The notes under the pieces were generated by a model. The model saw only the letters and a program-made list of their open reading frames with translations. It ran no database searches and was not told the DNA's origin. A stretch of DNA of 64,000 bases from Patescibacteria group bacterium (lineage in GTDB: Bacteria; Patescibacteriota; Minisyncoccia; Minisyncoccales; JAHCRE01). How positions within the stretch are numbered: position 1 is the first letter of the stretch; the number at the start of each line of letters is the position of its first letter. A program made the translations under genes and the position numbers. Of the stretch, positions 1-64,000 are shown in pieces. The DNA is taken from the NCBI GenBank assembly GCA_020148145.1, contig JAHCRE010000006.1, positions 6,368 through 70,367 on the forward strand, in the 5' to 3' direction.

Positions 1-1588
1 TAGCGCCGTTGTAAGTAACAGTGTAGCCCGATGAAGCATTTGTTGCAACAGTCATAGTATGAGCAGAGGTAGCAGTATCTGACCCGGTCGTATCTGTTGC
101 AAAACGAGCGTTGGCTGACACAAGAGTTCCAAAACCAATGCTCAAGTCTCCATCAATGGTAAAAGTTAAAGTTAGAGCAGCGGTCTTGATTGAAAGTTCA
201 GTGGCATTGGCTTTATGGCCGTAAGTATCGTAAGCCCAAATATTAAAGACATAATCTGTGTTAGCGGTAAGCCCAGAAACGGTTGTATTGGTGGTACTGT
301 TGTAGTCAATAAAGCCAAGATCTGCATCCGAATGCTCTGTATCACTTTCAGTAACGCCTGTAGTGCCTTGCTTGTAGTAAATGCGGTAGGTGCTAAAGTT
401 CGTTTCGGTCGTCTGGCTGCCAAAAGTTAAGGTAATACTGGAGGTCGTCTTGCCACCGTCGGTTAAATTTCCTGGCGCAGTTGGAGCAACATTATCAATA
501 GTTAGGGTTTGAGTAACTGGTGTGGTCTGGTCCACTGTATCGTCATTAACTGTCAGACGCAGACAATAAGTGCCGTTCCCGCTCGGCGCATCAGTAGCTG
601 AATTCCAATCAAATTGAACAGTGTTAGAGCCAGAAGAGGTGATAATTCTATAATCAGCCGTAGTCCCCACCTGATAAGTGTCAGCGTTAACTACTGAAGG
701 AGCCCCACCCGAATCATTAAAGTCTGCTGTTGCTCCTCCGGCTTCATCTAAAGTAGGGTCTAAGGGAGTAGCAAAATCACAAGTGCCATTAGCTACATAT
801 TCTATTTTGGCCTTAGTATCATCATCATTGGGGTCATCAACTTCAATAGAAATATCCACTGCCCCGGAACCATCGGTTTTTTGTGCTGCAGAATTAATAG
901 AGCCCGTTGGCGGGACGTTTGCTGGCGGCGTGTAGTATATCTCAATGGTTACATAGTCAACATCCACATCAGCATTATTCGCTGTAGCAAGAATACCAAT
1001 TGCTACACCAAAATTGGCATTCTTTACCCACGCAGCGTCCAGGGCATTGCCCCACAAATCTTCTGAAGTACCCTTGGTAATAATTGTTGTATCATCTTCG
1101 GTCAGCACTACGGGTGTAGCGCATTGATTCGTGCCGACTTTCGCTTTAGATGTATCAAGTAACTGAAGCAAATCCATTGAACCTGAACCCTGACCAGACC
1201 TATACCACGAATTAACGCGAACTATTACGCCGTTAATAGTAGAACCATCTAGAATTGCGCTGAAATCAAAGCCGGTTGCCTTCAAAACAGCTGTCTGGTC
1301 GCCGTTATCAAAATTCGCCGCAGTTACGTTTGCCGTAGCCCCATCATCAGCATAGATATTGGTAGGCGTATTCCAGCTATTATCACTCCAAGGTGATTCT
1401 TTTACCGACTCACCAAGAGTTGGATATACTTCTTCAGTAGTATCCGCCCGTGCTTCCGGAATTTCCGGCGGAATTGGTGGCTTTTTCCAAATCTGGGGCC
1501 AGCCAGAAAAAATCCAAACCGCCACCATTAAAAAGATAAGGCAAATCGCCAAAAAATTAGCTAAGGCATTTTTAATAATTTTAGCCAT
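1..1588 (-). CDS. Large secreted/cell-surface protein, 5' part only (runs off window start); signal-anchor plus fibronectin-III-like repeat
   Basis: Absent from ORF track because truncated. Own translation from ATG at 1588 gives MAKIIKNALANFLAICLIFLMVAVWIF... and stays open to base 1. FN3-like stretch APTAPGNL..SSITLTFG..YRIYYK..LTANTDYVFNIWAYDTYGH. Visibly more GC-rich than flanks. Confidence 0.75.
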   Translation of the reverse strand, partial: MAKIIKNALANFLAICLIFLMVAVWIFSGWPQIWKKPPIPPEIPEARADTTEEVYPTLGESVKESPWSDNSWNTPTNIYADDGATANVTAANFDNGDQTAVLKATGFDFSAILDGSTINGVIVRVNSWYRSGQGSGSMDLLQLLDTSKAKVGTNQCATPVVLTEDDTTIITKGTSEDLWGNALDAAWVKNANFGVAIGILATANNADVDVDYVTIEIYYTPPANVPPTGSINSAAQKTDGSGAVDISIEVDDPNDDDTKAKIEYVANGTCDFATPLDPTLDEAGGATADFNDSGGAPSVVNADTYQVGTTADYRIITSSGSNTVQFDWNSATDAPSGNGTYCLRLTVNDDTVDQTTPVTQTLTIDNVAPTAPGNLTDGGKTTSSITLTFGSQTTETNFSTYRIYYKQGTTGVTESDTEHSDADLGFIDYNSTTNTTVSGLTANTDYVFNIWAYDTYGHKANATELSIKTAALTLTFTIDGDLSIGFGTLVSANARFATDTTGSDTATSAHTMTVATNASSGYTVTYNGA

Positions 1589-1594
1589 TATTTT

Positions 1595-1603
1595 ATTTTA
1601 CCA
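1595..1603 (-). promoter_or_regulatory. Extended -10 box TGGTAAAAT, 6 nt upstream of the ATG (leaderless candidate)
   Basis: Minus strand reads TTTGGTAAAATAAAATAATG. Sits just after the terminator T-tract. Confidence 0.45.
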
Positions 1604-1624
1604 AATCAGAAACAAAAGCAAAGG

Positions 1625-1745
1625 CCCGAGAAAAACTCTCGGGTGGGGGCTTGCACTAAGCGTTGTCCAGGTGCTGCGGGGCCTGAACGCTGTTCGAACC
1701 TATTTTATGATACAAAACGGTATTTTGAGATACCAGTTTTGGCCA
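1625..1745 (-). repeat. Cassette-junction element copy A (family 1): terminator hairpin plus conserved 3' element
   Basis: Hairpin CCCGAGAG-TTTTT-CTCGGG at 1625-1643. Core GAACGCTGTTCGAACC at 1685-1700. About 80 nt alignable with copies at 6999-7110 and 11303-11415. Confidence 0.8.
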
Positions 1746-1774
1746 GTCCCTAATATACCCTATCCTCCTACTTA

Positions 1775-2053
1775 CTATTTCTTTCTTATTTTGATTGCTT
1801 TTCCATTGATTAAGGCTTCGGCTACTTTTTTACGAGCAGAAGTTAAAATTCGGCCTAAAGTGCTTTGAGAAATTTTCATTCTCTTAGCAGCTTTGATTTG
1901 GTTTAAACCTTTCAAATCACACAGTCTGATTGCTTCTAATTCATCTACGCCTAAATCAACTTCTTCTAACATAGAAAGAGGCACTGCCCTAGGCTTAAAA
2001 TATGTGACATTCGGATCAAACATGACCCTTCTTGGTTTTATTGGTCTTACCAT
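1775..2053 (-). CDS. DUF134/UPF0251-like small DNA-binding protein
   Basis: 92 aa. MVRPIKPRRV..FKPRAVP N-terminus and C-terminal HTH (MKISQSTLGRILTSARKKV), as I recall for DUF134. Last gene of the 4539-1775 operon. Confidence 0.65.
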   Translation of the reverse strand: MVRPIKPRRVMFDPNVTYFKPRAVPLSMLEEVDLGVDELEAIRLCDLKGLNQIKAAKRMKISQSTLGRILTSARKKVAEALINGKAIKIRKK

Positions 2054-2904
2054 AATTGATTGAGATTTTTAGAAATCTTTTTAATTTCTTTTTTAACTCT
2101 TAAATTGGTTTCTACGATTGGTTTTAAGTTGGCAATGGCTTTAAATATTTCCTTATCATAAGATATTTTGCCCAAAAATTTTTTGCCAGCCCACTTTTCT
2201 ATTTTATTGCTTAAACTTTTATAAATATCCCACTTATTAATTACTACACCATAAGGAATATTGAAATGATTAACTACTTTCAAAACTCTTTTTAAGTCAG
2301 TAAATCCAGAAGGAGTGGGTTCAGTAATCAGAATAGTAAAGTTTGCTCCCTGTAAAGAGGCAATCACTGGACAGCCGGTTCCAGGAGCGGAATCAATTAA
2401 CATTATTTCATAATTGAATTTTTCTGCTTCTTTTTTAATTTCGGTAACTACTTTACCAGACCCTGATTCTCCCGGATAAAGCTGACCAGAAATTAATGGA
2501 AAACCATATTTTGTTTTTTTAATTCTAATTTGGCCGTTTTGAACTGGTTTCAAAGAAATAGCTTTTTGGGGACAAATAACTTCACAAGCACCACAACCTT
2601 CACATAAAAATGGATTTAGTCGAGGTTTATCATTTACCATTTTTAATGCTTCAAATTTGCAATTTTTAACACAGAGGCTACAGCTATTGCATTTGTTTAA
2701 GTCAATCTCTGGCTTAGCCGAAGTAACCACTGGTAAAGTTTTATCCCATTTTTTTATTCCTCCTAACCAAATAGCTAAATTAGGGGCATCAACATCACAA
2801 TCTACAGCCGTAATCTTTTTCGATTTTCTAAAAAGCATTGCCAAAGCTGAAGTTAGCATCGATTTCCCTACTCCGCCTTTTCCAGAAGCTATAACTATTT
2901 TCAC
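2047..2904 (-). CDS. MinD/ParA-type P-loop ATPase with inserted 2x[4Fe-4S] ferredoxin motifs
   Basis: Deviant Walker A GKGGVGKS. CNSCSLCVKNC and CEGCGACEVICP cysteine clusters. Confidence 0.8.
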   Translation of the reverse strand: MKIVIASGKGGVGKSMLTSALAMLFRKSKKITAVDCDVDAPNLAIWLGGIKKWDKTLPVVTSAKPEIDLNKCNSCSLCVKNCKFEALKMVNDKPRLNPFLCEGCGACEVICPQKAISLKPVQNGQIRIKKTKYGFPLISGQLYPGESGSGKVVTEIKKEAEKFNYEIMLIDSAPGTGCPVIASLQGANFTILITEPTPSGFTDLKRVLKVVNHFNIPYGVVINKWDIYKSLSNKIEKWAGKKFLGKISYDKEIFKAIANLKPIVETNLRVKKEIKKISKNLNQLW

Positions 2905-2909
2905 ATTTC

Positions 2910-3740
2910 TTACAATTTTACTAATTCAAAATCGAGTAATTTCCCTTTTGAATAGGCCTCAACTAATTTTTTTGAATAAGGAATTTCTTTTTCTATTTTA
3001 ATTTTATATTTTTTGGCGATTTTTTGAATTTTCCTTTTATCTCCTAAATTAGCGTGATTCAAAATTATTTTGGCTGGCACCTTGAGTTTTTGGCATAAAT
3101 CCAAAATTAAATTCAAATCATAAGCTCCCATTGGAGTAGGTTCAGTAACAGCGTAAGCCAAATCACAACCCAAAAGAGCAGAAATTACTGGACAATGAGT
3201 ACCGGCAGCCGTATCAAATAAAAGAAAATCTGGCTTATTTTTCCTAACCAGATTTGAAACAAATTTTTTTGTTTTAGTAACTACAGGGCCTGTTTCCTCA
3301 AGGCCCGGTTTGGCAAGACCAGTTACTAGCCAATAGTCTTTCTCAATTTTATTTAAAAAGATTTGACCAATCTCTTCTTTTTTCGGCTGGATGGCTCCGT
3401 GTGGACAAACAATCCAGCAAGCTCCACAAGCTGAACATAGATCTTTAATAAATACTGGATATTTCTCTGGAGCTTGAAAAGCAGCATTATTTCGACAGAT
3501 TTCGACGCACAAACCACATTTTTTACATTTTCTTTTATTTAATTTTGGGAATTCAGCATAAACTTTCTTTTTGGATTTTTCTAATTTTTGACCCAATAAC
3601 AAATAATCATTAGGGCACTCCACATCACAATCACAAAGAATAACTTTCTTATCTTCTTTAATTAATTTATTAGCAAATAAGATAGTAATGGTACTTTTCC
3701 CAGTACCACCTTTGCCACCGGTAATAGCAATTTTTTGCAT
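2910..3740 (-). CDS. MinD/ParA-type P-loop ATPase with inserted 4Fe-4S motifs (paralog of 2047-2904)
   Basis: GGKGGTGKST Walker A. CKKCGLCVEIC and CSACGACWIVCP clusters. Confidence 0.8.
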   Translation of the reverse strand: MQKIAITGGKGGTGKSTITILFANKLIKEDKKVILCDCDVECPNDYLLLGQKLEKSKKKVYAEFPKLNKRKCKKCGLCVEICRNNAAFQAPEKYPVFIKDLCSACGACWIVCPHGAIQPKKEEIGQIFLNKIEKDYWLVTGLAKPGLEETGPVVTKTKKFVSNLVRKNKPDFLLFDTAAGTHCPVISALLGCDLAYAVTEPTPMGAYDLNLILDLCQKLKVPAKIILNHANLGDKRKIQKIAKKYKIKIEKEIPYSKKLVEAYSKGKLLDFELVKL

Positions 3741-3741
3741 G

Positions 3742-4071
3742 CTAAGTTGATTCTAATTCTCCTTTTTTAAATTTCTCCAAGGCCTCCTTGGCGGTTCCCG
3801 AAACCCCAGAAATTACTTTAATTCCCGATTGTTCTAGTACTGCTAAAGCATTAGGCCCAACATTGCCTACAATTACTACTTCTGCTTTTTCATTGGCAAC
3901 AGTCTGAGCAGCAGCAATTCCTGCTCCGCCCACTGCCTTTTTTGCTTCATTTTCTACTGTTTTAAATTCTTCGGTTTCCATATCTACAAATAAAAAATAA
4001 CTACATCTACCAAAAACTTGATCAATTGGAGAATCTAAATCAGGGCCAGTTGTACAAATACAAATTTTCAT
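3742..4071 (-). CDS. NifX/NifB-C-terminal-like (dinitrogenase FeMo-cofactor-binding fold) small protein
   Basis: 109 aa. MKICI...FGRCSYFLFVD...GAGIAAAQ..VIVGNVGPNA pattern typical of that family. Confidence 0.65.
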   Translation of the reverse strand: MKICICTTGPDLDSPIDQVFGRCSYFLFVDMETEEFKTVENEAKKAVGGAGIAAAQTVANEKAEVVIVGNVGPNALAVLEQSGIKVISGVSGTAKEALEKFKKGELEST

Positions 4072-4076
4072 AAATT

Positions 4077-4289
4077 TTATTTAGCCCTAGTCATTGAAGT
4101 GCCACATTTTGGGCATTTATAAGTATAACAAGGTGTCCCTCTTCCGTGAGGAACTTTGGTCCCACAATTCGGACAGATACATTCTCCCCCGGGTCCTAAA
4201 CCAAAACCACCAGGTTGTCGACCCCGACCACCTCTTCCGGGCGCTCTAAATCTCCCACCAGGAGGAATTGAAGGAATTCTCTTTGGCAT
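4077..4289 (-). CDS. Gly/Arg-rich zinc-ribbon protein
   Basis: 70 aa. GRGGRGRQPGGFGLGPGG followed by CPNCG...CPKCG. Confidence 0.55.
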   Translation of the reverse strand: MPKRIPSIPPGGRFRAPGRGGRGRQPGGFGLGPGGECICPNCGTKVPHGRGTPCYTYKCPKCGTSMTRAK

Positions 4290-4290
4290 G

Positions 4291-4539
4291 TTATTTTTTT
4301 CCTTTTTTAGTTTCTAACTCTCTTAATCTTTCTTCAATGGCTTTCATTTCCTCTCGTAAGGCCTTAAGCTCTTCCAAAAGCATCTCTTTTTCTTCTTTCG
4401 GAGTAGGCTCTTGCCAATTCTCAGGATAAGCCCACCACCAACGAGGAAGCCAAGGAAATCTAAAACATCTTCCCCCATATCTTCTTAAATCTCTTTGATT
4501 GTAAGCCCACCAAGGACCACCACCATAACCAAAAGGCAT
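4291..4539 (-). CDS. DUF5320-like protein (Trp/Arg-rich N-terminus, C-terminal coiled coil)
   Basis: 82 aa. Ends EEKEMLLEELKALREEMKAIEERLRELE. First gene of the operon. Confidence 0.5.
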   Translation of the reverse strand: MPFGYGGGPWWAYNQRDLRRYGGRCFRFPWLPRWWWAYPENWQEPTPKEEKEMLLEELKALREEMKAIEERLRELETKKGKK

Positions 4540-4588
4540 AATATTATAATCTATTAATTGCTATTACTTTTTCGACCTTTCTATTATG

Positions 4589-4617
4589 ATTATAAACCCA
4601 TAACTATGTCTTGTCAA
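4589..4617 (-). promoter_or_regulatory. Sigma70-type promoter TTGACA-17-TATAAT for the 4539-1775 operon
   Basis: Minus strand reads CCTTGACAAGACATAGTTATGGGTTTATAATC. Confidence 0.55.
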
Positions 4618-4635
4618 GGTTTATTTATCCACAAT

Positions 4636-4672
4636 TAAAAAAAATCGCTAAGGGGATTTTTCCGGTAGCGAT
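4636..4672 (-). terminator. Rho-independent terminator after 4727-5227
   Basis: ATCGCTA...TAGCGAT stem followed by T8 on the minus strand. Confidence 0.5.
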
Positions 4673-4726
4673 TTGTAACGAATACTTGCGAAAGAACAAT
4701 TTTATCCACTGTTGGACGAGAGGCAC

Positions 4727-5227
4727 TTATTTTATTCTTGCTGTCTGTTCCCTGATTATATTCATTACTTCTTCTGGTTTTTCAGTTGAAAAAACAAACT
4801 CTTTAAATCTACCTTTCTTCAATAAAAGCACAACTCGAGGAGCTCCTATAACATTATACACTAATCTCCATTTTCCCTTAACTCTTCCTATGCGTATGCC
4901 CCAACCTCCATATCTAATTATTGAGGCTTCGTCTAAATAACAATTCTTAATATTCTCCCAGGTGATGATGTGCCTAAAAATCCCATAACTGACCTTGACA
5001 GACAGATGAGTTATTCTAATGCTTAGCCTACTAAAATTAATCGTCACGCCTAAAAACAATAGAAACATAAGTAGGAAAAACCAGTTTGAAGCGGGACGAG
5101 TACCAACTGGTCCTACCAAAATTTGATAGACCAATACAAAAAGAAATCCAGCTGTAAAAGCGGTCAATATACTCGTCATCCACCACTTCGAGGATATCTT
5201 TTCTTCGTAGAGGTTACTTCTCTGCAT
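4727..5227 (-). CDS. Membrane protein, two TM helices plus small C-terminal soluble domain
   Basis: 166 aa ORF. Hydrophobic segments ILTAFTAGFLFVLVYQIL and WFFLLMFLLFLGV. Confidence 0.55.
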   Translation of the reverse strand: MQRSNLYEEKISSKWWMTSILTAFTAGFLFVLVYQILVGPVGTRPASNWFFLLMFLLFLGVTINFSRLSIRITHLSVKVSYGIFRHIITWENIKNCYLDEASIIRYGGWGIRIGRVKGKWRLVYNVIGAPRVVLLLKKGRFKEFVFSTEKPEEVMNIIREQTARIK

Positions 5228-5254
5228 TTTTTTTACCTAAACAATAAAAAAACT

Positions 5255-5479
5255 CTAAAAGAAAGCATACAATACAGCCATTGCCAGCGTGATAAATAGA
5301 GTCATACCAATCCAAAGTTTAGCACCAACTCTCCTTGTTATGTATCCAATATAAAGAAACACTGGAATTAAATATAAGGGCACCACATTCAGCGGTTTGT
5401 ATATTACATTCTTAAAAATTATTATCAATCCTATCATGAGAGCAGCTGTAACTATTGCTGTTTTTGTTTCATCTTTCAT
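5255..5479 (-). CDS. Small integral membrane protein
   Basis: 74 aa, three hydrophobic helices. Co-oriented just upstream of 4727-5227. Confidence 0.45.
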   Translation of the reverse strand: MKDETKTAIVTAALMIGLIIIFKNVIYKPLNVVPLYLIPVFLYIGYITRRVGAKLWIGMTLFITLAMAVLYAFF

Positions 5480-5522
5480 GTTTTTTGGTTGCTTATAAAT
5501 TATTTTATATAACCTTTAAAAC

Positions 5523-5531
5523 ATTCTACCA
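5523..5531 (-). promoter_or_regulatory. Extended -10 TGGTAGAAT fused to the preceding terminator T-tract
   Basis: Minus strand reads GGCGGTTTTTTGGTAGAATG. Confidence 0.45.
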
Positions 5532-5536
5532 AAAAA

Positions 5537-5680
5537 CCGCCTCTTTGGCGATTCTTTGGCTCCGCATATGCGACAATGCCTGCCCCGTATACAGCTTGCT
5601 GTTATTTTGGGTTAGAACCTGTTTGTTTAACTTATCTAAAAATATCTGTAAATCCTTTTCCGGAATTTAAGTAACCTTAG
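5537..5680 (-). repeat. Cassette-junction element copy G (divergent; type-2 hairpin)
   Basis: Hairpin CGCC-AAAGA-GGCG plus T6 at 5537-5550. Core remnant GGGTTAGAACC at 5609-5619. Confidence 0.55.
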
Positions 5681-5684
5681 CCCA

Positions 5685-6932
5685 TCACCCCTTCGATCCA
5701 CCAAGACAATGAGCACAGTTATCAAATCCTTGTTTATAAGCATCAATGAGATTGATAAATTTTACTTTATTAGTATTCTTGACTAAATCAAGCCAAGGAC
5801 AGGTATGTTGATGCACCTCCATATGATTTTTGTCCTTATTTCCGATGTATAAAATTTTAGGCCTTTTTATAAATTTTCCCCACACTAAAAGCCAAATTCG
5901 CGCTACTGATTCAACGACATCGTGAAAAACTCGATTAGTAATATCTACAAACTCTTCTTTCCCTTTTCTTTTAATTAATTCTCTTACATCGTCGTATCCT
6001 AATTCTTCATTTTCTGTGTCTTCTTTATCAATCCAAACTCGCGAGAGAGCATAAGATACTCTGCAGATATTAACCATCTCTTTCCATACATCACTATTGC
6101 TTTTCTTAAGTCCGTCAGCACTTGCACTTAATTTATACTTTTTTTCTTTATCTATTTTAATTATAGAATTTTTTGGAAGGTTAAGGACAATATCATCTAC
6201 TGAATCTTTAGAATATTTACCTATCCCTACTATTCTCTCCTCGGGAAAAGATTTATCCCATCTTTCTTCTATCGAAGGATGCAGGCGGGGCGGAATAGGT
6301 CTTATTCTGTTACCTCTATCATAATCTCGATAATCACAATGCAAAGGCATATGGCCATCAGCAATATAATGAGAGAGCATAAAAAAAGTGGTAGCGATTT
6401 GGCGAGCAGAAAAAGTAGGCGATAAAGAAAGACTCTTTATGCTTGCAGCAGACAAATCACACTCATAAGCCTTTCTTCTTTGCTCTCTAAGATAAAAGGC
6501 TAAGGGGAAATCACCAAGTTTCAGCATATCACTAACAGTATGAGTAAGAGCTATTACTCGATCAGGTAAATGTCCTTTCTGTGACCAATAAGATTCATTT
6601 AACACTTTTTCTCCTTCAAGGTATTTCAAACAAAGACGTCTCCCCCGGAGCCTGGATATAAGTTCTTCGTAGGGTACCTGGCTTCGTTTATCTTTTTTTA
6701 TAGAACCTAGAAGTTCTGGGTCATTAGTCTGTTTAAAAATATGGCCATACTGCATATCGCAGATTAAACTATCAGGAATCCAGGCTCCATTCCATGTATC
6801 AGAAAGATAATAAGAAAGGAGCTCTATTAATTTATCAGTATGATATACATTACCTATTTTACCATTAACGCTAATGTCATCTATAAACTTATAAGCTCGG
6901 AGGGCTATCCAACCATGAGCAGTACGTTTCAT
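5685..6932 (-). CDS. Zn-dependent phospholipase C / S1-P1 nuclease-like protein with C-terminal Ada-type Cys/His metal-binding domain
   Basis: 415 aa. N-terminal AHGWIALRA and SHYIADGHMPLHCD resemble the PLC/P1-nuclease Zn ligand motifs. C-terminus HQHTCPW...AYKQGFDNCAHC. Confidence 0.45.
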   Translation of the reverse strand: MKRTAHGWIALRAYKFIDDISVNGKIGNVYHTDKLIELLSYYLSDTWNGAWIPDSLICDMQYGHIFKQTNDPELLGSIKKDKRSQVPYEELISRLRGRRLCLKYLEGEKVLNESYWSQKGHLPDRVIALTHTVSDMLKLGDFPLAFYLREQRRKAYECDLSAASIKSLSLSPTFSARQIATTFFMLSHYIADGHMPLHCDYRDYDRGNRIRPIPPRLHPSIEERWDKSFPEERIVGIGKYSKDSVDDIVLNLPKNSIIKIDKEKKYKLSASADGLKKSNSDVWKEMVNICRVSYALSRVWIDKEDTENEELGYDDVRELIKRKGKEEFVDITNRVFHDVVESVARIWLLVWGKFIKRPKILYIGNKDKNHMEVHQHTCPWLDLVKNTNKVKFINLIDAYKQGFDNCAHCLGGSKG

Positions 6933-6979
6933 AATTTTTTCCTTTTATATGTTTTTATATTATCGACCTTTTCATTTCT

Positions 6980-6988
6980 ATTCTACCA
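6980..6988 (-). promoter_or_regulatory. Extended -10 TGGTAGAAT
   Basis: Minus strand reads CTCGGGGTTTTCTTTTGTGGTAGAATAG. Confidence 0.45.
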
Positions 6989-6998
6989 CAAAAGAAAA

Positions 6999-7110
6999 CC
7001 CCGAGAAAAACTCTCGGGCGGCGGAAATAAAAATACTGCGGGTAGTGGACGCTGTTAGAACCTATTTTATGAGAACAAAAGAGTATTTTGAGGTGCCGGT
7101 CTTGACCCAT
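6999..7110 (-). repeat. Cassette-junction element copy B (family 1)
   Basis: Hairpin CCCGAGAGTTTTTCTCGGGG at 6999-7018. Core GGACGCTGTTAGAACC at 7047-7062. Confidence 0.8.
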
Positions 7111-7240
7111 TCATAAACAAAAACTGCCTAATTATAGACAGTTCTTGCGTTCTTTTCTCCTTTTTCCAGCTCATAATTTACATTCTGGGCTCGAAAAAAG
7201 AGGGGGAAGGTGACGGCAAACGAATGATCCTGTGGTACCT

Positions 7241-7735
7241 CTACAATAGCAGTGCGCCTAATAGGAAAGAGATTAGCAAGGCGATGATTACTCCAGTGAG
7301 ATACTTTTCGCCGTCGCTGCTCTTCTTCCACCTACCGTAGAAAACGGCAGGAAGGAAGGCGCTTACCAAAAAACCCAAGTAGACGAAAGCTGGGATAACA
7401 GTTCGAGGAGTTAACGTTGCTGCGCTGTGTTCGTTTTCTAAGTCCTTTATTACCTCTGGCAAGCTTATGTCGAGCTGTTCGGGAGTCGTCATAGTGGCAA
7501 GGATTTGAAGGTTTTCCATGTTTGGTCCCTGTTGGTAGTGTTGAATAGCTTCTTTGACGTATCCAATCTTGTCTTCGAAAGCTTGTGCTTCCTTAGCTTG
7601 CTGTAAGTCAGCTATAGCGTCTGAGATGTGGCCGTACTCCATTGCTACGAAGTTGCTGTAACTATACCATGAGTAGAGTGCTACTGCTATTCCAATCACG
7701 AATAGTACCACGAAACCAAGCCTAGCTTTTTCCAT
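7241..7735 (-). CDS. Membrane protein (N-terminal and C-terminal TM helices)
   Basis: 164 aa ORF, GC-richer than neighbours. AGGAG Shine-Dalgarno-like sequence upstream. Confidence 0.55.
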   Translation of the reverse strand: MEKARLGFVVLFVIGIAVALYSWYSYSNFVAMEYGHISDAIADLQQAKEAQAFEDKIGYVKEAIQHYQQGPNMENLQILATMTTPEQLDISLPEVIKDLENEHSAATLTPRTVIPAFVYLGFLVSAFLPAVFYGRWKKSSDGEKYLTGVIIALLISFLLGALLL

Positions 7736-7760
7736 TTTTTTGCCCTTTCACTCCTGCTTT

Positions 7761-7806
7761 GAGCGAGCGAACTATTTACCAAACATGATAGACAATTCGC
7801 TCGCTC
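7761..7806 (-). promoter_or_regulatory. Perfect 11-bp inverted repeat GAGCGAGCGAA-N24-TTCGCTCGCTC in the 5' region of 7241-7735
   Basis: Arms at 7761-7771 and 7796-7806. The spacer contains TGGTAAAT (-10-like) on the minus strand. Confidence 0.5.
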
Positions 7807-7862
7807 AGAACTCCTTTCCCCCTTAATTTTTTATCAAAGAACTATCTTATTCTTACACCTTA

Positions 7863-7892
7863 ATTATACTATATAATTTTCTATCTTGTCAA
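7863..7892 (-). promoter_or_regulatory. Sigma70-type promoter TTGACA-18-TATAAT
   Basis: Minus strand reads CTTGACAAGATAGAAAATTATATAGTATAATTA. Confidence 0.5.
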
Positions 7893-7894
7893 GC

Positions 7895-8100
7895 GGCGGC
7901 TCTCAGAAAGACGGGGCGGGGCGGAAATAAAAAAGATAAAATGTGAGGCCTTTCGGTCATCCGAAATGCTCACAAGCCTGCTCGGACTATTGGACGATTT
8001 TAGAACCTTAAGATGGGAAGACGTGTTTAAATATCCTGAGGTTGTATTAGGACAGATGAGGGAATTGTGTAAACGATGCTAGGACCTGATTTATGAGGTT
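7895..8100 (-). repeat. Cassette-junction element copy D (family 2)
   Basis: Core GGACGATTTTAGAACC at 7992-8007. Terminator-like hairpin at 7943-7973. About 80 nt alignable with 8641-8780. Confidence 0.75.
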
Positions 8101-8619
8101 TTAATCTAAATATGAATCTATAACTTTCCAAGTAATTTCACCCCCATCTGAAACCGTATATTCAAGCAACATATATCCCCCAATGTGTCCATCTTCAAAC
8201 CAAGCCAAAACCCATTTTTTTGTTAAAATCCATATATTATCTTTACTGTAAAAACCCATAGTGCCTCCCAGAATACCTTCATATGGTATCAACTCTGAAT
8301 GTTGCATAAGGTCAGATTTTAAATCGTTAACAGGGTCTATCAATCCTTTCTTTTTTAGCTCATCAATTTCCCAACTCCATAATTTGGGATCACTTTCTAA
8401 GCATCCTTCTCTTTGTTCTAATAATTCATTAATTTGCCGCTGCAAATCCTCCTTTTCCCTCTTCTCTTGTTCAAATTGAGCCTGTAATTCACTTATCTGT
8501 TGTCCCATCTCAGATTTTACACCCTCTAAAGCAGATTTTTGCCACAAATAGACACCGCTCGCCACTAAAACGATAATAATCAATAAAATGATTCCCTTTG
8601 CAATATCTTTGTTTTCCAT
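8101..8619 (-). CDS. Membrane-anchored protein with coiled coil
   Basis: 172 aa. N-terminal TM helix GIILLIIIVLVASGVYLW, then a Q/E-rich helix. Confidence 0.6.
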   Translation of the reverse strand: MENKDIAKGIILLIIIVLVASGVYLWQKSALEGVKSEMGQQISELQAQFEQEKREKEDLQRQINELLEQREGCLESDPKLWSWEIDELKKKGLIDPVNDLKSDLMQHSELIPYEGILGGTMGFYSKDNIWILTKKWVLAWFEDGHIGGYMLLEYTVSDGGEITWKVIDSYLD

Positions 8620-8627
8620 ATTATTAC

Positions 8628-8636
8628 ATTATAACA
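8628..8636 (-). promoter_or_regulatory. Extended -10 TGTTATAAT, 8 nt upstream of the ATG (leaderless candidate)
   Basis: Minus strand reads TGTTATAATGTAATAATATG. Confidence 0.45.
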
Positions 8637-8640
8637 CAAA

Positions 8641-8780
8641 CCTAAGAAAAACTATCGGGGGCGGGCGGCTCGGTCTAGCGGACGATTTTAGAGCCTTGAG
8701 ATGGGGAAAGGTGTTTAAATATCCTGAAGTTTTATTAAAACAAACGAGGGAATTATTAGAATTTACCCCAAAAACCTAAA
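8641..8780 (-). repeat. Cassette-junction element copy E (family 2, degenerate hairpin)
   Basis: Core GGACGATTTTAGAGCC at 8680-8695. Hairpin decayed to CCTAAGAAAAACTATCGGGGG. Confidence 0.7.
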
Positions 8781-8800
8781 AGTAGAAAGCATCTCTTCGT

Positions 8801-9913
8801 TTATTTTTGAATATCAATAATTATTCTTACTGGATTTGTTAAGGCGTAGAGATAATATTCAGAATATTTATTTAAAGCTATTGAATATTGAAGTGTTTGA
8901 TCGTCATAAATTTTTTCTTGGACATAAGAAAATACTACCGGATCTCCGATCTCTACAATTTTTCCAATTGATGGGCCAGCGAGATTGTTTCTCATACCAT
9001 TGATTACCACCTCAATCACCTTCGCGCTTGCATAAAGAACAGCCTTAGTAAAAGGAATCGCTTGGGCTTCTGAACCATCGAGTTTCTTTATTTCAAAAAC
9101 AAAACGATAAAATGCTCCGTGATCGCTATATCTAATAGCATTAAGCATTAATCCATCGGTTGGCTCACCTATTGTTTGCGCTCCGCCTTGAAATTTTGCT
9201 TCTTCGCCTTCAAATATTTCTGAAGAAATTTCTAGCACCTTGTTATAAATTTTATTGTATAGTTCAAGATACTTAACGCTAAAATCTACCTCAAAACCTT
9301 CCAAGAGAGAACGGTGTAATTTTATCTGGTTGAAATAATAATCTGCCCTTAGGTGATCCTCTTTATAATAGTGGGCAAAGCCATTAATAAAAAATGAAAT
9401 TACCTGCGTATCAGCTAAAAGGTCATCAGCGCCCGAAAAAAAGAATTCTGGTTCATATCCACACCGTTGGGTAGTATTTTCTAGATCATTAAAAATGATG
9501 CTTTCTGCAATACATACTTTTGTTCGCTGAACTTTCCAACTTCTCAAGTCAGGGGCATCTTGGATTTCTAGCTCTAGATCTTCAAATTTTCTGATAAGTT
9601 CCTGAACTCTATTCTTTATGTCTGTATCTTTAAATTCCAAAGCGTCTAACAAGATTCTATCAGCCCCAACATCATTAAAACTTATCGTTCTTTTTTGAGC
9701 ATATTCTCTTAATATTTCATTAACCCCTTCATCAGACAAAATAACTTGTTGGGCATTAATGCCCTCCTCTGGTTTCTTTATCTCAGGAAATTCAGTAAGA
9801 GAAATCTCTTGTTTTATTACATACCATAAGATTGTTCCAACAACTAAGATGCCTAAAAGTATTACAATTCCAATATAGTTCCAATTAGTTTTACCTTGTT
9901 TAATAAAATTCAT
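8801..9913 (-). CDS. Membrane-anchored extracytoplasmic protein, no recognisable family
   Basis: 370 aa. N-terminal TM helix YIGIVILLGILVVGTILWYVI. Confidence 0.6.
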   Translation of the reverse strand: MNFIKQGKTNWNYIGIVILLGILVVGTILWYVIKQEISLTEFPEIKKPEEGINAQQVILSDEGVNEILREYAQKRTISFNDVGADRILLDALEFKDTDIKNRVQELIRKFEDLELEIQDAPDLRSWKVQRTKVCIAESIIFNDLENTTQRCGYEPEFFFSGADDLLADTQVISFFINGFAHYYKEDHLRADYYFNQIKLHRSLLEGFEVDFSVKYLELYNKIYNKVLEISSEIFEGEEAKFQGGAQTIGEPTDGLMLNAIRYSDHGAFYRFVFEIKKLDGSEAQAIPFTKAVLYASAKVIEVVINGMRNNLAGPSIGKIVEIGDPVVFSYVQEKIYDDQTLQYSIALNKYSEYYLYALTNPVRIIIDIQK

Positions 9914-9921
9914 ATTATCTA

Positions 9922-9927
9922 ATTATA
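9922..9927 (-). promoter_or_regulatory. -10 TATAAT, 8 nt upstream of the ATG (leaderless candidate)
   Basis: Minus strand reads GTTATAATTAGATAATATG. Nearly identical to the leader at 10735-10750. Confidence 0.45.
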
Positions 9928-9951
9928 ACTTAAATCACCCGCAAAACAAAA

Positions 9952-10016
9952 CCCCGAGAGAAAAACTCTCGGGCGGGGCGGGCGGAAATAAAAAAAGAGG
10001 CAGTTGAAACTGCCTT
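9952..10016 (-). terminator. Two tandem terminators (AGGCAGT hairpin plus the shared CCCGAGAG hairpin)
   Basis: AGGCAGTTTCAACTGCCT plus T7 at 9998-10016. CCCGAGAGTTTTTCTCTCGGGG plus T-tract at 9952-9973. Confidence 0.65.
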
Positions 10017-10052
10017 TGTTCGAGAAAATAAGGTTTTTTTAACGACCGTGGT

Positions 10053-10268
10053 TCAGTCCTCGAGGATGACTTCGTTATTTCTTAGAAAGGCTTTTTGTCC
10101 AGCTCTGTTGTAAGTAAGCGAACCATCTCCCCAATGGAGACGCCCACAGGTATCACAAGGGTAAGCGGTCGCATGAGGACCGCAGCATCCGCCACCACAC
10201 CCAGTCATAAGAGAGATAGGATTACTCGTATCAATTTCTCCTGTGCAGCCTTCCTGTTTACATTTCAT
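10053..10268 (-). CDS. Small Cys-rich (zinc-finger-like) protein
   Basis: 71 aa with 9 Cys (CKQEGC, GCGGGCCGPH, CDTCG). AAGGAGG Shine-Dalgarno sequence 7 nt upstream. GC-rich. Confidence 0.55.
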   Translation of the reverse strand: MKCKQEGCTGEIDTSNPISLMTGCGGGCCGPHATAYPCDTCGRLHWGDGSLTYNRAGQKAFLRNNEVILED

Positions 10269-10416
10269 TTCTAAACCTCCTTATCTCTTACTGATAAAGA
10301 TTATATAACTTTTTATCAAAAAAATCAACTCCTAGGGGGCAGGAGGAGCAAGTTAGAGGATTTGTCGATGCTCCCCTGGTGGACGATGTAAGAACCTGTC
10401 TGGTGGAATCTCAGAA

Positions 10417-10734
10417 CTAATCTGCACAAAGCATTTCTTCTGGGCGTTCGGGATCCCAGAAATAACAACCAGTCCATCTTCCTGAACAGAACCAGTTCTT
10501 TCCATCTTTAGAGATGCAACGCTCATCTTCAGGACAATCGGTGTGTAAGCTACAAGGTTTCTGTGAGTCTGGAGCACAATAAGGACCAGAGAGAGAACCA
10601 AATTTTTTGTATCCTTCGGGACACCGCAAAAGTTTGTAGCGGATTGGTATAAAAAAGGGGGAATTATAGATGAACCATCCACCGATTATAATTATTCCAA
10701 CTATTAAAATGACAATTAAGGTTTTTGTGGTCAT
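10417..10734 (-). CDS. Small secreted/membrane-anchored Cys-rich protein
   Basis: 105 aa. N-terminal TM helix LIVILIVGIIIIGGWFIY, then 8 Cys. Confidence 0.55.
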   Translation of the reverse strand: MTTKTLIVILIVGIIIIGGWFIYNSPFFIPIRYKLLRCPEGYKKFGSLSGPYCAPDSQKPCSLHTDCPEDERCISKDGKNWFCSGRWTGCYFWDPERPEEMLCAD

Positions 10735-10742
10735 ATTATCTA

Positions 10743-10748
10743 ATTATA
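10743..10748 (-). promoter_or_regulatory. -10 TATAAT, 8 nt upstream of the ATG (leaderless candidate)
   Basis: Minus strand reads GGTATAATTAGATAATATG. Confidence 0.45.
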
Positions 10749-10772
10749 CCTCAAATCGTCCGCAAACCAAAA

Positions 10773-10915
10773 CCCCGAGAAAAACTCTCGAGGGCGGGCG
10801 GAAATAAAAAAGCTCCCCCTATTGGACGCATTCAGAACTGTCAATTGGAAAAGAATTAGAGAGGAATTGGAAGAATTAGGGCTTAGTTTAGGGATTCAAT
10901 TAGCTCCTGTAAAGA
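10773..10915 (-). repeat. Cassette-junction element copy F (family 2-like)
   Basis: Hairpin CTCGAGAGTTTTTCTCGGGG at 10773-10792. Core GGACGCATTCAGAACT at 10824-10839. Confidence 0.7.
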
Positions 10916-10916
10916 T

Positions 10917-11195
10917 TTAAATAAAAAAATTCGGGCGGTCAGTTTTCTGAAACGCCCTTTGAATTTGGTTAAGTAAGTCCTGGAGTCTCCTTGGGGGTTC
11001 TTTTGTTTCTTTAATCCTTTTTAATGCTGGAATCCAAATGAAATTTCCACCGCAAAATCTGCAACTCGGGTCGTTTCCTTCCTTAATCTTTTTGAATCCA
11101 TACTGGCTTGCTGTATGGCCTGTTTTTCCTTCTACTACAATCCCCTCGCATTCAAACTCTGCACCGCAACCTTTACATCTGTATCTCTCGCTCAT
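10917..11195 (-). CDS. Small zinc-ribbon protein
   Basis: 92 aa. CKGCG...CRFCG. Confidence 0.5.
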   Translation of the reverse strand: MSERYRCKGCGAEFECEGIVVEGKTGHTASQYGFKKIKEGNDPSCRFCGGNFIWIPALKRIKETKEPPRRLQDLLNQIQRAFQKTDRPNFFI

Positions 11196-11238
11196 TCTTC
11201 CACTTCCTTTTATATTTTATAGAAAGAACTGTCTTTAA

Positions 11239-11268
11239 ATTATACTATTATTATTTCAAGCTCGTCAA
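11239..11268 (-). promoter_or_regulatory. Sigma70-type promoter TTGACG-18-TATAAT
   Basis: Minus strand reads CTTGACGAGCTTGAAATAATAATAGTATAATTT. Confidence 0.5.
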
Positions 11269-11302
11269 GATTTTAACAGGGTCTGCCCGACATAATCAAA
11301 AA

Positions 11303-11415
11303 CCCCGAGAAAAACTCTCGGGCGGTGCCATGCTGCGGGGCCTGAACGCTATTAGAACCTATTGGCAGTGGACAATGGAATACTCTGCGATACCAGTCTT
11401 TAATAAAATATAAAG
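11303..11415 (-). repeat. Cassette-junction element copy C (family 1)
   Basis: Hairpin at 11303-11322. Core GAACGCTATTAGAACC at 11344-11359. Confidence 0.8.
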
Positions 11416-11430
11416 GAAAACTGTTGTCAA

Positions 11431-12381
11431 CTAACTAAGCATCTTAGTGTTTTGGGTTATATTAAAATCATTTAATTTTTTTGTAACTTCTTTAAGATCT
11501 ATTTTTCTGGAAACATAAGGAAAACGTACTACATTTTTGGTGTACTCTTCTTCAAAGCCAACTTTAAATAGGACTTGGCTCTGTTTTTTATCTTTATATT
11601 TGCAGAGCCCTGTTAATACAGATATTAAGTTGGAATAATCAGGAACATAAATTCGATTACCAAAAGCTCGTTGGAGATCCTTTGTTACAAAAATGCCATT
11701 TATACTAACTTTAAAAGCATTATTATCTATCATAAACTTGCCTGTTTTTATTGCAACTTCTATTACCTCCTCTCGTTTCATGTCTAAACCGCCTAGCATT
11801 ATATATCCGTTCCACTCAATATTTAGTTTATTTAAAATATCTACCGCTTGCTGAATTTGTTGTGTGTCGTTCCCTTTTTTATGTTTTTTTAATAATTCAT
11901 CATCAAAAAATTCTATTCCTAATCTTATTCTCAATTTTTTTGTCTCTAAATGAGATTTTATAGTTTTAAGTTTTTCTTGGAAACGAATTACATCATCTAC
12001 TCTTGCCTCGATTTCATACGCCTTACATTTTTGATGAAGGGCAATATACTTTGGGATATCTATTAAAATAGTTGGTTGATACATCTCTTCCTCCCTCAAG
12101 ATATTCCCGCCGTTATATAAAACTAGTGAATTCGGAGAATACTTGGTTATATACTTTTTAATTTTAGCTAATACTTCATTACCAAATTCTTCATTGATTT
12201 TTAAATTCTTATTACGCTCTTCCTGAACACCGCAAAATAAACATCGGGGAGTCTTCGTGCATCCTGTATAAGGAATAGTTACATAAAGAACTTTCTCTTT
12301 GCCTAATTTAATTAAAGTAACCTCATAACGCCCTGATTTTCCTTGTTCTTCTATTTTGATATTTGATTCTTTAGAATCCAT
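11431..12381 (-). CDS. Radical-SAM-like TIM-barrel protein with variant Cys motif (Cx5Cx2C)
   Basis: 316 aa. GCTKTPRCLFCG, then LYNGGNIL and RIRLGIEFFDDELLKKHKKG..IMLGG resemble radical SAM core strands. Assignment is tentative. Confidence 0.45.
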   Translation of the reverse strand: MDSKESNIKIEEQGKSGRYEVTLIKLGKEKVLYVTIPYTGCTKTPRCLFCGVQEERNKNLKINEEFGNEVLAKIKKYITKYSPNSLVLYNGGNILREEEMYQPTILIDIPKYIALHQKCKAYEIEARVDDVIRFQEKLKTIKSHLETKKLRIRLGIEFFDDELLKKHKKGNDTQQIQQAVDILNKLNIEWNGYIMLGGLDMKREEVIEVAIKTGKFMIDNNAFKVSINGIFVTKDLQRAFGNRIYVPDYSNLISVLTGLCKYKDKKQSQVLFKVGFEEEYTKNVVRFPYVSRKIDLKEVTKKLNDFNITQNTKMLS

Positions 12382-12388
12382 ATTCTCA

Positions 12389-12397
12389 ATTCTACCA
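12389..12397 (-). promoter_or_regulatory. Extended -10 TGGTAGAAT, 7 nt upstream of the ATG (leaderless candidate)
   Basis: Minus strand reads GGGCGGTTTTTTGGTAGAATTGAGAATATG. Confidence 0.45.
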
Positions 12398-12403
12398 AAA
12401 AAC

Positions 12404-12480
12404 CGCCCTCTTGGCGATTTTTAATGCCGCTCGGTCGCTCGAACCGAGCACTAGCCTGCTCCGCGATTTAAACAATTACA
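12404..12480 (-). repeat. Cassette-junction element copy I (family 2 fragment; type-2 hairpin)
   Basis: CGCC-AAGAG-GGCG plus T6 at 12404-12416. GGAGCAGGCTAGTGCTCGG aligns with CCGAGCAGGCTTGTGAGC of copy D. Confidence 0.55.
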
Positions 12481-12810
12481 AACTTTCTCTATTATCCTAC
12501 CAAATCTTATCCATCAGTGTAGGAAACGGGACTTAAAAAACTAAAAACCTTACCCCTAACTATATATACTTTTACTATTATTTTCTTTTACTCTTTGGTG
12601 GGCTCGGTCGCTCGCTATTGCTCGCTCCCTCGCCCCTATTTTATATTCAAAAAATGAGTTTTTGAAGGTAAAAAATCCTCTAAGACCCCTCTTTTGCAAA
12701 AATTAAAAGTTGACGTTGACTCGACATTCGAGTGTCGAGTTTTTATCAAAAGTTGTCGTTCACTTGTCGTTCTAGAACGACAAGTTTTTGAATCTAATAA
12801 TTTTTAAAGA
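12481..12810 (-). other. ORF-less unit bracketed by a junction promoter and terminator; palindromes, iterated TTGTCGTTC and GTTGAC motifs
   Basis: No ORF of 60 aa or more on either strand. 22-nt perfect palindrome at 12763-12784. Hairpin at 12720-12739. GTTGACGTTGAC at 12709-12720. GC-rich tract at 12598-12637. Confidence 0.5.
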
Positions 12811-12819
12811 ATTCTCCCA
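12811..12819 (-). promoter_or_regulatory. Extended -10 TGGGAGAAT fused to a terminator T-tract
   Basis: Minus strand reads GGCGATTTTTTGGGAGAATTC. Confidence 0.4.
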
Positions 12820-12823
12820 AAAA

Positions 12824-12910
12824 ATCGCCCCTTTGGCGATTAGTTAGCTCCGGGGATGGTACAATATTAGAACTTGGTTTTGGGATAATTTTCCAATAAT
12901 AGGCCCATTA
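12824..12910 (-). repeat. Cassette-junction element copy H (divergent; type-2 hairpin)
   Basis: ATCGCC-AAAGG-GGCGAT plus T6 at 12824-12840. Core GGTACAATATTAGAACT at 12858-12874. Confidence 0.6.
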
Positions 12911-12914
12911 TATC

Positions 12915-13709
12915 TTAAAGTACCTTGTTATCTCGAATAAATTTAAGTTGTTTTGTCCAATCCATTAGATTGCCTTCTACCCTACTAAGATCCCGATCTG
13001 ACAATGGATTATGATGGGCAATAATACGTCTTGATGGTATAGTTTCATCTAGTTTCGATAATAACCATTCGGTTTTTCTCCTTTGATTTTTCAAATACTT
13101 ATTAAAAATTCTATTATGGCTCTTCAAAATTAAAATTAAATCTCCAAAATCAGAATAATATATTGGATGATCGCCCCTTTTACCGTGCCAGGCTCTTCGC
13201 TTTTCTTCTTTCATTCGCTCTTTTACTCTAGTCATGATTTCAGAAAGTTTTTTGGTATTCATTTTTGTCGGCCACCAATCTGAACCAAATTCTTTTTCTA
13301 AGACTTTATTTATAAAATTTCTAATAGAATTTTCAAAAATATAAAGTACAAGATATGCTTTTCCTGCCATTTTTACTGCGTCTTTTTTCACCGAATTTGG
13401 CAACAAAGGTTCATTGATTATACCAAATTGGGTCTTAATTGGCCTCGACACAGAGGATCTAGCCTTATAGTATAGTCTTCTTTTTTTCTCAGATTGAGAA
13501 ACTTGAATTGCACTAGCTATTTTACTCTGTTCTTTTAGGGAAAGTTTCTTAAGTTCCCTTGAATAGCCCACATTATTTTCTGCAGCCAGAATAAAAATAG
13601 CCTCTTTTGAAGTAAGACCAAGAGGTCTTCCTCTTTGCCAAATTCTTTTCTTTAGAGCGACCACTGTGGAAGATCTAAGTTTTTTTTGAAGACGTTCAAG
13701 AAGAGTCAT
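12915..13709 (-). CDS. Swt1-like HEPN domain protein (predicted RNase)
   Basis: 264 aa. C-terminal half FENSIRNFINKVLEKEFGSDWW...YSDFGDLILIL...SRRIIAHHNPL fits the HEPN Rx4-6H motif and the Swt1-type layout as I recall it. Confidence 0.6.
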   Translation of the reverse strand: MTLLERLQKKLRSSTVVALKKRIWQRGRPLGLTSKEAIFILAAENNVGYSRELKKLSLKEQSKIASAIQVSQSEKKRRLYYKARSSVSRPIKTQFGIINEPLLPNSVKKDAVKMAGKAYLVLYIFENSIRNFINKVLEKEFGSDWWPTKMNTKKLSEIMTRVKERMKEEKRRAWHGKRGDHPIYYSDFGDLILILKSHNRIFNKYLKNQRRKTEWLLSKLDETIPSRRIIAHHNPLSDRDLSRVEGNLMDWTKQLKFIRDNKVL

Positions 13710-13885
13710 GACTTCTTTTTCTTTTTTATTTCCTTAATTGGAACAATTTGCTGAACTCTTCTCTTGCTAATCTCTAAAATCTCTGCAATATCCTTTGATT
13801 CAGCCCCGTTCAACATTGCATTCAAAATTAGAAGCCTTTTAATCGCTTCCAGTGGTTTTAGTGATTGTTTCCTTTTCTTAGCCAT
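13706..13885 (-). CDS. Small HTH protein (59 aa; below ORF-track cutoff)
   Basis: Own translation: MAKKRKQSLKPLEAIKRLLILNAMLNGAESKDIAEILEISKRRVQQIVPIKEIKKKKKS. Its stop overlaps the next gene's start (ATGA). Confidence 0.55.
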   Translation of the reverse strand: MAKKRKQSLKPLEAIKRLLILNAMLNGAESKDIAEILEISKRRVQQIVPIKEIKKKKKS

Positions 13886-13892
13886 ATTGTTT

Positions 13893-14066
13893 TTATTTCT
13901 TTTTCAAATGTTTGGCAATTTTATTCACCATGTTAATATCTGTGCCAACTATCTTCCGTATCTTACGTTGGGTCATACCAGCTCTGCTAAGCTCAACAAT
14001 CAAAAGCTTCTTCAGTAAATCTATAATCTCCTCTGTTTCAGATTTTTTTTCCTGTTTTTTATTCAT
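13893..14066 (-). CDS. Small HTH protein
   Basis: MNKKQEKK...LSRAGMTQRKIRKIVGTDINMVNKI. Start chosen at the internal ATG (14066), directly after the upstream stop. The track ORF starts at 14096. Confidence 0.5.
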   Translation of the reverse strand: MNKKQEKKSETEEIIDLLKKLLIVELSRAGMTQRKIRKIVGTDINMVNKIAKHLKKK

Positions 14067-14067
14067 T

Positions 14068-14304
14068 TTACTTCTTCTTTCTTCTTTTGTTATCATAAAG
14101 TAAATGTGATACTTGTGTATTAGTTTTCCCTAGCAATCGTGCAATTTCTTGGTTTTTAAAACCTAATTGTCTCAATTGACTAGCTAAACTAGCCAAAGTC
14201 ATTTTTGATCTTTTTTCTTCACTTTGGGTAAGAGAGGTTAGTAAAAAGTTAATTATCACATCTAATCTCTTTATGATGTCTTGTGTGTTTTTGTTCGAAG
14301 GCAT
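14068..14304 (-). CDS. Small HTH protein
   Basis: 78 aa. LRQLGFKNQEIARLLGKTNTQVSHLL helix-turn-helix. Confidence 0.55.
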   Translation of the reverse strand: MPSNKNTQDIIKRLDVIINFLLTSLTQSEEKRSKMTLASLASQLRQLGFKNQEIARLLGKTNTQVSHLLYDNKRRKKK

Positions 14305-14317
14305 ATTGCTTTGTTGT

Positions 14318-14617
14318 TTAAATCAATTTAAAAAAATATTTTTTGCCTTTTCTGGTTTCACTTGTGATAAAACCTAACTCAGAGAGTGTTGTTAAGTGGT
14401 GGGTAACTGTTGGCTGTTTGACCCTGAGGATTTTAGCAATTTCAGTAACACCTTTTTTGCCATCACATAAATTATAGACTTTTTTTCTAGGCCCACTAGC
14501 TAATGCTTTCTCTTTAGCAGCTTCTATTTGATCAGCGTGTGTTAGCTTATAGAGAGAGAGGACTTGGTTAAGAACAGACTTTAAAGCTATTATTTCTTTT
14601 ATAAATTCTTCGTTCAT
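14318..14617 (-). CDS. Winged-helix (ArsR/MarR-like) transcriptional regulator
   Basis: 99 aa. GVTEIAKILRVKQPTVTHHLTTLSELGFI. Confidence 0.6.
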   Translation of the reverse strand: MNEEFIKEIIALKSVLNQVLSLYKLTHADQIEAAKEKALASGPRKKVYNLCDGKKGVTEIAKILRVKQPTVTHHLTTLSELGFITSETRKGKKYFFKLI

Positions 14618-14666
14618 TTATATCTTTTTTCTATAAGTTTAATTTTTAACATTGTCGACCATATAT

Positions 14667-14695
14667 AGTTTAGCTGATATAGAAATTGTTGTCAA
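14667..14695 (-). promoter_or_regulatory. Sigma70-type promoter TTGACA-17-TAAACT for the 14617-12915 operon
   Basis: Minus strand reads CTTGACAACAATTTCTATATCAGCTAAACTATA. Confidence 0.5.
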
Positions 14696-14736
14696 GAACC
14701 AGAACATAATACTCACACAGGGCTCGAATCGAGAAA

Positions 14737-14860
14737 ATAAAAAATTGCCCAGCGAATGGGCTTTTTGTTTTTAAATCTCTTGGTCTCTTGATAAAAAATT
14801 TGGTTACGGAACATCGTGGACAATGTTAGAACTGTGTTTAGAGAATTAGATGAATTATGT
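14737..14860 (-). repeat. Cassette-junction element copy J (divergent) with bidirectional terminator
   Basis: GCCCA-GCGAA-TGGGC at 14747-14761, flanked by A and T runs. Core GGACAATGTTAGAACT at 14818-14833. Confidence 0.6.
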
Positions 14861-15469
14861 TTATATACCCAACTTAAAGGTCTCAAGCACATCCACTCTA
14901 TGACCATCGGGCGGTAATCCACCTTTAATTATATTGATTTGACTGACAAGCATTTTCCCAAACGAAATTTCTTGGTAGTTTTTCTTGATGGTTTCAAATA
15001 ATTCAGTAGGCTCTTCGTAGAAATAAATTACTGCAACGTGGGGCATATAATTATTTCCCTCAAATTCGGGATACTCGCTAAAAGGAATTGCATTGTTTAA
15101 TCGCTTATGTAACTCAAAGAGTTTGTCGTCAGGAGAAAAAACCTGCACAAATATATTATTGGGAAATTGACTAAATCCTTTAAGTTCTACCTCAAATGGT
15201 TGAAATCCAACCAATGCTTCTTTAGTTTTTTTAATAACATCTGGTATTACAGATTCTTGAATCTGTTTTCTCAACAAACCACAGGATTTAACAGTGCAGT
15301 GATACATATCCTGAGGTACATAATCTTGATTCGGAAATTTTTCTCTCAGAAGTTGGGCAATTTCACTGATTTTCTCTTTTAAAGGAGGTGAAATCCAAAA
15401 ATTAAGAGATAAATCATTGAATTCTGGAATAGGATTATTCTTATTTCTTAGAAATATCTTATTTTTCAT
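14861..15469 (-). CDS. 2H phosphoesterase superfamily protein (LigT / 2'-5' RNA ligase-like)
   Basis: 202 aa. Two H-x-T/A-type motifs (YHCTVK and PHVAVIYF) with appropriate spacing. Confidence 0.55.
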   Translation of the reverse strand: MKNKIFLRNKNNPIPEFNDLSLNFWISPPLKEKISEIAQLLREKFPNQDYVPQDMYHCTVKSCGLLRKQIQESVIPDVIKKTKEALVGFQPFEVELKGFSQFPNNIFVQVFSPDDKLFELHKRLNNAIPFSEYPEFEGNNYMPHVAVIYFYEEPTELFETIKKNYQEISFGKMLVSQINIIKGGLPPDGHRVDVLETFKLGI

Positions 15470-15490
15470 AAAATTTCTTAAGTCGTCTTC

Positions 15491-15499
15491 ATTCTATCA
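15491..15499 (-). promoter_or_regulatory. Extended -10 TGATAGAAT
   Basis: Minus strand reads GCGGTTTTTTGATAGAATGAAG. Confidence 0.45.
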
Positions 15500-15513
15500 A
15501 AAAACCGCAAAAA

Positions 15514-15533
15514 GTTCTAACCGTCCACGACGG
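15514..15533 (-). terminator. Hairpin CCGTC-GTG-GACGG after tRNA-Gln; contains an inverted copy of the junction core
   Basis: Plus strand GTTCTAACCGTCCAC (15514-15528) equals the reverse of the core seen elsewhere on the plus strand as GTGGACGCTGTTAGAAC. Confidence 0.5.
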
Positions 15534-15562
15534 GTAGCTAATTTTGAGTTAAAAATTGAGTG

Positions 15563-15633
15563 CTGGAGGGGTAGGATTCGAACCTACATTACGGGTTCCA
15601 GAGACCCGCTGCCTACCGTTAGCAGACCCTCCA
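15563..15633 (-). tRNA. tRNA-Gln (anticodon CUG)
   Basis: Hand-folded cloverleaf. Acceptor stem UGGAGGG/CCCUCCA with U1:A72, anticodon loop CUCUGGA, T arm GUAGG-UUCGAAU-CCUAC, G73. CCA not encoded. Confidence 0.85.
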
Positions 15634-15645
15634 AAATAACGAGAA

Positions 15646-16551
15646 TTATACTTCTAAATATCTCCTGATAGCAATTATACTGGAAATTACCCCTAATCCT
15701 ATTCCGGTTAAAATCTGAATTAAAAGCAATGTCCAGAAATTACTGACAAAGAAACTGTAAATATTTAAACCGGGAATGAGAATTTCCAGTTTTGGACTTA
15801 AAAAATAGCAAAGAGGAAGAAAAATTAAAAGGCAAATTAGAGTAGCGAGAAAACCAGAAATTACTCCCTGGATTAAAAAGGGTCCTCTGATAAACCGATT
15901 TGAGGCACCAACTAATCTCTGAATTTCAATTTCCTCTCTTGAGTTATAAATTGCTAATTTAATGGTATTAAAGGCAATTAAAATGGCCAATATCCCAAAA
16001 ATCAAACTGGCTCCAATTCCCGCTTTGTTAATCCCGGAGGTTATTGAGAAAATTCTTTCAATGACTGGTTTTCTTTGATAATAATCAACTTTTTCAATTA
16101 GATTTTCAGAGGAATTGTCTTCTAAAAAATTTGCGACAATTCCGTATTGAGTGGCTTCCCAGGCTTTAATATTTAAGGCAGCTAAAAAGGGGTTTTCAAC
16201 CTCAACCAAAGAGGCCATTAACAAAGGATTATCTTTGTGCCTCTGAGTAAATCTTTCTAAAGCCTCAGTTCGAGAAACATATTCTATATTCTTTACTTCT
16301 GGAATCTTAGAAATTTCGTCCTTTAGTTCTAAAATATCTTCTTCTGGAGAATCTTCTTTAAAATAAACTGAAATATCAACTTTTTCTTGAAGGCTCAAAA
16401 TCAAAAATCGAGTCGCTTTTTGTGAAATAAAAAGGGAGGTGGCCAAAGAAATAACAATCAACATAATAAAAATAGTAGCCAAAGATAATCCGCTATTCCT
16501 TTTAAAATTTAACCAACCAGATTTAAATATTCTTTTAATTAGTACAAACAT
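15646..16551 (-). CDS. ftsX: Cell division permease FtsX
   Basis: 301 aa. N-terminal TM helix, periplasmic domain, three C-terminal TM helices. Follows ftsE. Confidence 0.9.
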   Translation of the reverse strand: MFVLIKRIFKSGWLNFKRNSGLSLATIFIMLIVISLATSLFISQKATRFLILSLQEKVDISVYFKEDSPEEDILELKDEISKIPEVKNIEYVSRTEALERFTQRHKDNPLLMASLVEVENPFLAALNIKAWEATQYGIVANFLEDNSSENLIEKVDYYQRKPVIERIFSITSGINKAGIGASLIFGILAILIAFNTIKLAIYNSREEIEIQRLVGASNRFIRGPFLIQGVISGFLATLICLLIFLPLCYFLSPKLEILIPGLNIYSFFVSNFWTLLLIQILTGIGLGVISSIIAIRRYLEV

Positions 16552-16638
16552 TAATTTAGCTTTTTAGCTTCTTAGCCGGTTAGCTTATTAGAAATTTATA
16601 TCTTTACCTAAAAAGCTAATAAACTACAAACTAGTCAG
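16552..16638 (-). repeat. AT-rich intergenic hairpin repeat, family W copy 1 (ftsE-ftsX spacer)
   Basis: TTAGCTTTTTAGCTTCTTAGCCGGTTAGCTTATTAG...CTAAAAAGCTAATAAACTACA. Second copy at 48495-48631. Confidence 0.75.
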
Positions 16639-17319
16639 CTACAGAATGAATCGGCCTTTTTCTTTATCCCTAATTATTCTTCCCTCCTCCAGGGTTATTA
16701 CCCTTTTCCTTAAGATATTAATTATTTCCTTATTATGGGTGGCTAAAATAACAGTAGTTCCCAATTCCTGAATTCTCAATAAAAGTCTAATAATGTCTGA
16801 GGCGTGATAGGGATCTAAATTACCAGTTGGTTCATCGGCTAAAATAACATCAGGTCGATGGATAAAAGCCCGAGCAAGGGCTGTTCTTTGACGCTCTCCC
16901 TGGGAAAGTTCAGCTGGGAAATTATCGGCCCGATCAGTCAATCCAACAATTTCCAAAACTTCAGGAACCTGACGGGCAATTTCCTCGTCTGTTGCCCCAA
17001 TTACTTCTAAAGTATAGGCAATATTTTCATAAGTTGTTTTTGAAGGTAGAAGTTTATAATCCTGGAAAACTGTCCCAATTCTTCGCCTTAGTTGAGGAAG
17101 ATCACCTCTTTCTATTCTATGAACATCGTTTTTATCAAAAAAAACTCTTCCTTTAGTTGGTCTTTCTTCGGCTAGGAGTAATTTAAACAAAGTTGTTTTA
17201 CCAGCCCCCGATCTTCCGACAATTGAAACAAACTCTTTTTTTGCTACTTCAAAAGAGATATCCTCTAAGGCAATAGTATTTGGAGGATAGACTTTAGTAA
17301 TATTCTGAAATTTAATCAT
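16639..17319 (-). CDS. ftsE: Cell division ATP-binding protein FtsE
   Basis: GRSGAGKTT Walker A, LSQGERQR signature, ILADEPTGNLD Walker B. Confidence 0.92.
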   Translation of the reverse strand: MIKFQNITKVYPPNTIALEDISFEVAKKEFVSIVGRSGAGKTTLFKLLLAEERPTKGRVFFDKNDVHRIERGDLPQLRRRIGTVFQDYKLLPSKTTYENIAYTLEVIGATDEEIARQVPEVLEIVGLTDRADNFPAELSQGERQRTALARAFIHRPDVILADEPTGNLDPYHASDIIRLLLRIQELGTTVILATHNKEIINILRKRVITLEEGRIIRDKEKGRFIL

Positions 17320-18413
17320 TTAATTTTATTTGGGCTTCAATAAATTTATCTAAATTACCATCCAAAACCCCTTCAACGTCAGATGTTTCTATTTTGGTTC
17401 TGAGATCTTTGACAAGTTTATAAGGATGTAAAACATAAGATCTAATTTGATTTCCCCAGCTAGCCGAAATTAGACTACCTTTGATTTCTTTTAACTCTTT
17501 TTTTTGTTTTTTTGCTTTCAGTTGAAGAAGTTTAGCATATAAAACCTTCATTGCCTTTTCTCGATTTAGTCCCTGGAGTCTTTCGCCTTGACAGGAAACA
17601 GTAATTTTAGTTGGTAAATGGGTGATTCTAACTGCCGATTCTCTCCTGTTCACATACTGACCACCAGGACCTGAAGCTCTAAAAGTTTCTAATTTTAGAT
17701 CATCCTGTTTAATTTTAATATTCTGTTCCTCAACTTTTCCAATCTCGGGCAAAACTTCAACTAGGGCAAAAGAGGTATGACGAAGGCTCTTTGGAGAAAA
17801 GGGAGAAATTCTAACAAGTCTGTGAACTCCAGTTTCTTTTTTAAGGAAACCGAAGGCATAAGGTCCTTTAATCTCTAGAGTGGCTGATTTTGTCCCAATT
17901 CTTCCTTCTGGACCACCTCCTTGACCAAAGGATTGGTCTAAAATTTTTGTTTTATACCCCGAAACCAGGCAATACCTTTGATACATTCTAAGTAACATTG
18001 TTGCCCAATCTTGAGCATCCTGTCCACCTGCCCCGGCCATTATCTGTAAAGTCGCACTTCCCTTGTCATATTTTCCAGAAAGAAAGATTCTCAGTTCTTC
18101 CTTTTTAATTTTAGTTTCTAAAATCTGAATTCTTTTTTGTATCTCTAATTCTTTAAAATCTTTCTCCTTAAGTAAAGCACTCAATCCTTTTAGTTCCCTT
18201 AATATCTGATCCCATTTTTTTACCTCATTAGAAATGTGAGCCAATTCTTGACTAATTTCAGTTGCCCTAACTTTTTCTTTCCAAAAATCGGCTTTTTGAG
18301 ATTCTTTTTTAAATTCTCTAATTTTCTCTCTCTTTTTTTCTAAGTCAAAGACGGTCCATCAACTGATGGATTTTAGTTTGAAGTTCTTTTAATTTTAAAA
18401 ATAGATCAGCCAT
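17312..18413 (-). CDS. prfB: Peptide chain release factor 2, with programmed +1 frameshift
   Basis: Frame 0 gives MADLFLKLKELQTKIHQLMDRL, then CTT TGA C at 18350-18344. The +1 frame continues DLEKKREKIREF... into the 310-aa track ORF. SPF and GGQ motifs present. Confidence 0.9.
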
Positions 18414-18445
18414 AATTTTATTCCTTTTCTAATTAACTTCAATAA

Positions 18446-18517
18446 AGCCAGAGATCGGATTTGAACCGATGACCTGCGCTTTACGAGAGCGCTGCTCTTC
18501 CTCTGAGCTACTCTGGC
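18446..18517 (-). tRNA. tRNA-Thr (anticodon CGU)
   Basis: Hand-folded. GCCAGAG/CUCUGGC acceptor stem, loop CUCGUAA, T arm AUCGG-UUCAAAU-CCGAU. Confidence 0.88.
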
Positions 18518-18536
18518 ATCATAGCTCTTCAATTTA

Positions 18537-18607
18537 AGCGGGATACGGGGATTGAACCCGTGTCTCAACCTTGGGAAGGTTGCATTGAGCCACTCAACTA
18601 ATCCCGC
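18537..18607 (-). tRNA. tRNA-Gly (anticodon CCC)
   Basis: Hand-folded. GCGGGAU/AUCCCGC acceptor stem, loop UUCCCAA, T arm ACGGG-UUCAAUC-CCCGU. Confidence 0.85.
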
Positions 18608-18663
18608 AGATTTGCTACGAAACTTGGGAAAAGTCACAGTAACCATTATACGACACCCGCCCA

Positions 18664-19062
18664 TTAAAATTTTAACTTTTCTAACTTTTCTAAAATTTTC
18701 TGCCAGAGGCTTTTTGGCTCCTCGGTTTTTTCTTCCTCTGTTTCTCCTGATGGCGAAATAACTACTACCTCTTCTCCTTCTTTTTTGAGTAAAAACTTTT
18801 CTCTGGCCACTTTTTCTAAATAGCTTTCATCTGAAATCTGAAAAATTCCAGCTTTTAATTCCTCATTTTTTTTCTCTAGAGTTTGGATTTCTTCTTTTAA
18901 GCGCTCAATTTGGGAGGTAAGTTCTCTCTTTCTTTGATTTATTCTTGAATTAGAAAGGAGTAAAAAGGCGATTATTCCTAAGGCGAAAAGGGTTGAAAAA
19001 ATAGTAAAAAGGACTTTCTTATAAAGGCGCTTCCTTTTAAATTTCTTTGATTTTGCTATCAT
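18664..19062 (-). CDS. Septum formation initiator (FtsB/DivIC-like)
   Basis: 132 aa. N-terminal TM helix followed by coiled coil RELTSQIERLKEEIQTLEKKNEELK. Confidence 0.7.
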   Translation of the reverse strand: MIAKSKKFKRKRLYKKVLFTIFSTLFALGIIAFLLLSNSRINQRKRELTSQIERLKEEIQTLEKKNEELKAGIFQISDESYLEKVAREKFLLKKEGEEVVVISPSGETEEEKTEEPKSLWQKILEKLEKLKF

Positions 19063-19210
19063 ATACCAATATGCCTAAAATTAGACCGAAGAAAATTTTT
19101 AGAATAATCTGGATTATTATAGTCTTTTCAGTGATCTTAAGTACAGTTTTCTTTCTAATCGCTCCCCTATTTTGATTATACAGAATTAATAAAATTTTAA
19201 AAGGGTAGTA

Positions 19211-19240
19211 AAAAACAGCGGTCATTTGAGCCGCTTTTTA
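19211..19240 (-). terminator. Rho-independent terminator after lepA
   Basis: Minus strand reads AAAAAGCGGCTCAAATGACCGCTGTTTTTT. Confidence 0.6.
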
Positions 19241-19287
19241 ACGAACTGTTTTAAGATAGCGAAATAATTAAGAATTGTCAACTTCTT

Positions 19288-21096
19288 TTAGGCCTTAAAT
19301 ATTTCTAAAAATACCTTTGTAGGAATTCTTACCCCTCCAATTTCTTTTAATTTTTTCTTGCCTTTTTTTTGTTTTTCTAGAAGCTTTCGCTTCCGAGTGT
19401 AATCACCACCATAAAGAGGAGCGGTAACGTCTTTTCTCCTAGCTTTTATTGTTTCCCGGGCAATAATTTTTCCGCCAACTGCTGCCTGGAGGGCAACAGA
19501 AAAAAGTTGGGAAGGCAAAATTTCTTTTAATTTTTTAACAATCTTTTTTCCTTCTTCAAGGGTCCTATTTTTTGGAACGATTTTTGAAAAAACCTCTTCT
19601 TTTTTCCCAGCAATTAAAATTTCAAGTTTTATTAAATCTGCCGGCCGATAGCCTAAAATTTCATAATTCATTGAGGCAAAACCCTGACTTTGCCCTTTAA
19701 GTTGATCATAAAATCCGACAATAATTTCTCTTAAAGGGACCTCGTAAATTAGAAGTAATCGATCCTGGCTGAAATACTTTTTTTCAATGTAATTTCCTTC
19801 CAATTTTTCGACGATTTCTAAAACTCGGCCAAGATAACCCGATGGGGTAATAATTTCTAATCTTACCCAGGGTTCTTGAATTTCTTTTATAACTGAAGGG
19901 TTGGGCCAATCACTGGGGGAATAAACAAAAAATGTTTCATTATTTTTTTTGATAATTTTATAAACCACTGAGGGGGTGGAAATTACCAAATTCAAGTCAA
20001 ATTCTCTTTTTAATCTCTCAGCGACAATTTCGATATGGAGGGAACCTAAAAATCCACAAAGATATCCTCGACCGAGACCCTCTTTTCTTTCTGGTTCAAA
20101 AATAAGAGAGGCATCGTTCAATTTCAATTTCATCAAAGCTTCTTTTAAAAGATTAAAATCATCAGGATTTTCTGGATAAAAACTAGCAAAAATCATGGGT
20201 TTAGGCTCCAAATAACCAGGTAATGACTTCACTGAGTGACTGAGTGACTGAGCGACTGAGTGACTGGTAATGGTATCCCCTACCCTTACCCTTCCCGGTT
20301 CTTTAATTCCAGTAGCAATATAACCAATTTCACCTGTCTTTAACTCTTCCTGAGGTAAGAATTGAGGTCCAAAGAAACCTAGCTCTTTTACTTTACCCTC
20401 TATCTTTCCAGCCAATAAATAAAGGTTTTGTCCATTTTTAATCTTGCCATCAACTATTCGGACAAAACAGATTACTCCCTTATAAGGATCGTATTTTGAA
20501 TCAAAAATTAGAGCCCGCAAGGGCCCTTTTATATCGCCTCCTGGAGAGGGAATTTTTTCAATTGTCGTTTTTAAAATCTCTGGGGTGTTGGTTCCGTATT
20601 TGGCTGAAATTTTCATAACCTCTTTTTTTTCTATACCCAAAAGGTTAGCCATTTCCTCAGTTGTTTCCTTAATTCGAGCATTAGAGAGGTCAATTTTATT
20701 AACCACTGGTAGAATCACTAAATTTTGCTTTTTAGCCAAATCTAAGTTTGCCAATGTCTGGGCCTGAATTCCCTGAGTAGCGTCAATTAATAAAATTGCT
20801 CCTTCAACCGCTGCCAAAGAACGAGAAACTTCGTAAGAGAAATCAACGTGGCCAGGGGTATCAATCAAGTTCAGGGTATAGGGTTTAGCTACTAGGGTAT
20901 AATTCATTCTTACGGGATGCATTTTTATTGTAATGCCTTTGCCTCTTTCTAAATCCATTGTATCGAGATATTGTGGCCTCATTTCTTTTTTATCTACGGT
21001 CTCTGTCAACTCTAAAAAGCGATCAGCCAAAGTTGACTTACCGTGATTTATGTGTGAGATAATACAGAAATTTCTGATAAAAGATTGATCTCTCAT
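19288..21096 (-). CDS. lepA: Translation elongation factor 4 (LepA)
   Basis: 602 aa. IRNFCIISHINHGKST, DTPGHVDF, NKID GTPase motifs and the LepA C-terminal region. Confidence 0.95.
   Translation of the reverse strand: MRDQSFIRNFCIISHINHGKSTLADRFLELTETVDKKEMRPQYLDTMDLERGKGITIKMHPVRMNYTLVAKPYTLNLIDTPGHVDFSYEVSRSLAAVEGAILLIDATQGIQAQTLANLDLAKKQNLVILPVVNKIDLSNARIKETTEEMANLLGIEKKEVMKISAKYGTNTPEILKTTIEKIPSPGGDIKGPLRALIFDSKYDPYKGVICFVRIVDGKIKNGQNLYLLAGKIEGKVKELGFFGPQFLPQEELKTGEIGYIATGIKEPGRVRVGDTITSHSVAQSLSHSVKSLPGYLEPKPMIFASFYPENPDDFNLLKEALMKLKLNDASLIFEPERKEGLGRGYLCGFLGSLHIEIVAERLKREFDLNLVISTPSVVYKIIKKNNETFFVYSPSDWPNPSVIKEIQEPWVRLEIITPSGYLGRVLEIVEKLEGNYIEKKYFSQDRLLLIYEVPLREIIVGFYDQLKGQSQGFASMNYEILGYRPADLIKLEILIAGKKEEVFSKIVPKNRTLEEGKKIVKKLKEILPSQLFSVALQAAVGGKIIARETIKARRKDVTAPLYGGDYTRKRKLLEKQKKGKKKLKEIGGVRIPTKVFLEIFKA
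20225..20267 (-). repeat. Tandem 8-nt repeat (TGAGTGAC x4 plus partial units) inside lepA
   Basis: Units at 20233-20264. Encodes SHSVAQSLSHSVKS. Confidence 0.85.
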
Positions 21097-22742
21097 GATT
21101 TGCTTTGAAATTGTCTTAAAATCGAATATTTAAAGGTTTCAAATTCCGGTGATTTTAAAAGAAAAGTGATTAAAATATAAACAAAACCACCCACTGCCCC
21201 AGCTAAAACCGTCTGAAGGGAAAGCCCAAAGACTGTTTTGGTGTTAACAAAATTGGCTGAAAAATAAAGAGTAAAATAAGTGAAAAGGATCATTAAAATA
21301 CTAGCTATAATAATTTTTGAAAGAGAGCGCCAAATTTCTATTAATTTTATATCACCGATTTTTTTATAAAAGAAAAATAAAAGCAAAATAAACTGAAAGA
21401 TAACACTCAAAGAGAAGGCTAAGGGTAATCCAGTAACTGATATATTTTCCATTCCCTCTAATTTTAAGATTGCCCTCAGGAAATCCTGAATAAAGTTAGG
21501 AAATTTTAAAAGCCGGACAAAATTAAAACTCAAAATAATATTTAAAATAACCGCTCCGACAGCAATTAAAGTAGGAGTTTTAGTGTCTTGCATGGAAAAG
21601 AAGGCCCGGGAAATCAAATGAATAAAAGCCAGGGCAAAAATTCCAATAGAAAAAAGTCCAAGACAGGCAGCGGTCAATTTAGTGGCTGGCCAATCAAATT
21701 CCTGGGGCCCTAAGGTCCCTAAAACTAATCTAATTATCTGAGCTCTTAAAATAAACATTAAGAGTGAAATTGGAATAATTAAAAAAAGAATATGTCGAAA
21801 GGCCAAAGAAAATTGTTCTAAAAATTTTTCTTTGTCATTACTAGCCCAAGCCTTAGAAAGAGTTGGAAAAACAGCAATGGCAAAAGGAATAGCAATTATT
21901 CCAATAGGAAAATACTGAAAATCATTTGCATAATTAAAAATAGCAATCCCACCAGCGATCGTTGAGGCAATAGCAGTAATTACCAAAAGGTTTATTTGTT
22001 GAGCAGCGACAGTGAAGGTTCGAGGGATCATTAAATAAAAAATCTTTTTTATAGCCGGATACTTAAAATCAAAAAGAAACCTATATGAAAAACCAGAATT
22101 TATAGCCGCCGGAATCTGAACTAGCCAGTGACAAAAAGCTCCTAAAATTACTCCATAAGCTAAGCCTAAAAGACCAAAGGTTGGATAAAAAAACAAAATC
22201 CCAAAAATAATTCCCAGATTATACAAAATAGGAGCTAACGAATAAACAAGGAATCGATTAAAATACTGCAGAATTCCAGAAAAGATATTTGACATCCCAA
22301 AGAAAATCGGGCTTAAAAACATTATTCTAGCCAAAACAACAGTTAAGGCTCTATCTTGAGGAGAAAAGCCAGGAACAATAATTTCCATTAACTGGGGGGC
22401 TAAAAAAAAGAGTACCAGTGAAGTTAAAATAAGGAGAAACAAAAAAATATTTAAAACGTAGTTTGTCATTTCCCAGGCTTTTTCTTTATTTTTAGTAAAA
22501 TATTCTGAAAACAATGGTAAAAAGGCAACCGCCAGTCCACCAACAATTAAAACATTATAAACTAAATCAGGGATTCTAAAGGCGGCTAAATAAATATTTG
22601 CCTCAGTTTTTGTTCCAAAGTAACCAGCCAAAAGCCCATTTCGAATAAGTCCTAAAATTCGACTGATTGCCGAAGAAAGACCGATTAAAATGGCAGCAAA
22701 GGTAACGGTTTTAGTTTGAGAATTAAAAATCCGATTAAACAT
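21093..22742 (-). CDS. murJ: Lipid II flippase MurJ/MviN
   Basis: 549 aa polytopic membrane protein. N-terminal LSRILGLIRNGLLAGYFG typical of MurJ. Confidence 0.85.
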   Translation of the reverse strand: MFNRIFNSQTKTVTFAAILIGLSSAISRILGLIRNGLLAGYFGTKTEANIYLAAFRIPDLVYNVLIVGGLAVAFLPLFSEYFTKNKEKAWEMTNYVLNIFLFLLILTSLVLFFLAPQLMEIIVPGFSPQDRALTVVLARIMFLSPIFFGMSNIFSGILQYFNRFLVYSLAPILYNLGIIFGILFFYPTFGLLGLAYGVILGAFCHWLVQIPAAINSGFSYRFLFDFKYPAIKKIFYLMIPRTFTVAAQQINLLVITAIASTIAGGIAIFNYANDFQYFPIGIIAIPFAIAVFPTLSKAWASNDKEKFLEQFSLAFRHILFLIIPISLLMFILRAQIIRLVLGTLGPQEFDWPATKLTAACLGLFSIGIFALAFIHLISRAFFSMQDTKTPTLIAVGAVILNIILSFNFVRLLKFPNFIQDFLRAILKLEGMENISVTGLPLAFSLSVIFQFILLLFFFYKKIGDIKLIEIWRSLSKIIIASILMILFTYFTLYFSANFVNTKTVFGLSLQTVLAGAVGGFVYILITFLLKSPEFETFKYSILRQFQSKS

Positions 22743-22772
22743 TTTATATTAAGTTAATATATCATTATACCC

Positions 22773-22801
22773 TTGACAGAAAAAAATTAAAGGGTTAAAA
22801 T
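22773..22801 (+). promoter_or_regulatory. Sigma70-type promoter TTGACA-17-TAAAAT for RNase P RNA
   Basis: TTGACA at 22773-22778 and TAAAAT at 22796-22801. The RNA 5' end lies about 7 nt downstream. Confidence 0.6.
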
Positions 22802-22807
22802 GAATTT

Positions 22808-23177
22808 GTCCTAGTAAGTCGGGTGATTGCGGATCGTTTTTACGATCTGAGGAAAGTCCGAACACCCATTTCCATCGCTGAGACGGATCTAAAAAGATAG
22901 CGGTTAACAACCGTCGATCGTAAGATTAGAGGTGCGAACAGAGACGCCGAGGCTCGAAAGGGTCGAGGCGCCCTCCGAAGCCAAAGGCCTCGGAGGGCGA
23001 GTTCAGCCTAAAGGCTGAGGTGAAACGGCTAAATCCTTATCGGGTGCAAGAACAAACCAAAGTTCTGCTAAATCTTGTAGAACTCTTGGAAAAGTAGTTC
23101 GCCTGAGCCCAGTGGTAACATTGGGCCTAGAGAGATAATCACTTAAAACAGAATTCGGCTTATGGACTTACTAGGAC
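22808..23177 (+). ncRNA. rnpB: RNase P RNA (bacterial type)
   Basis: P1 stem GTCCTAGTAAGTC/GACTTACTAGGAC. Universal GAGGAAAGTCCGAACAC near the 5' end and ACAGAATTCGGCTTAT near the 3' end. Confidence 0.9.
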
Positions 23178-23180
23178 ATT

Positions 23181-23208
23181 AAAAAACAGGGAATATCCCC
23201 TGTTTTTT
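23181..23208. terminator. Bidirectional terminator between rnpB and rnhA
   Basis: AAAAAACAGGGAATATCCCCTGTTTTTT. Confidence 0.65.
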
Positions 23209-23216
23209 AATTATAT

Positions 23217-23660
23217 TTAGACTAATTTCTGAGTCTTTGCTCGAATATTGAGAGCTTCATTTACCAGCCTATCGGCCTCTTTATTTTTTTCTCGAGAAAT
23301 GAGTTTAAATTTAACTTTTTTAAAATCAATTTTTAGGTTCCAGGCTTTTAAAAAAAGAGGTTGAATTTTTGAATCTAAAATTTTGAATTGACCTCGCAAT
23401 TGTTTTACTAAAAGCTCTGAATCTGATCTTAATTCGATTTCTGAGTTTTTGGCTAATTTTTTTCCAAAAAGAGCCTTAAATTTTTTCAAAGCAGAAATGC
23501 AAGCTAAATACTCAGCCTCGTTATTTGTAAAATTCTCACCCAAATACTGAGAGTATTTTTTTATCATCTGACCCTTTTCATTACAAAACAAAGCTCCAAT
23601 GGCCGCCGGCCCAGGATTACCCCTGGAACCTCCGTCGATGTAAATTATTATCTTTTTCAT
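23217..23660 (-). CDS. rnhA: Ribonuclease HI
   Basis: Start set at the internal ATG (MKKIIIYIDGGSRGNPGPAAIG...). NNEAEY and the ADRL motif are present. The upstream part of the 214-aa track ORF is read-through of a repeat element. Confidence 0.85.
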   Translation of the reverse strand: MKKIIIYIDGGSRGNPGPAAIGALFCNEKGQMIKKYSQYLGENFTNNEAEYLACISALKKFKALFGKKLAKNSEIELRSDSELLVKQLRGQFKILDSKIQPLFLKAWNLKIDFKKVKFKLISREKNKEADRLVNEALNIRAKTQKLV

Positions 23661-23695
23661 AGGTTTAAAAGTATACTTTATATTAAAATCTGACA

Positions 23696-23846
23696 GTAAT
23701 CCTGGGCCACAGAAAGGGGTCGGGAAAACTGGGTGTTTTCCCGTAGTGGAAGTATTGAAACCGCAAGGTTTCAAGGAGCGAAGCGAAGCCCCGAAGGGGC
23801 GCTCGAGCCGAAGGCGAGAGAGAGTGGAGCGACGGCCCAGGATTAC
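23696..23846 (-). repeat. GC-rich multi-hairpin repeat, family X copy Z (inverted relative to the X1/X2 copies)
   Basis: Bounded by the 13-bp inverted repeat GTAATCCTGGGCC (23696-23708) / GGCCCAGGATTAC (23834-23846). Its reverse complement aligns with 47213-47351. Confidence 0.75.
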
Positions 23847-23886
23847 CTCTTGAGCCTCCATCTATGTAAATAATAATTTTTTTCAT
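23834..23886 (-). pseudogene. Duplicated 5' fragment of rnhA (codons 1-18)
   Basis: ATGAAAAAAATTATTATTTACATAGATGGAGGCTCAAGAGGTAATCCTGGGCC versus the real gene at 23608-23660. 8 differences, all synonymous third positions. Confidence 0.7.
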
Positions 23887-23915
23887 AATTTTTAGATTTT
23901 TTTTCGTGGTGACAG

Positions 23916-25064
23916 TCACCTTTTAGAGAAATATTCAATTAGGCGTTTTTTAAATTGTTCTAAGTTTTCATTTTTTATTCTGAAACCACAGGCCGGTGGA
24001 TGACCACCATAGGTCTCTAAAATTTCTGGACAAGTGCCCATCGCTTTGACTCCATCAAGTCCTTGAGGTATCCTTACTGCTCCTTGACTTTCTTTTTGGC
24101 CCTTCTGAAAAAGGAAGGTCGGCTTTTTATATTTCTGGCAGATTCTGGAAGCAACTGGACCAAGTAAAGTTAATGACCAGTCAGATGCTCCTTCAAAAAC
24201 TATTTCTTCTGATTTTTTCAAAATCCTTTCCTCAACTTCTCTATTTATCTCTCTGATTCTGACTTTGCGTTGAGAACTTTTTTCAAGGAGACCTTTAACC
24301 AAATATTCCGCTGTTTCTTCGTCTTTTTGAGTTAAAAGTAAATAAGCTCCGGTAAGGTGATTTTTAACATCGGCGGTATTTAAAGAAGAAATAATTCTTT
24401 GAATAAATTCTTGGAAATTTTTACAACTTTTAAGTAAATTTATTTTCAAAAAAGCCCTCAATCCCGGTCGCCAACTATTTCTAAGAGACCTAATTCCTTC
24501 TTCAATGAAAATCTGATTCTCTTCAATTCTGGGCATCTGATCGGCGATAGTGGCTAAAGCAACGAGTTCAAGGAAATTTTCTTTTAAAGACTGAGTTAAT
24601 TTTTTTCCTAAGAGAGCCTGGGAAAGCTTAAAAGCAATTGCGGCATTGGCCAGTTCTTTAAAAGGATACTCATCACCTTTTTGTTTTGGATCAACGACAA
24701 TAGAAGCCTGGGGAATTTTATTTAAAACTTGGTGATGATCAACAATAATTACCTCAAATCCCAATTTTTTAGCAAGTTTTATTTCCTCAAAATTTCCGAT
24801 TCCACAATCTAAGGTAATTAGCAAACTAGGGGCTTCATTTTTTAAATAATTTAGAGCTTTAACATTTAATCCATATCCTTCTTTTTCTCGGTCAGGAAAA
24901 TAAATAGCGGGAATTTCTCCGCCCAGAGTTTTGAGAGTTTCTTTTAAAATAAGGACTGAGGATACTCCATCTAAATCAGCATCTCCATAAAGGATGATTT
25001 TTTCTTTCGACTTAATTGCAACTATTATCCTTTGGGCTGCTTTTTTTAAATTTTTAATTTCCAC
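23916..25064 (-). CDS. DHH-family phosphoesterase (RecJ/NrnA-like)
   Basis: 382 aa. LYGDADLDG, ITLDCG, VIIVDHHQ motifs and a DHHA1-like C-terminus with GGHPPACG. Confidence 0.8.
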   Translation of the reverse strand: MEIKNLKKAAQRIIVAIKSKEKIILYGDADLDGVSSVLILKETLKTLGGEIPAIYFPDREKEGYGLNVKALNYLKNEAPSLLITLDCGIGNFEEIKLAKKLGFEVIIVDHHQVLNKIPQASIVVDPKQKGDEYPFKELANAAIAFKLSQALLGKKLTQSLKENFLELVALATIADQMPRIEENQIFIEEGIRSLRNSWRPGLRAFLKINLLKSCKNFQEFIQRIISSLNTADVKNHLTGAYLLLTQKDEETAEYLVKGLLEKSSQRKVRIREINREVEERILKKSEEIVFEGASDWSLTLLGPVASRICQKYKKPTFLFQKGQKESQGAVRIPQGLDGVKAMGTCPEILETYGGHPPACGFRIKNENLEQFKKRLIEYFSKR

Positions 25065-25075
25065 AATATCCTAAT

Positions 25076-26281
25076 TTATTTTTTTATTCCAGCATAGAAT
25101 TTTGAGTTTTTCTCATAGAAATTTAAAGCTTCCAGGCCTGGCAGTTTTTCGCCACCTAGAAATTTAAGCATTGCCCCTCCTCCAGTAGAAAGATAATCAA
25201 ATTTATCCGCTAAATTAAATTTATTAAGAGCAGAGAGGGTATCCCCTCCGCCAGCAATTTTAAAGACGAGGGGGTTCCTAATAATAGCCTGGGCAATTTC
25301 TTTAGTTCCTTTTTCAAATTGTTTTTTTTCATAAACTCCTAAAGGGCCACTCCAAATAATCATTTGAGCATTTTTAATTATTTGAGAAAAAATTTTGATA
25401 GTTTCCGGCCCGATATCAAAAACTCCCTCTTCTTTTCTAATACTTCCCAGGGCAGCCTCTCGAATATAATCCCCCTCTCCGCTCTCTAAAGAAACAATCC
25501 CATCCATGGGAAGATGAAGCTTGGGATTAGTTAAATCTAATTTTTTAATTTCTTCTATTACTTCTTTTTCTGGCCAGGGTTTTCCTATAGAAATTCCTTT
25601 TATTCTCAAAATAATATTAGCTATTTCCCCTCCCACAAGTAGATGGTCAGCTATTTTGAGAAATTTAGGGATTGCTTTAGCCTTAGTTGAAACTTTTATC
25701 CCTCCAATTATTGCTACCAGAGGACGCCAAGGTTTTTCTAAAACCTTAGAAAGAATTTTAATTTCCTTTTCTGATAATAATCCCACTCCCGAAGGTAAAT
25801 ATTTCGGTACTTTGGCAATTGAGGCATGGGGTCTATGACAGGTTGAAAAGGCTTCATTAATAAAAATATCCCCTAATCTGGAAAGTTCTTTGGCAAAATT
25901 TTCAGAATTTCCTTTTTCCTCTTTGTGAAATCTTAAATTTTCTAAAAGTAAAATTTCTCCAGACCTCATTGAATCTATCCATTTTTCAATTTCTTTTCCT
26001 AAACAATCTTTTGCCTTTACTACTGATAAATCTAAATATTCCATTAATTTTTCCTGAATCATATTCAACCTCAATCTCTCCACAATTTCACCTCCGGGAT
26101 TATCTAAATGACTCATTAAAATAATCTTTGCCCCTTTTTTTATTAAATATTCAATGGTGGGGATGGTCTTTCTAATTCGGAAATCATCTAAAATTTCCCC
26201 TTCTGGAGTAAGGGGAACATTAAAATCACATCTTACCAAAACTCTTTTATCTTTGAAGTCAAAATCCCTTAGACTTTTCAT
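25076..26281 (-). CDS. pgk: Phosphoglycerate kinase
   Basis: 401 aa. VRCDFNVP, IGGIKVSTK, STGGGA motifs. Confidence 0.95.
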   Translation of the reverse strand: MKSLRDFDFKDKRVLVRCDFNVPLTPEGEILDDFRIRKTIPTIEYLIKKGAKIILMSHLDNPGGEIVERLRLNMIQEKLMEYLDLSVVKAKDCLGKEIEKWIDSMRSGEILLLENLRFHKEEKGNSENFAKELSRLGDIFINEAFSTCHRPHASIAKVPKYLPSGVGLLSEKEIKILSKVLEKPWRPLVAIIGGIKVSTKAKAIPKFLKIADHLLVGGEIANIILRIKGISIGKPWPEKEVIEEIKKLDLTNPKLHLPMDGIVSLESGEGDYIREAALGSIRKEEGVFDIGPETIKIFSQIIKNAQMIIWSGPLGVYEKKQFEKGTKEIAQAIIRNPLVFKIAGGGDTLSALNKFNLADKFDYLSTGGGAMLKFLGGEKLPGLEALNFYEKNSKFYAGIKK

Positions 26282-26282
26282 T

Positions 26283-27896
26283 CTAAGTTTTATCTCCCTG
26301 ATTTTTTGTCTTTGATTTTGTTTTCTTTAAAGATTCTTCTAAAACTTTCTTTAATTCTTCTAAATTAACGGTTTTTCTCTTTGGTCTTTTTGTTTTTTTT
26401 ATTTTTTTAGATAAAAAGGGGGTGGGTTCTTTTTTAAAAGCCTCTTTAAGGGAAATGGTTGAAACTTTTGATGTTTTTATTTTCTTAAGACAAGATTTAC
26501 AATAAACTGGCCTGGTTCCATCGGGAGGAAAAATAACTTTTGTCCATTTTTTGCACAAAAAACATTGGGCATCGTAAAGAACAGGAGTGGCTGGTCTGGG
26601 AGTTGTAGGCAGGGTTGAAGTTCCCAACCAGCGACTAATTTTTTCTTCAACAATTGACCTTGAGGCTCCATATCTTTCCCTAGAGGCCTTAATAATCTTT
26701 TCTCTATTTGATTTTTCTGGTTTTAGTATAGGAAGTAGGGTTTCAGCAGAAAATGGACGGCCTGCTATTCCATCAATCATTAACTTCAAATAAATGTTGT
26801 ATTTTGCCAGATTAACCAAATCAGTAGCCGAAAACTCGGGAATAAATTCTTTTTCTAAGTATTCAGCGTCTTCAGCTCCCACTCTAAAAGAGATGAGAGT
26901 TCCGACATTACCAAAAACAGCATCTCTAACTGAATCTTCCATTTGGGCAATATATTGATGCCCTAAAGTCAAAGACAGCCTATATTTTCTTGCCTCAGAT
27001 AAAATGTTAACAAAGGATTCAGTGGCAAAGTTCTGAAATTCGTCAACATACAAAAAGAAATCTCTTCTTTGTTCTTCGGGAACATCCACCCTTGACATTG
27101 CTGCTAATTGCAATTTTGTAATTAAAAGAGCTCCCAAGAGCATTGAATTATCTTCACCAATTCTTCCTTTAGACAAGTTTAAAATCAGAATTTTCCCTTC
27201 ATCCATTATTTCTCTCATATCAATAGCTGACTTAACCTGGCCAATAATGTTTCGAACTAAGGGGGCAGAGATGAATTGGCCAACTTTATTTTGGATGGCA
27301 GCTGTTGCCTCTACTTCATATCTCTGGGTGTATCTGGCAAATTCATTAACCCAAAAAGTTTTTATTACCGGGTCAGTAATTTTCTCAACTACCTTTTTTC
27401 GATATTCGGGATCAGCCATCATTCGGTTAATCCCTAATAAAGTTGAACCAGGATATTCTAAAAGAGCTAAAATAGAATTATTTAAAATGTATTCCATTCT
27501 GGCTGACCAGACATCTGGCCAGATTTTTTTAAAAACTCCCATTAGGCCCGAGGCGATCAAATGTCTATGTTCTAAACTAACCTTTTCCATAACATTGAAG
27601 GTAATTGGATAGTCTAAATCGGCCGGATTAAAATAAACAACATCATTAATTCGATTAGAGGGAACAAAGTTTAATAATCTTTCGGCTGCCTCACCATGGG
27701 GATCAACAAAACCAATACCTCTACCCTGCTGAATATCTTGAATAGCCATATTTTCCATCATTACTGTTTTTCCCATCCCCGTTTTCCCAATAAGATAAAT
27801 ATGTCGACGCCGATCATCGAGTTTTATGCCAAACTTTTTCCTTATGTTCCGGAAAGTTGTTTCAGCAAAAAAGGTTATATCTTTGTTATTTTTCAT
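26283..27896 (-). CDS. VirD4/TraD-like (type IV secretion coupling-protein-like) P-loop ATPase with C-terminal Cys4 zinc ribbon
   Basis: 537 aa. Walker A GKTGMGKT, Walker B FLYVDEFQNF, C-terminus CFLCKK...CKSC. Confidence 0.7.
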   Translation of the reverse strand: MKNNKDITFFAETTFRNIRKKFGIKLDDRRRHIYLIGKTGMGKTVMMENMAIQDIQQGRGIGFVDPHGEAAERLLNFVPSNRINDVVYFNPADLDYPITFNVMEKVSLEHRHLIASGLMGVFKKIWPDVWSARMEYILNNSILALLEYPGSTLLGINRMMADPEYRKKVVEKITDPVIKTFWVNEFARYTQRYEVEATAAIQNKVGQFISAPLVRNIIGQVKSAIDMREIMDEGKILILNLSKGRIGEDNSMLLGALLITKLQLAAMSRVDVPEEQRRDFFLYVDEFQNFATESFVNILSEARKYRLSLTLGHQYIAQMEDSVRDAVFGNVGTLISFRVGAEDAEYLEKEFIPEFSATDLVNLAKYNIYLKLMIDGIAGRPFSAETLLPILKPEKSNREKIIKASRERYGASRSIVEEKISRWLGTSTLPTTPRPATPVLYDAQCFLCKKWTKVIFPPDGTRPVYCKSCLKKIKTSKVSTISLKEAFKKEPTPFLSKKIKKTKRPKRKTVNLEELKKVLEESLKKTKSKTKNQGDKT

Positions 27897-27897
27897 A

Positions 27898-29205
27898 TTA
27901 TTCAGTAGGTAGACCCGGAGGGGCTTCTCCTTTTTTAGCCTCTATTCGAGGAACAGCTGGAGCAGGAGCAACTATTCTCCCAGGGAAATGATACAAAGTG
28001 GCTAATTCGGCAGTATTTAAAATATAAGTGCCACCTTTTCGAGGAAATAAAGGAGGCCATCTTTTTATATAATATTTAAATAATCTTCTCTTCCTTAGAT
28101 AGGTTCTTCTCTTTCTCAGAATCCATTGAATCTTTGGCATTGTTTTTGTCCAGGGTTTAAGACCATTCATATTCTCAGTAGAAATTTCCTTAAAAAAACC
28201 AAAGGGAATTCGGGCTTTTGGTTTAAAGAAAACACCTTTTTTCCCAAGATAAAAATATCTAACATTACAGTCAAAACCAAATTTTGAAATTTTTTCCTGA
28301 ATTCCTTTAATTATCTCTAATTCTCCGGGAGAAAGTCTTAAGGCTCCAAATTCTATTTTTTCTGGTTCTTTTTTTGCTTCTTCAAGGGGTTCCCCAGCTA
28401 TTAAAACCCGAGTGGTCCCTTTTATAGCATACTGAGGAAATGGCTCCAAAGAAGGAGGAGCAGCCCTACCCATTAATTCCTCAACTATTTTTTCTCCTTC
28501 CTTAATCCAGGGAATCTCGTCTCTAATTGGTTTAGCAATTATCTGAAGCCAGAGTTGTTCGCCTGGTTTAAGAGTAGCCATTCCTTCAAGAAGTCCAGCT
28601 AAAGGGTCAATTCTTTTTTCTTCCTTTATCTCTCTTTCTAATTCAAATTTTGAATAAGTCTTAATTGGGTAAGGACTTGGTCTAGGGTTTTTCATATCAA
28701 AACCAAAAAGATCCCAATCTTTGTTGGGAATATCTTGGGGAACATATTTTGTATAGTCATCAACTTCAGAAATTTCAGCCTCGGCATATTGAGAATAGAT
28801 ATTTGATTCAATAATATTTCGGAATACTTCTGGCGCTCTGACATAAAAGTGAACCTCACCACCAAAACTAACGATTTCCAGAGAAATGGCCAACTGACAT
28901 TTCCCTTCTAGCCATTTCTCTCTAAAGCTAAAAATATCATGAATTGCATGGAAACCAGCGAAAACCTGTTCCATGGCCTTGATAGGCTTTAATACTTCTT
29001 TTGGTATCTTGATTTCGAGGAGAATAAATTTAATTTTGGATGTCCACCTGTCTCGAATAAAATAAAGATAAAGATACAAAAAAGGCTGGATAAAAATAAA
29101 AGGCAGGATAACCCACCACCAATTCTTTAAAATTTCTAAACTAGAAATTGAAGTTTTAGCCCAGAAATCAGGAGTTTTTAATAAATCTAAAATTTCCAGA
29201 ATCAT
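27898..29205 (-). CDS. Membrane protein, conserved partner of the upstream ATPase (function unknown)
   Basis: 435 aa. N-terminal TM pair. Tightly coupled to 26283-27896 (stop and start adjacent). Confidence 0.6.
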   Translation of the reverse strand: MILEILDLLKTPDFWAKTSISSLEILKNWWWVILPFIFIQPFLYLYLYFIRDRWTSKIKFILLEIKIPKEVLKPIKAMEQVFAGFHAIHDIFSFREKWLEGKCQLAISLEIVSFGGEVHFYVRAPEVFRNIIESNIYSQYAEAEISEVDDYTKYVPQDIPNKDWDLFGFDMKNPRPSPYPIKTYSKFELEREIKEEKRIDPLAGLLEGMATLKPGEQLWLQIIAKPIRDEIPWIKEGEKIVEELMGRAAPPSLEPFPQYAIKGTTRVLIAGEPLEEAKKEPEKIEFGALRLSPGELEIIKGIQEKISKFGFDCNVRYFYLGKKGVFFKPKARIPFGFFKEISTENMNGLKPWTKTMPKIQWILRKRRTYLRKRRLFKYYIKRWPPLFPRKGGTYILNTAELATLYHFPGRIVAPAPAVPRIEAKKGEAPPGLPTE

Positions 29206-30225
29206 TTAAACTTCTTTAATTTTGTACTTCCCAGCAGAATTTTTTAAAAAATACTTTTTATCTTGGAGATTTATCAAAATAGTATTTATCTTAACTAATC
29301 TTTGTTTTAAAACCTCTTTCACTATTTCTTCTTTGCTTAGAGACCTCTTGCTCTTTTTTAAAACCATTGAAATTATATCCTTGACCACTCCCGGGACATA
29401 TCCCCATTCTCTTAGGGCATAAAGGCCGCGACCAACCAGAACAAATCTGGGATCTTTGATTAATTCATTATGAACAGTCTGGGGTAAGGCCAAAGATTGA
29501 GATATTTTTTCCAGTTTTGAATTGTTAATTAATTGAGTGACCTCTCGAAAATGCAAAGGCTTTTTTTCTCTTTTAAATATTAAATGGGCCCTATCTTTTA
29601 TCCCTCGGGGATTAATCTCTGGCCAATCTTTTAGGCCAAATTTCTCTTCCGGCCCCTTTTGAATTTTCTTTGAAACCTCAAGATAGGAAACTAAAGCTTT
29701 AGGAGTTAGCTTTTCAAAGCCCAAATTGGTTTCTTTAATAATTTCTTCAAACAACAAGGGACGATTAATCTCTTCAAATTTATTATAGAGAGAAGATAAG
29801 ACTTCTTGAGCAAAACTTAAAGAATTGGGATTAATTGTCCAGAGAGAATAAAGGTTTCTTGTTTCAGAAAATCTATCAAATTTTTCTCCCAATTTTAATA
29901 AGAAGAAAACCTGGTTTTGAAATTTGGAATCACCCAGCAAATCAAGTAATACTTCTTCTCTCCTTAAATCTCCGAAAGTATGAATTTGATCAGAAAAATA
30001 TTGAAAAACCTTTTGGTGTTTCTCCAATTTCGGTTTCAACTTTAAAAATCCGGCCTCTTCAATTTGCCGAACCCTTTCTCTGGTAATACCGTAGCCTCTT
30101 CCAATTTCCTCTAAAGTCTTTCTTTTGCCAGTCTCAAAACCAAAACGAGACTCAATAATATCCTTTGTTCTTTTGGGTAAATCCTTAAGCAGATTTTGAC
30201 AAATTTTTTGGTAATTAAGAATCAT
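29206..30225 (-). CDS. Sigma-70 region-4-like HTH plus HARE-HTH-like domain DNA-binding protein
   Basis: 339 aa. TLEEIGRGYGITRERVRQIEEAGFLKLK. Later ELIKDPRFVLVGRGLYALREWGY. Confidence 0.6.
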   Translation of the reverse strand: MILNYQKICQNLLKDLPKRTKDIIESRFGFETGKRKTLEEIGRGYGITRERVRQIEEAGFLKLKPKLEKHQKVFQYFSDQIHTFGDLRREEVLLDLLGDSKFQNQVFFLLKLGEKFDRFSETRNLYSLWTINPNSLSFAQEVLSSLYNKFEEINRPLLFEEIIKETNLGFEKLTPKALVSYLEVSKKIQKGPEEKFGLKDWPEINPRGIKDRAHLIFKREKKPLHFREVTQLINNSKLEKISQSLALPQTVHNELIKDPRFVLVGRGLYALREWGYVPGVVKDIISMVLKKSKRSLSKEEIVKEVLKQRLVKINTILINLQDKKYFLKNSAGKYKIKEV

Positions 30226-30292
30226 TATATCTTTATATCACAGTTAAAAAGATATGTCAAGAAATTTTAGAGCTTTTAAGAACCTCCTTATG

Positions 30293-30457
30293 CGGGGACG
30301 GCGAGACTCGAACTCGCAACTCTCCCCTACCAAATCTGCGGGTCCGATGGGATTTGAACCCACGATTTTCGGTTCGACAAACCGACGTGTTAAACCTAGC
30401 TACACTACGGACCCATTTTGGTGGGGGGGGTGTTCTAACCAATTGAACTACGTCCCC
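30293..30457 (-). tRNA. tRNA-Trp-like gene interrupted in its anticodon arm by about 88-100 nt that contains tRNA-Asp
   Basis: 5' part at 30457-30415 (GGGGACG acceptor strand, GUUC-AAUUGGUUA-GAAC D arm, C8, ACCAAAAU). 3' part at 30338-30293 (..UUUGGUAGGGG, GCGAG-UUCGAGU-CUCGC T arm, CGUCCCC acceptor strand, G73). Anticodon assignment is uncertain. Confidence 0.55.
30339..30414 (-). tRNA. tRNA-Asp (anticodon GUC)
   Basis: Hand-folded, fully canonical. GGGUCCG/CGGACCC acceptor stem, GUGU/ACAC D stem, UCGGU-UUGUCGA-ACCGA anticodon arm, GUGGG-UUCAAAU-CCCAU T arm, G73. Confidence 0.9.
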
Positions 30458-30459
30458 TA

Positions 30460-30533
30460 TGCCGAGGGTGGGGTTCGAACCCACGACTTTCGCCTTATGA
30501 GTGCGATGCTCTAACCAACTGAGCTACCCCGGC
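30460..30533 (-). tRNA. tRNA with CAU anticodon, elongator type (Met or lysidine-modified Ile2)
   Basis: GCCGGGG/CCUCGGC acceptor stem with G1:C72, loop CUCAUAA, T arm GUGGG-UUCGAAC-CCCAC, A73. Confidence 0.8.
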
Positions 30534-30573
30534 ATTATTCCAAGTCGTTTCTGCAATTTGGAAAATCAATTTG

Positions 30574-30644
30574 TTGCGCCGCCTGGAATTGCACCAGGGT
30601 CTTCAGCTTATGAGACTGACGAGGTACTACTCCTCTACGGCGCG
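30574..30644 (-). tRNA. Initiator-like tRNA-fMet (CAU) with atypical D and T loops
   Basis: C1xA72 mismatch, A11:U24, A73, loop CUCAUAA. However the T loop is UGCAAUU (not UUC), the D loop AGUAGUA lacks GG, and the anticodon stem has no 3xG:C. Confidence 0.7.
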
Positions 30645-30686
30645 CCATTTGAAAATCGTATCATAAAAATTAGAATAAAGTCAAGT

Positions 30687-31190
30687 CTAAAATACCTCTA
30701 GTTCGTGAAGGGTTTGTTCATAAATTTTCAAAACACTTCTGGCCTGGTCTAAATCCAGCCTGTAGCCTGGATCATGAACAATATTGTTGCGAATTTTATG
30801 AGCCCCCCACAAGGAATCTAAGTTTGAAATTACATCTCTGCTCAATTGTTTCAATCTTTCCCCTAAGCTTTCTCCTCTATATCCCATCCTTTTTAAGGTA
30901 TCGCCTAACATTGAATCAGCCTCAATGATTGCCAGCTTTGCTTCCGATTCACTGTCTTTTTCCAATCTTTTTAAAATTTCTGCCCAGACCTTTGCCGTTT
31001 TTCTCATTCCATAGGGTTTAAAAGTTAAAATTTCTACTAAATCCGCCAAACCCATCCTTCTTAGCCAGGTAGATTTTAGAAGAATATAGATAAGACCAAA
31101 AATGGAAAATAGAAAAAGAACTAAAAATATAATTTTTAAAATGAAAAGGATTTCCTGAAATGGAAGTGAGGTTAAATTTTCGTATATCAT
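30687..31190 (-). CDS. Membrane-anchored helical protein, unknown function
   Basis: 167 aa. N-terminal TM helix. C-terminus WGAHKIRNNIVHDPGY (R-x4-H-like motif, significance unclear). Confidence 0.55.
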   Translation of the reverse strand: MIYENLTSLPFQEILFILKIIFLVLFLFSIFGLIYILLKSTWLRRMGLADLVEILTFKPYGMRKTAKVWAEILKRLEKDSESEAKLAIIEADSMLGDTLKRMGYRGESLGERLKQLSRDVISNLDSLWGAHKIRNNIVHDPGYRLDLDQARSVLKIYEQTLHELEVF

Positions 31191-32635
31191 ATTTTTTCAA
31201 AGATTAGACCTGCCTCTAAGATTTTACTCTCCTCAAAAGCCTTTCCAATGATTTGTAAACCAACTGGAAGATTCTTAACCTTACCCACAGGAATAGAAAG
31301 GGCCGGTAGTCCAGCTAAATTGACTGAAACCGTAAAAATATCAGAGAGATACATTAAAAGAGGGTCAGTAATTTTTTCTCCCAGTTTGAAAGGAAGGCTG
31401 GGTGAAACAGGGACTAGAATGACATCGACAGTTTTAAAAGCTTTTTCAAAATCTTTTTTAATCTTAGTTCTAACTTTTTGAGCTCTTAAATAATATGCTT
31501 CGTAATAACCAGCAGATAAAGCATAGGTGCCAAGCATTATTCTTCGTCTAACTTCCTCTCCAAATCCTTCTTTCCTTGAATACAAATATACATCTAATAA
31601 GCTTTTAACTTTTGCTGGAGCTTTTGACTCCCCTCCATAAAATTCTTTTGATAGTCCGTATTTTATTCCATCATATCTGGCTAAGTTAGCCGAAACTTCA
31701 GATGGCATAATAATATAATAAGTAGCCAAAGCGTATTTTGTATGGGGAAGACTAATTTCTTTAATTTTTGCCCCTAGATTCTCAAATTTTTTTATTGAAT
31801 CTCGAATTATTTCTTCAACTTTTGGATCCATCCCTTCAATAAAATATTCCTTGGGAATGCCAATTTTTAAATTTCTAATTTCTAATTTCCTTCTTCTAAT
31901 TTCTGGTATTTCTACGCTTGTCGAATCCATTTCATCCTTGCCAGAAATTACCCCAAAAACTATCTTTATCTCCTCAACCGTTTTTGCGATTGGTCCTATT
32001 TGGTCCAAGGAAGAAGCCATGGAAATTAGGCCATAGCGAGAAACTGCTCCATAAGTTGGTTTTAACCCTACTACCCCACAAAAAGAAGCTGGCAATCTAA
32101 TTGAACCTCCGGTATCTGATCCTAAGGCAAAACAACATAAATTTCCAGCTACCGCCGCTGCCGGTCCTCCCGAAGAACCTCCGGGAACTCGAGTTAAATC
32201 AAGGGGATTATGGGTAGGACCAAAAGCTGAATGTTCAGTAGATGAACCCATGGCAAATTCATCCAGGTTTGCCTTTCCTAAAATCACTGCCCTTTGAGCT
32301 TTCAGTCTTCTTATCACTGTAGCATCATAGGGAGCGATATAGTTTTCCAGAATCTTAGAGCCGGCCGTAGCTCTTATATTCTCGACTAAAATATTATCTT
32401 TTACTGCCAGGGGGATTCCAGCTAAAATAGGAATTTCTTTTTCTTTTGAAATTAAATCATCAATGATTTTAGCCTGCGAAATTGCTAAATCTTTGCTTAT
32501 TGTTAAATAGGAAAAAAAATTTTTATCTAATTTTCCAATTCTATCCAAAAAAGCCTGGGTTAATTCTAATGCCGAAAATTCCTTTTTTATTAAACCCTGG
32601 TGGGTCTGGGGAATGGTTAGTTGGTAAAGTTCCAT
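31187..32635 (-). CDS. gatA: Glu/Asp-tRNA amidotransferase subunit A
   Basis: 482 aa. Amidase signature GGSSGGPAAAVA..GSDTGGSIR. Confidence 0.95.
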   Translation of the reverse strand: MELYQLTIPQTHQGLIKKEFSALELTQAFLDRIGKLDKNFFSYLTISKDLAISQAKIIDDLISKEKEIPILAGIPLAVKDNILVENIRATAGSKILENYIAPYDATVIRRLKAQRAVILGKANLDEFAMGSSTEHSAFGPTHNPLDLTRVPGGSSGGPAAAVAGNLCCFALGSDTGGSIRLPASFCGVVGLKPTYGAVSRYGLISMASSLDQIGPIAKTVEEIKIVFGVISGKDEMDSTSVEIPEIRRRKLEIRNLKIGIPKEYFIEGMDPKVEEIIRDSIKKFENLGAKIKEISLPHTKYALATYYIIMPSEVSANLARYDGIKYGLSKEFYGGESKAPAKVKSLLDVYLYSRKEGFGEEVRRRIMLGTYALSAGYYEAYYLRAQKVRTKIKKDFEKAFKTVDVILVPVSPSLPFKLGEKITDPLLMYLSDIFTVSVNLAGLPALSIPVGKVKNLPVGLQIIGKAFEESKILEAGLIFEKI

Positions 32636-32644
32636 ATTAAAAAT

Positions 32645-32935
32645 TTACAATACTGACTTTACCCGAATATATCTTTTTTTCTTTTCAGGAGCCATTTCAA
32701 TTAATTTATTGACTTTTTCTATCGGTTGCTTTTTTCGTTCATCCTTCCTCATTATCTCTTCTTTTTTTGGTAAAACATGAAAGGTCGGCTCAACCCCCTC
32801 TACGTTAACTTCTTTTAAAGAGGTAAAATAATCTAAAATTGAAGAAAGTTCTTTTTGAAATTTTTCTTCTTCTGATTCAGTAATTCCTAATCTAGCCAGT
32901 TTGGCAATGTGTTTTACTTCCTTTTTTGAAATCAT
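32645..32935 (-). CDS. gatC: Glu/Asp-tRNA amidotransferase subunit C
   Basis: 96 aa. VKHIAKLARLGITESEEEKF. Sits upstream of gatA. Confidence 0.9.
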   Translation of the reverse strand: MISKKEVKHIAKLARLGITESEEEKFQKELSSILDYFTSLKEVNVEGVEPTFHVLPKKEEIMRKDERKKQPIEKVNKLIEMAPEKKKRYIRVKSVL

Positions 32936-32947
32936 AATTCTAATAAG

Positions 32948-34000
32948 CTATTTTGGGAGTTCTAAGTATTCTGTTTCAATCAATACTTCCTGTAATTCAT
33001 CAAGATTTTCTAAAACCATTCCTGCCCCCCTAACCATTGCTGTCATAGGATCATCAATAATTTTAGTTAGAATTTTTGTTTCTTTAGCAACTAAGATGTC
33101 TAATCCCCGAAGAAGGCTTCCTCCACCAACCAGATGAATTCCTCCGGACATAATGTCAGATAAGAGTTCGGGGGGAGTTTCCTCCACTGTGTTTTTAATT
33201 TCAGTAACAATTCGTCTTACCGATTTTTCTAAGGCTTTTCTAATATTTTCATCAGAAACTAAAATTTCCTCAGGTAAACCGGTAACTAAATTTCTTCCTC
33301 TCATGGCCATTTCCTTTTTTTCTTTTAAAGGATAGGCAGAACCAATACCAATTTTAATTGTCTCAGCCATTCTTTCCCCTAAAAGAAGTTTATATTCCTC
33401 CCGAGCAAAATGAATTATGTCTTTATTAAGTTTATCCCCGGCTATTCTAAGACTCTTGGCTATAACAATTCCACCAAGGGAAATTACTGCTACTTCAGTT
33501 GTTCCTCCCCCAATGTCGACAATAAAATTCCCTCCTGCTTCCTGAATTGGTAATCTTGCCCCAATCGCTGCTGCCATTGGTTCTTCAATTAAAAAAACTT
33601 TTCCCGCTCCGGCATTTTTGGCGGCATCTTGAACTGCTTTTTTTTCCACCTCAGTAACTCCACAGGGAACACCAACAATCACCCGGGGCCTAAGACTCAA
33701 AATAAATTTTCTTTGTCGAACCTTCTCAATAAAATACCGCAGCATTTGTTCGGTTACCTCAAAATCAGAAATTACCCCTGAAACAAGGGGTCTGGTAGCT
33801 ACAATATGAGCAGGGGTTCGACCAACCATTTTTTTGGCCTCTTCCCCTATTGCTAAAATCTGGCCGGTTTTTTGATTAATGGCCACTACTGAGGGTTCAG
33901 AAATAACTATTCCCCGACCTCGAACGTAAACTAAAGAATTTGCTGTTCCTAAATCAATAGCAATGTCTTGAGAAAGGAAAGAAAAAAGTTTTTTTAACAT
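32948..34000 (-). CDS. mreB: Rod-shape-determining actin homolog MreB
   Basis: 350 aa. IDLGTANSLVY, DIGGGTTEVAV, LVGGGSLLRGL. Confidence 0.93.
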   Translation of the reverse strand: MLKKLFSFLSQDIAIDLGTANSLVYVRGRGIVISEPSVVAINQKTGQILAIGEEAKKMVGRTPAHIVATRPLVSGVISDFEVTEQMLRYFIEKVRQRKFILSLRPRVIVGVPCGVTEVEKKAVQDAAKNAGAGKVFLIEEPMAAAIGARLPIQEAGGNFIVDIGGGTTEVAVISLGGIVIAKSLRIAGDKLNKDIIHFAREEYKLLLGERMAETIKIGIGSAYPLKEKKEMAMRGRNLVTGLPEEILVSDENIRKALEKSVRRIVTEIKNTVEETPPELLSDIMSGGIHLVGGGSLLRGLDILVAKETKILTKIIDDPMTAMVRGAGMVLENLDELQEVLIETEYLELPK

Positions 34001-35238
34001 ATAATTTTCATTAGTTGACTTATTTTTATCAATCTTGCCTTTTTTTCGCTACGCTTTTTTATCTCCACTCTATTTTTAGATAAAGTTTTTTCACTTACTA
34101 CTAATCTCTGGGGTATTCCAATCAAATCAGCCTCGACAAGCTTTTCTCCGGGGGTAACATTCTTTCTATCATCATATAATACTTCAAAATTCGATTTTCT
34201 CAAATTTTTATATAATCTCTCAGCTATTTTTCTTACTTTTTTTGTATTTTCAATTTGAATCAAGTGGAGAGAGAAAGGAGCTACTTCTTTTGACCAGATA
34301 ATTCCTTTCTCATCATGATGAATCTCAACAATTGTTCCAATTAAACGGCCCAAGCCAATCCCATAGCATCCCATTTTTACTAATTGTTTTTTGCCATCTT
34401 TATCCACAAAATAAAGACCTAGGGCTTTTGCATATTTAGTTCCCAAGTTAAAGGTATGCCCTATCTCAATTGTATTTATTTTTTCTAATTTTGTTTTACA
34501 CTCAGGACAAGGGTTTCCCTTCTTTACTTTGGCTACCTCTAAATTAACTGCGAAATTGCATTTTGGACAAAAAATCACTTTATCTTCTCCTACCTCGGCT
34601 GGGACCTGAAATTCATAAGTCTCAAATTCGGTAAAAGTTCCTCCCGAAGCCTCAGAAATTTCAGCCCTCAAGCCACATCTTCTGAAAATTCTCGAATAAA
34701 CTTTAACTACTTTATCAAAGAAATTTCTTAAATCTTTTTCTGAACTATGAAAACTATAGAGATCTTTCATTATAAATTCCCTGGTTCGTAGAAGCCCACC
34801 AGTAGACCTCATTTCATTTCTAAATTTATTTTGAAATTGATAAAGATATAAAGGTAAATCTTTATAGGATTGAATCCGAGATTTGGCAATTTCAGTAATT
34901 ACTTCTTCGGCGGTTGGGCCGAGGGCAAATTCAGCCTTGTGTCTATCTTTAAGTTTAAAAAGAGGGGGCTGCATATTTTGCCAACGATTTGTTCTCTGCC
35001 AAAGCTCTTTTGGTTGGAGCGTAGGCAAAAATACTTCCTGACCAGAAATTTCCTCCATCTCTTCCCGAATTATCTTCTTGATTTTTCGATGAACTCTCCA
35101 TCCCAAAGGTAAAAAACTATAAATTCCTGAGGCTAACTGGGCAATAAAATCAGCCCTAGTTAAAAGTTTATGGGAAATAGTTTTGGCTTCTTTTGGTAAT
35201 TCCTTTTTAGTTTTATAAAAAAGTTGAGATTGGCGCAT
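33994..35238 (-). CDS. proS: Prolyl-tRNA synthetase, short form without the editing insertion; Cys4 ribbon in its place
   Basis: 414 aa. Class II motifs (FRNEMRSTGGLLRTREF, GCYGIG). CPKC...CPEC between motifs 2 and 3. Confidence 0.85.
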   Translation of the reverse strand: MRQSQLFYKTKKELPKEAKTISHKLLTRADFIAQLASGIYSFLPLGWRVHRKIKKIIREEMEEISGQEVFLPTLQPKELWQRTNRWQNMQPPLFKLKDRHKAEFALGPTAEEVITEIAKSRIQSYKDLPLYLYQFQNKFRNEMRSTGGLLRTREFIMKDLYSFHSSEKDLRNFFDKVVKVYSRIFRRCGLRAEISEASGGTFTEFETYEFQVPAEVGEDKVIFCPKCNFAVNLEVAKVKKGNPCPECKTKLEKINTIEIGHTFNLGTKYAKALGLYFVDKDGKKQLVKMGCYGIGLGRLIGTIVEIHHDEKGIIWSKEVAPFSLHLIQIENTKKVRKIAERLYKNLRKSNFEVLYDDRKNVTPGEKLVEADLIGIPQRLVVSEKTLSKNRVEIKKRSEKKARLIKISQLMKIIC

Positions 35239-36325
35239 TTTTTAAAATAGCCTGGATATCTTTTATTGTTACCCAAATCATTAAAGCAATTAATAAAGCA
35301 AAAAAGATAGTATTAATTCTTTGCTCAATCTTTTGATTTAACGGTCTTCCCCTAATTTTCTCAATCCCCAAAAAGAGAAGTCTTCCTCCGTCTAATGCTG
35401 GAATAGGCAAAATGTTAAAAAAAGCAAGGAAAATAGAAATCATTGCAAGGGAAGATAGAAAATAGTTTATCCCTTTTTGGAGTTCTCCAACCATTAATCG
35501 ACTAATACCAACAAGGCCCTTAAATTCAACTTCTTCCACTCTTTCACCTCGGATTGCCTTTTTCAGGATATCGCCAAAAAGATAGGGTATTGAAATAGTA
35601 GTCTTGGCTGTAAGTAAAATTCCCTGAATCGGGGCCTTGGACCAGGGATAAAGTTTTAAAGCAGTTCTAATTAAAGCCACCCCCATTGGCCCCTCCCCTT
35701 CCGGAGGAGAAACTCGCGGAACCAAGGAGACCTCAAAGATTTCTTTCCCTCTTTGAATAGCTAGAGTAATTTCTTCTCCCTTATGGGCCTGAGTAAATTC
35801 AATCACCTCTTTTACTTTATCAGTTTTTAATTCTTGATCATTTCTCACAAGTTTTAAAATAGTGTCGCCAGATCTCAGGCCGGCAACTTCGGCTGGGGAA
35901 CCAGAAGCAATCTTAATAATCTGAATTTTAGAATCAATTAAATTATGATTTGACTCATCTTCCACTGCTATTGGTAACCCCCAAATTCCAGCAATAATAG
36001 TTAATAAAATGGCAGAAATTATCCAAAAAGTAACTACTCCCCCGATAACAATTAAGGTTCTCTGCCAGATTGGTTTTCCACTAAAACTTGTGGGTTCTTT
36101 AATCCGCTCTTCTTCACCATAAAGCTTAACAAAGGCCCCAATAGGCAAAAGATTCAAAGAATAAATTGTCTCTCCTATCTTTTTCTTTAAAATTCTTGGC
36201 GGGATACCGATTCCAAATTCCTCAACTTTTACTCCAAATTTCTTGGCTAAAATAAAGTGGCCAAACTCATGTAGGGCAAGTAAAAAAACGAGGCTAAAAA
36301 TAATAATAAGGATGTTAAAAACCAT
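35213..36325 (-). CDS. rseP: Site-2 (M50) membrane metalloprotease RseP-like
   Basis: 370 aa. HEFGHF, PDZ-like segment, NILPIPALDGG. Confidence 0.88.
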   Translation of the reverse strand: MVFNILIIIFSLVFLLALHEFGHFILAKKFGVKVEEFGIGIPPRILKKKIGETIYSLNLLPIGAFVKLYGEEERIKEPTSFSGKPIWQRTLIVIGGVVTFWIISAILLTIIAGIWGLPIAVEDESNHNLIDSKIQIIKIASGSPAEVAGLRSGDTILKLVRNDQELKTDKVKEVIEFTQAHKGEEITLAIQRGKEIFEVSLVPRVSPPEGEGPMGVALIRTALKLYPWSKAPIQGILLTAKTTISIPYLFGDILKKAIRGERVEEVEFKGLVGISRLMVGELQKGINYFLSSLAMISIFLAFFNILPIPALDGGRLLFLGIEKIRGRPLNQKIEQRINTIFFALLIALMIWVTIKDIQAILKNAPISTFL

Positions 36326-36343
36326 ATTTAAAGAATTTTCGAA

Positions 36344-36907
36344 CTATTCTTCTAATATCTCCTTTCTTTTCTTTTCCCCAATTTCTTTAACTTTTTCATT
36401 ATAATCGTCAACCAATTTCTGAAGTTCATCCTTGGCTCGAAATTTATCGTCCTCTCTAATTTCTCCCTCACTAAATTTATCTTGAATTTCATCCCAAGCT
36501 TTTCCTCTCCAATGTCTAATAGTTTTTTTACATTCTTCTTGTTTTTCCGACAAAATCTTAAGCAAATTCTTTCTATATTCTTCGCTTAGAGGTGGGAGAG
36601 AAATTCGAATCGACTCTCTATCTACAATTGGAGCCACTCCTAATGGGGACCGAGAAATTGCTTTTACTATTCCTTCAAGATATGATTTATCCCAAGGCTG
36701 AATGATAATTTTCCGAGGTCCAGGAGAAAAAATTGCCCCAAGTTGCTTTAAGGGGAGTTTTTGGCCAAAACAATCAACTTGAATATTTTCAACTAAAGAA
36801 GGGGAAGCCCGGGTGGTGCGAATCTTAGCCAATTCCCTCTCTAAAAAATCAATGGTTTTATCTAACTCAGGTTTAATTCTTTCTAAAATTTCTTTATGAG
36901 TATTCAT
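36344..36907 (-). CDS. frr: Ribosome recycling factor
   Basis: 187 aa. Typical RRF length and ..IRTTRASPSLVENIQVD.. motif. Confidence 0.92.
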   Translation of the reverse strand: MNTHKEILERIKPELDKTIDFLERELAKIRTTRASPSLVENIQVDCFGQKLPLKQLGAIFSPGPRKIIIQPWDKSYLEGIVKAISRSPLGVAPIVDRESIRISLPPLSEEYRKNLLKILSEKQEECKKTIRHWRGKAWDEIQDKFSEGEIREDDKFRAKDELQKLVDDYNEKVKEIGEKKRKEILEE

Positions 36908-37821
36908 AGCTCCATTAGTAAATTCTCCAGGGCTAATCTCGGATTAACGTTAGTAGTGGATAGGAAAAAAATTGTATTTTGAATAAGTTTTAAGATGCTC
37001 TTTAGTTTTTTCAAAGAATATTTCTCAGATGGATGATCAATATTAGAAAATAAAATGTCTCTAAAATATCTTAGCCAGATTTCTAAAATTTCTTTTAAAT
37101 TCTGAGGTTTTAAAGATAAGTCCTTGGCATACTGAAAACGGGAAACTAAATTAGAATTTAAAACTGAAATTAACTCTTTTAATCTTTTTTCTTGATTTTC
37201 TATTTTTTTTGGGTCTAAAAGAAAATCTAAGGCTTCTCCTGGCTTTCCTAAAGAAAGTTGGCTAATCTTTGAAGCAAATTTTTGGGAAACTCCCTGGGTC
37301 AAAAGATATTTTTCAATTTCTGCTCTTTTTATGGGATAAAATTTAATTTTTTGGACTCGAGAAAGAATAGTCGGTAAAAGAATCTCTGGATATTCAGTTA
37401 TCAAAATCAAAAGAGTTTTACCCTTTGGCTCCTCAAGGGTTTTTAAAAAACAACTCTGAGCCTCTCGATTCATAAAATGAGCCTTGTCTATAATTGCTGA
37501 CTTAATCGAGGCTGAATAAGGCTTTAATGCTAATTTCCAGGAAAGATCTCTTATCTGGGAAATTTGAATTTCCTTATTGATTGGTTCAATTAGTAAAACA
37601 TCAGTGTGTTGTCTTTTTTGAATATCCTGACAGGATCTACAAATTTGACAGGGCCTCTTTGAAAATTGAGGATTTTGACAATTCAATAACTTAATAAATT
37701 CCAGAGCTATTGTTTTTTTTCCCAATTTTTCTTCACCATAAAACAAAAGACTATGGGAAATTCTTTCTAATTCTGCCGATTTTTTTAGAAACTTCCATTG
37801 TTTTTGATGGCCCAAAATCAT
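36904..37821 (-). CDS. holB: DNA polymerase III delta-prime subunit-like clamp-loader protein
   Basis: 305 aa. HSLLFYGEEKLGKKT, Cys cluster CQICRSC, SRVQKIKF. Confidence 0.75.
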   Translation of the reverse strand: MILGHQKQWKFLKKSAELERISHSLLFYGEEKLGKKTIALEFIKLLNCQNPQFSKRPCQICRSCQDIQKRQHTDVLLIEPINKEIQISQIRDLSWKLALKPYSASIKSAIIDKAHFMNREAQSCFLKTLEEPKGKTLLILITEYPEILLPTILSRVQKIKFYPIKRAEIEKYLLTQGVSQKFASKISQLSLGKPGEALDFLLDPKKIENQEKRLKELISVLNSNLVSRFQYAKDLSLKPQNLKEILEIWLRYFRDILFSNIDHPSEKYSLKKLKSILKLIQNTIFFLSTTNVNPRLALENLLMEL

Positions 37822-38825
37822 TTTTTTGCCAATACACTTTTTTTGTAAACCTCCAAGTTTTTCAATACTATTCCTGTTCCTTTAGCAACGCAGAGTATCG
37901 GTTCTTCAGCTAAAAAGCAGGGAACGCCAGTGCTTTGAGAAATTTTCTCATCGATATTTCTGAGCAGGGCCCCACCACCTGCAAGAACCATTCCCTTATC
38001 CATTATATCAGCCGATAGCTCAGGTGGAGCATCTCTCAAAACCATCTTCACCGCCTGAGTAATTCCTGTTAAAACATCGGAAATTGCTTCACAAACCTCA
38101 TTAGAGGAAATCTTAATGGTTTTTGGTAGTCCTAAAATCAAATCTCTGCCCCGAACTTCAAAAGATTTTTCTTCTTTTTCTGGTAAAGCTGTCCCAATTT
38201 TTATTTTTATTTCTTCAGCTGTCTGCTCTCCAATGGCTAAATTATATTTTTGCTTAATATAGTCTGAAATAGCGAGATCCATTTTATCTCCGGCTATCCT
38301 AATTGAATGCCAGCAAACTATTCCTCCAAGAGAAATTAAGGCTACTTCTGAGGTTCCGCCGCCAATATCAATAATCAAATGACCTGAGCAAGAATTAATA
38401 GGAATACCGGCACCAATAGCAGCTAAAATTGGTTCCTTAGCTAAATAAACCGCCTTAGCGCCGGAAGTCATCCCGGCCTCAATTACTGCTCTTCTTTCAG
38501 TAGAAGTAATTCCAGCTGGTACCCCAATCAATAGTTCTGGTTTTAAAAATCGAAAATATCCCATGGCTTTATCAATAAAATATCTTAGCATCGCCTGGGT
38601 CACTCGATAGTCAGCAATCACTCCATCTTTGAGAGGTCGATAAACTCTTAAGGTATCGGGGGTCCGACCAAGCATTTCTTTGGCCTCTTGACCCACTGCC
38701 AAAATTTTATTCTCAGAAAGGGTTACCGCTACTACTGAGGGCTCTCGCAAGACGATTCCCTTCTTAGGAATAAAAATTACCGAATTGCAGGTTCCAAGAT
38801 CAATACCGATTTTTCTTAAAAACAT
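37818..38825 (-). CDS. Second MreB/Mbl-like actin homolog
   Basis: 335 aa. IDLGTCNSVIF, DIGGGTSEVAL, LAGGGALLRNI. Confidence 0.88.
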   Translation of the reverse strand: MFLRKIGIDLGTCNSVIFIPKKGIVLREPSVVAVTLSENKILAVGQEAKEMLGRTPDTLRVYRPLKDGVIADYRVTQAMLRYFIDKAMGYFRFLKPELLIGVPAGITSTERRAVIEAGMTSGAKAVYLAKEPILAAIGAGIPINSCSGHLIIDIGGGTSEVALISLGGIVCWHSIRIAGDKMDLAISDYIKQKYNLAIGEQTAEEIKIKIGTALPEKEEKSFEVRGRDLILGLPKTIKISSNEVCEAISDVLTGITQAVKMVLRDAPPELSADIMDKGMVLAGGGALLRNIDEKISQSTGVPCFLAEEPILCVAKGTGIVLKNLEVYKKSVLAKK

Positions 38826-38830
38826 ATTTT

Positions 38831-40099
38831 TTAGGTTTTAACTCTTTTTATATCTGCTCCTAATTTTTGTAATCTTTGCTCTATTTTCTCATATCCCCTA
38901 TCTATCTGATAAATATTTTCAATAGTAGTCTGGCCTTTGGCAATTAAACCGGCGATAATTAAAGAGGCTCCGGCTCGAATGTCCCAACTTTCGATTTTTC
39001 GACCTCGCAGAGAAGTCTTCCCAAAAACAAAAGCTCGGTGGGGATCAACAATCTCTATATCTGCTCCCATTTTTTTTAATTCTTGAATGAAATTAAATCG
39101 ATTTTCATAAAGGGGGTCATGAACTAAACTCTTTCCTTTAGCCTGGGTTAAAAGAGGAGCAATAATTGGAAGCAAATCAGTTTGAAAACCAGGATAAGGA
39201 AAGGCCTGAACTCGGGTAGCCTTTAAATTCTGCGAAAAATCGCCAACCCTCACAAAATCTTCACCTCTTTCAAAATTAACCCCAATTTCCTCTAATTTAT
39301 CTAAAAAGATATCTAAATGCTCAGGAATTATATTTTTGATTTCAATTTCCCCTGGAGTTACTGCTCCAGCAACAATAAATGTTCCAGCTTCTAAGAGGTC
39401 AGGGATAATTTTATGATAGGTGCCTTCTAACTTTTCAGTACCTTCAACAAAAATTGTATGAGTCCCCAATCCATCAATTTTAACTCCCATTTTTCTAAGA
39501 AATTCTCCTAAATCTTGGACCTGAGGTTCAGCTGCCGCCCCTTTAATAATTGTTTTCTCTGGTAATCTGGCTGCGGCCATCATTAAATTTTCAGTAGCTG
39601 TAACACTAAATTCTTTAAGAATAATTTCTTTGCTTTCGAGATTTTTTCCATTAAAAGAATAAAAATCACCTTCATTTTTAATATCTGTACCCAGTTTTTT
39701 AAGAGCTTTGAGATGAGTAGTAATTGGCCTTACCCCAATTCTGTCTCCTCCGGGATGAGAAATTTTAAACTTTCCAAATCTAGAAAGCAGACTACCAATT
39801 AACAAAACTGAAACTCTTGTTTCAGTTATAGGACCTTGAGTCATTTTTTCTGGATCTGTTTTTGAGCCTGCTTTAATTTTTACCTTTCTCTCATTTAACC
39901 AGGTAATTTCAACTCCCATGCTTTCTAAAATTTTCAACATTTTAAAGATGTCCTCAACCAAAGGCAGGTTATCAATGATAACTTCTTCATCAGTTAATAA
40001 GGCAGCTGCTAAGCAAGCCCCAGCTGCATTTTTATAGCCTGGTATCTCAACAACTCCTTCTAAAGAATTACCACCTTTAATAATAAATTTCTCTGGCAT
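38831..40099 (-). CDS. murA: UDP-N-acetylglucosamine 1-carboxyvinyltransferase
   Basis: 422 aa. MurA/EPSP fold repeats, ..PGGDRIGVRPI.. Confidence 0.93.
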   Translation of the reverse strand: MPEKFIIKGGNSLEGVVEIPGYKNAAGACLAAALLTDEEVIIDNLPLVEDIFKMLKILESMGVEITWLNERKVKIKAGSKTDPEKMTQGPITETRVSVLLIGSLLSRFGKFKISHPGGDRIGVRPITTHLKALKKLGTDIKNEGDFYSFNGKNLESKEIILKEFSVTATENLMMAAARLPEKTIIKGAAAEPQVQDLGEFLRKMGVKIDGLGTHTIFVEGTEKLEGTYHKIIPDLLEAGTFIVAGAVTPGEIEIKNIIPEHLDIFLDKLEEIGVNFERGEDFVRVGDFSQNLKATRVQAFPYPGFQTDLLPIIAPLLTQAKGKSLVHDPLYENRFNFIQELKKMGADIEIVDPHRAFVFGKTSLRGRKIESWDIRAGASLIIAGLIAKGQTTIENIYQIDRGYEKIEQRLQKLGADIKRVKT

Positions 40100-40122
40100 A
40101 CTTTTATATCATAAATTAAAAT

Positions 40123-41304
40123 TTAAAATTTAGCAAGTTTTTTTCCTAAAATCCCCGCTATTAAAACGAAAATTCCGCCAAAAATAAATAAAAAGCTATA
40201 ACCTAAAAAACCAATAACCAATCCTGAAATTAAAGCCCCGAAAGCTATACCTAAAGGAGAAAAAATTGTATCAATAGCACCGGTTTCCTCGGGATACTCT
40301 TTCAATTTCTGAGAGATTAACCCACTTCTTCCAGAACCTGTCATCAGGGCACCCGCAGATTTCCCAATCATAATTAAAAGAACTGTGAAGAAGTTTAAAA
40401 AGGGAACTAAACTTCCGAGTAAAACCGAGAAGATTCCACAGAGTGAACCCCCACGAGAAATGCTCTCCTCGCTTTTTTGTTTTCCAACTCGTTTTATTAC
40501 AAAAATAGAAATTGGCAAAAATACAAGAGAAAGTATTGAACCAAAGAGAAGTATCAAATTTTGTGACCAGCCAAAATCTTTTAAAAACAAAACGAAAAAA
40601 GCTCGATAAAATCCAACTAAAATTAAAACTGAAAGGGAAATTAAAATAAAGGGCAAAATAGCTCTACTTTTTATTTTTTCAAAAATTTCCAGATAATTTT
40701 GTCTTACCTGTTGAAATTTAAAACCTCTATCCACCAAATTCATTGCTGGTTTTCTTAGAAAGATAAGACAAAAAATGACAGTGAAAAGACATAAAATCAA
40801 ACTTAAAACAAATACTCCAACGAAATCAAATTTCCAGATAAAAAAAGCACCAACTGCCGGGGCTAAAGCATCGGCATAAAAAGGGGAAGAATAAAACCAA
40901 GCAAAAGATTGATCAGGGCTTTGAAGGGGAAAGCCCATTAAAATTGCCCGAGAGGAGGCAAAAAACAAAGCAGCTGAAATTCCTAGAAGAATCTGCCAAA
41001 AATAAAACAAAATTTGATTTTGAATAAAAATCATTCCTAAAGAATAAACTCCATATCCTAAAACCCCAACTGTAACCAAAATAGCTGGATTTATTTTATG
41101 ATTAAGAAAACCAACGAAGGGTGCAAAGATAACAATTGGTAAATAAATTAGAAGATAATTATAGCCCACCTCGGGTAGAGAAAAACCCCGGGCAACCAAA
41201 AATAAGGGAAAATATAAAGAAAAAAGTTTATATCCAAACATCAAAAGAAAATGGGAAATTGAAACATCTCTGGTAATCTTTTCAATTTTTGGAAAAATTG
41301 CCAT
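40123..41304 (-). CDS. MFS-type transporter
   Basis: 393 aa, about 12 hydrophobic helices. Confidence 0.7.
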   Translation of the reverse strand: MAIFPKIEKITRDVSISHFLLMFGYKLFSLYFPLFLVARGFSLPEVGYNYLLIYLPIVIFAPFVGFLNHKINPAILVTVGVLGYGVYSLGMIFIQNQILFYFWQILLGISAALFFASSRAILMGFPLQSPDQSFAWFYSSPFYADALAPAVGAFFIWKFDFVGVFVLSLILCLFTVIFCLIFLRKPAMNLVDRGFKFQQVRQNYLEIFEKIKSRAILPFILISLSVLILVGFYRAFFVLFLKDFGWSQNLILLFGSILSLVFLPISIFVIKRVGKQKSEESISRGGSLCGIFSVLLGSLVPFLNFFTVLLIMIGKSAGALMTGSGRSGLISQKLKEYPEETGAIDTIFSPLGIAFGALISGLVIGFLGYSFLFIFGGIFVLIAGILGKKLAKF

Positions 41305-41385
41305 ATTGTTTATTTTAACAAAAAATAGACGTTTCAGCTAAACCAAAACGCCTTTTGTTCTTGCGTATTTTAAAGGACCAATGTA

Positions 41386-42033
41386 TTAGAGATTGGCTAG
41401 TTTTTTCTGAACGCCTTCAATATGGAATTTAGCGCTCTGACCGGTAGCTTTTTCGTATTTCTTGTAGAGCTCAATCGCTTCTTTATATTCGTGTCTTGCT
41501 TCTTCAGCTCTTCCCAGTTTTACTAAAGCATCAGCTTTATTGTGTTTACCGTGGCCGGCCGTTCTATAGTCTTCTTTTTCTATAGCAGTCTCGTAGACTT
41601 TTTCGCATACCTCAACAGCTTTTTCGTAATCCTGTGCCCAGCGACAGAGAATGCTTCTTGTGTTCCAAATTGAAGGTATATCTGGAAATTCTTCCGTAGC
41701 TTTATCACTTACTTGCCAAGCTTCTTCTTTTTTTCCTAAAATCCAGAGCGCCAGCGGTAATCCATTCATTGCTGAAATTCTTGTTTTGTCTTCTGCTTTT
41801 TCCAGTACTGCCTTGAAGGTATTTTCTGCTTCCTCAAGATTCTCTGTCTTTTTGTCTTTTGGTCCCTTTATTCCTAGATAGTAATAGCTCCATCCCTTTA
41901 TCCTATTAGCCTCTGTAATATCACTGTCTGTTACCAAAGTGGCTAAATTCTCGTCGATTGCATCGATTGCTTCCTGCCATTCTCCTTTGTTGTATAGCTG
42001 CTGTGCTTTTTTCAGTACTTCTTTCGCTTCCAT
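41386..42033 (-). CDS. TPR repeat protein
   Basis: 215 aa. Repeated W-x-x-A-x-x-x-Y/F-x-K-A helical pairs. GC-richer than neighbours. Confidence 0.65.
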   Translation of the reverse strand: MEAKEVLKKAQQLYNKGEWQEAIDAIDENLATLVTDSDITEANRIKGWSYYYLGIKGPKDKKTENLEEAENTFKAVLEKAEDKTRISAMNGLPLALWILGKKEEAWQVSDKATEEFPDIPSIWNTRSILCRWAQDYEKAVEVCEKVYETAIEKEDYRTAGHGKHNKADALVKLGRAEEARHEYKEAIELYKKYEKATGQSAKFHIEGVQKKLANL

Positions 42034-42049
42034 TCACCTCACCTCCTTT

Positions 42050-42742
42050 TTAGATTTTTTCTTCTCCAAACACATTCTTTTTTACTTGTTGGATTCTTTC
42101 AATATCTCCAATTTCTTCAAAGTATCTTAGGGCTTTGTCTCCATATTCTTGGGTTTTTTGACCTTCGCCAATTTTTTTGTAACACTCCCCTAATCTAGCC
42201 CAAGTTAAACCAAAACCCCGCTGATCATTAGCTATCCCTCTAAATACCTCAGTCACCTGATAAAGCCAGATGGCTTTTCTTATCTCTCCCTGTTTAGACT
42301 CAACATAAGCTAAGTTCTGAAAAGCATCTCCTATTTCTTTTGGATTTTGACTGGCATCAATCAGTTCCCAAAGGGCTATTTTTGTCTCTTTTACCTCTTC
42401 AGGCGAGATGAGAATTCCTCCGTAATCTTTGCAAATATACAATTGAAACATGGAATAGCTATAGCCAATGGGGTCTTCTTTTCTAAGTTCAATTGCCGTT
42501 TTAAGTCTCTCCACTGCTTCATCGTATTTTCCCATTGCTTGCAAGATTCTACCTTGATAGTGGCGAATCAATCCTCTTAGAGGCTTTGCTTTATCTTCTG
42601 GAAGTAATTTGGTTTTCTCTTGAGCTTCTTTTAAAAGCTTTAATCCTTTCTCCCATTCGCCTTTGTGCTGCAGTTCTATTGCTTGATTAACTATTTCTCG
42701 TATTGCTTGCTCAGCTTTTTCCTCTCTATATTTATTTGTCAA
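42050..42742 (-). CDS. TPR repeat protein
   Basis: 230 aa. GEWEKGLKLLKEA, GKYDEAVERLKTAIEL and similar repeats. Confidence 0.65.
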   Translation of the reverse strand: MTNKYREEKAEQAIREIVNQAIELQHKGEWEKGLKLLKEAQEKTKLLPEDKAKPLRGLIRHYQGRILQAMGKYDEAVERLKTAIELRKEDPIGYSYSMFQLYICKDYGGILISPEEVKETKIALWELIDASQNPKEIGDAFQNLAYVESKQGEIRKAIWLYQVTEVFRGIANDQRGFGLTWARLGECYKKIGEGQKTQEYGDKALRYFEEIGDIERIQQVKKNVFGEEKI

Positions 42743-42841
42743 TTTACATACCTTCTTTGGTAAGTATAAGAAGTCTTTTAATTTTTGTCAAATTTTTATT
42801 GTTTACTATTAAATTTTGATTTAAAATTAAATAGAAGCTTT

Positions 42842-44272
42842 ATGACTAAAAAAGCTCGGACAATTTTATTTTTAATTTGCCTATTTTTATTTTTAATATC
42901 TGTTCCTTTAATTGTTTTTTATTCTCAGGGCTATAGATTTGATTTTGATTCAAAAAAAATTGTCCAGACAGGGGCCTTTTATTTTAAGGTCTGGCCAAAG
43001 AGTGTTCAAATTTATCTCGATGGGAAATTAGAAAAGAAAACTGACTTTTTCTTTGGCTCAGCTCTGATTAAAGACTTATTACCAAAAAAATATGATGTTG
43101 AAATAAAAAAATCTGGTTTCCATTCCTGGAAAAAAATTCTTCAAATAAAAGAAAAGGAAGTTACTGAAGTAAAGAGTGTTTTTTTAATTCCCGAAAATCC
43201 CAAATTTACCATCTTAACTAAGGAAACCGAGAATTTCTTTTTCTCTCCTGATGAAAGAAAAATAATTTTAGAGGAGGTCGATGAAAAAGGTTGGAACTTA
43301 AAACTTTTAGAATTAGATCGAAATGTTAAAAGCCATCTTTTTGAAGAAAAAGATTTCTCAAAAGAAAAAGTTCCTGAAGTTGAGTTTTTAGATTTAGAGT
43401 ATTCTTTAGATTCAAAAAAAATTTTACTTAAAACTAGAGAAAAAGAGAGAATAAGAACCTCGCCTTCGGCAAGAACCTTGATTCCTTCGGAATTAAAATA
43501 TTGGATTGTTGATTTAGAAAAAATTCCGGTTAATTTAATCTCTCTTGATTTTTTGGGGAGGGATATTGAAAAAATTTCTTTTAACCCAAGAGATTCTCAA
43601 AAAATATTTTTTATAAGTAAAAATAGCCTTTTTGAGGCTAATTTTATAAAAAGAGAAACAAATCAAATTTTAGAAAATTTAATAACTTATGAAACTTCCG
43701 ATAGAAATATATATTTGATTGACAATAATGGATTTTTTTTGAAAACTGACCTTTTAGGCCAAAGCCAAGAAAAGCTTAATTTAGAACCTCTTCCTTTAAA
43801 GGAAGAGGTTGAATATCAACTCTGCCTGAAATCACCAAGAACTTTCCTAAAAGAAAATGATATTTTACATATTTTTAATCCAGACTCAAAGAATTTTGAA
43901 AAATTTTTTGAATCAATTAAAGATTTTAAATTTTCTCCAGATTTGAAAAAAATGGTTTTTTTTAGTGATTATGAGATTTGGGTCTTTTTTTTAGAAGAAA
44001 AATATGGCCAGCCTCGGAAAAAAACCGGAGAAAGAATTTTTTTAACTCGGTTTTCAGAAAAAATCAGGAATTGCTTTTGGTATACTCCCCATTATTTAAT
44101 ATTTAATGCTGGGAGTGTCATAAAAATTGCCGAGATTGATGATCGAGACAGAATAAATATTGTTGATTTAGCAAACCTTCAATCCCCAGAGATATTTTGG
44201 AATGAGAGCAATAAAAAACTGTATGTTTTGAGTGATGGAAATTTATATGTTTCCGAAATGTTAATAAAATGA
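42842..44272 (+). CDS. Membrane-anchored PEGA-domain / beta-propeller-like protein
   Basis: Start moved to ATG 42842 (MTKKARTILFLICLFLFLISV...). PEGA-like VQIYLDGKL...YDVEIKKSGFHSW. The only clear plus-strand CDS in the window. Confidence 0.7.
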   Translation: MTKKARTILFLICLFLFLISVPLIVFYSQGYRFDFDSKKIVQTGAFYFKVWPKSVQIYLDGKLEKKTDFFFGSALIKDLLPKKYDVEIKKSGFHSWKKILQIKEKEVTEVKSVFLIPENPKFTILTKETENFFFSPDERKIILEEVDEKGWNLKLLELDRNVKSHLFEEKDFSKEKVPEVEFLDLEYSLDSKKILLKTREKERIRTSPSARTLIPSELKYWIVDLEKIPVNLISLDFLGRDIEKISFNPRDSQKIFFISKNSLFEANFIKRETNQILENLITYETSDRNIYLIDNNGFFLKTDLLGQSQEKLNLEPLPLKEEVEYQLCLKSPRTFLKENDILHIFNPDSKNFEKFFESIKDFKFSPDLKKMVFFSDYEIWVFFLEEKYGQPRKKTGERIFLTRFSEKIRNCFWYTPHYLIFNAGSVIKIAEIDDRDRINIVDLANLQSPEIFWNESNKKLYVLSDGNLYVSEMLIK

Positions 44273-44329
44273 GGGAGTTATTTTTTGATATAAAAGTAGT
44301 GAAATTTTCTACTGCTGGATAAATAAAAT

Positions 44330-45034
44330 TTATTTACCTTCACCTGTTTCACCTTGAGTTTCAATTATCTTTTTAAAATTTTCCCAACTAACATCTCCCT
44401 CTCCTGTCATCAAACAAATTTCTTTAAACTGACAGTATTGACACTGCCAATTCTCTGGCCATTCTGGAATTCTCGGGGGAATGATATTGGAATCAATTTT
44501 TGTTTTAAGGTCAGATAGTACTTTTAAAAGAGATTGGGCTCGATTCGAATCGTAATTAATCAAAAATTCTTTTAATTCTTGAGTGTCTTTATTAACATAA
44601 AGCAATATTCCCTTTTTAGGATCTAAATAATGAAGATAAAGTTGAATTTGATCAATATGTTCTTTTTTTGGCTGATTTAAATTTTTAAAAACCATGCTAT
44701 TCATACTTTTAATATCAAGTATATACAAATCTTTGCCATCGCTAATTACTGCGTCGGCCCTTCCTCTGATTAATTCTCGGGGAGGAATATCTACTTCTGA
44801 AGCTACTACATGAGCCTCTTTCGTGCTAAGGAGAGGTTTCATGATAAGGCGATGAATAGAATCACCGTGATCAAACAACCTCAAAACCCTTGCCTCTATT
44901 TCTTCTCTGGGGACTTTTTTAAATTTAAAAAATATTGCTCGTGAGCATTTTCCAGCATCAGAAATATAAAAATGATGCTGTTCTCTATCTCTCTGTCTAT
45001 CCAAATAAAATTTATTAATAAGTTCTTTTAACAT
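44330..45034 (-). CDS. PD-(D/E)XK nuclease, Cas4/RecB-like with Cys cluster
   Basis: 234 aa. GKCSR near the N-terminus, GRADAV..LDIKS..QIQLY core, C-terminus CQYCQFKEIC. Confidence 0.7.
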   Translation of the reverse strand: MLKELINKFYLDRQRDREQHHFYISDAGKCSRAIFFKFKKVPREEIEARVLRLFDHGDSIHRLIMKPLLSTKEAHVVASEVDIPPRELIRGRADAVISDGKDLYILDIKSMNSMVFKNLNQPKKEHIDQIQLYLHYLDPKKGILLYVNKDTQELKEFLINYDSNRAQSLLKVLSDLKTKIDSNIIPPRIPEWPENWQCQYCQFKEICLMTGEGDVSWENFKKIIETQGETGEGK

Positions 45035-45041
45035 AATGGTG

Positions 45042-45563
45042 TTATCTCTTCTGCCACTGAGGCGCTTTTCTTGCTCGTTTTAATCCAAATTTTTTTCTTT
45101 CTCTCATTCGGGAATCCCGAGTTAAGAAACCGGCTTTTTTTAGTCTTTTTCTAAAATAAGAATTAAAAAGAACCAAGGTTCGGGATATCCCGTGCCTTAC
45201 CGCTTCAGCCTGGGAATGATATCCTCCTCCTTTTACCTTAGCTGAAATTCGAAATCGATCAAGACATTTCATTTTTTTTAAAGCGGCTTGAGCGATTTGC
45301 CGAAGTTCAAAGGTAGGAAAATAAATATCAAAAGGTTTTTCATTAACCAAAAATTTCTTTTCTCCTTTTGTGAAAAGGCGAATTCTAGCTACTGCGGTTT
45401 TTCTTCGACCAACTGCTTCAAAATATTTTTCTTTCTCAGGTTTAACCTTTGGTTTCTCAACCTTTTTTTTAATTTTTTTTGGCTTTCTCTTTTTAGTTGG
45501 CTTTTTCTTTCTGATTGTCTTTTTCTTTTTTATGGTTGACTTTTTAGTTTTGGTCTTTTTCAT
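45042..45563 (-). CDS. rpsI: 30S ribosomal protein S9 with about 45-aa Lys-rich N-terminal extension
   Basis: Core GRRKTAVARI...GGGYHSQAEAVRHGISR...RKKFGLKRARKAPQWQKR. Confidence 0.92.
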   Translation of the reverse strand: MKKTKTKKSTIKKKKTIRKKKPTKKRKPKKIKKKVEKPKVKPEKEKYFEAVGRRKTAVARIRLFTKGEKKFLVNEKPFDIYFPTFELRQIAQAALKKMKCLDRFRISAKVKGGGYHSQAEAVRHGISRTLVLFNSYFRKRLKKAGFLTRDSRMRERKKFGLKRARKAPQWQKR

Positions 45564-45921
45564 AAGATTTTAATATTTTCAATCTTTTTATCTGTTTTGC
45601 CCTTAATTTATTCTTGGGCAACATTCCAAAAACTGCTTTTCTTAGAACTTTAGCCGGATTCTTTTTAAAAAGTATTTTCAATGGAATTTCTTTCAAGCCT
45701 CCAATATATCCTGAATGACGATAATATTTTTTCTGCTCAAATTTTTTACCAGTTAATTTAATCTTTTCAATATTTTTAACAATCACAATATCTCCCATAT
45801 CTTTTTGGGGTAGGAAATCTCTTTTATGCTTACCACGTAATAAAATTGCAATTTCAGTAGATAGCCTCCCGAGAATTTTTCCAGTGGCATCAATTGTGTG
45901 AGTCTTACGCTCCATTATCAA
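45544..45921 (-). CDS. rplM: 50S ribosomal protein L13
   Basis: 125 aa. GKILGRLSTEIAILLRGKHK, YYRHSGYIGG. Confidence 0.92.
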   Translation of the reverse strand: MIMERKTHTIDATGKILGRLSTEIAILLRGKHKRDFLPQKDMGDIVIVKNIEKIKLTGKKFEQKKYYRHSGYIGGLKEIPLKILFKKNPAKVLRKAVFGMLPKNKLRAKQIKRLKILKSYEKDQN

Positions 45922-45930
45922 AATAAAATT

Positions 45931-46281
45931 TTATTTAATTAGTTCTATTATTGCCATCTTCGCCCCATCCGATTTTCTAGGTCCTAGTTTTATAATCCTT
46001 GTGTAGCCTCCACCCCTTTCTTTGTATCTCGGAGCAATATCCTCTATTAATTTCTTAACTAATTTTTTTGGAAAAAATCTCAATAATAATCTTCTTGAAG
46101 ATAGATCTCTTTTTTTAGCTTTAGTTATAAATTTCTCCAAAAATCTGGAAACTTCTTTAGCCTTAGTCTCGGTTGTCTTAATCTTTTCATTTAAAATGAG
46201 GGCTCTAGCCAATGATTTTAACAGGGCTTTACGTTGATTGCTTTTACGAGAAAATTTCCGGCCAAGTTTGCGTTTTTTCAT
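45931..46281 (-). CDS. rplQ: 50S ribosomal protein L17
   Basis: 116 aa. KLGRKFSRKSNQRKALL...GGGYTRI. Confidence 0.93.
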   Translation of the reverse strand: MKKRKLGRKFSRKSNQRKALLKSLARALILNEKIKTTETKAKEVSRFLEKFITKAKKRDLSSRRLLLRFFPKKLVKKLIEDIAPRYKERGGGYTRIIKLGPRKSDGAKMAIIELIK

Positions 46282-47198
46282 TGTTTAAGTTCTAAGTTTA
46301 GTTTTTTTAGAACTTTTTTTATTTCTTTCACTCCCTTTTTGCCCATCCCTTCCAGTTTTAATAAATTTTCTTCACTCTTTCTTAAAATTCCACTGATAGT
46401 TTTTATATTATTTTTTAACAAAGCATTTTTAGTTCTGATGGAAAATTTTAAATCCTCTACTTTAACTTTAAGTTTCTCAATTTTTTCTTCTTTTTTCACT
46501 GGATAGACTTCCTTTGGTTTAAAGGCTTGACTAAACATGGTAAAATGCTGGTTTAAAATTTCTGATGCCCGGTAAAACGCCCATTCAGGAGTAATTGTCC
46601 CATCGGTCTCAACTTCCAGGATTAACCGATCAAAATCAGTTCTTTCTCCAACCCGCATATTTTCTACATGAAAACTCACGTTTCTAATGGGAGTAAAAAC
46701 AGCATCAAGGGTAATCTTTCCTATTTCCAATTTTTCCTTTTTCCTTAATTCTCGGGAAACATATCCTAATCCTTTTTCAATTTGGATTTCCATTTCTAAT
46801 TCTGATTTTTTATCTGTTAAAGTAGCAATCAGAAAATTCTTGTTGACTAATTCAACCTGGGAAGGTAACTGAAAATCAGAACCTAAAACTTTTTTTTCTC
46901 CTTTAACTCTCAAAAATCCTCTCTGGGGTTCATCGGTGAAGATTTTAAATCTTAGTTGTTTCAGATTTAACATAATAGTAATCATGTCTTCTAAAGCACC
47001 AGGGATTGTTGAAAATTCATGTTCAACTCCCTTAATCTTCACTTGAGTAACGGCCGCTCCCGACAGAGAAGAGAGTAAAACTCTCCGGAGAGAATTACCA
47101 ATGGTCACCCCATAATTAGGATATAAAGCCCTAATTTCAAAACGGGCTCGATTTCCTTTTTTTTCAATAATTTTTGGCTGAAGAGGAAGAGAAATCAT
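46278..47198 (-). CDS. rpoA: DNA-directed RNA polymerase alpha subunit
   Basis: 306 aa. GNSLRRVLLSS, N-terminal and C-terminal domain organisation. Confidence 0.93.
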   Translation of the reverse strand: MISLPLQPKIIEKKGNRARFEIRALYPNYGVTIGNSLRRVLLSSLSGAAVTQVKIKGVEHEFSTIPGALEDMITIMLNLKQLRFKIFTDEPQRGFLRVKGEKKVLGSDFQLPSQVELVNKNFLIATLTDKKSELEMEIQIEKGLGYVSRELRKKEKLEIGKITLDAVFTPIRNVSFHVENMRVGERTDFDRLILEVETDGTITPEWAFYRASEILNQHFTMFSQAFKPKEVYPVKKEEKIEKLKVKVEDLKFSIRTKNALLKNNIKTISGILRKSEENLLKLEGMGKKGVKEIKKVLKKLNLELKQ

Positions 47199-47212
47199 AG
47201 TGGTAATACAAA

Positions 47213-47351
47213 GTTAATCGCTCGCCCTCTTCCAGCCTTACGGCTGGCGGTCGCCTTCGGCGACCTTCGGGCTCGCTCTTTAAAAACCCTCGGTTTTTAA
47301 TATTTTCCTATACGGGGAAACCGAAGGGTTTCCCCGACCCCCTTCCGATAT
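47213..47351 (-). repeat. GC-rich multi-hairpin repeat, family X copy 1 (rpsD-rpoA spacer)
   Basis: TTAATCGCTCGCCCTCT...GACCCCCTTCCGATAT. Hairpins CCAGCC-TTAC-GGCTGG, GGTCGCC-TTCG-GCGACC, TTAAAAACC-CTC-GGTTTTTAA, GGGGAAACC-GAAG-GGTTTCCCC. Confidence 0.8.
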
Positions 47352-47366
47352 TTCAACGAGATCCTG

Positions 47367-47993
47367 TTATCTTGAATAAAATTCAAAAATTGCTGATATT
47401 TCCGCTGGGGGCACAGTTTCCTCAAGAGAAGGTTGACCTATTACTTTTCCTTCTAATTTTTCGACATTTAATTTAAGCCAAGAGGGGGGTTGGTATTTTT
47501 TGAGTTTCATCTTGAGATTTTTAAAAAAAATCTTTTTAAAAGAAGATTGAGAGATATCAATCACATCTCCTTTTTTAACTTGATAGCTAGGGTAGTTAAC
47601 TTTTCTTGAGTTTATCCTGAAATGACCGTGACTGACAAGTTGACGAGCTTGAGACCTAGAGCCGGTCAACCCTAAACGAAAAATTACATTATCTAGACGG
47701 CTTTCTAATTTCTTAATAAGAGAAGATTTAGCATCTTCTCTTCCCCGTCTATCCAGGACTTCTAAAATATATTTTTTAAATTGCCTTTCTCTCAAGCCAT
47801 ACCAATTTTTTAATTTTTGTTTTTCCCTTAGTTGTTGTGCATATTCAGAAGGAGCTCTAGTTCTTCTTTTTCTTTTTTGACCTGGCGGATAAGGTCTTTT
47901 TATCATTGGACATTTTGAAGTAAGACAACGTTCACCTTTGAGAAACAACTTCACTCCTAGCCTTCTACATATTTTACATTTTGAATTTTGCAT
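47367..47993 (-). CDS. rpsD: 30S ribosomal protein S4
   Basis: 208 aa. CKICRRLG Zn motif and S4 domain. Confidence 0.94.
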   Translation of the reverse strand: MQNSKCKICRRLGVKLFLKGERCLTSKCPMIKRPYPPGQKRKRRTRAPSEYAQQLREKQKLKNWYGLRERQFKKYILEVLDRRGREDAKSSLIKKLESRLDNVIFRLGLTGSRSQARQLVSHGHFRINSRKVNYPSYQVKKGDVIDISQSSFKKIFFKNLKMKLKKYQPPSWLKLNVEKLEGKVIGQPSLEETVPPAEISAIFEFYSR

Positions 47994-48006
47994 AATATCG
48001 GGGGGT

Positions 48007-48035
48007 CCCCGAAATTTGCAAAAGCAAATTTGGGG
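48007..48035. repeat. Intergenic 12-13 bp stem hairpin (rpsK-rpsD spacer)
   Basis: CCCCGAAATTTGC-AAAA-GCAAATTTGGGG. Confidence 0.6.
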
Positions 48036-48041
48036 TATTAT

Positions 48042-48494
48042 TTAGACTCTCCGGGCTTTTGGGGGCCGACAGCCATTATGAGGAATTGGGGTTACATCTT
48101 TAATTGAAATAATATCTAAGCCTCGAGCGGCTAAAGATCTAATTGCTGATTCTCGACCAGAACCTATCCCTTTTATTAAAACCCTCACTTTTTCTATTCC
48201 TAATTTTTTAGCTCTCTGAACCATTGCCTCAGCTACTTTAGAAGCAGCAAAAGGTGTACCTTTCTTTGTTCCCTTAAAACCAATATTACCGGCACTGGCC
48301 CAAGAAAGGACATCTCCCCGGGGATCGGTAAGGGTTATTATAGTATTATTATAAGAAGAGGAAATATAAATTTTCCCCTCGTTAATCTTTTGAGGGGCTC
48401 GGATCTTAACTTCTTTTCTTAATGCCGCTTCTACTCTTTCTCTTTCTTTTAGGAGCTCCTCTTCAGTTTTTTTGATAATGCGTTTTTTTCCCAT
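48042..48494 (-). CDS. rpsK: 30S ribosomal protein S11
   Basis: 150 aa. Core [20 protein letters not shown] and C-terminus [13 protein letters not shown]. Confidence 0.94.
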
Positions 48495-48631
48495 AATTTT
48501 AGCTTTTTAGCTTCTTAGCTAGTTAGCTTATTAGTTAAAAAAAATTAAAAATTCTTGAAAGTATTTTATTGGGAAAATTCCTAAAAAGCTAATAAACTAC
48601 AGTCTAATAAGCTACAGCCTAATAAGCTATT
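48495..48631 (-). repeat. AT-rich intergenic hairpin repeat, family W copy 2 (rpsM-rpsK spacer)
   Basis: Shares TTTAGCTTTTTAGCTTCTTAGCTAGTTAGCTTATTAG and CTAAAAAGCTAATAAACTACA with 16552-16638. Confidence 0.75.
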
Positions 48632-49021
48632 TTACTTCGGTGTTGGAGGTGGTCTCCTTCCCGATCCCACCGTCTTTCTGACATTTCCTCTAACTGTCCT
48701 GGTATTAGTTTTGGTTCTTTGTCCTCTAACTGGTAGTCCCTTAATATGCCGAATTCCTCGCCAGCTACCTATATCTTTTAATCTTTTAATATTCATCATT
48801 CTCTCCCTTTTAAGTCCTCCTTCAATTTTGTAATTCTTTTCAATAATTTCTTTAAGTTTACTAACTTCTTCAGAGGTCAATTCTGAGGCTGATCTCCCCG
48901 GTTTAATTCCGGCTTCAGCTAAAATTCTTCTACTCAAAGGAGGACCTATTCCATAAATATAGGTCAGGGCTATTTCAATTTGTTTTTTCTCTGGTATATT
49001 AATACCAGCAATTCTTGGCAT
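48632..49021 (-). CDS. rpsM: 30S ribosomal protein S13
   Basis: 129 aa. MPRIAGINIP...IYGIG. Confidence 0.94.
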   Translation of the reverse strand: MPRIAGINIPEKKQIEIALTYIYGIGPPLSRRILAEAGIKPGRSASELTSEEVSKLKEIIEKNYKIEGGLKRERMMNIKRLKDIGSWRGIRHIKGLPVRGQRTKTNTRTVRGNVRKTVGSGRRPPPTPK

Positions 49022-49098
49022 ATTTTTATTCTAGATACTTGATACGATTTTAAAAATTTACGCACAAATTTCTTCGTGGTGACAGTCACCTTTTTTCA

Positions 49099-49265
49099 AA
49101 GCGAGGGAACCAATTTTTGAACCCTTAGCGAGACTATAATTTTTAGAGACGTTTAGCCGACTTGCGGCCATGGTTTCGCGAGACGAAGAGCAAGGCGGCG
49201 TAATACGAGTCAATTTTTCCCGGTGGGAAAAATTGACGTACTCTAAAAATTAGCTTCTCGAACGC
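49099..49265 (-). repeat. Long-hairpin (TIR-type) repeat, family Y copy 2 (rpmJ-rpsM spacer)
   Basis: Left end AAGCGAGGGAACCAATTTTT. Arms GAGACTATAATTTTTAGAGACG / CGTACTCTAAAAATTAGCTTCTC. Inner perfect 13-bp stem at 49209-49237. Confidence 0.7.
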
Positions 49266-49379
49266 CTATCCTTGGCGTTGTTTATGTTTAGGATTTGAAC
49301 ATATCACATATACTCTTCTCTTACGCCTCACAATTTTGCATTTTTTACAAATTTTTTTAACTGATGGCCTAACTTTCAT
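49266..49379 (-). CDS. rpmJ: 50S ribosomal protein L36
   Basis: Below ORF-track cutoff. Own translation: [37 protein letters not shown]. Confidence 0.93.
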
Positions 49380-49380
49380 A

Positions 49381-49602
49381 TCATTTTCCTCTATAAACTA
49401 TTCTCCCTCTTTTTTTATCATAGGGAGTTATTTCTACTGTTACCCGATCTCCCGGTAAGACCTTAATTCGATAAAGTCTTAATCTTCCAGCTAAATGGGC
49501 AATTATCTCTGAGTCATCATCTAATCTCACCCGAAAATGGGTACTGGGCAGAGCTTCCAGAACTATTCCAGTTTTTCGGAAAGTTTTCTTAGATTTAGGC
49601 AT
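49381..49602 (-). CDS. infA: Translation initiation factor IF-1
   Basis: 73 aa. S1-like fold, ..[20 protein letters not shown]...[12 protein letters not shown]. Confidence 0.94.
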
Positions 49603-49636
49603 TAGGTAATTTTTTAGAATAGCAAATTACTTAGAT

Positions 49637-50863
49637 TTAGTCAAGATTTAATTTTATCTCAATTTTCTCAATATCTTCTGGGGTAGTCTTAACCCAAAAG
49701 GGCCAGAATTTAAGCCTTACTCTAGTAATCTTGGGTTGATCTTCCAAATGTACTTGAGTCTCGGCTAATAATTTTCCTCTTAGAGCTCTCTTTAGAGAAA
49801 TCACATCAATATCTGAATAAATTTTAGCTGAGAATTCTAAATTTAGAGAAATTTTCTCTGACTCCCAATCTATTGACTCTAATGAATAATCTATTTTTAG
49901 ACTATCCTCTTGGAATTTTTTATCTTGGGGGAGACGAGAAAGAATAAATTGTTCAGCAAAATAACCAAGATCAGGTTTTTTAAATACTAAGGCCTTGGAT
50001 TTAATTCTGACCTGAAAATTAAAAGATTGAGCCTCGGCTCCGGCCTCAACTGAAGAAGAAGTATCGACAATTTTTTCTTTTAAAGTTTCGTCTAATAGAA
50101 TGAAATCCCCACCAATTTTGTTTTTTAAAGATTCTTTAGTCTCGGTGAATAATTTCTCAACCAAAGTATTTTTTGCTCTTTCTAAATCTTCCTCGGTAAC
50201 CTTGAAGGTTTCTCCTTTGAAACCACCAGTCATTGGAGAAGAAGATTTACCATAAACACTATAATATTGAGGAAGGCCAAATAGGCCAGGGATAGAGAAA
50301 GTTGAAGGCTCGATATTATATTCTTCCCCCGGTTGATCGGCTATCACTTCAATATCAATATGGCCTTTGGCTGGTAAAAATATAGTTTTTTTTGAACGAA
50401 AGTATAACACTTTTTCCAAAGGAGGCTGAAAACGAGTATTGACTACTAAGGTCTGGGCGAGATGATAATTATTAAAAACTCGAATTTGACCTTTAGCTTT
50501 CTCTTCTTTTAAAATCTTGCTTGAAGATGGAAATTCTTGAGAAAAACTTTTTTCTAATTCAAAAATTTCTCCTGAAATAACCTTTGCCCCAAAATCAGAT
50601 TGATTAACTCTTGAATCAATGGTAATTTTTTCCTTAAAATTTAAAACCTCGGTCTCTAGCCAAATCTCGATTTCTGCTTTAGAGAGAGTAAGAAAGCAAA
50701 AAAATCCAATCGAAATCAAAGTAGCTAGAGTGATTATTAGGCCTTTTTTAAAGGTGCTTTTCTGCAAAATGGGAATACTGGCCCGATATTTTATAGGACG
50801 TTCTATCTCAATTTTTTTCTCAATTTTCTTCGGTGGGACAATATCAAAAAATTTTTTTGGCAT
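49637..50863 (-). CDS. Membrane-anchored protein, unknown function
   Basis: 408 aa. Single N-terminal TM helix (LIITLATLISIGFFCFLTL). Immediately downstream of the FtsA/PilM-like gene. Confidence 0.6.
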   Translation of the reverse strand: MPKKFFDIVPPKKIEKKIEIERPIKYRASIPILQKSTFKKGLIITLATLISIGFFCFLTLSKAEIEIWLETEVLNFKEKITIDSRVNQSDFGAKVISGEIFELEKSFSQEFPSSSKILKEEKAKGQIRVFNNYHLAQTLVVNTRFQPPLEKVLYFRSKKTIFLPAKGHIDIEVIADQPGEEYNIEPSTFSIPGLFGLPQYYSVYGKSSSPMTGGFKGETFKVTEEDLERAKNTLVEKLFTETKESLKNKIGGDFILLDETLKEKIVDTSSSVEAGAEAQSFNFQVRIKSKALVFKKPDLGYFAEQFILSRLPQDKKFQEDSLKIDYSLESIDWESEKISLNLEFSAKIYSDIDVISLKRALRGKLLAETQVHLEDQPKITRVRLKFWPFWVKTTPEDIEKIEIKLNLD

Positions 50864-50867
50864 ATTA

Positions 50868-52073
50868 TTATGATAGGCAAATTAAAATTGGGGCAGTATC
50901 TTGAGGACTATTTAAAATCTGACTTTTATCTTCGATACCTCTCAAATCTTTTGGTAAAACTAATTTTACCTTAGGTTGAGAAATAAAGGGAAAATCTTCC
51001 CAATTCCCTCTTTCTAAAATCTCTTGAATTTCAGGTATTTGACTTCCTCCCCCAAAAAGCAAAAAGTTCGATGGTAATAAACTTTTAGTATTAATCAAAG
51101 AAATTTTTTTAAAAGTTTCCTTTAAATTTTTGAACCAGATTTGGAGATCTTCAAAAAAAATTCCTTTAACTCTTTTTCTTACTCCCCAAGACAGCATTCC
51201 CCGAGAATAGCTGTGTTTCAAGGCCCTGGCACTTCCTAGGCTTAATCCTAAAATTTGAGAAAGTTTTTTAGTGAAATCAATTCCCCCACCTTTAAACTGG
51301 GAAATTCCTTCTAGTTTTCCTCTCTTAAATAAAAAAGTTTGGGTCAATTCTCCTCCTACATCAAGGAAAATAGCATTTTCTTTCTTATTTTCAAAAGATA
51401 TTAGACCTTCTGATTGATGAACTATTTTCAAGATTTTTAAATTTAAATCTTTAAAAATCTTTTTTATATTTTCTAAATAATATTTCGGTGAAAAGGTAGC
51501 TAAAATTCTAAAGTCTAAATTTTTGCCTCCCAATTCTAGAACAGAAGGGACTTCATATCCATCAATTTTTATTTCTAGAATTTTTAGATTACAAAAATGA
51601 AGATCTTCAGATAAGATTCCAAGTTCTTGGGCAATTTTTTGGGAAAGTTCTTTTTTGGCTTGATTTAAAACTTCTTTTAGAATCTGGCTTTCTTCACTCT
51701 TTCTAATAATTTCTTTAGGATTTTTTCTTTTGAGATTTAAAAATAAAATCTCTCCTCTTAAAATATTAGCTGGCAAAGAAAGTAAAAGAGAATTTATCTT
51801 TGTCTTGGCTTGAGTCTGGGTTTTTTTGATTGCAATTGATAAGGCTTTTTTTATTGTGCTCTGTTCAAAATCTCTGGAATCCCAAACGCCTAATTGGTCA
51901 AAGTATTGAGTAGAGGCTCCGAGGACAATAATTTTCTCACTTTCCTTTCCGCCATAGCCTGCCGGGTGGACAGAAGTGGAAAAAATCAAGGCTTTTATGG
52001 CTTCAGTGCCAATATCCAAAGTTAAAAAATGCTCTTTCTGTCTTTGTTTTGGTTTTAAAGAGTCAATCTTCAT
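50868..52073 (-). CDS. FtsA/PilM-like actin-fold ATPase
   Basis: 401 aa. LTLDIGTEAIKALIF, LDVGGELTQ, GGGSQIPEI. Confidence 0.7.
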   Translation of the reverse strand: MKIDSLKPKQRQKEHFLTLDIGTEAIKALIFSTSVHPAGYGGKESEKIIVLGASTQYFDQLGVWDSRDFEQSTIKKALSIAIKKTQTQAKTKINSLLLSLPANILRGEILFLNLKRKNPKEIIRKSEESQILKEVLNQAKKELSQKIAQELGILSEDLHFCNLKILEIKIDGYEVPSVLELGGKNLDFRILATFSPKYYLENIKKIFKDLNLKILKIVHQSEGLISFENKKENAIFLDVGGELTQTFLFKRGKLEGISQFKGGGIDFTKKLSQILGLSLGSARALKHSYSRGMLSWGVRKRVKGIFFEDLQIWFKNLKETFKKISLINTKSLLPSNFLLFGGGSQIPEIQEILERGNWEDFPFISQPKVKLVLPKDLRGIEDKSQILNSPQDTAPILICLS

Positions 52074-52120
52074 TTTTATTATATTGAAAAATTCTTAAAG
52101 ATTCAATAGAAAGAAGTTTT

Positions 52121-53941
52121 TTATTTCAAAATAGCTCTTATCCTTCTTATGCCGGCGCCTGAAGATTCTTCTTTGATGATTTTAAAAAAACCTAATTCTG
52201 AAGTTTCATTAATATGAGGGCCAGCGCAAATTTCTTTTGAAAAATTACCAATGGAATAAACGGTCACAATTTTTGGATATTTTTCTCTAAAAAAAGCCAA
52301 AGCTCCTGATTCTAAAGCCCTTTCATATTCCATTTCTTCTTTCTCTATTACTAAATCTTCTTTAATTTTTTGATTAACCAGGTCCTCAACTTTTTTTATC
52401 TCTTCTTCGCTGGGTTTCTGAGGATGGGAAAAATCAAAGCGAAGTCTTTTGGAATTAATATCAGACCCCATTTGTTTAACATGTTTTCCTAAAACTTCTC
52501 TTAAAGCCCAATGAAGTAAGTGAGTGGCAGTATGGAGTTTTATTGCCTCATAACTAGCACTTTTTCCAATTCCGCCAAATTTCTTTTCAGCCCCAGCTCG
52601 AGAAATTTCTCGATGTCTTTTAAAGGCTGCTTTAAATCCCTCGACATCAACTCTTAACCCTTTTTCTTTAGCTAATTCTTGAGTCAATTCTAAAGGAAAT
52701 CCATAAGTATCAAATAAATGAAAGGCATCAATTCCCGAAATATCTCCTTTTGCTAAAATTTTTTCAAATTGTTTTAGGCCCTTTTCTAAAGTCTTTTCAA
52801 ATTTCTCCCCTTCATTTTGAATTACAGTTAAGATATCGGTTTGGTTAGATTGAATTTCCGGATAAACATTTTTGTAAATTTCGACCACCTTTTGAGCTAG
52901 AGGAATTAAAAAATTTTTTGGTAGATTTAATAATTTCCCAAATCTTATTGCCCTTCTCAAAATTCTTCTTAAAACATATCCTTTCTCTACATTTGAAGGA
53001 AAGATTTCCTCTGCTATCAAAAAAACCGAAGCCTTTATATGATCGGCAATGATTCGAGAATCTCGTTGATATTTCATCTTTGTTAATTCTTCTTCAAGGA
53101 CAATAGAAGGCTTAAAAAGTCTTTCAAAGGAAGAGGGACCACTAATTTCTTTCATTCCGACCATTTTTCCTATTTCAAGAATTATTGGTGAAAATAAATC
53201 GGTCTCAAAAATACTCTCTTTTTGCTGCAAAACCATAGCCAATCTTTCCAATCCCATTCCAGTATCTACTCCCTTTTGTTTTAAAGGACTAAGTTTTCCA
53301 TTTTTATCCTGATAGTATTCGTTAAAAACTAAATTCCAAAGTTCAATAAATCTTCCGCATTGACAATTGGGAAGACAATTTTTGCCTAATTCGCAAGGTT
53401 TTTTGGTTAAATCGTAATGAATTTCAGTTGTTGGTCCGCAAGGCCCCTCCAATCCAGTTGGTCCCCAGAAATTATCTTTTTTGCCAAATTTATAAATCCT
53501 ATCTTGGGGGACACCCAATTTTTTCCAAATCTCTTGGGATTCCTTATCTTCGGGAACATTTCCTTCCCCTCCAAAATAAGTAATCCATAATTTTTCAACT
53601 GGAATCTTAAAATTTTTAGTCAAAACTTCTAAAGCGAATTCAACGGCCTTCTCTTTAAAATAATCTCCGAAACTAAAATTTCCTAACATTTCCAGGAAGG
53701 TTAAATGACGATTATCTCCTACTTCTTCAATATCTGAGGTTCTAAAACATTTCTGGCAACTAGCAACTTTTTTCCCATAAGGAGATGGTTCTCCTAAATA
53801 ATATTCCTTGAATTGTTGCATTCCGGCAGTAGTAAATAAAACACTAGGATCTGAAGGTAAAAGAGAAGAGGAAGAAACTATTTTATGAGTCCTTTTTTTA
53901 AAAAAAATTAAAAACCCTTGGCGAATCTGAAAAGATTTCAT
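52121..53941 (-). CDS. alaS: Alanyl-tRNA synthetase, short form (catalytic plus editing domains, no C-terminal domain)
   Basis: 606 aa. FTTAGMQQFK, FEMLGNFSFGDYFK, HTATHLLHWAL, CAGPH. Confidence 0.9.
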   Translation of the reverse strand: MKSFQIRQGFLIFFKKRTHKIVSSSSLLPSDPSVLFTTAGMQQFKEYYLGEPSPYGKKVASCQKCFRTSDIEEVGDNRHLTFLEMLGNFSFGDYFKEKAVEFALEVLTKNFKIPVEKLWITYFGGEGNVPEDKESQEIWKKLGVPQDRIYKFGKKDNFWGPTGLEGPCGPTTEIHYDLTKKPCELGKNCLPNCQCGRFIELWNLVFNEYYQDKNGKLSPLKQKGVDTGMGLERLAMVLQQKESIFETDLFSPIILEIGKMVGMKEISGPSSFERLFKPSIVLEEELTKMKYQRDSRIIADHIKASVFLIAEEIFPSNVEKGYVLRRILRRAIRFGKLLNLPKNFLIPLAQKVVEIYKNVYPEIQSNQTDILTVIQNEGEKFEKTLEKGLKQFEKILAKGDISGIDAFHLFDTYGFPLELTQELAKEKGLRVDVEGFKAAFKRHREISRAGAEKKFGGIGKSASYEAIKLHTATHLLHWALREVLGKHVKQMGSDINSKRLRFDFSHPQKPSEEEIKKVEDLVNQKIKEDLVIEKEEMEYERALESGALAFFREKYPKIVTVYSIGNFSKEICAGPHINETSELGFFKIIKEESSGAGIRRIRAILK

Positions 53942-53970
53942 GATTCTAATTTATATTTTACAATTTTAAA

Positions 53971-53989
53971 AGCCACTTTTAAAGTGGCT
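53971..53989. terminator. Hairpin terminator between the ykuK-like gene and alaS
   Basis: AGCCACTTT-T-AAAGTGGCT flanked by A and T runs. Confidence 0.55.
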
Positions 53990-54017
53990 TCTATTTATTA
54001 TTCATCGCCCATTTTCA

Positions 54018-54590
54018 TTAAGCATATCGGTCAGCCACAGTTGAGGCTACAAAAGCTGCTGGTTTAATTTTTGGTTCAAAACCATTGCCGCGAATAAGTC
54101 CAGTAACCTCCCTTATCATATCTTTTGTCTGGCCATTCTCACCGACATCAGCATGGATATAACAAAACTGGTAATTTAAAGGATTAGACAGGTTTTTTCC
54201 GCCTCCGCCAGAGGCTTCGGCGGATCCACCATAGTTTTTAATGAAGGTGGATATTTTCCCCTCAAAATTTTCTCTCAAAAATAAGGCCAATTGGCAAGAG
54301 AGCAAAACTTCTTCTAAAATTCTCTGATGCCAATTATAAAATTTTTTTCTTAAAGATTTGGGATATTTTATCTTTTTAAGAAAAAATCGCCCTCCCTCCC
54401 CTACTCTTAAAATAACTACTGCTACCGGGAAATGAGGGTCATCACCTGAAGATGAGTCGCAACCAACAATGATGTCATAAAATTTCTCTGGTTTTTCTCT
54501 CATATAATTGAGCATTTCCTCCATTACCTGCTCAATTTTTAAATTTCCCCGAGTTGGATTATAAAAATATCCTTCTAAAAATTTTTCCAT
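54018..54590 (-). CDS. YkuK/DUF458-like RNase H-fold protein
   Basis: 190 aa. DIIVGCDSS...FPVAVVILRVGEGG...YIHADVGENGQT, as I recall for DUF458. Confidence 0.6.
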   Translation of the reverse strand: MEKFLEGYFYNPTRGNLKIEQVMEEMLNYMREKPEKFYDIIVGCDSSSGDDPHFPVAVVILRVGEGGRFFLKKIKYPKSLRKKFYNWHQRILEEVLLSCQLALFLRENFEGKISTFIKNYGGSAEASGGGGKNLSNPLNYQFCYIHADVGENGQTKDMIREVTGLIRGNGFEPKIKPAAFVASTVADRYA

Positions 54591-54622
54591 GTTAGTTCAG
54601 AATATCAAACTGAATGAAAAAG

Positions 54623-55402
54623 TCAAGATTTTTTGACTGCCTTTATTATTTTAATAAATTCTTGAGGATTTAAAGAAGCTCCACCTATTAAAAGACCGTC
54701 CATTCTTGCTTCTTTAATATAGCCTGCTGCATTTTTACTGTTAACGCTGCCTCCGTAAATTATTCGAATTTTCTCAGATATATTACGACTAAAAATTCGG
54801 TTTATAATTTTTCGAATAAGTAAACCCATAATCTGAGCTTCTTTAACATCACAGGGTTTTCCAGTTCCAATTGCCCAAACTGGTTCATAGGCAATTACAA
54901 TATTTTTGATTTCTTTTTTTGAAATTTTTTTAAGTCCTTTTTCAATCTGAGATTTTAAAATATTTTGGGTTTTACCTTTTTCTCGCTCAGTTTTGGTCTC
55001 GCCAATACAAAAAATTGGATTTAATTTTACTAATATCGCTTTTTTCATTTTTTTATTTATCACATCATCGGTCTCACCAAACCACCTTCTTCTTTCGGAA
55101 TGACCCAAAATCACATAATCACATCCTAGATCCTTGAGCATTAAAGATGAAATTTCCCCAGTAAAAGCTCCTTTTTCTTCCCAAAAACAATCTTGCGAGC
55201 CGGAGGCGAGTCCGCCGAAGCCCGCCTTTCGGCGGGCGGAGGTGGAAACTCCTAAAATTGATAAATAAACAAAAGGTGGGCAAATTACCACCTCAATATT
55301 TTTAATATTTTTTATTCTTCTTTTCAGGGAATTAAAAAGTTTCTTTGCTTCAATTAAAGTTTGAGGGTTACACTTCCAATTGGCGACAATTAGTGGTTTC
55401 AT
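54623..55402 (-). CDS. tpiA: Triosephosphate isomerase
   Basis: 259 aa. ANWKCN, GAFTGEIS, GHSERR, AYEPVWAIGTG. Confidence 0.94.
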   Translation of the reverse strand: MKPLIVANWKCNPQTLIEAKKLFNSLKRRIKNIKNIEVVICPPFVYLSILGVSTSARRKAGFGGLASGSQDCFWEEKGAFTGEISSLMLKDLGCDYVILGHSERRRWFGETDDVINKKMKKAILVKLNPIFCIGETKTEREKGKTQNILKSQIEKGLKKISKKEIKNIVIAYEPVWAIGTGKPCDVKEAQIMGLLIRKIINRIFSRNISEKIRIIYGGSVNSKNAAGYIKEARMDGLLIGGASLNPQEFIKIIKAVKKS

Positions 55403-56484
55403 CTCACTTTCTGTTTTCTTAAATACTCAGCCGCTTTCTCTGGTTCAATTGTTGAAATCTCCATCCCCGCTCCGAGTTCAAAACCGGCTAAGATCGCTGT
55501 CTTTGGTAAAAATGTAAAATGCCAATGATAAAATTCATAATTTCTTCCGTCACAAGGGGCAGCATGTAAATAGAAATTATAAGCAGGGTCATTTAAGGCC
55601 CTGTAAAGTTTTCCCAGGGCTATTTTAAATGCCTCAGCTAAGGTCCATTTTTCTCTTTCTTTTATTCTTTCAAAATAAGCCGAATGTTTTTTTGGAGAAA
55701 TTATAACCTCAAAAGCAGCCTTTGAAGCAAAAGGGCAAATAACCAAAAAATCTTTATTTTCAAAAACAACTCTTTCTTTACTTTTTCTTTCCCATTTATT
55801 CATCCGACAATAAATACATTTTTTTTGAGCCCTAAAATATTTTCCAGAATTCAAGAGAGCTTTTTTAAGATCAATGTCAATAAGAGGAGTAGTAATAATC
55901 TGAGAGTGAGGGTGGCCAATCGAAGTTCCAGCCTCAACTCCATGATTGTGAAAAAGAGAAATATAATTAACGAATTTCTTTTTCATTAACCCCAAATATC
56001 TTTCCTGGTAAGCATCAATTACTTCTTTAATCTGGTCTATTGAGAATTGAGCTAATGATTTTTTATGATCTCGCGTAATTACCACCTCATGAAAACCTAC
56101 TGCTTGGATTCTTTGATATAACCCTCCCTCAATACTTTTGCCCAATCTAGGTGAGGGGGTAAAGGCCGGAAATTTATTAGGAACAACAATAAGTGTCCAA
56201 CTTTTGGGAATACCTTTATTTAAAGGAATTTTTTTACCATGAGAGAAAATAAGGGTAGGTTTTTCTAATTTATTAATCCGGCAGAAAGGACAATCTTTCC
56301 GGGGAACTTCTTTTTCTATTCTCCTCTCTCTTTTGAAAGTTTCTGGTCTTCTTGCCCGGCCTGTGGCAATAACCACCCAGTGCTTGGAAGCTAAATCAAA
56401 ACGAAGTTCTGAAGGAAATTTAATTTTTTTGTTTTTAGCAGATTTTTTGGAAAAAGGCATAGAATTTTTAACGATATTTACCAA
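55399..56484 (-). CDS. GalT-type (HIT superfamily) hexose-1-phosphate nucleotidyltransferase
   Basis: 361 aa. CPFC Zn site and HPHSQI active-site motif. Confidence 0.8.
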   Translation of the reverse strand: MVNIVKNSMPFSKKSAKNKKIKFPSELRFDLASKHWVVIATGRARRPETFKRERRIEKEVPRKDCPFCRINKLEKPTLIFSHGKKIPLNKGIPKSWTLIVVPNKFPAFTPSPRLGKSIEGGLYQRIQAVGFHEVVITRDHKKSLAQFSIDQIKEVIDAYQERYLGLMKKKFVNYISLFHNHGVEAGTSIGHPHSQIITTPLIDIDLKKALLNSGKYFRAQKKCIYCRMNKWERKSKERVVFENKDFLVICPFASKAAFEVIISPKKHSAYFERIKEREKWTLAEAFKIALGKLYRALNDPAYNFYLHAAPCDGRNYEFYHWHFTFLPKTAILAGFELGAGMEISTIEPEKAAEYLRKQKVR

Positions 56485-57187
56485 ATAACATATTCCGTCT
56501 TATTTTAATTAAATCAAGGCCCATTTTTACCATATTTTTAAATTTGACCTTGCTTTCGGGATCATTTATCCATAAAACTGGAATTTCTTTAATTTTGTAA
56601 CCTAATCTTTTGGCAATTACTAAAATTTCCGGATCAAAAGCGAAGCGATCAATTTTGCATCTAGGAAAAATATCTTCAACTGCTTTTTTTGTAAATCCCT
56701 TAAAGCCACATTGACTATCTAATATTTCCCAGGTGCCACAGATTATTTGAGTTAATAATCTGAAGAAATTTCCTAAAAATCTTCTAAAAAGTGGCTGGGG
56801 TGGATCTAAAACTGCCCCTTTTATATCTCGAGATCCAATAACAATATCATAACCCTCTTTAAAATAGGGCCACATTTTCTCAACCTGATCAATTGTAGTT
56901 GAGTTGTCAGCATCAGTAAAAATCCGATATTCTCCAATAGCCTCTAACATTCCCTGGCGAACTCCAAATCCCTTGCCCTTATTCTCTTTAAAATCAATTA
57001 TTTTTAGATTTTTTATCTCAGCCATTAGGTTTTTAACAACTTCAACTGTTCTATCGGTTGATCCATCAGAAACAACAATCATTTCATAATCGTAATCTTG
57101 CTCCTTCAAATATTTATTAATCTCTCGCAAAGTCTTTGGCAATCTTTTTTCCTCATTATAGGCGGGGATAATAACAGAAAGATACAT
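56468..57187 (-). CDS. Family-2 glycosyltransferase (polyprenyl-phosphate sugar transferase-like)
   Basis: 239 aa. SVIIPAYNEE, VSDGSTD, TDADN. Confidence 0.85.
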   Translation of the reverse strand: MYLSVIIPAYNEEKRLPKTLREINKYLKEQDYDYEMIVVSDGSTDRTVEVVKNLMAEIKNLKIIDFKENKGKGFGVRQGMLEAIGEYRIFTDADNSTTIDQVEKMWPYFKEGYDIVIGSRDIKGAVLDPPQPLFRRFLGNFFRLLTQIICGTWEILDSQCGFKGFTKKAVEDIFPRCKIDRFAFDPEILVIAKRLGYKIKEIPVLWINDPESKVKFKNMVKMGLDLIKIRRNMLFGKYR

Positions 57188-57239
57188 AAGTTTATTTAAT
57201 TATAACACTTTTGAAATACAAAACAAAAAGTGCGAAAAT

Positions 57240-57989
57240 TTACTTTAATTTTGTTAAAATTTCTCCTCCTTCTTTTGTTACCACTATTGTATGTTCAAAG
57301 TGGCAAGATATTGAACTATCAGCAGTTTCCCAGCCATAACTATCTTCTGATTTTTTTATTTTCCAGTCCCCTATTGTTACCATTGGTTCAAGGCAAAATG
57401 CCATTCCTTCTTTAATTTCCGAACCTGTTCTTCTTTTACCATAATTCAAAATTTGAGGATCTTCATGTAAATTTTTGCCAATTCCATGACCACAAAGATC
57501 CCTAATGACGTTAAATCCCTGAGACTCTACATATCTTTGAATGGTATTTGAAATATCACCAATTTTATTTCCTGGCCTTACTTTTTTAATTCCTCGTTTT
57601 AAAGCCTTTTTTGTTATCCGAATCAATCTTTGAATCTCAGGATTAACTTTACCCACCGGAACAGTAATAGCCATATCAGTATGATATCCTTTGAAAAAAT
57701 TTCCGAGATCAAGAGAAATAATATCTCCTTTTTTCAAGACTCTATTTTTAGGGGCAACATGGACAATTTCTTCATTTACTGAAGTACATAAACAAGCCGG
57801 AAAATCTTGATATCCTTTAAATGAACATTTTGCTCCCAATTTTAAAATCAGGGTCTCTGCGACCCTGTCTAATTCTTTGGTGGTGATACCTGGTTTAATC
57901 AATCTTTCCAATTTCTTCATAATTTTTGCCAAGATTTTACCACCTTCTCTCATTATTTCAATTTCCTCTTTTGATTTTATACTAATCAT
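57240..57989 (-). CDS. map: Methionine aminopeptidase type I
   Basis: 249 aa. D..D..H..E..E metal ligand pattern (SLDLG, HGIG, FCLEP, FEHT). Confidence 0.94.
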   Translation of the reverse strand: MISIKSKEEIEIMREGGKILAKIMKKLERLIKPGITTKELDRVAETLILKLGAKCSFKGYQDFPACLCTSVNEEIVHVAPKNRVLKKGDIISLDLGNFFKGYHTDMAITVPVGKVNPEIQRLIRITKKALKRGIKKVRPGNKIGDISNTIQRYVESQGFNVIRDLCGHGIGKNLHEDPQILNYGKRRTGSEIKEGMAFCLEPMVTIGDWKIKKSEDSYGWETADSSISCHFEHTIVVTKEGGEILTKLK

Positions 57990-58034
57990 CGGCGAGATAA
58001 CATGTTTTCTACGATCGTAGAAATTATATTACAG

Positions 58035-58745
58035 CTATTTTAGAGTTTTTAAAATATCTTTGAAAACTTTCTCGACTGATTGTTCGCCATTGACTTTTTT
58101 AACCCTTAAACCTTCTTTTTTGAAATAATCAATCAATGGGAGGGTTCTTTCTTGGTATTCTTTCAATTTCATTTTAATCACTCTTGGACTACTATCTTCA
58201 CGAAATATTAATTTTGAACCATCAAAAGGGCAGACTTTCAATTTAGCAGTTTCTTTAGTGTACAAAATTGAATGGCGCATTAATTGGCAAATTCTTCTCT
58301 TGGTATTTCTCCAAATCGATTCTTTCTCACCTAATTTAATCAAAATTATTTTAAAATTAGAATTTCCATACAATTTTTTTAAAAGGGAGGTAATCTCTTT
58401 TCCTTCATAAAGAGTTTTGGGAGAACCAGAAATTGCTATCCCCTCTCCTTCTTTAGCTAATTCTTTAATCTTGTTTTTTACCCAAAAAGTGATTAATGGA
58501 GGACTCATCCATTTTCCTGATTTTCTTAATTTTTTTTCTTCTGAGAGAAAATATTTTTTTCCTTTGACTTTTACAAAATCACCCTTTTTAGCCTTCAATA
58601 AATTGGCCACAATAATCTTACTTGTCTCTAAATGATAAAGGTTTAATTTTTCTGTCAAAAGTTCAGCTTGGGTCCCCTTACCAGAACCCGGTGGTCCAAG
58701 TAAAATTATGACTAATTGATTTTTGATTTTTTTAGAACGTTTCAT
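58035..58745 (-). CDS. adk: Adenylate kinase
   Basis: 236 aa. LGPPGSGKGTQA P-loop. Sits in the spc operon after secY. Confidence 0.88.
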   Translation of the reverse strand: MKRSKKIKNQLVIILLGPPGSGKGTQAELLTEKLNLYHLETSKIIVANLLKAKKGDFVKVKGKKYFLSEEKKLRKSGKWMSPPLITFWVKNKIKELAKEGEGIAISGSPKTLYEGKEITSLLKKLYGNSNFKIILIKLGEKESIWRNTKRRICQLMRHSILYTKETAKLKVCPFDGSKLIFREDSSPRVIKMKLKEYQERTLPLIDYFKKEGLRVKKVNGEQSVEKVFKDILKTLK

Positions 58746-60030
58746 ATTCTCTCATCTCTAGTTGAGCTTTAATTTGACGCATAGTTTCCAAAACCACTGA
58801 AACGACAATAAGTAAGGCCGTCCCTCCAATTAAAAACTGAAAGACCATGACTTTAGTTATTCTCCCAATAATTGACGGCATTACGGCGATTGTTCCTAAA
58901 AATAAAGCTCCAATAAGCAATACCCGATTTAAAATATAAGATAAAAAGTTAGCGGTGGAAGTCCCTGGCCGAATTCCTGGAACAAACCCACCCATTTTTT
59001 GAAGATTTTCAGAAACAGTCTTTGGATCAAAGGTTACAGCGGTATAAAAAAAAGTAAAAGCACAAACTAATAAAAAGTACAAAATTCCATAAGTCCAGGG
59101 GTTCTGGAAAAAGTTTCCTATAGCCTGGGCTATCTGACCAATGGTTCCACCAGCTCCGGCTAAAAAATTAGCAATCATTCCTGGAAAAGTTAAAATAGAT
59201 AAGGCAAAAATTATCGGCATTACTCCAGCCGGATTAACATTCAGGGGTAGATAGGTTGAAACTCCTCCATAAAGGCGCATCCCCCTAACTCTTTTAGCAT
59301 AAGAAACAGGAATGTTTCTTCTAGCCTCACTAACCAAAACCACTCCAGCAATAATAAGTAAGGCCATAGCAAAGAAGAATAAATAGGCCGGAATCCTGGT
59401 CAGATCACCAGTAATTATCATCTGGCGGATATCAACTATTACCTGGCCGGCATTAGCTGGAAAGTCAGCAATAATTCCGGCAAAAATTAAAAGGGAAACC
59501 CCATCGCCAATCCCTTTTTCAGAAATTAACTCTCCTAACCACATCAAAAATATGGCTCCGCCAGTAATAGTTAAAATTGAAGCGAAAAGTAAAGTAGGAG
59601 AAAGGGTTCCAATTACCTCCTGTCTTTGAAATAAAGCAAGCATTGCATATCCCTGCAAAGCTGCCAGAGGAACAGTCAGGATCCTTCCATATTGATTGAA
59701 TTTCTGACGTCCGGCCTCCCCCTCTTCTCGGTAAATTCTTTCCAATTGAGGAAAAATCATGGTTAAAAGTTGTAAAATAATAGTGGCAGTAATGTAGGGC
59801 CCCAATCCTAACATCACAATTGAAACTTTCTCTAAAGCACCACCAGTAAAGACATTTAAAATCCCGAAAATTTGAAATTGTTCAAAAAAATTTCTTAAAT
59901 TCTCGGTACTAATCCCGGGTATAGGGATATTAGCCATTAAACGGAAAACGGCAAAAATCCCCAAAACAAAAAGGATTTTATTACGTAAATCTCTTATTTT
60001 AAAAACTTGAAGAATTTTTTGAAACCACAT
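58732..60030 (-). CDS. secY: Preprotein translocase subunit SecY
   Basis: 432 aa, 10 TM helices. GLGPYITATIILQLL. Confidence 0.95.
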   Translation of the reverse strand: MWFQKILQVFKIRDLRNKILFVLGIFAVFRLMANIPIPGISTENLRNFFEQFQIFGILNVFTGGALEKVSIVMLGLGPYITATIILQLLTMIFPQLERIYREEGEAGRQKFNQYGRILTVPLAALQGYAMLALFQRQEVIGTLSPTLLFASILTITGGAIFLMWLGELISEKGIGDGVSLLIFAGIIADFPANAGQVIVDIRQMIITGDLTRIPAYLFFFAMALLIIAGVVLVSEARRNIPVSYAKRVRGMRLYGGVSTYLPLNVNPAGVMPIIFALSILTFPGMIANFLAGAGGTIGQIAQAIGNFFQNPWTYGILYFLLVCAFTFFYTAVTFDPKTVSENLQKMGGFVPGIRPGTSTANFLSYILNRVLLIGALFLGTIAVMPSIIGRITKVMVFQFLIGGTALLIVVSVVLETMRQIKAQLEMREYETF

Positions 60031-60177
60031 ACCTTTTACTTCGTAAAAGAAATATCAAATTCCAAATCACAAATTCCAAATAAATTCAAAATTCCAATGG
60101 CCAAAATTCTAAACAGTTTGTAATTTGAGATTTGGTGCTTGGAATTTGTTTGTTATTTGATGCTTGGTGCTTGGAAT
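60031..60177. repeat. 147-nt imperfect long hairpin filling the rplO-secY spacer (TTCCAA/TTGGAA-rich arms)
   Basis: AAATTCCAAATCACAAATTCCAAATAAATTC... opposed by ...GGTGCTTGGAATTTGTTTGTTATTTGATGCTTGGTGCTTGGAATTT. Confidence 0.6.
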
Positions 60178-60609
60178 TTATTTTATGGTACCTCCGGCCT
60201 TTTCAATTTTTTCCTTTGCACCCTTTGAAACTCCGCACCCTTCAATAACTAAAGCTTTTTTTAATTCTCCTTTCCCTAAAATTTTCACCCCTGGTATCTT
60301 TCCTTTTATTTTACGAATTAATTTCTTTTCCAGCAAGATTTGAGGATTGATTTTTTCATTTACCTTAAATTTTTTTCCAAGAACCTCAATATTAATTATT
60401 ACTGATTTTAATTCTTTTCCCTTAAATTTATATCCCCTTAACTTTGGGTATCTTTTTATAAATTCTCGAATAGCTGGTTGTAATTTTCGACCAGATCTTG
60501 CTTTCTGGCCCTTCATTCCTCGACCAGAATAAGTTCCTCTTTTTCCTCCCCGACCTATTCTCTTTGGTCGCTTTTTCTTGTGGATAGGTTTTAATTGGTG
60601 TAACTGCAT
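60178..60609 (-). CDS. rplO: 50S ribosomal protein L15
   Basis: 143 aa. KRIGRGGKRGTYSGRGMKGQKARSG. Confidence 0.94.
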   Translation of the reverse strand: MQLHQLKPIHKKKRPKRIGRGGKRGTYSGRGMKGQKARSGRKLQPAIREFIKRYPKLRGYKFKGKELKSVIINIEVLGKKFKVNEKINPQILLEKKLIRKIKGKIPGVKILGKGELKKALVIEGCGVSKGAKEKIEKAGGTIK

Positions 60610-60612
60610 TTT

Positions 60613-61077
60613 TTATTTTAATCTTAATTTTTTTAGAGCTTTTATAGTCGCTCTGGCATTATTTAATTTGTTCCCAGTTCTCCCTAAAATTTTTGAGGAA
60701 ATATTTTTGATTCCAGCTAAATTACAAATAACCCTAACCGTTCCTCCAGCCACCAATCCCCTTCCTTTTCTTTGAGGTTTTAACAAAACCCGAGCCGGCC
60801 CGAATTTGGAAGTCACTTCATGAGGAACAGTCTCATTAACAATTAGAACCTCAATTATATTTTTTTTGGCCAGCCTTGTTGCTTTCTTAATTGCCTGAGC
60901 AACATCTGACCCTTTAGCCACTCCCACCCCAACTTTTCCTTCTTTGTTTCCAACTACTACTACTGCTCGAAACCGAAAATGCTTACCTCCGGCAGATACC
61001 CGAGTAACTCGAGCCAAATCGAGTAATTTTGATTCAAACTCCTTAATTGTTTTCTCTTTTTCAACTTCTTTTGCCAT
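60613..61077 (-). CDS. rpsE: 30S ribosomal protein S5
   Basis: 154 aa. VTRVSAGGKHFRFRAVVVVGN..GVG. Confidence 0.94.
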   Translation of the reverse strand: MAKEVEKEKTIKEFESKLLDLARVTRVSAGGKHFRFRAVVVVGNKEGKVGVGVAKGSDVAQAIKKATRLAKKNIIEVLIVNETVPHEVTSKFGPARVLLKPQRKGRGLVAGGTVRVICNLAGIKNISSKILGRTGNKLNNARATIKALKKLRLK

Positions 61078-61086
61078 AATAAAAAC

Positions 61087-61524
61087 TTAAAATTTCAATC
61101 CCCCTTCTCTCGCTCCTTCTGCCACTGCCTTCGTTCTCCCGTGATATTTATATCCTCCCCTATCAAATACTACCTTTTTAATTTTTTTCTTAAAGGCTTT
61201 TTTAGCAATTAGTTTTCCTACCTCAAAAGCGATGCCAACTTTTCTTGTTAAGGGTTTTTTAATTTCTTTAGCTTTCGGAGACCCCTCCTGGCGGGAGGGT
61301 GATGGGCTGGCTGTAGCCTTTTTAATTTTTGTTTTTTGTTTTTTTAATTCTAAATCACTAGTTGCAACTAAAATATGGCCTTTTTCATCATCAATTAATT
61401 GAACATAAATATGTTTTTGTGATCTAAAAACACAAAACCGAGGTCTAGTGGCTGTTCCCCATATTTTAGCTCTCACTCGCTTGTGACGTCTAACTTTTTT
61501 CTCACGTTTTATCTTTGTTTTCAT
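61087..61524 (-). CDS. rplR: 50S ribosomal protein L18 (with GC-rich internal patch)
   Basis: 145 aa. [46 protein letters not shown]. Patch at 61271-61318 encodes [16 protein letters not shown]. Confidence 0.93.
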
Positions 61525-61552
61525 ATAGCTCAGATTTTTAATTCGGATTATT

Positions 61553-62098
61553 TTACATTCCTGTTGTTATTACCCTCTTTCCTACTTTTCTTCTAATTAC
61601 TTCTCCTACATATCTAATTCCTGTTCCTTTATAGGGTTCGGGTGGTCTGACTTTTCTTATTTTAGCAGCGATTTGAAAAACTTTTTCTTTATTGATTCCA
61701 GAAACAGAAATTATATTTTTTTCAACTGAGAATTTAATTCCTTCGGGAACCTTTATTTTAACTGGATGAGTAAAGCCAACTTTTAAAACTAAATCATTAT
61801 CTTCTAAAACAACACGATATCCCAAGCCTTCTAGTTGTAATTTTTTCTCGTAACCTTCGGTTACACCTTTTATATGGCTAGCCAGAAGGGCTCGAGTCAA
61901 ACCCCAAAAGGCTTTGGTTTTTTTAGTCTCAATCTGAGGAGAGATAAAGATCTTTTCCTCTTTTACCTCTACTTTAATTTCCGGCCGAATTTCCTGAAGG
62001 ATTTCGCCTCTAGGGCCCGTGATTTTAACTCGCTGCTCTTTAATTTCAACCTCTACTTTCTCAGGTATTAATATTGGTTTTTTTCCAACTCGAGACAT
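61553..62098 (-). CDS. rplF: 50S ribosomal protein L6
   Basis: 181 aa. MSRVGKKPI... Confidence 0.94.
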
Positions 62099-62113
62099 AA
62101 TATTCTTTTATTT

Positions 62114-62255
62114 AAGCGAGGGAATCAATTTTTATGGACCATCCGCAGCGAGTTGGCATGGTCTCGCCGCAGAGCGGCGAGCAACTCGCGAGGACATGAG
62201 CCTGATCCTCGCTGGGGGTCAGAGCGTGTCCTAAAAATTGGATTCCCGAAGCGCC
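62114..62255 (-). repeat. Long-hairpin (TIR-type) repeat, family Y copy 1 (rpsH-rplF spacer)
   Basis: Arms GCGAGGGAATCAATTTTTATGGAC (62116-62139) and GTCCTAAAAATTGGATTCCCGAAGCGC (62228-62254). GC-rich core. Abuts the rpsH stop codon. Confidence 0.75.
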
Positions 62256-62645
62256 CTACCATATTTCACAAATTACCTCTCCTCCTAATTTCCTTTTTCT
62301 CGCCTCTTTATTAGTCATTAAACCCTCAGGGGTAGAGATAATAGCTATTCCATATCCTCCTTTTACTCTCTTAATTTTTTTAAATGGCAAATAAATTTTT
62401 TGACCGGGTTTAGAGATTCTTCGCAAACCAGATATTGCGGGAGTTTTATCATCGTATTTTAAAGTAATTTCAATAAATTTTCTTACTTTTCTACCTTTTC
62501 TCTCAACTTTTTCAATAAATCCTTTTTTTTCAAAAATTTTAGCTATCTTATATTTCAAATTAGAAAAAGGAATATTAACCGTAGGATGTAAAACGGCTTG
62601 GGCATTACGAATTCGATTTAACATATCGGTTATAGGATCGGTCAT
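62256..62645 (-). CDS. rpsH: 30S ribosomal protein S8
   Basis: 129 aa. DPITDMLNRIRNA. Confidence 0.94.
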   Translation of the reverse strand: MTDPITDMLNRIRNAQAVLHPTVNIPFSNLKYKIAKIFEKKGFIEKVERKGRKVRKFIEITLKYDDKTPAISGLRRISKPGQKIYLPFKKIKRVKGGYGIAIISTPEGLMTNKEARKRKLGGEVICEIW

Positions 62646-62652
62646 ATTCTTT

Positions 62653-62838
62653 TTACCAACTTGATTTTTTAACTCCAGGAATTAATCCCTGATTTGCCAT
62701 TTCTCTAAAACAAATTCGGCATAAACCAAATTTTCTCATATATCCCCTTTTTCTCCCACACCTAAAACAGCGTAAAATTTTTCGAGTTGAAAATTTGGGC
62801 TTTTTCTTAGATTTAACAATTTGAGCTTTTACTGCCAT
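62653..62838 (-). CDS. rpsN: 30S ribosomal protein S14, short Zn-binding (type Z)
   Basis: Start set at the internal ATG 62838 ([13 protein letters not shown]...[20 protein letters not shown]...W). The track ORF start lies inside a repeat element. Confidence 0.9.
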
Positions 62839-62852
62839 TGGTATTACATAAT

Positions 62853-63055
62853 TAATCGCTCGCCCTCTCCAGAACAAAGTTCTGGCGCTCCCCGCCCAGG
62901 GCGGATCGCTTCGGGCTCGCTCTTTAAAAACCCTCGGTTTTTAATATTTTCCTATACGGGGAAACCGAATGGTTTCCCAGATGGGGCTTTCCGACTCAAC
63001 CCGCTTCGCAGGTTTCGCGGAGAAGCCTCGCGCCTTGACCGACCCCCTTCCGATA
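62853..63055 (-). repeat. GC-rich multi-hairpin repeat, family X copy 2 (rplE-rpsN spacer)
   Basis: Same ends as copy 1 (TTAATCGCTCGCCCTCT ... GACCCCCTTCCGATAT) and same central CTTCGGGCTCGCTCTTTAAAAACCCTCGGTTTTTAATATTTTCCTATACGGGGAAACCGAA. About 60 nt of extra hairpins. Confidence 0.8.
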
Positions 63056-63062
63056 TGGGGTG

Positions 63063-63623
63063 TTATGAAGATTTAATTGGGAATCCCATTAATCTTAATA
63101 GTTCAATTCCTTCTTCCCGAGTCTTAGTAGTAGTCACAACGGTTATTTCAAATCCAAAAATATTTTTGACTTTTTCTGGAGATATTTCAGGGAAACAAAT
63201 ATGTTCTTTAATAGCAATAGTTAAATTCCCTTCTTTATCAAATGATTTTAAATTAATCCCCTGAAAATCTCGAGACCTAGGAAGACCAATATGAATTAGT
63301 CTTTCTAAAAAATCTGTCATTCTCTTTCCTCTCAGCGTCACTCGAGCTCCAATCGGCATTCCCTGACGAATTTTAAAGCCGGAAATTGATTTTCTTGCTC
63401 TTCTTAATTCTAGATGCTGTCCAGTGATTAAAGCAAGGTCATTTGAGATAGCTTCATAAATTTTTTTTTGTTCTTCTGAGGTTTTTCCAAAAATTTTACT
63501 ACCAAATCCGGTGTTAATCACCACTTTCTCAATCCTGGGAACAGCCATAGGGCTTTTATATCTGAATTTTTGAATCATCTGGGGAACGACCTCTTTTTTA
63601 TATTTTTCTTTTAAGGAAAGCAT
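63063..63623 (-). CDS. rplE: 50S ribosomal protein L5
   Basis: 186 aa. Order and motifs (PRIEKVVINTG, FDKEGNLTI..E). Confidence 0.94.
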   Translation of the reverse strand: MLSLKEKYKKEVVPQMIQKFRYKSPMAVPRIEKVVINTGFGSKIFGKTSEEQKKIYEAISNDLALITGQHLELRRARKSISGFKIRQGMPIGARVTLRGKRMTDFLERLIHIGLPRSRDFQGINLKSFDKEGNLTIAIKEHICFPEISPEKVKNIFGFEITVVTTTKTREEGIELLRLMGFPIKSS

Positions 63624-63632
63624 ATTTTAGAA

Positions 63633-64000
63633 TTAGATTTCTTTTCCACATTTCTTACATATCCTTATTTTTGATTTCTTATTTTTGCCGCTCGATTTCA
63701 TTGAGCGCCCGCTTCGCCTCGGCGAAGACGAGGCGAGAACCTCCCGCCCACTTAGGCGAGGCTCGCCCACTTTGTGGGCGGCACCTCTTTGAGGCGGGAT
63801 TTTTGATATTACTTTATAACCTATCCTGGTTGCCTTTCCGCATTTTGAACAAATGAGTTTTACATTGGAAACAGGAATAGGGGCCGGCAGTTCTATAATT
63901 TGACCTTTTTCCTCTGTCCTTCTTGGTTTAATATGTTTTTTTCTTAAATTAACTCCTTCAACTAAAAGTTTTTGCTCTTCGGGAAAAGCCTTTAAAACCT
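63633..64000 (-). CDS. rplX: 50S ribosomal protein L24, 3' part (5' end beyond window), carrying an in-frame insertion
   Basis: Own translation: ..LLVEGVNLRKKHIKPRRTEEKGQIIELPAPIPVSNVKLICSKCGKATRIGYKVIS[38 aa]GKNKKSKIRICKKCGKEI*. Stop at 63633-63635. Confidence 0.88.
   Translation of the reverse strand, partial: VLKAFPEEQKLLVEGVNLRKKHIKPRRTEEKGQIIELPAPIPVSNVKLICSKCGKATRIGYKVISKIPPQRGAAHKVGEPRLSGREVLASSSPRRSGRSMKSSGKNKKSKIRICKKCGKEI
63690..63803 (-). repeat. 114-nt GC-rich hairpin-rich insertion, in frame within rplX
   Basis: Encodes KIPPQRGAAHKVGEPRLSGREVLASSSPRRSGRSMKSS. Hairpins CTTCGCC-TCG-GCGAAG and GCCCAC-TTT-GTGGGC. Absent from the L24 sequences I recall (e.g. B. subtilis RVGYKVEDGKKVRV). 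Confidence 0.75.

Follow-up and report, generated by a model that had tools for sequence, protein, structure and literature searches.

A tRNA-Asp gene nested in the anticodon arm of a tRNA-Trp-like gene in two lineages of Patescibacteria

Disrupted tRNA genes, whether interrupted by introns, split or permuted, are known mainly from the Archaea and eukaryotes. The archaeal tRNA-Trp intron, as found in Haloferax and Pyrococcus, lies at position 37/38, carries a box C/D guide RNA and is removed at a bulge-helix-bulge motif, with cleavage by the splicing endonuclease and religation by RtcB; the motif consists of two 3-nt bulges with a 4-bp helix between them. In Bacteria, a self-splicing intron is to our knowledge the only accepted interruption of a tRNA gene, and group I introns are usually longer than 200 nt. 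PMC13011429 describes tRNA genes of Patescibacteria that have group I introns in their anticodon loops. Among the relatives of the locus reported here, those designated L002, L005 and L134 carry a group I intron in the neighboring initiator tRNA gene.

In a 64-kb stretch of Patescibacteria genomic DNA (the window), a tRNA-Asp(GUC) gene is nested in the anticodon arm of a tRNA-Trp-like gene, whose two outer parts are referred to here as the shell and which together with the inner gene make up the cassette (Table 1). A first-pass annotation had recognized this nesting and divided the minus strand into three segments; sequence and predicted fold confirm the observation to the base, with 30457-30293 forming a cloverleaf within a cloverleaf. 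The minimum free energy structure of the 167-nt unit is exactly the nested double cloverleaf (-64.9 kcal/mol, z = -4.06), and none of 200 shuffled sequences folded as well. The shell arms are fully formed in the window (7/7 acceptor, 4/4 D and 5/5 T pairs), the complementarity of the two outer acceptor strands being perfect, and a connector helix of 10 to 12 bp occupies the place of the shell's anticodon loop. The sequences on either side of Asp are paired to one another (ACCAAA with TTTGGT), the anticodon included, in the intron-like manner that the same annotation had described, and the C8 tract and the A at position 33 are present as it had reported. The insert in the shell measures 92 nt and comprises one tRNA and short linkers. 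A split or permuted tRNA gene was also considered and ruled out, since the halves follow each other in colinear order on the same strand, with 92 nt between them.

Table 1. Features of the nested tRNA cassette and its surroundings, with positions counted in the window
Feature	Position	Strand	Description	Basis
Promoter-like site	30655..30684	-	TTGACT, 18-nt spacer, TACGAT with upstream TG; ahead of the tRNA cluster; putative cluster promoter	Consensus scan
tRNA-Met(CAT), initiator type	30573..30644	-	C1/A72 mismatch; first gene of the cluster	ARAGORN; Rfam tRNA, 57.4 bits
Second tRNA(CAT)	30459..30534	-	Ends 2 nt before shell +1	ARAGORN; Rfam tRNA, 69.2 bits
Shell 5' half	30415..30457	-	GGGGACGTAGTTCAATTGGTTAGAACACCCCCCCCACCAAAAT	Sequence, fold, deletion scan, match to E. 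coli tRNA-Trp
Shell 5' half, acceptor 5' strand	30457-30451	-	GGGGACG; followed by U8 and A9	
Shell D arm	30448-30432	-	Followed by A26	
Shell C8 run	30430-30423	-		
Shell ACCAAA	30422-30417	-	Holds the CCA "anticodon"; A at position 33	
AT	30416-30415	-	Unpaired leader of Asp	
Inner tRNA-Asp(GTC)	30339..30414	-	76 nt; no encoded CCA	ARAGORN, Rfam, pair counts
Whole shell 3' segment	30338-30293	-	CAGATTTGGTAGGGGAGAGTTGCGAGTTCGAGTCTCGCCGTCCCCG	
CAGA	30335..30338	-	Unpaired Asp trailer; internal loop with the AT leader	Fold
Connector helix 3' strand	30324..30334	-	TTTGGT-A-GGGG; paired to ACCAAA and to four of the C8-run Cs	Fold, pair counts
Remainder of shell 3' half	30293..30323	-	A43, variable loop GAGTT, T arm, acceptor 3' strand, G73	Sequence, fold, match to E. 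coli tRNA-Trp
Shell T arm	30317-30301	-	GCGAG TTCGAGT CTCGC	
Shell acceptor 3' strand	30300-30294	-	CGTCCCC; G73 at 30293	
Promoter of downstream sigma70_r4/HARE-HTH gene	30232..30260	-	TTGACA at 30260-30255, 17-nt spacer ending in TG, TATAAA at 30237-30232; predicted function	Read from sequence

The promoter site of the downstream sigma70_r4/HARE-HTH gene is conserved at L001, L002 and L004 and marks the downstream boundary of the cassette. The ATG of this gene, at 30225, lies 6 nt past the TATAAA element, and because of this short distance its mRNA is probably leaderless.

The inner gene was called as tRNA-Asp(gtc) by ARAGORN (at 30338-30414) and scored 66.8 bits with the Rfam tRNA model RF00005, against a gathering score of 29. 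All 21 of its pairs are formed in each of the three copies of the cassette, with four compensatory double changes and no breaks. The best reading is that the inner tRNA-Asp(GUC) is the functional gene of the cassette.

The outer halves had been judged to resemble E. coli tRNA-Trp, and database comparison bears this out: when the spliced shell was used in a BLAST search with its anticodon loop masked, tRNA-Trp was the sole tRNA gene matched in 5407 of 5426 E. coli genomes. The loop of E. coli tRNA-Trp, CUCCAAA, agrees with the CACCAAA of the shell at six of seven positions. After in silico deletion of Asp, ARAGORN reported a tRNA for most cuts and tRNA-Trp(CCA) for several. In a second lineage that carries the cassette (L008, described below), the loop stands in the exact canonical Trp register, and removal of AT, Asp, CTAAATTGGTGG and a 44-nt hairpin leaves a tRNA-Trp(CCA) at 95% of the ARAGORN threshold. 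At the level of sequence, these results show that the shell descends from a tRNA-Trp(CCA) gene. A scan of genome contigs with the shell 5' half had raised the idea of an Asp-like shell, the matches listed being ordinary tRNA-Asp genes from Planctomycetota and others. This idea was rejected because the loop-masked search matched tRNA-Trp only and because the scan pattern, which was too loose, left out Trp genes starting with A1.

A different origin can be imagined for the connector helix, namely, that it is a copy of a C-rich palindromic hairpin module common in this clade (CCCCCCACCAAA...TTTGGTGGGGGG), which would first have inserted into a tRNA gene and then have acquired Asp in its apical loop. 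A nearly identical sequence is found, on both strands, at L132 and L136 (about 33-58) and in L134 within a hairpin of a group I intron (734-760), and in L134 it recurs as a long-range inverted repeat that encloses an AT-rich insert of 77 nt (6447-6548). However, the body of the shell is Trp-like independently of the helix, the Trp register in L008 is exact, and Trp ancestry alone explains CACCAAA. GC-rich stems are to be expected in RNA elements of AT-rich genomes, the motif occurs as noncoding sequence just once in the window, and two successive insertions would be required, and we consider the hairpin module to be a distinctly unlikely source of the helix.

Although the shell is of Trp descent, the outer gene as encoded was called neither by Rfam nor by ARAGORN, the latter run with default settings and with introns of 0 to 200 nt allowed; in intron mode at a lowered threshold, the only ARAGORN calls were spurious ones, for Ser and Phe on the opposite strand. 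The shell has no free 7-nt anticodon loop, since CACCAAA is paired with TTTGGT(G) and CCA is buried in the helix. Position 33, at which U is nearly universal in tRNAs, is A in both lineages, and the C8 run makes the window shell two Cs longer than the standard register. The L008 shell falls below the ARAGORN default threshold even after ideal splicing. Most likely, the outer tRNA no longer decodes anything, and the pseudogene that the first-pass annotation had allowed for in a caveat is the likelier reading of the outer gene.

The same annotation had noted that, if RNase P and RNase Z released Asp, the Trp halves would be left with ends in a ligatable configuration. For the outer gene to work as an interrupted tRNA-Trp with a tRNA in place of an intron, release of Asp by these enzymes would have to be followed by trimming of 2 nt and 11 to 12 nt and by the joining of positions 38 and 39 by an RNA ligase. 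The Trp ancestry of the shell and its exact register in L008 would suit such a gene, as would the pairing of the 3' flank with the anticodon loop, which is seen in protein-spliced tRNA introns, the CCA encoded after G73 in L008, and the presence of a LigT/2H-family protein, encoded at 14861-15469. In a deletion scan, however, direct joining of the RNase P and RNase Z ends gave no ARAGORN tRNA: a further 11 to 13 nt must go first, and the 3'-OH and 5'-P ends lie off the exon borders. In agreement with the annotation, inspection of sequence and fold revealed no bulge-helix-bulge motif in the cassette, one of the would-be exon borders falling at a bulged A or 1x2 site and the other in an internal loop of 2-3 x 5-6, with 6 to 7 bp between them. 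Its view that no group I intron is present also held. Self-splicing is excluded because the insert has no catalytic core and RF00028 matches nothing in the window, whether the gathering score or a cutoff of E <= 10 is applied; the same model detects the introns in the initiator tRNA genes of L002 (74.9 bits) and L134 (85.3 bits). A Pfam scan of the 50 window proteins revealed no splicing endonuclease and no RtcB-, Rnl- or Trl1-type ligase. The LigT/2H-family protein is the sole related find among them, and LigT acts on cyclic-phosphate ends, not on the ends left by RNase P and RNase Z. In L008, the 44-nt T-loop insert would have to be removed as well, and the acceptor and D stems contain mismatches. 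These points, together with A33, the buried anticodon, variation of the C run, pair-breaking changes and the absence of the cassette from the closest sisters, speak against the rejoining of the halves, and a working tRNA-Trp assembled from them is very improbable.

The supply of tRNA-Trp in this genome bears on the same question. ARAGORN found no other tRNA-Trp in 74 kb of this contig, and the genome uses TGG codons, two findings that speak for a working interrupted gene and against a non-decoding shell. tRNA-Trp often lies in the secE-nusG region; the tuf and fusA region of the same contig (L138) contains no tRNA, and no tRNA-Trp is present at any of the relatives' loci examined. The closest sisters lack the shell at this locus and must therefore encode tRNA-Trp at some other place, where the window genome probably has a copy as well. 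Every complete Patescibacteria genome on one page of Table S2 of PMC13011429 has one or two ordinary tRNA-Trp genes, which speaks for a normal copy outside the cassette and against the interrupted gene. A tmRNA- or Y-RNA-like identity for the shell was also considered and dropped: Rfam gave only sub-threshold matches (for tmRNA, a permuted-tmRNA match at 11.1 bits, E = 5.1), ARAGORN reported no tmRNA, position 3 pairs as G3-C70 rather than G3.U70, and there is no tag reading frame.

The same nested cassette occurs in two further assemblies (L008 and L009) from a distant lineage of Patescibacteria. The assemblies with the cassette come from separate samples and are ENA ERZ23498930 (also at NCBI, with locus tags KJA15_), ENA ERZ27247117 and JGI 3300015370. 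The source of the window is a metagenome-assembled genome and a C8 homopolymer is prone to length errors, features that could point to an assembly chimera, and misassembly had been raised in the first-pass annotation. Chance resemblance and misassembly are ruled out by the recurrence of the architecture in two more independent assemblies; the copies moreover differ by compensatory substitutions, and the z score of the fold is that given above. The probability of either is negligible. When JGI metagenome contigs were scanned for the junction between the D arm and Asp, the sole match was the L009 contig (L010 is the same contig). Viral contigs, scanned twice, yielded either no match or 15-mer matches of the kind expected by chance, and a BLAST search of phage genomes gave no match. 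For the beta-propeller open reading frame that adjoins the L008 cassette, no close homologue was found; it is not a mobile-element protein.

The two lineages differ in several respects. The L008 and L009 shells contain the 44-nt hairpin in the T arm, between G53 and T54, and have mismatches in the acceptor stem (A5.C68) and the D stem (A10.C25). The length of the C run differs between the lineages, and the Asp trailer of L008 is CTAAA versus CAGA in the window. Across the shell there are one compensatory change (D-stem pair 11:24, changed on both sides), three wobble changes and five pairs mismatched in one lineage, and the one-sided stem changes split about evenly between pair keeping and pair breaking, which matches the expectation without selection. 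Compared at the sequence level, the pair counts show that constraint differs between the inner Asp and the outer shell.

The possibility that the shell is itself a selected, non-decoding tRNA-like RNA, serving as an RNase P site for the upstream tRNA, as a chaperone or gate in the maturation of Asp or as a two-piece tRNA mimic, has more in its favor than the alternatives above. Identity between the lineages is 80 to 85% for the shell halves, 85% for the inner Asp and 74% for the adjacent tRNA-Met; the shell is thus conserved as well as the functional inner tRNA, while the adjacent gene is nearly saturated at its fourfold-degenerate sites (38% identity versus about 30% expected). The universally conserved tRNA nucleotides (U8, A14, G18, G19, A21, T54, T55, C56, A58, C61 and G73) are intact in the shells of both lineages, as is the A15-U48 pairing; the nucleotides of tertiary interactions are all kept, and the compensatory D-stem change and the fact that all 12 substitutions outside the linker are transitions point the same way. 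This conservation suggests purifying selection, which is not expected of a dead remnant, but a younger shared ancestor of the cassettes or conversion by a normal Trp gene could account for it as well. In the window, shell +1 lies 2 nt past the upstream tRNA, which equals the spacing of Asp in the sisters and would suit a role in trimming. In L008, however, the shell lies 45 nt from the upstream tRNA, and the trimming argument fails there. Sister genomes live without the shell, the even split of one-sided stem changes speaks against selection, and the T loop of L008 accommodates a 44-nt hairpin. Divergence is about 33% at the small number of linker and flank positions that are putatively neutral and 17% in the shell, a weak contrast. 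As a pseudogene, the shell presents a mixed picture: the anticodon loop is lost, five pairs are mismatched in one lineage, and there are a 44-nt insert and a 2-nt indel, yet identity is high and the conserved nucleotides are intact. On balance, we regard a selected role for the shell as possible but unlikely.

As for conservation of the arrangement among relatives, which the first-pass annotation had wished to see compared, recurrence was found in L008 and L009, but eight syntenic relatives, including the closest sisters of the window, have plain Asp without the cassette. Plain Asp stands at the locus in L001, L002, L004, L005, L007, L131 and L134; in L185, the shell 3' half is missing and the contig begins 3 nt before Asp, so that the 5' side lies outside the contig. 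In sequence alignments with the sisters, the boundaries of the insert are sharply shown as two clean blocks with conserved flanks, one of 43 to 44 nt for the shell 5' half and one of about 45 nt for the 3' half. The window Asp is 75 to 76% identical to the Asp of the sisters and 85% identical to the nested Asp of L008, and the window tRNA-Met (the second tRNA(CAT)) is 93 to 97% identical to the copies in L001, L002 and L004. Two clean insert blocks around a foreign-looking Asp indicate that the cassette behaves as a swappable allele. A hairpin between Met and Asp in L007 (CTCCAAAATTGC-GAA-GCAATTTTGGAG) was considered as a relic of the Trp loop and dropped, as no tRNA halves flank it.

The reading that we favor, and hold to be probable, is that the cassette is a functional tRNA-Asp(GUC) in a non-decoding, tRNA-Trp-derived shell, a remnant or scaffold that is inherited and exchanged as a unit. 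In a gene descended from tRNA-Trp(CCA), the Asp gene would have taken the place of the anticodon loop, giving a composite cassette of 165 nt, and the connector helix would consist of the anticodon stem of the shell, its former loop (C-A-CCA-AA) and a complementary stretch 3' of Asp. The cassette is presumably co-transcribed with the two upstream tRNA(CAT) genes. RNase P may then cut at shell +1, which would also free the 3' end of the upstream tRNA, and at Asp +1, and Asp would be finished by a 3' endonuclease or exonucleases and then by the CCA-adding enzyme. The two shell halves would remain as a by-product with the shape of a nicked tRNA that lacks an anticodon loop, with no rejoining into a decoding tRNA-Trp. 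We suppose that the shell is a slowly decaying remnant, the shape of which is perhaps kept since the fold holds the leader and trailer of Asp and supplies an RNase P site, and that cassette and plain Asp alleles are exchanged at one locus by recombination among related Patescibacteria.

The first-pass annotation knew of no bacterial tRNA within a tRNA, and our literature search likewise found no published precedent, nor any counterpart to a full tRNA gene in the anticodon arm of another, paired with its anticodon, present in two divergent lineages of Patescibacteria and swapped with a plain allele. Even on the conservative reading, the locus shows that tRNA genes can be rearranged and exchanged as small cassettes in reduced genomes, provides a natural substrate in which two nested tRNA folds face RNase P, and warns that standard tRNA finders overlook such shells. 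A shell that proved functional would add a new chapter to bacterial RNA processing, and a Trp gene with a tRNA as its intron, if real, would represent the first tRNA splicing pathway in Bacteria that depends on proteins and RNase P.

Among known systems, the archaeal tRNA-Trp intron with its box C/D RNA resembles the cassette in that a functional RNA is nested 3' of the tRNA-Trp anticodon and the anticodon loop is base-paired to a portion of the insertion. The cassette, in contrast, is bacterial, nests a tRNA rather than a guide RNA, has its insertion after position 38 and lacks a bulge-helix-bulge motif, and rejoining is unlikely. The group I introns described in PMC13011429 share with it the phylum, the kind of site and a host gene that is missed by standard tRNA finders, whereas the insert of the cassette lacks a catalytic core and is only a tRNA with short linkers, 92 nt in all. 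In the split and permuted tRNAs described for Nanoarchaeum equitans, Caldivirga and Cyanidioschyzon (reviewed in PMC4033280 and PMC3978253), a tRNA is likewise made of two pieces brought together by base pairing; those pieces are permuted or encoded at separate loci, and bulge-helix-bulge processing joins them, whereas the halves of the cassette are colinear, on one transcript and without the motif. In tmRNA and other RNAs with a tRNA-like end domain, as in the cassette, the ends form acceptor and T arms and a long helix in place of the anticodon arm leads to an internal domain; unlike tmRNA, the cassette has a complete D arm and neither G3.U70 nor a tag reading frame. In polycistronic tRNA precursors and the processing stems of rRNA operons, as is proposed here, mature RNAs are excised by RNase P and 3' nucleases and the complementary flanks form a stem that is discarded. 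What sets the cassette apart from these precursors is that its discarded flanks are the two halves of a complete tRNA cloverleaf.

The three segments that the first-pass annotation distinguished in the unit at 30457-30293 on the minus strand, hereafter the cassette, were matched base for base in the window. The middle one is a canonical tRNA-Asp(GUC) (ARAGORN call; Rfam, 66.8 bits), and the outer halves, here called the shell, form an acceptor stem of 7 bp (GGGGACG/CGTCCCC) plus G73, a D arm of 4 bp with the loop AATTGGTTA, and a T arm of 5 bp with the loop TTCGAGT. The flanks of Asp are complementary, as had been claimed: in the place of the anticodon loop, CCCC-ACCAAA pairs with TTTGGT-A-GGGG to give a connector helix, with the Asp cloverleaf stacked atop it. 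The RNAfold minimum free energy and centroid structures are both this nested double cloverleaf (-64.9 kcal/mol, z = -4.06); in 200 shuffles, no sequence folded as well. The cassette belongs to a tRNA cluster 3' of gatC, gatA, and a 167-aa open reading frame (ORF), and no terminator-like site was found within this cluster. The protein encoded beside it matches MBZ9571810.1 (locus tag KJA15_00510) exactly, on a scaffold of 89 kb from a Patescibacteria metagenome-assembled genome.

Features of the window and of related loci (L-numbers denote other loci or contigs that were fetched)
Feature	Coordinates	Strand	Remark
Promoter-like site	30684-30655	-	Ahead of the cluster
Initiator-type tRNA(CAT)	30644-30573	-	First in the cluster
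Second tRNA(CAT)	30534-30459	-	Followed by a 1-2-nt gap before the cassette
Nested cassette	30457-30293	-	Third unit of the cluster
sigma70_r4/HARE-HTH gene	30225-29206	-	Promoter and start right after the cassette
Class A RNase P RNA	22811-23178		Rfam
RNase H/RVT_3 domain protein	23217-23861	-	Adjoins the RNase P RNA gene
LigT/2H phosphoesterase ("2'-5' RNA ligase" superfamily)	14861-15469	-	Adjoins tRNA-Gln(CTG)
tRNA-Gln(CTG)	15562-15633
Swt1-like HEPN domain protein	12915-13709	-
Cas4-like PD-(D/E)XK nuclease	44330-45034	-	Adjoins ribosomal protein genes
Group I intron	L002 2649-2945; L005 ~1836-2062; L134 492-789		Initiator-tRNA anticodon loop, same cluster
C-rich hairpin copies	L134 734-760 and 6447-6548; L132 33-58; L136 32-57 and ~2687; L137 ~2617
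Intergenic element	L008 5356-5565; L134 6337-6561; L136 2575-2735		Between DUF8128 and TrwB-like genes
GC-rich insert, ~170 nt	L001 3615-3783; L007 2494-2674		Between the two tRNA(CAT) genes
Partial tRNA-Asp 5' half	L007 2855-2918		Directly 5' of intact Asp
Unusually long gaps, 300-490 nt	L138 2819-3245, 3874-4362, 7827-8139, 10561-10979		Between S10 and spc operon ribosomal protein genes

The sigma70_r4/HARE-HTH gene has a strong promoter, TTGACA / TG-TATAAA (30232-30260, minus strand), and its mRNA is probably leaderless, because the -10 box ends only 6 nt 5' of the ATG (30223-30225); the same layout is found in L001, L002, L004, and L185. Positions 1-5336 of the window, about 5.3 kb, lie upstream of the start of the ENA scaffold_51 record (offset computed from L138, which is the same scaffold), so that the window must derive from a version of the contig that is longer or was joined differently. 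The long S10/spc intergenic gaps of L138 contain no tRNA.

The outer gene was reported neither by ARAGORN, even with the intron option, nor by Rfam. When Asp and varying numbers of flanking bases were deleted, ARAGORN called most of the resulting sequences a tRNA, several of them tRNA-Trp(CCA), and the shell is thus a genuine tRNA frame. The plain RNase P/RNase Z junction of the halves gave no ARAGORN call; 11 to 13 nt more must be removed. A pattern scan across genomes, made with the shell's 5' half, cast doubt on the Trp assignment, as ordinary tRNA-Asp genes dominated the matches listed. This was settled by a BLAST search of 5,426 complete Escherichia coli genomes, for which the query was the spliced shell with its seven loop positions masked: tRNA-Trp was matched in 5,407, at one site each, and neither tRNA-Asp nor any other tRNA was ever matched. 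Together with the loop C-A-CCA-A-A, this shows that the shell derives from tRNA-Trp, as first proposed.

Syntenic loci fetched via the sigma-like gene show that the cassette is not confined to the window. It is also present in L008 (ENA ERZ27247117) and L009/L010 (JGI 3300015370), and its occurrence in three independent assemblies excludes an assembly artefact. In this second lineage, with a sigma-like protein that shares only 68% identity with that of the window, the 5' half reads GGGGACGTAACTTAATTGGTCAGAGCA-TCCCC-CACCAAA-AT, the exact canonical register with no extra Cs, and the loop is paired with the 3' flank CTAAATTGGTGG. The two extra Cs in the C-run of the window, and A at position 33, are as the first-pass annotation had cautioned. 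L008 and L009 also have a 44-nt hairpin in the shell T arm, between G53 and T54, and the mismatches A5.C68 and A10.C25; with all inserts ideally removed, they fall just under the ARAGORN default threshold and are called tRNA-Trp(CCA) at 95% of it. A plain tRNA-Asp occupies the locus in L001, L002, L004, L005, L007, L131, and L134, lying 1-2 nt after the second tRNA(CAT) in L001, L004, and L005. L185 has no 3' shell half, and its contig begins 3 nt 5' of Asp, so that the 5' side is out of view.

L001, L002, and L004 are close sisters of the window: the second tRNA(CAT) is 93-97% identical, the downstream promoter can be aligned, and identity at fourfold-degenerate sites is 61-63%. Among the sisters, the Asp genes share 97-99% identity, but they share only 75-76% with the Asp of the window, whose closest match (85%) is the Asp nested in L008, from the distant lineage. 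Alignment with the sisters reveals two cleanly bounded inserts in the window, 43-44 nt between Met and Asp and about 45 nt between the ...CCGC of Asp and CA(T/G/A)AAGG, which enclose the divergent Asp within conserved flanks. These features indicate that the 165-nt cassette and the plain Asp are alternative alleles of one locus, swapped by recombination among related lineages. It follows that close relatives can do without the shell, and, since the tRNA-Trp of the sisters must lie outside this locus, that very probably the window genome has that separate copy as well. In L007, a partial Asp 5' half (GGACCCGTAGTTTTAGCCCGGTTTAACAC...) followed by CCCCACACCATAAAATTTTTT precedes an intact Asp with a different acceptor stem, another sign of Asp gene replacement at the locus.

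Base pairs were counted in the three aligned cassette copies with the 44-nt hairpin taken out. All pairs of the inner Asp are intact in all three copies, four having changed on both sides, and it is plainly under structural selection. The shell, with one double-sided change (11:24), three one-sided wobble changes, and five pairs mismatched in one lineage, is under weaker selection at best. Nevertheless, the shell does not appear to be in free decay, because its halves show 85% and 80% identity between lineages, compared with 85% for the inner Asp and 74% for the neighbouring tRNA-Met, the adjacent gene is near saturation at fourfold-degenerate sites (38% identical versus ~30% expected), and no universally conserved tRNA nucleotide has been lost. 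This conservation is the chief argument against a shell that is nothing but a dead relic. Possible causes are a structural role, an origin of the cassette later than the split of its hosts, and conversion by an ordinary Trp gene. That selection maintains the shell for a structural role is plausible, though rather unlikely; the few presumed-neutral linker and flank positions differ at about one-third and the shell at about one-sixth, a weak contrast.

A single transcript would start at the promoter-like site, and RNase P would cleave each 5' end, including shell +1 and Asp +1. The Asp 3' end would be cleaved or trimmed before CCA addition, since no CCA is encoded, and the shell halves would stay paired as a nicked tRNA-like by-product. 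The suggestion that the halves are rejoined into a decoding tRNA found no support. The unit lacks a bulge-helix-bulge motif, as judged from its sequence and fold, and a group I core, as judged by the Rfam model, and no endonuclease or RtcB/Rnl-type ligase was found among 50 window proteins scanned; together with A33, the variable C-run, and the T-arm insert of L008, this makes a true tRNA-as-intron splicing system very improbable. The LigT/2H protein of the window acts on cyclic-phosphate ends, and RNase P and RNase Z make none. TGG codons are used in the window genome, and no other tRNA-Trp was found in the window or in 10 kb further along the scaffold; its usual site, upstream of secE-nusG, lies some 10-15 kb farther along this scaffold. 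The complete Patescibacteria genomes on one page of Table S2 of PMC13011429 all carry one, sometimes two, ordinary tRNA-Trp genes; on that tabulation, sacrificeable duplicates exist and none of these genomes needs a hidden Trp gene.

Other inserted elements occur in the relatives. Group I introns interrupt the initiator tRNA, which has no intron in the window; those of L002 and L134 are detected by the Rfam model (RF00028; 74.9 and 85.3 bits), and that of L005, read from the sequence, resembles that of L002 and has no Rfam match. In L002 and L005, the intron-bearing tRNA is followed by an ORF of ~229 aa with an N-terminal HTH, which may be a free-standing homing-endonuclease-like gene. A conserved, structured-looking intergenic element, ...CAGGGAGCACGCNGTCGGC...GCTATTNCTCG[variable hairpin]CTGCGNAATGC, has no Rfam match and is missing in the window, where its two neighboring genes abut. 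The GC-rich inserts of L001 and L007 have in common TAAGGGAA(A)GGGGT(C/T)GGG(G)AAAC and GCGTTAGAAACCG; their best Rfam match is not significant (E = 0.27), and they may be a small RNA or other inserted element. Group I introns and an intergenic RNA-like element of the relatives contain copies of a C-rich palindromic hairpin (CCCCCCACCAAA/TTTGGTGGGGGG), which also flanks a 77-nt AT-rich insert. This family, CCCCC(C)ACCAAA...TTTGGTG(A)GGGGG, has almost the same sequence as the cassette's connector helix and may be a mobile module, or else convergent GC-rich stems.

The nested arrangement is real and unusual. A literature search turned up no published precedent for a tRNA within a tRNA in bacteria, in agreement with the first-pass annotation, and this apparently undescribed arrangement is most likely a functional tRNA-Asp inside a non-decoding tRNA-Trp shell, moving as a cassette.

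Follow-up and report, generated by a model that had tools for sequence, protein, structure and literature searches.

REP/BIME sequences (including REPINs) and Correia/NEMIS elements are small, non-autonomous, structured repeats whose presence differs between relatives. They lie between genes in tens of copies per genome and are co-transcribed, and ERIC-type repeats have a similarly small, structured, intergenic and co-transcribed lifestyle. The REP unit is an imperfect palindrome of 20-40 nt headed by a conserved tetranucleotide at its 5' end, and Correia/NEMIS elements carry terminal inverted repeats of ~26 nt. Rickettsia palindromic elements (RPE) and the GC clusters of yeast mitochondria are GC-rich palindromic mobile sequences of small AT-rich genomes that enter even essential genes without lethal effect, being either translated in frame or bypassed by the ribosome. 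Integrative islands and prophages with tRNA genes or protein-gene ends as their targets, and their integrase-less derivatives (CIMEs), insert in T-loops or at conserved gene ends; the gene is restored from a foreign allele carried as a replacement end in attP, and the displaced fragment stays behind as a direct repeat. In attP(+) of the CTX phage and attC of integrons, two inverted segments ~100 nt apart form a stem enclosing structure beside the recombination point. Ribosomal-protein leaders and riboswitches, finally, place structured RNA directly upstream of ribosomal-protein genes.

The element considered here resembles each of these systems in part and fails their defining tests, having no terminal inverted repeats, fixed duplication, integrase, in-frame coding or Rfam match. 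It is present in a 64-kb stretch of DNA (64,000 nucleotides, hereafter the window) from a member of the Patescibacteria, a group that makes up a large share of bacterial diversity and has tiny, compact genomes. The window has a G+C content of 35%, and almost every gene lies on its minus strand; the rpoA product encoded in it is found on ENA scaffold ZHAO22-1_SAMN13740702. Three copies, designated X1, X2 and Z, are probably (at roughly 0.6) members of a single non-autonomous mobile element family, ~130-230 nt in length and widespread in Patescibacteria (CPR), where such a hairpin element has apparently not been described before. Two insertion modes are distinguished, a leader mode (X1 and X2) and a gene-end replacement mode (Z).

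The initial annotation of the window had reported three copies of a GC-rich repeat, before rpoA, before rpsN and, inverted, before rnhA, and all three places were confirmed. A covariance model of the core, built from 42 family members and run over the window, scored Z at 82.4 bits (E = 5e-16), X1 at 71.5 bits (1e-13) and X2 at 41.1 bits (4e-7); beyond these nothing in the 64 kb exceeded 17 bits, and there was no fourth full-length match. A pattern spanning a single hairpin likewise matched three times in the window, with zero matches expected. The near-identical stretch of about 75 nt attributed to X1 and X2 was found as 73 nt at 97% identity (47265-47337 versus 62909-62981), and similarity runs on from it until the rpoA and rpsN start codons are reached. 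Z contains the same two-hairpin core in reverse orientation with paired substitutions, and both of the compensatory changes quoted originally, GGGGAAACC/GGTTTCCCC to GGGAAAAC/GTTTTCCC and TTAAAAACC/GGTTTTTAA to TTGAAACC/GGTTTCAA, are correct.

A family of three proved far too small an estimate, as many further copies occur in CPR genomes and metagenomes. A loose pattern run against 185,579 species-representative genomes returned, besides many chance matches, at least ~45 clear core homologues in metagenome-assembled genomes (MAGs) among the matches listed, under the labels Saccharibacteria, Parcubacteria/Paceibacteria, Kazan, Berkel-, Uhr-, Moran-, Lipton-, Jorgensen- and Sungbacteria. In JGI metagenomes a strict, X-specific pattern of 28 nt found at least 120 X-type loci, 117 of them non-identical; both patterns were derived from this window, so that these counts are lower bounds and the spectrum of targets is biased. 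Some contigs carry multiple copies (three in 9 kb, four in 11.7 kb). This is a large, CPR-specific family. A few matches fall in bins labelled non-CPR, which mis-binning could explain. The core pattern matched none of 2.9 million viral contigs, and a phage origin of the element was rejected on this ground. An Rfam scan, as the initial annotation had advised, gave no match to a ribosomal-protein leader or any other family at X1, X2 or Z at gathering thresholds, and only noise at these places at E-values up to 10; across 18 related loci Rfam identified only tRNAs and one group I intron, with no family at the element. Literature searches with sequence strings and keywords found no description of it.

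The structure is best read on the strand designated Q, the minus strand of the window, which is mRNA-sense for X1 and X2. On Q the X-type consensus begins with (A/U)CCCAnAUCGGARRGGGGUC, followed by hairpin B (GGGGAAACC CUUC GGUUUCCCC) and GUnUAGGAAAAnA; the middle comprises an optional hairpin, hairpin A (UUARAAACC GAG GGUUUYUAA) and AGAGCGAG; and the 3' part is a GCCC...GGGC domain with one to three hairpins, then GAGCGA, the tail (C/U)UAACUUKGUAUUACCACU and the AUG. The element is an array of four to seven different hairpins, 130-230 nt in all, joined by conserved linkers. The two ends of 59 full-length X-type copies, ...A(T/A)CCCAnATCGGA and ...GTATTACCACT, do not form inverted repeats. The single-stranded, purine-rich linkers are invariant or very highly conserved, and this suggests a sequence-specific partner or function.

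Evolution that preserves the stems, claimed at the outset from a handful of paired changes, is borne out by the alignment of 17 X-type copies. In these, 93.8% of the cells are paired and seven pairs are altered on both sides, giving a covariation score reached by none of 500 shuffles; when the alignment is slid out of register, pairing falls to 32-55%. Across the wider family hairpin A occurs in ~38 stem-loop combinations, nearly all of them Watson-Crick. Folding z-scores against shuffled controls are -4.0 for X1, -2.4 for X2 and -2.9 for Z. The loops were initially described as UUCG, GNRA-like or CUUC; GNRA-type loops do occur, whereas UUCG did not hold up, most loops on Q being cGAAg triloops (GAA/TTC closed by C-G). 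The invariant GAGCGAGCCC and GGGCGAGCGA can pair only via tandem G.A pairs, and the same applies to GCGAGC-GAAA-GCGAGC. Q is the structured strand, since G.U makes up more of the non-Watson-Crick cells on Q than on the opposite one and the loop and tandem G.A motifs are read on Q. Both cGAAg triloops and tandem G.A pairs are also exceptionally stable in DNA hairpins, and for this reason RNA-level and single-stranded DNA-level structure look alike here.

X1 (47199..47352, minus strand) is a leader-mode copy that fills the spacer between rpsD and rpoA. Its 5' half on the minus strand reads AUAUCGGAAGGGGGUC, hairpin B, GUAUAGGAAAAUA, hairpin A and AGAGCGAG; its 3' half consists of the GCCC...GGGC domain with two hairpins, GAGCGA and the tail UUAACUUUGUAUUACCACU, an AT-rich segment of 19 nt (47199..47217, minus strand) that abuts the rpoA ATG (47198-47196). 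The same rpsD|rpoA spacer is also occupied at three other loci (L082, L145 and L178), and rpoA lies downstream of an X-type copy in four genomes, so that the X1 site is shared. X2 (62839..63062, minus strand) leaves no part of the rplE|rpsN spacer free, extending between the rplE stop (63063-63065) and the rpsN ATG (62838-62836), and contains a nested insert of ~60 nt beside hairpin B, at about 62981-63040.

Docking at the start codon is general among X-type copies. Among the 97 copies with a recognisable 3' end, 71 are directly followed by an ATG-led ORF and three more by a GTG-led one, and in a few X-type copies the 3' end coincides with a tRNA's mature 5' end (L185, L230). The tail is AT-rich, 17-24 nt long with a mode of 19, and less conserved than the core. 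In 33 of 65 copies the stop codon of an upstream ORF lies no more than 60 nt away, most often at 2 nt. X-type copies always have the orientation of the gene that follows them. These following genes are diverse, mostly ribosomal-protein or other housekeeping genes that are highly expressed, among them rpoA, rplN, rpsH, rplO, rpmG, rpsL, groEL, nusA, nusG and clpP as well as aminoacyl-tRNA synthetase and type IV pilus genes. A position inside a ribosomal-protein operon, which had been called unexpected, is therefore typical of the family. The 5' flank of X-type copies, checked for an IS200/IS605-type target, is often ...A(A/G)C(A/G) and commonly TAAC; no constant direct repeat flanks them. No sigma-70-type promoter and no intrinsic terminator was detected inside X1 or X2, and neither the tail nor the element holds a stop codon or small ORF that is consistent across copies.

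The occupancy of leader sites varies between relatives. At locus L040 the rplE|rpsN spacer that houses X2 is empty, consisting only of 'AT', and a copy nearly identical to X2 across the ~75-nt stretch sits instead between rpsH and rplF; leader sites are therefore both gained and lost. Presence and absence at orthologous spacers, together with occurrence in both orientations and at non-orthologous sites, agrees with the original proposal of mobile DNA. That proposal had set a mobile element against a dedicated leader, and these are not alternatives: X-type copies are in sense orientation and bring a leader of their own that extends up to the ATG.

In the leader mode, Q is the mRNA-sense strand, and the operon mRNA would include the element as a 5' leader to the gene that follows. 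The unstructured AT-rich tail of ~19 nt, reaching the ATG, is supplied by the element and would leave the start codon clear of the GC-rich fold, making the insertion harmless and allowing it to survive. That the tail was a native leader motif targeted by the element was considered and rejected, as GTATTACCACTATG stands upstream of no other gene in the window, and the tail therefore belongs to the element. Of 65 genes in the window, just 8 show a Shine-Dalgarno-like motif, and most leaders are merely AT-rich. Docking at the ATG is seen also where the upstream intergenic region is long, and tiny spacers combined with selection may not fully account for it. An 8-mer complementarity of the tail to the 530 loop of 16S rRNA and a complementarity to the T7 epsilon enhancer were judged to be at chance level. 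By eye, a Bacteroidetes-type promoter (TAnnTTTG) in the tail or a leaderless start seems possible; neither reading was adopted.

The likeness to REP, Correia or RPE repeats drawn in the initial annotation does not extend to anatomy. The element lacks the TA or other fixed short duplication of the Correia/NEMIS type along with the terminal repeats, has neither the GTAG palindrome of REP nor a RAYT (Y1) transposase linked to any copy seen, and in place of a short palindrome has an RNA-like fold of several hairpins, 130-230 nt long, that includes tandem G.A helices. It docks at start codons with its own leader, and in its second mode it duplicates gene ends, both unlike REP and Correia repeats. 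A tens-of-copies, co-transcribed intergenic life may nonetheless be shared with these families. X1, X2 and Z are not translated in frame, and the gene is spared by the leader tail or by duplication of its end, unlike the case of RPE and the yeast GC clusters.

Z represents the gene-end replacement mode and does not simply precede rnhA, as had been stated, but lies inside a duplicated rnhA 5' end (23842-23895 and 23607-23660). Core and inverted target copy together span 23696-23841, with the structured strand on the plus strand, antisense to rnhA, after codon 18; the core itself occupies 23709..23841 (plus strand), with the covariance-model match at 23707-23779. On the minus strand the order is T1, core, a', AT-rich spacer and complete rnhA. 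T1 (23842..23895, minus strand; MKKIIIYIDGGSRGNPGP) comprises the displaced native codons 1-18 of rnhA, and its reading frame enters Z and ends at a stop at 23683. The a' segment (23696..23708, minus strand) is a 13-nt inverted copy, GGCCCAGGATTAC, of the target GTAATCCTGGGCC and closes a stem around the element. The spacer (23661..23695, minus strand) is AT-rich, came with the element and forms the new upstream region of the functional rnhA (23217..23660, minus strand), whose 147-aa product matches the annotated 147-aa RNase HI at 100%. T2 (23607-23660, minus strand) is the second copy of codons 1-18. The duplication of the rnhA 5' end covers 63 nt at 83% identity, and the eight codon differences between T1 and T2 are all synonymous.

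Comparison with related loci defines what was inserted. The rnhA site is empty in L244, L245 and L246; in L244 and L245 the rnhA ATG overlaps the stop of the upstream DHH gene or sits 4 nt past it, leaving no native spacer. L243 carries the element at the same rnhA codon, its T1 is native and still overlaps the DHH stop, and the spacer at the matching place is unrelated to that of Z. The inserted DNA must therefore have consisted of the core, a', the spacer and a second gene start.

The arrangement found at rnhA, in which a target fragment is followed by the element, the inverted copy, the spacer and an intact gene, recurs in ~25 loci. Targets include tRNA genes broken in the T-loop with duplication of the 3' end, translational GTPase genes at the AHxDxGK codons, the rplN 5' end and one protein-gene 3' end; wherever a protein 5' end is the target, the structured strand is antisense to the gene and lies within its coding sequence. 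The direct repeats of gene ends in these ~25 loci measure 16-83 nt, with an outer edge that is often exactly the ATG or just past the tRNA 3' end, and duplicated tRNA ends include ~10 nt of unprocessed trailer. The repeats lie ~150-250 nt apart and enclose no ORF. Junctions are polar, the gene fragment always being joined to one and the same end of the element, and gene-end copies share no common flank.

The gene is rebuilt from the element-borne end, and the native terminus is left as a fragment. Over nine protein targets, T1 and T2 differ by 36 synonymous and only 5 non-synonymous codon changes, four of the latter lying within 5 codons of the junction. This ratio indicates that the two copies diverged while both were functional and that one arrived horizontally with the element; decay of a duplicate in place would not be expected to give such a pattern, and the replacement terminus would be a foreign functional allele. 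In 11 of 26 loci a', an inverted copy of 10-17 nt, matches the intact target across the junction to 4-9 nt past the breakpoint, and it was therefore copied from, or selected to match, the uninterrupted site. Insertion in T-loops and conserved gene ends, restoration from a foreign allele and retention of the displaced fragment are all as in gene-end-targeting islands and CIMEs. Unlike these, the whole element is ~200-300 bp and encodes no integrase or other protein; it has a conserved structured core and an inverted copy of the target, and the same core serves also as a duplication-free leader cassette.

Among the ORFs of 43 genome and 120 metagenome loci, clustering retrieved only housekeeping neighbours, with transposases, integrases and reverse transcriptases absent as recurrent members; copies at these loci have no nuclease or transposase ORF beside them and no integrase cluster nearby. 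The parts of the window with precomputed Pfam annotation also contain no transposase, integrase or reverse transcriptase. The element is therefore regarded as non-autonomous. A linked GIY-YIG nuclease was considered as a candidate and rejected, since it lies within a few hundred nt in only 3 of the 43 genome loci and clusters in 4 of the 120 metagenome loci.

As to how the element moves, we infer that the gene-end form passes from lineage to lineage at the DNA level. Recombination would take place inside the conserved gene segment, whether a small circle integrates in the Campbell manner or DNA that has been taken up replaces the resident allele. Spread of this kind fits the foreign-allele signature. 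Movement to new sites would need a trans-acting factor or enzyme. A study of Saccharibacteria genetics reportedly relied on natural competence. A single mechanism may not cover both modes, because leader copies have constant ends without target duplication and gene-end copies have target-specific ends. More speculatively, and with long odds, the element could be a programmable integration module in which a' acts as a guide, choosing a conserved essential-gene site by base pairing and delivering a replacement gene end. Were this so, it would be a protein-less or trans-served system for swapping gene ends with its own expression signals, and its leader-mode derivative might double as a Shine-Dalgarno-independent signal for translation or processing at start codons and tRNA 5' ends.

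The strongest competing explanation, though an unlikely one, is that the repeats are copies of a useful cis-acting RNA and not of a selfish element, with a role in Shine-Dalgarno-free ribosome recruitment, mRNA stabilisation or, as a processing site or ribozyme, in freeing the start of an mRNA or tRNA. The leader mode fits such a role: X-type copies are always sense, have a modal gap of 19 nt to the ATG or in a few cases end at mature tRNA 5' ends, prefer highly expressed genes and occur in a Shine-Dalgarno-poor genome. The invariant single-stranded linkers and tandem G.A helices point the same way, helices with tandem G.A pairs being typical of protein-binding RNAs. The gene-end mode speaks against it, as Z and all copies at protein 5' ends put the structured strand antisense inside coding sequence, and duplications of target ends with foreign alleles are a signature of insertion and not of regulation. 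The element shares with ribosomal-protein leaders and riboswitches its place directly upstream of ribosomal-protein genes; it differs from them in preceding many unrelated genes and some tRNAs, with no shared function or ligand logic, and in matching no ribozyme, riboswitch or leader in Rfam even at E = 10. Relatives, moreover, do without it at the orthologous genes and spacers.

Somewhat less likely again than a functional RNA is a SINE-like retroelement, in which Q RNA would be reverse-transcribed at a target nick (target-primed) and template switching would generate long, variable duplications. Duplications of 16-83 nt with an outer edge often at the ATG or just beyond a tRNA 3' end, the polar junctions between element and target and the RNA-like structure of the Q strand speak for it. 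The duplicated ends themselves tell otherwise, since T1 and T2 resemble diverged functional alleles and not a fresh duplication, and the tRNA ends extend ~10 nt into the unprocessed trailer; nor does this mechanism account for a' and the AT-rich spacer. No reverse transcriptase was found in ~160 neighbourhoods, and group II introns are reported to be absent from Patescibacteria (PMC13011429), which was also counted against this explanation.

We would give about the same low weight to an element that integrates as folded single-stranded DNA, after the fashion of CTX phage or integron attC, the a:a' stem mimicking a double-stranded target at which a host recombinase makes the exchange. The a' segment is indeed an inverted copy of the intact target that spans the junction and closes a 10-17-bp stem round the element, the triloops and tandem G.A pairs noted above would suit a DNA hairpin, and recombinases typically act on conserved, symmetric sites, of which tRNA T-loops are an example. 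The stem is nonetheless copied from each target and is not the fixed recombinase site of CTX attP(+) or attC; the a/a' sequences yield no common recombinase core across targets and are wholly absent from X-type copies. There is no linked recombinase and no sign of a single-stranded stage, and we know of no dependence of the element on Xer, IntI or a similar enzyme. Chance similarity, or an artefact of assembly or binning in a GC-poor metagenome bin, has in its favour only that the source is a metagenome assembly. Against it stand the same sequence in an independent ENA assembly of the organism (L001) and an identical rnhA product in the NCBI record, and it is already refuted by homologues in well over 150 contigs from many projects and by covariance-model E-values down to 1e-16.

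Several specific identities were considered and not adopted. A diversity-generating retroelement was rejected, since the apparent bias towards A that T1 shows beside three GTPase junctions does not extend to Z and L243 and there is no reverse transcriptase in the vicinity. A guide RNA of the TnpB/IscB type was judged unlikely: its guide, a', would be directed at the very gene that had been restored, and the loci analysed show no linked nuclease. The size of the element is insufficient for a group I or II intron or its remnant, and the element and gives no Rfam signal of one. The T-arm-like sequences beside the core, which might suggest a tmRNA or tRNA-like gene, are duplicated tRNA ends, and ARAGORN finds no gene.

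An element present across many Patescibacteria lineages and situated in their most conserved genes has consequences for annotation. It explains odd gene calls such as a 214-aa 'RNase H', duplicated gene starts and tRNA fragments, and a model of it would improve the annotation of Patescibacteria genomes. In its gene-end mode it would represent a compact, natural form of horizontal transfer in which essential genes receive new ends and stay functional; in its leader mode it offers a handle on translation start in Shine-Dalgarno-poor bacteria. Some Saccharibacteria are said to be genetically tractable now, which would make these ideas testable.

Other GC-rich clusters of the window, at 62099-62255, 63678-63807 and 55166-55265, do not match the core model. 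That at 63678-63807 is a separate GC-rich insert, in frame within rplX, and constitutes the RPE-like case of the window.

The GC-rich multi-hairpin family is not the only source of structured inserts in the window, and an additional case lies within a ribosomal protein gene. The rplX gene (L24) carries an in-frame insert of approximately 41 amino acids, ISKIPPQRGAAHKVGEPRLSGREVLASSSPRRSGRSMKSS, between GYKV and GKNKK, and the DNA encoding it is a GC-rich hairpin cluster (63678-63807, minus strand). The insert is missing from the orthologue in L040, a relative with an empty rplE|rpsN spacer, and gave no match to the X/Z core model, the covariance model of the two-hairpin core of the element. 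It is an RPE-like in-frame palindromic insertion that has an essential ribosomal protein as its host. A GC-rich hairpin (55166-55265, approximately 72% G+C) within the tpiA reading frame (54623-55402), which encodes triose-phosphate isomerase and continues uninterrupted across the hairpin, may be a further in-frame insertion.

The rplF|rpsH spacer is taken up by another type of GC-rich structured element (62099-62255; 157 nt, minimum free energy approximately -62 to -69 kcal/mol), distinct from the X/Z family, for which one homologue was found, on another metagenome contig (L240:309-437; the two are 77% identical across 136 nt). The corresponding spacer of L040 is occupied by an X-type element, the form that fills the space from stop to start codon, in place of the 157-nt element. 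Nested within X2, the copy preceding rpsN, is a GC-rich insert approximately 60 nt long (approximately 62981-63040), which interrupts the sequence immediately 5' of hairpin B and whose end is a repeat of the terminus of the element itself, ...CCGACCCCCTTCCGATAT.

Several observations concern copies of the family at their targets in other genomes. In three different genomes (L014, L077, and L111) the displaced GTPase copy has the His codon of the conserved AHxDHGK motif changed to CAA (Gln), which suggests that the junction-proximal part of the fragment moves together with the element. At two other GTPase targets (L042 and L078) the codons immediately 3' of the insertion point, GGGAAAAC, are the same as the hairpin B stem, and in some tRNA-associated copies (L018 and L036) the 3' arm of hairpin A reads GGTTCG and is T-loop-like. 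These likenesses could represent element-target microhomology, or chance. Small GIY-YIG nuclease-like ORFs of 80-100 amino acids occur in several loci (L020, L107, L121, L129, and others), a few hundred nt or less from the element or from neighboring tRNA genes; their numbers are too small for an association to be called. Three clear family members (L025, L028, and L048) reside on contigs binned as Pacearchaeota (archaeon), Bdellovibrionales, and Humimicrobiaceae, reflecting either mis-binned CPR DNA or spread of the family beyond CPR.

Other repeats are also present in the window. An AT-rich family of GCTAA-type units (CTAATAAGCTAAC..GCTAAGAAGCTAAAAAGCTAAA; 48495-48631 and 16552-16644) directly adjoins the ATG start codons of two genes, rpsK and one that is ftsX-like, and is a second start-codon-docked leader repeat. 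Across the whole window the leaders of genes are AT-rich, many genes abut or overlap their neighbors, and a Shine-Dalgarno-like motif lies no more than 18 nt from the ATG in only 8 of the 65 long ORFs; translation in the source organism appears to initiate largely without Shine-Dalgarno pairing. Seven copies of another repeat, AAAACCCCGAGAAAAACTCTCGGGCGGGG..., are interspersed in a cluster of small, function-unassigned genes (1615-11376), with flanking homologies of up to 87 nt.

Follow-up and report, generated by a model that had tools for sequence, protein, structure and literature searches.

A GC-rich hairpin insert in the ribosomal protein L24 gene of a Patescibacteria genome, a probable copy of a modular palindromic repeat

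The L24 gene of a Patescibacteria metagenome-assembled genome (MAG) carries an in-frame, GC-rich segment of 37 codons, which is very probably a copy of a short modular palindromic repeat, similar to the Rickettsia palindromic elements (RPEs) or to intragenic REPs, that would be tolerated in the gene and translated with it. The segment is an insertion, forms hairpins, keeps the reading frame and recurs in unrelated genes and genomes.

The host gene, rplX (ribosomal protein uL24), was located on the minus strand in the ribosomal protein spc operon, between the genes for L14 and L5, at the end of the 64-kb window (the whole stretch of DNA that was analysed; GC content, 0.353). Its ORF extends beyond the window end, and the full-length protein (P0001) has 143 aa and contains the KOW and L24 domains of uL24 (precomputed Pfam domains PF17136 and PF00467); uL24 chains in the PDB matched the window L24 with an E value of 2.6e-24, over residues 1-86 only. 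On the minus strand, L24 reads ...TRIGYKVISKIPPQRGAAHKVGEPRLSGREVLASSSPRRSGRSMKSSGKNKKSKIRICKKCGKEI*, stop-free through the insert, which lies 51-161 nt upstream of the L24 stop codon and at the tip of the CxxC...CxxC zinc-ribbon hairpin in the C-terminal part of the protein; the L5 start is 9 nt past the L24 stop. The features are listed below.

63633 to 64000, minus strand: 3′ part of rplX, 122 codons; translation identical to P0001, annotated as 50S ribosomal protein L24
63798 to 63806, minus strand: 5′ flank of the insert, TCAAAAATC, codons S-K-I; the rpoB copy has an identical junction (TCAAAAGTC)
63687 to 63797, minus strand: GC-rich in-frame insert, 111 nt, 37 codons (PPQRGAAHKVGEPRLSGREVLASSSPRRSGRSMKSSG), three hairpin domains, 66.7% GC
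63742 to 63799, minus strand: hairpin domain H1 of the MFE structure, CCCGCC...GGGCGG enclosing GCCCAC-AAA-GTGGGC
63706 to 63739, minus strand: core module H2, TTCTCGCCTCGTCTTCGCCGAGGCGAAGCGGGCG, 34 nt, near-invariant in 17 low-GC loci
63687 to 63709, minus strand: hairpin domain H3, GGCGCTCAAT-GAA-ATCGAGCGGC, from the MFE structure and a three-way alignment
63666 to 63686, minus strand: 3′ flank of the insert, AAAAATAAGAAATCAAAAATA, a degenerate (AAAAATC)n heptamer tract, codons KNKKSKI

The edges of the insert were set against the closest "empty" L24 allele, that of L011 (TCA AAA ATC|AAA AAT CAA AAA TCA AAA), giving the junctions ATC|CCG (5′) and GGC|AAA (3′) and a peptide spanning PPQRG...KSSG. 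A sequence-only reading made earlier had proposed an in-frame insert of 38 codons at 63690-63803; the insert itself was borne out, and the comparison with L011 refined its edges to 63687-63797 and its length to 37 codons. The same reading had described the segment as GC-rich in an AT-rich setting, built of three hairpins, in frame and without stops, and this description was confirmed, as the GC content is nearly twice that of the window, all three hairpins quoted are present, and the L24 translation is open throughout. Relative to the 101-aa L24 forms there are 42 extra codons, because the A-rich heptamer tract is also additional. Windows of 60 nt across 63690-63779 had GC contents of 0.667-0.683, and the 64 kb contain no longer island of at least 65% GC. 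A 136-nt segment folded at -60.9 kcal/mol in the sense strand (z -4.88) and at -60.6 kcal/mol in the antisense strand (z -5.60), none of 200 dinucleotide shuffles being as stable, and the copy in the L24 gene of L002 folded with a z of -3.05. Searches of Rfam gave no family matching the insert or the GC-rich spacers, whether at gathering score or at permissive thresholds, and a permissive scan of 63640-63860 returned nothing better than an E value of about 0.5.

Comparison with other L24 sequences agreed with the earlier expectation that the flanking residues would be contiguous elsewhere. Among the best 120 of 357 matched homologues, most have 101 aa and several 106 aa, and these forms had no insert. 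In an alignment of 28 of these CPR homologues, the additional residues fell between GYK(I/V)I and K.R.CKKC, and the 101-aa forms read GYKIV-EKKKFRICKKCG. Residues K132, R134, C136, K137 and C139 downstream of the insert were invariant and in frame; therefore, the insert is either read through or excised exactly. It could be argued that the segment goes back to an ancestral extension of L24 specific to the lineage, or that it is an artefact of assembly, since a homologous insert is found in a second L24 (P0002, from L002), the flanks of which share 78% identity with the window gene. This is extremely improbable: the 101-aa and 106-aa forms dominate, the insert of L003, which is closest to L002 (96.5% aa identity), is a different one, the segment is of 67% GC in a genome of 35% GC, and it was seen in independent assemblies (ENA and JGI samples), the module being present also in NCBI MAGs. 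The alignment that the sequence-only reading had put forward as a check thus favoured insertion over an ancestral extension, as most orthologues have no such segment.

The inserts at this L24 site differed among relatives: 1) L002 had the homologous insert, of 72 nt, 2) L009 and L005 had in common a 36-nt hairpin unrelated to the window insert, and 3) a second insert in L005 (42 nt) and those of L010 (57 nt) and L003 (33 nt) were also found. All lay within the same A-rich (TCAAAAA)n tract, and every length was a multiple of 3. The L002 and L003 inserts differed despite flanks with identities of 90.6% (nucleotides) and 96.5% (amino acids). The window and L002 flanks were 78% identical (61% at third positions), and the window element was 95% identical to a copy in rpoB (see below) and 86% to the L002 copy; L009 and L005 had flanks of 72% identity (48% at third positions) and an insert of 97% identity. 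The inserts were therefore conserved far more than the synonymous sites of their host genes. In addition, a 27-nt stretch of the L010 insert matched (93%) an intergenic spacer of another genome. Judging from these alignments, the L24 site is a hotspot with different fillings, and the insert content is incongruent with the host gene.

Outside L24, a 73-nt version of the element was found in frame in rpoB of the Patescibacteria MAG CR_Bin_053 (JAHCRH01; L016:4938-5012), where it encodes VPPRRGEALASSSPRRSGRSMKLSGK in the same frame and with the same peptide as in L24 (common peptide, ..PP(Q/R)RGE.LASSSPRRSGRSMK.SGK). The two copies have an identical junction, TCAAAAxTC|...GGC|AAAA, and an rpoB without the GC core (L032) reads TCA AAA ATC|AAA AAT CAA AAA at that exact position. 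The 34-nt core TTCTCGCCTCGTCTTCGCCGAGGCGAAGCGGGCG was near-invariant in the 17 low-GC loci, from different assemblies, with scores of 45-51 bits, chance matches in GC-rich genomes scoring 28-29 bits. Two in-frame copies were in mraY (L031), where the protein has about 24 aa more than PDB MraY, and in thrS (L015), with about 35 aa more than 1nyq; both are in the opposite orientation and encode the peptide ASPRRRRGE. The core also occurred in intergenic composite elements in three contigs of one MAG and 11 metagenome contigs (at least 10 intergenic loci), and CR_Bin_053 contained three exact copies of the module. The four known host genes (L24, rpoB, mraY and thrS) were all found via one 23-mer. 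Every intragenic copy was stop-free and a multiple of 3 in length, including those in the three host genes found by a frame-blind DNA pattern. A distribution confined to L24 and following its phylogeny is contradicted by the rpoB, mraY and thrS copies.

Searches for further copies gave the following. In about 74 kb of this genome (window plus flanks), neither the element nor the H2 module had a second copy, module words were not enriched in the window in a k-mer test, and blastn-short and nhmmer searches of the window and the relatives' loci added no insert copy beyond the homologous ones. The core 23-mer and the type-A motif had no match in viral contigs. When three insert peptides were aligned and used for a protein search, none of 13 candidates scored, and the peptide had no match among 50%-identity cluster representatives, likely because the representatives have no insert and the query is short and of low complexity. 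A GC hairpin in the triose-phosphate isomerase gene (55185-55255), considered as a second case within the window, was dismissed, since PDB alignments showed a variable loop with a length difference of at most 6 aa.

The stability of the fold raises the question of whether the hairpins are a selected, cis-acting structure of the spc mRNA (a stabiliser, RNase site, pause, or site for an autoregulatory ribosomal protein that controls the coupling of L24 to L5) residing in a tolerant coding loop. Such a structure would be expected to fold very stably, as is the case here (z -4.9), to be preserved by compensatory changes such as that from CCCC/GGGG to CCTC/GAGG, and to be conserved well above synonymous sites; the location of the insert shortly upstream of the L24 stop and the L5 start would also suit it, and among seven genomes long in-frame inserts pair with short L24-L5 spacers, and vice versa. 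However, the same element is found in rpoB, and its core occurs in mraY, thrS and intergenic leaders in the opposite orientation with respect to transcription, so that no strand-specific or spc-specific role fits. Moreover, most L24 orthologues are empty at this position and others contain hairpins of a different sequence; in relatives, the long spacers between L24 and L5 consist of AT-rich hairpins with no similarity to the insert, and no Rfam family matched. A cis-acting role is thus unlikely; an S8 or L5 autoregulatory site, in particular, was rejected as the main explanation because of the rpoB copy and the occurrence of the module in both orientations.

Translational bypass elements, such as that of T4 gene 60 and the byps of Magnusiomyces mitochondria, disrupt the reading frame or contain stop codons, and they depend on take-off and landing codons that match. 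Like them, the elements described here are GC-rich hairpin inserts in AT-rich coding sequence, and the window copy has a strong hairpin at its 5′ edge, which might suggest removal of the segment, before translation or in its course, be it as a small intron, through programmed ribosomal bypass or as an intein, leaving a mature L24 devoid of it. This is very improbable, however, given that all intragenic copies are open and multiples of 3, that there is neither a stop after the take-off codon nor a pair of matched take-off and landing codons (ATC|CCG ... GGC|AAA), that no Rfam intron family matched, and that 37 aa are far below the size of an intein.

As for the preferred reading, a modular palindromic repeat, the element consists of three hairpin domains with the 34-nt module as its core, whose stems are CGCCTCG/CGAGGCG or CTTCGCC/GGCGAAG. 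Three-way alignment showed that 39 nt within H1 (63745-63783) are missing from the L002 and rpoB copies, and that the short form of H1, CCCC-GAA-GGGG, is CCTC-AAA-GAGG in the window copy, a compensatory change. H3 of the rpoB copy is a perfect 8-bp stem (CGCTCAAT/ATTGAGCG), whereas the H3 loop of the L002 copy is inverted, with TTC in place of GAA. Changes would have continued after insertion, one hairpin in this genome having probably been enlarged by the 39 nt. Some of these details would also be expected if the GC hairpins had been made locally at a slippery A-rich heptamer tract by replication slippage or template switching (quasi-palindrome extension): AAGTGGGCG is present twice inside the extra 39 nt of the window copy, the first insert of L005 ends in CGGGGCAGG and the second starts with its reverse complement, CCTGCCCCG, the GAA/TTC loops of H3 are inverted between copies, and the tract itself is a 7-nt tandem repeat. 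Local generation cannot account for the recurrence, in genes and genomes that are unrelated, of the same 34-nt module or of the 73-nt element with its three hairpins, nor for the match of the L010 insert to the spacer of another genome, and is quite unlikely as the origin of the element; it plausibly accounts for the later growth of a copy.

According to the account of Ogata et al. (2000) given in PMC10969869, RPEs are short palindromic repeats found in frame in unrelated Rickettsia housekeeping genes and also in intergenic regions, RPE-1 being about 100-150 bp in length. The Patescibacteria element is likewise a short palindromic repeat of an AT-rich reduced genome, present at several unrelated loci, with a stable palindromic fold and a conserved, element-encoded peptide fused in frame into unrelated housekeeping proteins, and it has intergenic copies as well. 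Since the element or its core is also in frame in rpoB, mraY and thrS of relatives, it behaves like the Rickettsia "selfish DNA inside genes". It differs in being shorter and modular, with a 34-nt core combined with other hairpins, in its low copy number in the DNA examined, in its association with an A-rich heptamer tract, and in its use in both orientations to give two different peptides; kinship at the sequence level would not be expected. The likeness to RPEs suggested from the sequence is therefore supported by a dispersed repeat that lies in frame in rpoB with the same peptide, as an analogy and not as demonstrated homology or membership, because the host is a Patescibacteria MAG, from a phylum different from that of Rickettsia. 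MITEs that fuse in frame with host genes (ERIC, BOX and others; PMC10969869) are similarly small, non-autonomous repeats readable as part of a host ORF, but terminal inverted repeats and a clear target-site duplication were not found in the Patescibacteria element.

Intragenic REPs tagged with GTAG or CGTC, the latter including RPE-4 and RPE-6 and having no dedicated RAYT or IS200-type transposase, were described by Di Nocera et al. (2013; PMC3733652). They are GC-rich imperfect palindromes of 20-40 nt, as is the 34-nt core, lie for the most part between genes, are probably transcribed, and add 20-80 residues to the protein when intragenic (PMC3733652), features that have their counterparts here. 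Such REPs have an unpaired CGTC (or GTAG) head at one end and a stem that begins with two A/T pairs. In the core, CGTC immediately precedes a palindrome (CGTC-TTCGCC..GGCGAA) whose first two pairs are T-A; in the MFE fold of the window copy, this CGTC is at the stem-loop junction of an alternative hairpin. The differences are that 1) the core stem is 6-7 bp, compared with 8-9 bp in REPs, 2) the loop is 2-4 or 7 nt, compared with 4-5 nt, 3) the tail is GCGG instead of CCA, 4) REP genomes contain tens to hundreds of copies, whereas there are one in the window plus flanks and three exact ones in CR_Bin_053, and 5) REPs are not reported in CPR. The absence of a second copy in about 74 kb of this genome indicates a low copy number, unlike that of classical REPs.

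Yeast mitochondrial DNA has GC clusters, some of which lie in frame within VAR1, a gene for a ribosomal protein. As in that case, we observed GC hairpin modules in an AT-rich genome, with presence/absence polymorphism, lying in frame in a ribosomal protein gene at an A/T-rich low-complexity coding tract; the hosts differ, one being an organelle and the other a free-living or episymbiotic bacterium, and the sequences are unrelated.

The distribution of the copies, on which the case for movement is based, suggests that the element is mobile, belonging to a family that would be scattered across genomes of one Patescibacteria clade and common in intergenic spacers. In L24 it would have entered the A-rich heptamer tract encoding the tip of the zinc-ribbon hairpin, and copies in essential genes would survive only where they are a multiple of three in length, have an open frame and fall in a permissive surface loop. 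The element is probably selfish or neutral DNA, as are RPEs and intragenic REPs, that did not evolve for L24, and it is probably tolerated rather than useful. The window and L002 copies of L24 could have been inherited vertically, and the 95% identity between the window and rpoB copies could reflect closely related genomes. The ends of the insert, CCCGCC... and ...GAGCGGC, are not inverted copies of one another. At most of the inserts examined at the L24 site, CAAAAAT or TCAAAAA heptamers are found on the flanks (perfect copies in the window, both L005 inserts and L010), but they are already in tandem at the empty sites, with the perfect tract TCAAAAATCAAAAATCAAAAA in L24 of L011 and rpoB of L032, and no unambiguous target-site duplication was found. 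A model in which the heptamers are a 7-bp target-site duplication or footprint was rejected, since 7 bp would shift the frame and empty sites already have the heptamers in tandem. As a guess, spread might have involved a hairpin-recognising transposase of HUH/IS200 type, acting in trans and inserting 3′ of a short target with no duplication. It is also possible, albeit doubtful, that the 34-nt module is a currently active signal recognised in trans. It might be a minimal mobile hairpin that spreads horizontally among Patescibacteria by means of a hairpin-binding enzyme specific to CPR, or else a hairpin to which a CPR protein binds. A module moved by an enzyme would make a single hairpin one of the smallest mobile units known; a protein-bound module would mark regulatory or processing sites in intercistronic leaders and in core-gene coding sequences (L24, RpoB, MraY and ThrRS); and with recognition in trans the (TCAAAAA)n tracts would serve as the specific landing site of the module or represent its footprint. 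The near-invariance of the 34-nt sequence, compared with host genes of about 75% identity, would provide a handle for finding such an enzyme or binding protein.

In an AF2 model of L24, the core had a pLDDT of about 90, and the insert, with a pLDDT of 50-56 and without secondary structure, formed a loop at the tip of the hairpin made by strands 81-86 and 131-136. We infer that the ribosome would read through the element, such that L24 would acquire a disordered, basic loop of 37 residues rich in Ser, Arg, Gly and Pro. Palindromic selfish DNA in the most essential genes, for L24, RNA polymerase beta, MraY and ThrRS, was unexpected, as CPR genomes are small and streamlined, and it would put very stable hairpins into highly expressed mRNAs. 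In agreement with the sequence-only reading, which knew of no such description for CPR, full-text literature searches found no paper tying CPR/Patescibacteria to REP or palindromic elements. Selfish DNA within protein-coding genes, as known from Rickettsia, would extend to a distant phylum, suggesting that it recurs in AT-rich reduced genomes. It should also be considered that such inserts lengthen marker proteins of CPR phylogeny, and that the resulting length polymorphisms are mistakable for lineage-specific extensions.

It was also noticed that a GC-rich hairpin element related to this one is present in the ribosomal protein operon spacers of this genome, in at least five clear copies and a further, diverged copy in the S10-L3 spacer, and that a relative has none of these elements at those positions. 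Other ribosomal protein hairpins occur in related genomes, an example being a perfect 30-nt in-frame GC hairpin in the S8 gene of L003.

The spc ribosomal-protein operon (S5, L18, L6, S8, S14, L5 and L24) occupies the last 3 kb of the window on the minus strand, and the L24 gene, rplX, is interrupted by a GC-rich segment. The sequence-only reading had claimed an in-frame insertion of 38 codons at 63690-63803; minus-strand translation confirmed an open frame, stop-free through the insert (...TRIGYKVISKIPPQRGAAHKVGEPRLSGREVLASSSPRRSGRSMKSSGKNKKSKIRICKKCGKEI*), but the extent had to be corrected to 37 codons, as listed here with the hairpin domains of its fold.

63687-63797, minus strand, L24 insert, 111 nt (37 codons), exactly between ATC and AAA AAT of the 106-aa allele
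63742-63799, minus strand, H1 hairpin domain
63711-63740, minus strand, H2 hairpin domain
63687-63709, minus strand, H3 hairpin domain

All three hairpins quoted in that reading were found in the window sequence, and the described contrast with an AT-rich gene was borne out, GC rising to 0.67-0.68 at 63690-63779 (no other strongly GC-rich island in the 64 kb is as long), against 35.3% for the window (contig of a Patescibacteria/CPR MAG). No second copy of the insert was found within the window. The full protein (P0001) had 143 aa, 101 aa being the length of most and 106 aa that of several L24 homologues among the best 120 of 357 matched, and solved bacterial uL24 chains aligned to its residues 1-86 only. 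The alignment of 28 homologues and the mostly 101-aa forms upheld the view that the flanking residues are contiguous in most other L24 proteins. Invariant in this alignment were C72, C75, C136 and C139, plus K132, R134 and K137; L24 of this clade therefore ends in a CxxC...CxxC zinc ribbon, with the extra residues placed at its beta-hairpin tip. In AlphaFold2 models, the core had a pLDDT of about 90 and the insert one of 50-56, forming an unstructured, low-confidence loop between strands 81-86 and 131-136. In alignment A1 (window 63633-63860, minus strand), the C-terminal ribbon shows CxxC at 72-75 and 136-139; cysteines are absent at these positions in the solved bacterial uL24 of the alignments (e.g. 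7nhn).

A 23-mer from the centre of H2 (TCGTCTTCGCCGAGGCGAAGCGG) was scanned against one genome per species, which gave nine loci, three of them chance matches in genomes of 64-75% GC. The other six lay in DNA of 34-39% GC, three on contigs of Patescibacteria MAG CR_Bin_053 and one in a Paceibacterales MAG. At L016 the match fell inside a 1212-aa rpoB ORF, in which a 73-nt element (CCCGCCCCGAAGGGGCGAGGCTCTCGCCTCGTCTTCGCCGAGGCGAAGCGGGCGCTCAATGAAATTGAGCGGC) is in frame and encodes VPPRRGEALASSSPRRSGRSMKLSGK, with the frame and peptide of the L24 insert and with matching junctions (TCAAAAGTC/...GGC/AAAATCCAAAATCC in rpoB versus TCAAAAATC/...GGC/AAAAATAAGAAATC in L24); comparison of rpoB homologues showed that the site is a variable loop. 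A metagenome scan for the 23-mer yielded 11 more loci, and a module profile told 17 true copies (45-51 bits, conserved across about 34 nt, TTCTCGCCTCGTCTTCGCCGAGGCGAAGCGGGCG) apart from chance matches (28-29 bits, the 23-mer alone matching). The module was also in frame, in the opposite orientation, in mraY (L031; ...PASLPASPRRRRGESLSGPASLRLGG..., about 24 residues longer than PDB MraY over the interval) and in thrS (L015; ...GISSPASPRRRRGEKAK..., 39 residues versus 4 in S. aureus ThrRS). These three host genes were found by a search blind to frame. Direct reading revealed no stop in any of the six frames of the module; the peptides from the two frames used in genes are hydrophilic, with a high content of Ser, Pro, Arg and Gly. 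The L24 segment is a hairpin-forming, in-frame insertion at a permissive loop that recurs in unrelated genes and genomes (hosts encoding L24, RpoB, MraY and ThrRS), and it is highly probable that it represents a copy of a dispersed repeat element. The proposed likeness to Rickettsia palindromic elements (RPEs) gained support, since the same sequence is in frame in rpoB and its core in mraY and thrS.

The insert segment folded at -60.9 kcal/mol (z -4.88) in the sense and -60.6 kcal/mol (z -5.60) in the antisense strand, 0 of 200 dinucleotide shuffles being as stable in either case. A dedicated regulatory structure of the spc operon would fit this stability, the conservation of the insert sequence and a compensatory change from CCCC/GGGG to CCTC/GAGG; it is nevertheless unlikely, given the copies in rpoB, mraY and thrS, the unrelated fillings at the same L24 site, and the two orientations of the module (sense-strand copies in rplX and rpoB, antisense-strand copies in mraY, thrS and intergenic leaders), which argue against a strand-specific RNA role. 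For a dispersed repeat, an effect on translation or L24-L5 coupling is plausible as a side effect, judging from the predicted fold of about -60 kcal/mol lying 51-161 nt from the L24 stop. Removal of the segment, by splicing, bypass or as an intein, is very improbable, because the genic copies keep the reading frame, signals of the gene-60 type are missing, the segment is too short and nothing in Rfam matched it. Read-through by the ribosome would most likely give L24 a 37-residue disordered basic loop, as the invariant zinc-knuckle residues stay in frame downstream and all genic copies are open and a multiple of three.

The DNA of seven L24 alleles was compared at the insert site. The heptamer tract of the 106-aa allele is perfect (TCA AAA ATC AAA AAT CAA AAA TCA AAA), and in L002 the junction used by the window insert holds a homologous insert of 72 nt. 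L009 and L005 have in common a 36-nt hairpin at this junction, unrelated to the window element; one repeat unit further on are a second L005 insert (42 nt) and an L010 insert (57 nt), and L24 of L003 has a 33-nt hairpin insert. In all compared alleles, the inserts are GC-rich, hairpin-forming, multiples of three and stop-free. The flanks of L002 and L003 shared 90.6% nucleotide and 96.5% amino-acid identity, and their inserts differ; the insert turns over between close relatives. Across these alleles, the site is an insertion hotspot with a content that does not track host-gene relatedness. An ancestral L24 extension is hardly credible given this pair and the 101-aa and 106-aa forms among the best 120 homologues, and so is an artefact, the 23-mer core occurring in other MAGs as well. 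The window and L002 flanks were 78% identical (61% at third codon positions), and over its 3′-terminal 59 nt the window element was 86% identical to the L002 copy and 95% to a copy residing in another gene and another MAG. Between L009 and L005, flank identity was 72%, falling to an essentially saturated 48% at third positions, with one base differing in the 37-nt insert. A neutral 67%-GC segment in an AT-rich genome should decay, so that its conservation suggests either that it arrived recently or that its nucleotide sequence is under selection. Hairpins of 18-27 nt in the L009 and L010 inserts are also found in intergenic spacers of other genomes. Local de novo origin by slippage or template switching explains how a copy grows and why the two L005 inserts have complementary ends, but it leaves the identical modules at unrelated loci unexplained and is improbable.

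As a dispersed repeat, the element would have spread as DNA, its survival inside essential genes being filtered by frame and position, and the window copy would later have grown by 39 nt in H1, a segment holding an internal AAGTGGGCG duplication. No clear target duplication was found at the L24-site and rpoB inserts, each of which is immediately preceded by a short A-rich motif (...A(A/T)(A/G)TC at site 1, ...CAAAA(A) elsewhere); on this basis, HUH/IS200-type single-strand transposition might be speculated to be the agent of spread. At the same point as the rpoB element, rpoB of Parcubacteria DG_74_2 (L032) reads TCA AAA ATC/AAA AAT CAA AAA TCA AAA with no GC core, and among the fetched loci the perfect 21-mer tract was present only there and in L24 of L011. 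In both (L011:5259-5286; L032:2344-2371), perfect (TCAAAAA)n in frame encodes SKIKNQKSK in loops of unrelated genes, at the exact sites where the GC element sits in other genomes. Heptamer-tract matches within the window were confined to L24 and L18 (3 versus 0.13 expected). The tract is either the landing site of the GC element or part of it.

The closest known analogues are RPEs and intragenic REPs. RPEs are palindromic repeats found in frame in many unrelated genes, each with a conserved encoded peptide (PMC10969869), and Di Nocera et al. 2013 reported GTAG- and CGTC-tagged REPs encoding 20-80 residues within genes of Proteobacteria and other phyla, RPE-4 and RPE-6 being CGTC REPs (PMC3733652). 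The core described here likewise has CGTC directly before a palindrome beginning with two A/T pairs; however, it was not assigned to the CGTC REPs because of its shorter stem (6-7 bp versus 8-9 bp), the lack of a CCA tail and its low copy number. Another parallel is offered by the GC clusters of yeast mitochondria, some of which sit in frame in VAR1, a ribosomal protein gene. In agreement with the earlier remark that such insertions were not known for CPR, no paper linking CPR/Patescibacteria to REPs, palindromic elements or such in-frame insertions was found by full-text searches. In-frame palindromic repeat DNA is of a known kind; in the literature searched, neither the modular variant nor its occurrence in Patescibacteria is described.

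The remaining module copies were embedded either in hairpin spacers rich in AT or in larger composite elements rich in GC. The composite type-A element (about 165-230 nt, multi-hairpin, AAATCGGAAGGGGGTCGG..CCGTATAGGAAAATATTAAAAACCGAGGGTTTTTAAAGAGCGAGCCCGAAG..GCCAGCCGTAAGGCTGGAAGAGGGCGAGCGATTAACTTTGTATTACCACT-ATG) also occurs, without the H2 module, in the window genome, in the S3-L16, L29-S17, L5-S14 and S4-rpoA spacers; the count was at least five intercistronic spacers of r-protein and rpoA operons, besides a diverged copy in S10-L3. L033 holds further r-protein operon spacers of this genome.

Window 62838-63062, sense to operon, type-A in the L5-S14 spacer
Window 47199-47366, sense to operon, type-A in the S4-rpoA spacer
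L033 2820-3030, type-A copy
L033 7828-8100, type-A copy
L033 8701-8867, type-A copy

Type-A copies are always sense to the operon and terminate at the start codon of the following gene (...GGGCGAGCGATTAACTTTGTATTACCACT-ATG). The relative L003 lacks them, its spacers at these positions being 1-43 nt. In other CPR genomes (L014, L018, L027 and L029), one hairpin shows compensatory changes and the 34-nt H2 module is optional. No match to type-A was found in Rfam; it could represent either a novel structured RNA or a mobile leader/promoter cassette. The short H1 hairpin (CCCCGAAGGGGCG) has further copies in type-A elements and at window position 23789. This kinship of module, type-A and hairpins across spacers and genes indicates that the L24 insert is one case of a clade-wide modular GC-hairpin population.

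At window 23560-23900 (minus strand), a ~160-nt GC-rich element resembling type-A in reverse orientation is flanked on both sides by copies, 83% identical, of the first ~63 nt of the RNase HI gene (MKKIIIYIDGGSRGNPGP); the upstream copy enters the element and ends, and the downstream copy starts the intact gene. In a Paceibacterales MAG (L018:5356-6186), the L4 stop-to-stop frame runs into the adjoining type-A/H2 element (...PPASPRRRRGEKADRQKPRVSGERARMASD*) and, if genuine, would give L4 an element-encoded C-terminal extension. In MAG CR_Bin_053 (L017:5511-5867, minus strand, and 5870-6030), a partial type-A with H2 module directly adjoins the 5′ end of the tmRNA gene.

R-protein genes of related genomes also contained GC hairpins in frame. 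S8 of L003 (6399-6428) has a perfect 30-nt hairpin (TCCGCCGAAGGCGAGGCTCGCCAAAGGCGG, 73% GC) that adds SAEGEARQRR in frame and has the GGCGAG/CTCGCC palindrome in common with the window L24 insert. A loop of the window L18 (61268-61346, minus strand) exceeds that of the 115-aa L010 orthologue by about 30 aa and has a GC-rich stretch (hairpin CCCTCC-CGCCA-GGAGGG) directly after the A-rich 7-mer repeat AAAAAAC AAAAAAC AAAAATT; this could be another in-frame insert, the second in the window and the smaller of the two. The GC-rich hairpin GCCCGCC-GAAA-GGCGGGC in a variable loop of the triose-phosphate isomerase coding sequence (STSARRKAGFGGLA; 55185-55255, minus strand) was rejected as a clear insertion, the length difference from PDB TPIs being at most 6 aa.

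The S8-L6 spacer contains a structured element of about 150 nt (about 50% GC, -56 to -63 kcal/mol) conserved in three genomes (window 62099-62255, minus strand; L003:6615-6775; L005:4737-4926), with changes on both stem sides (e.g. GGGAATCCAATT../..AATTGATTCCC versus GGGAACACAATT../..AATTGTTTCCC); the L010 spacer has 55 nt only. It matched no Rfam family and is a candidate r-protein leader. AT-rich long hairpins of CAAAAT- or CGAATA-type repeats fill the L24-L5 spacers of relatives (L009:574-652, L003:5352-5441, L011:5322-5434), and one window spacer (60046-60158) has a similar hairpin. Some such spacers carry the H2 module (L021 and L024), and they look like a second class of palindromic spacer elements. 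Direct-repeat families with the hairpin AAACCCCGAGAAAAACTCTCGGG and conserved flanking blocks return every 0.5-5 kb in the window (1615-1717, 6955-7079, 8631-8754, 9910-9978, 10731-10838 and 11294-11376), which suggests a tandem gene family whose upstream or terminator regions are repeated.
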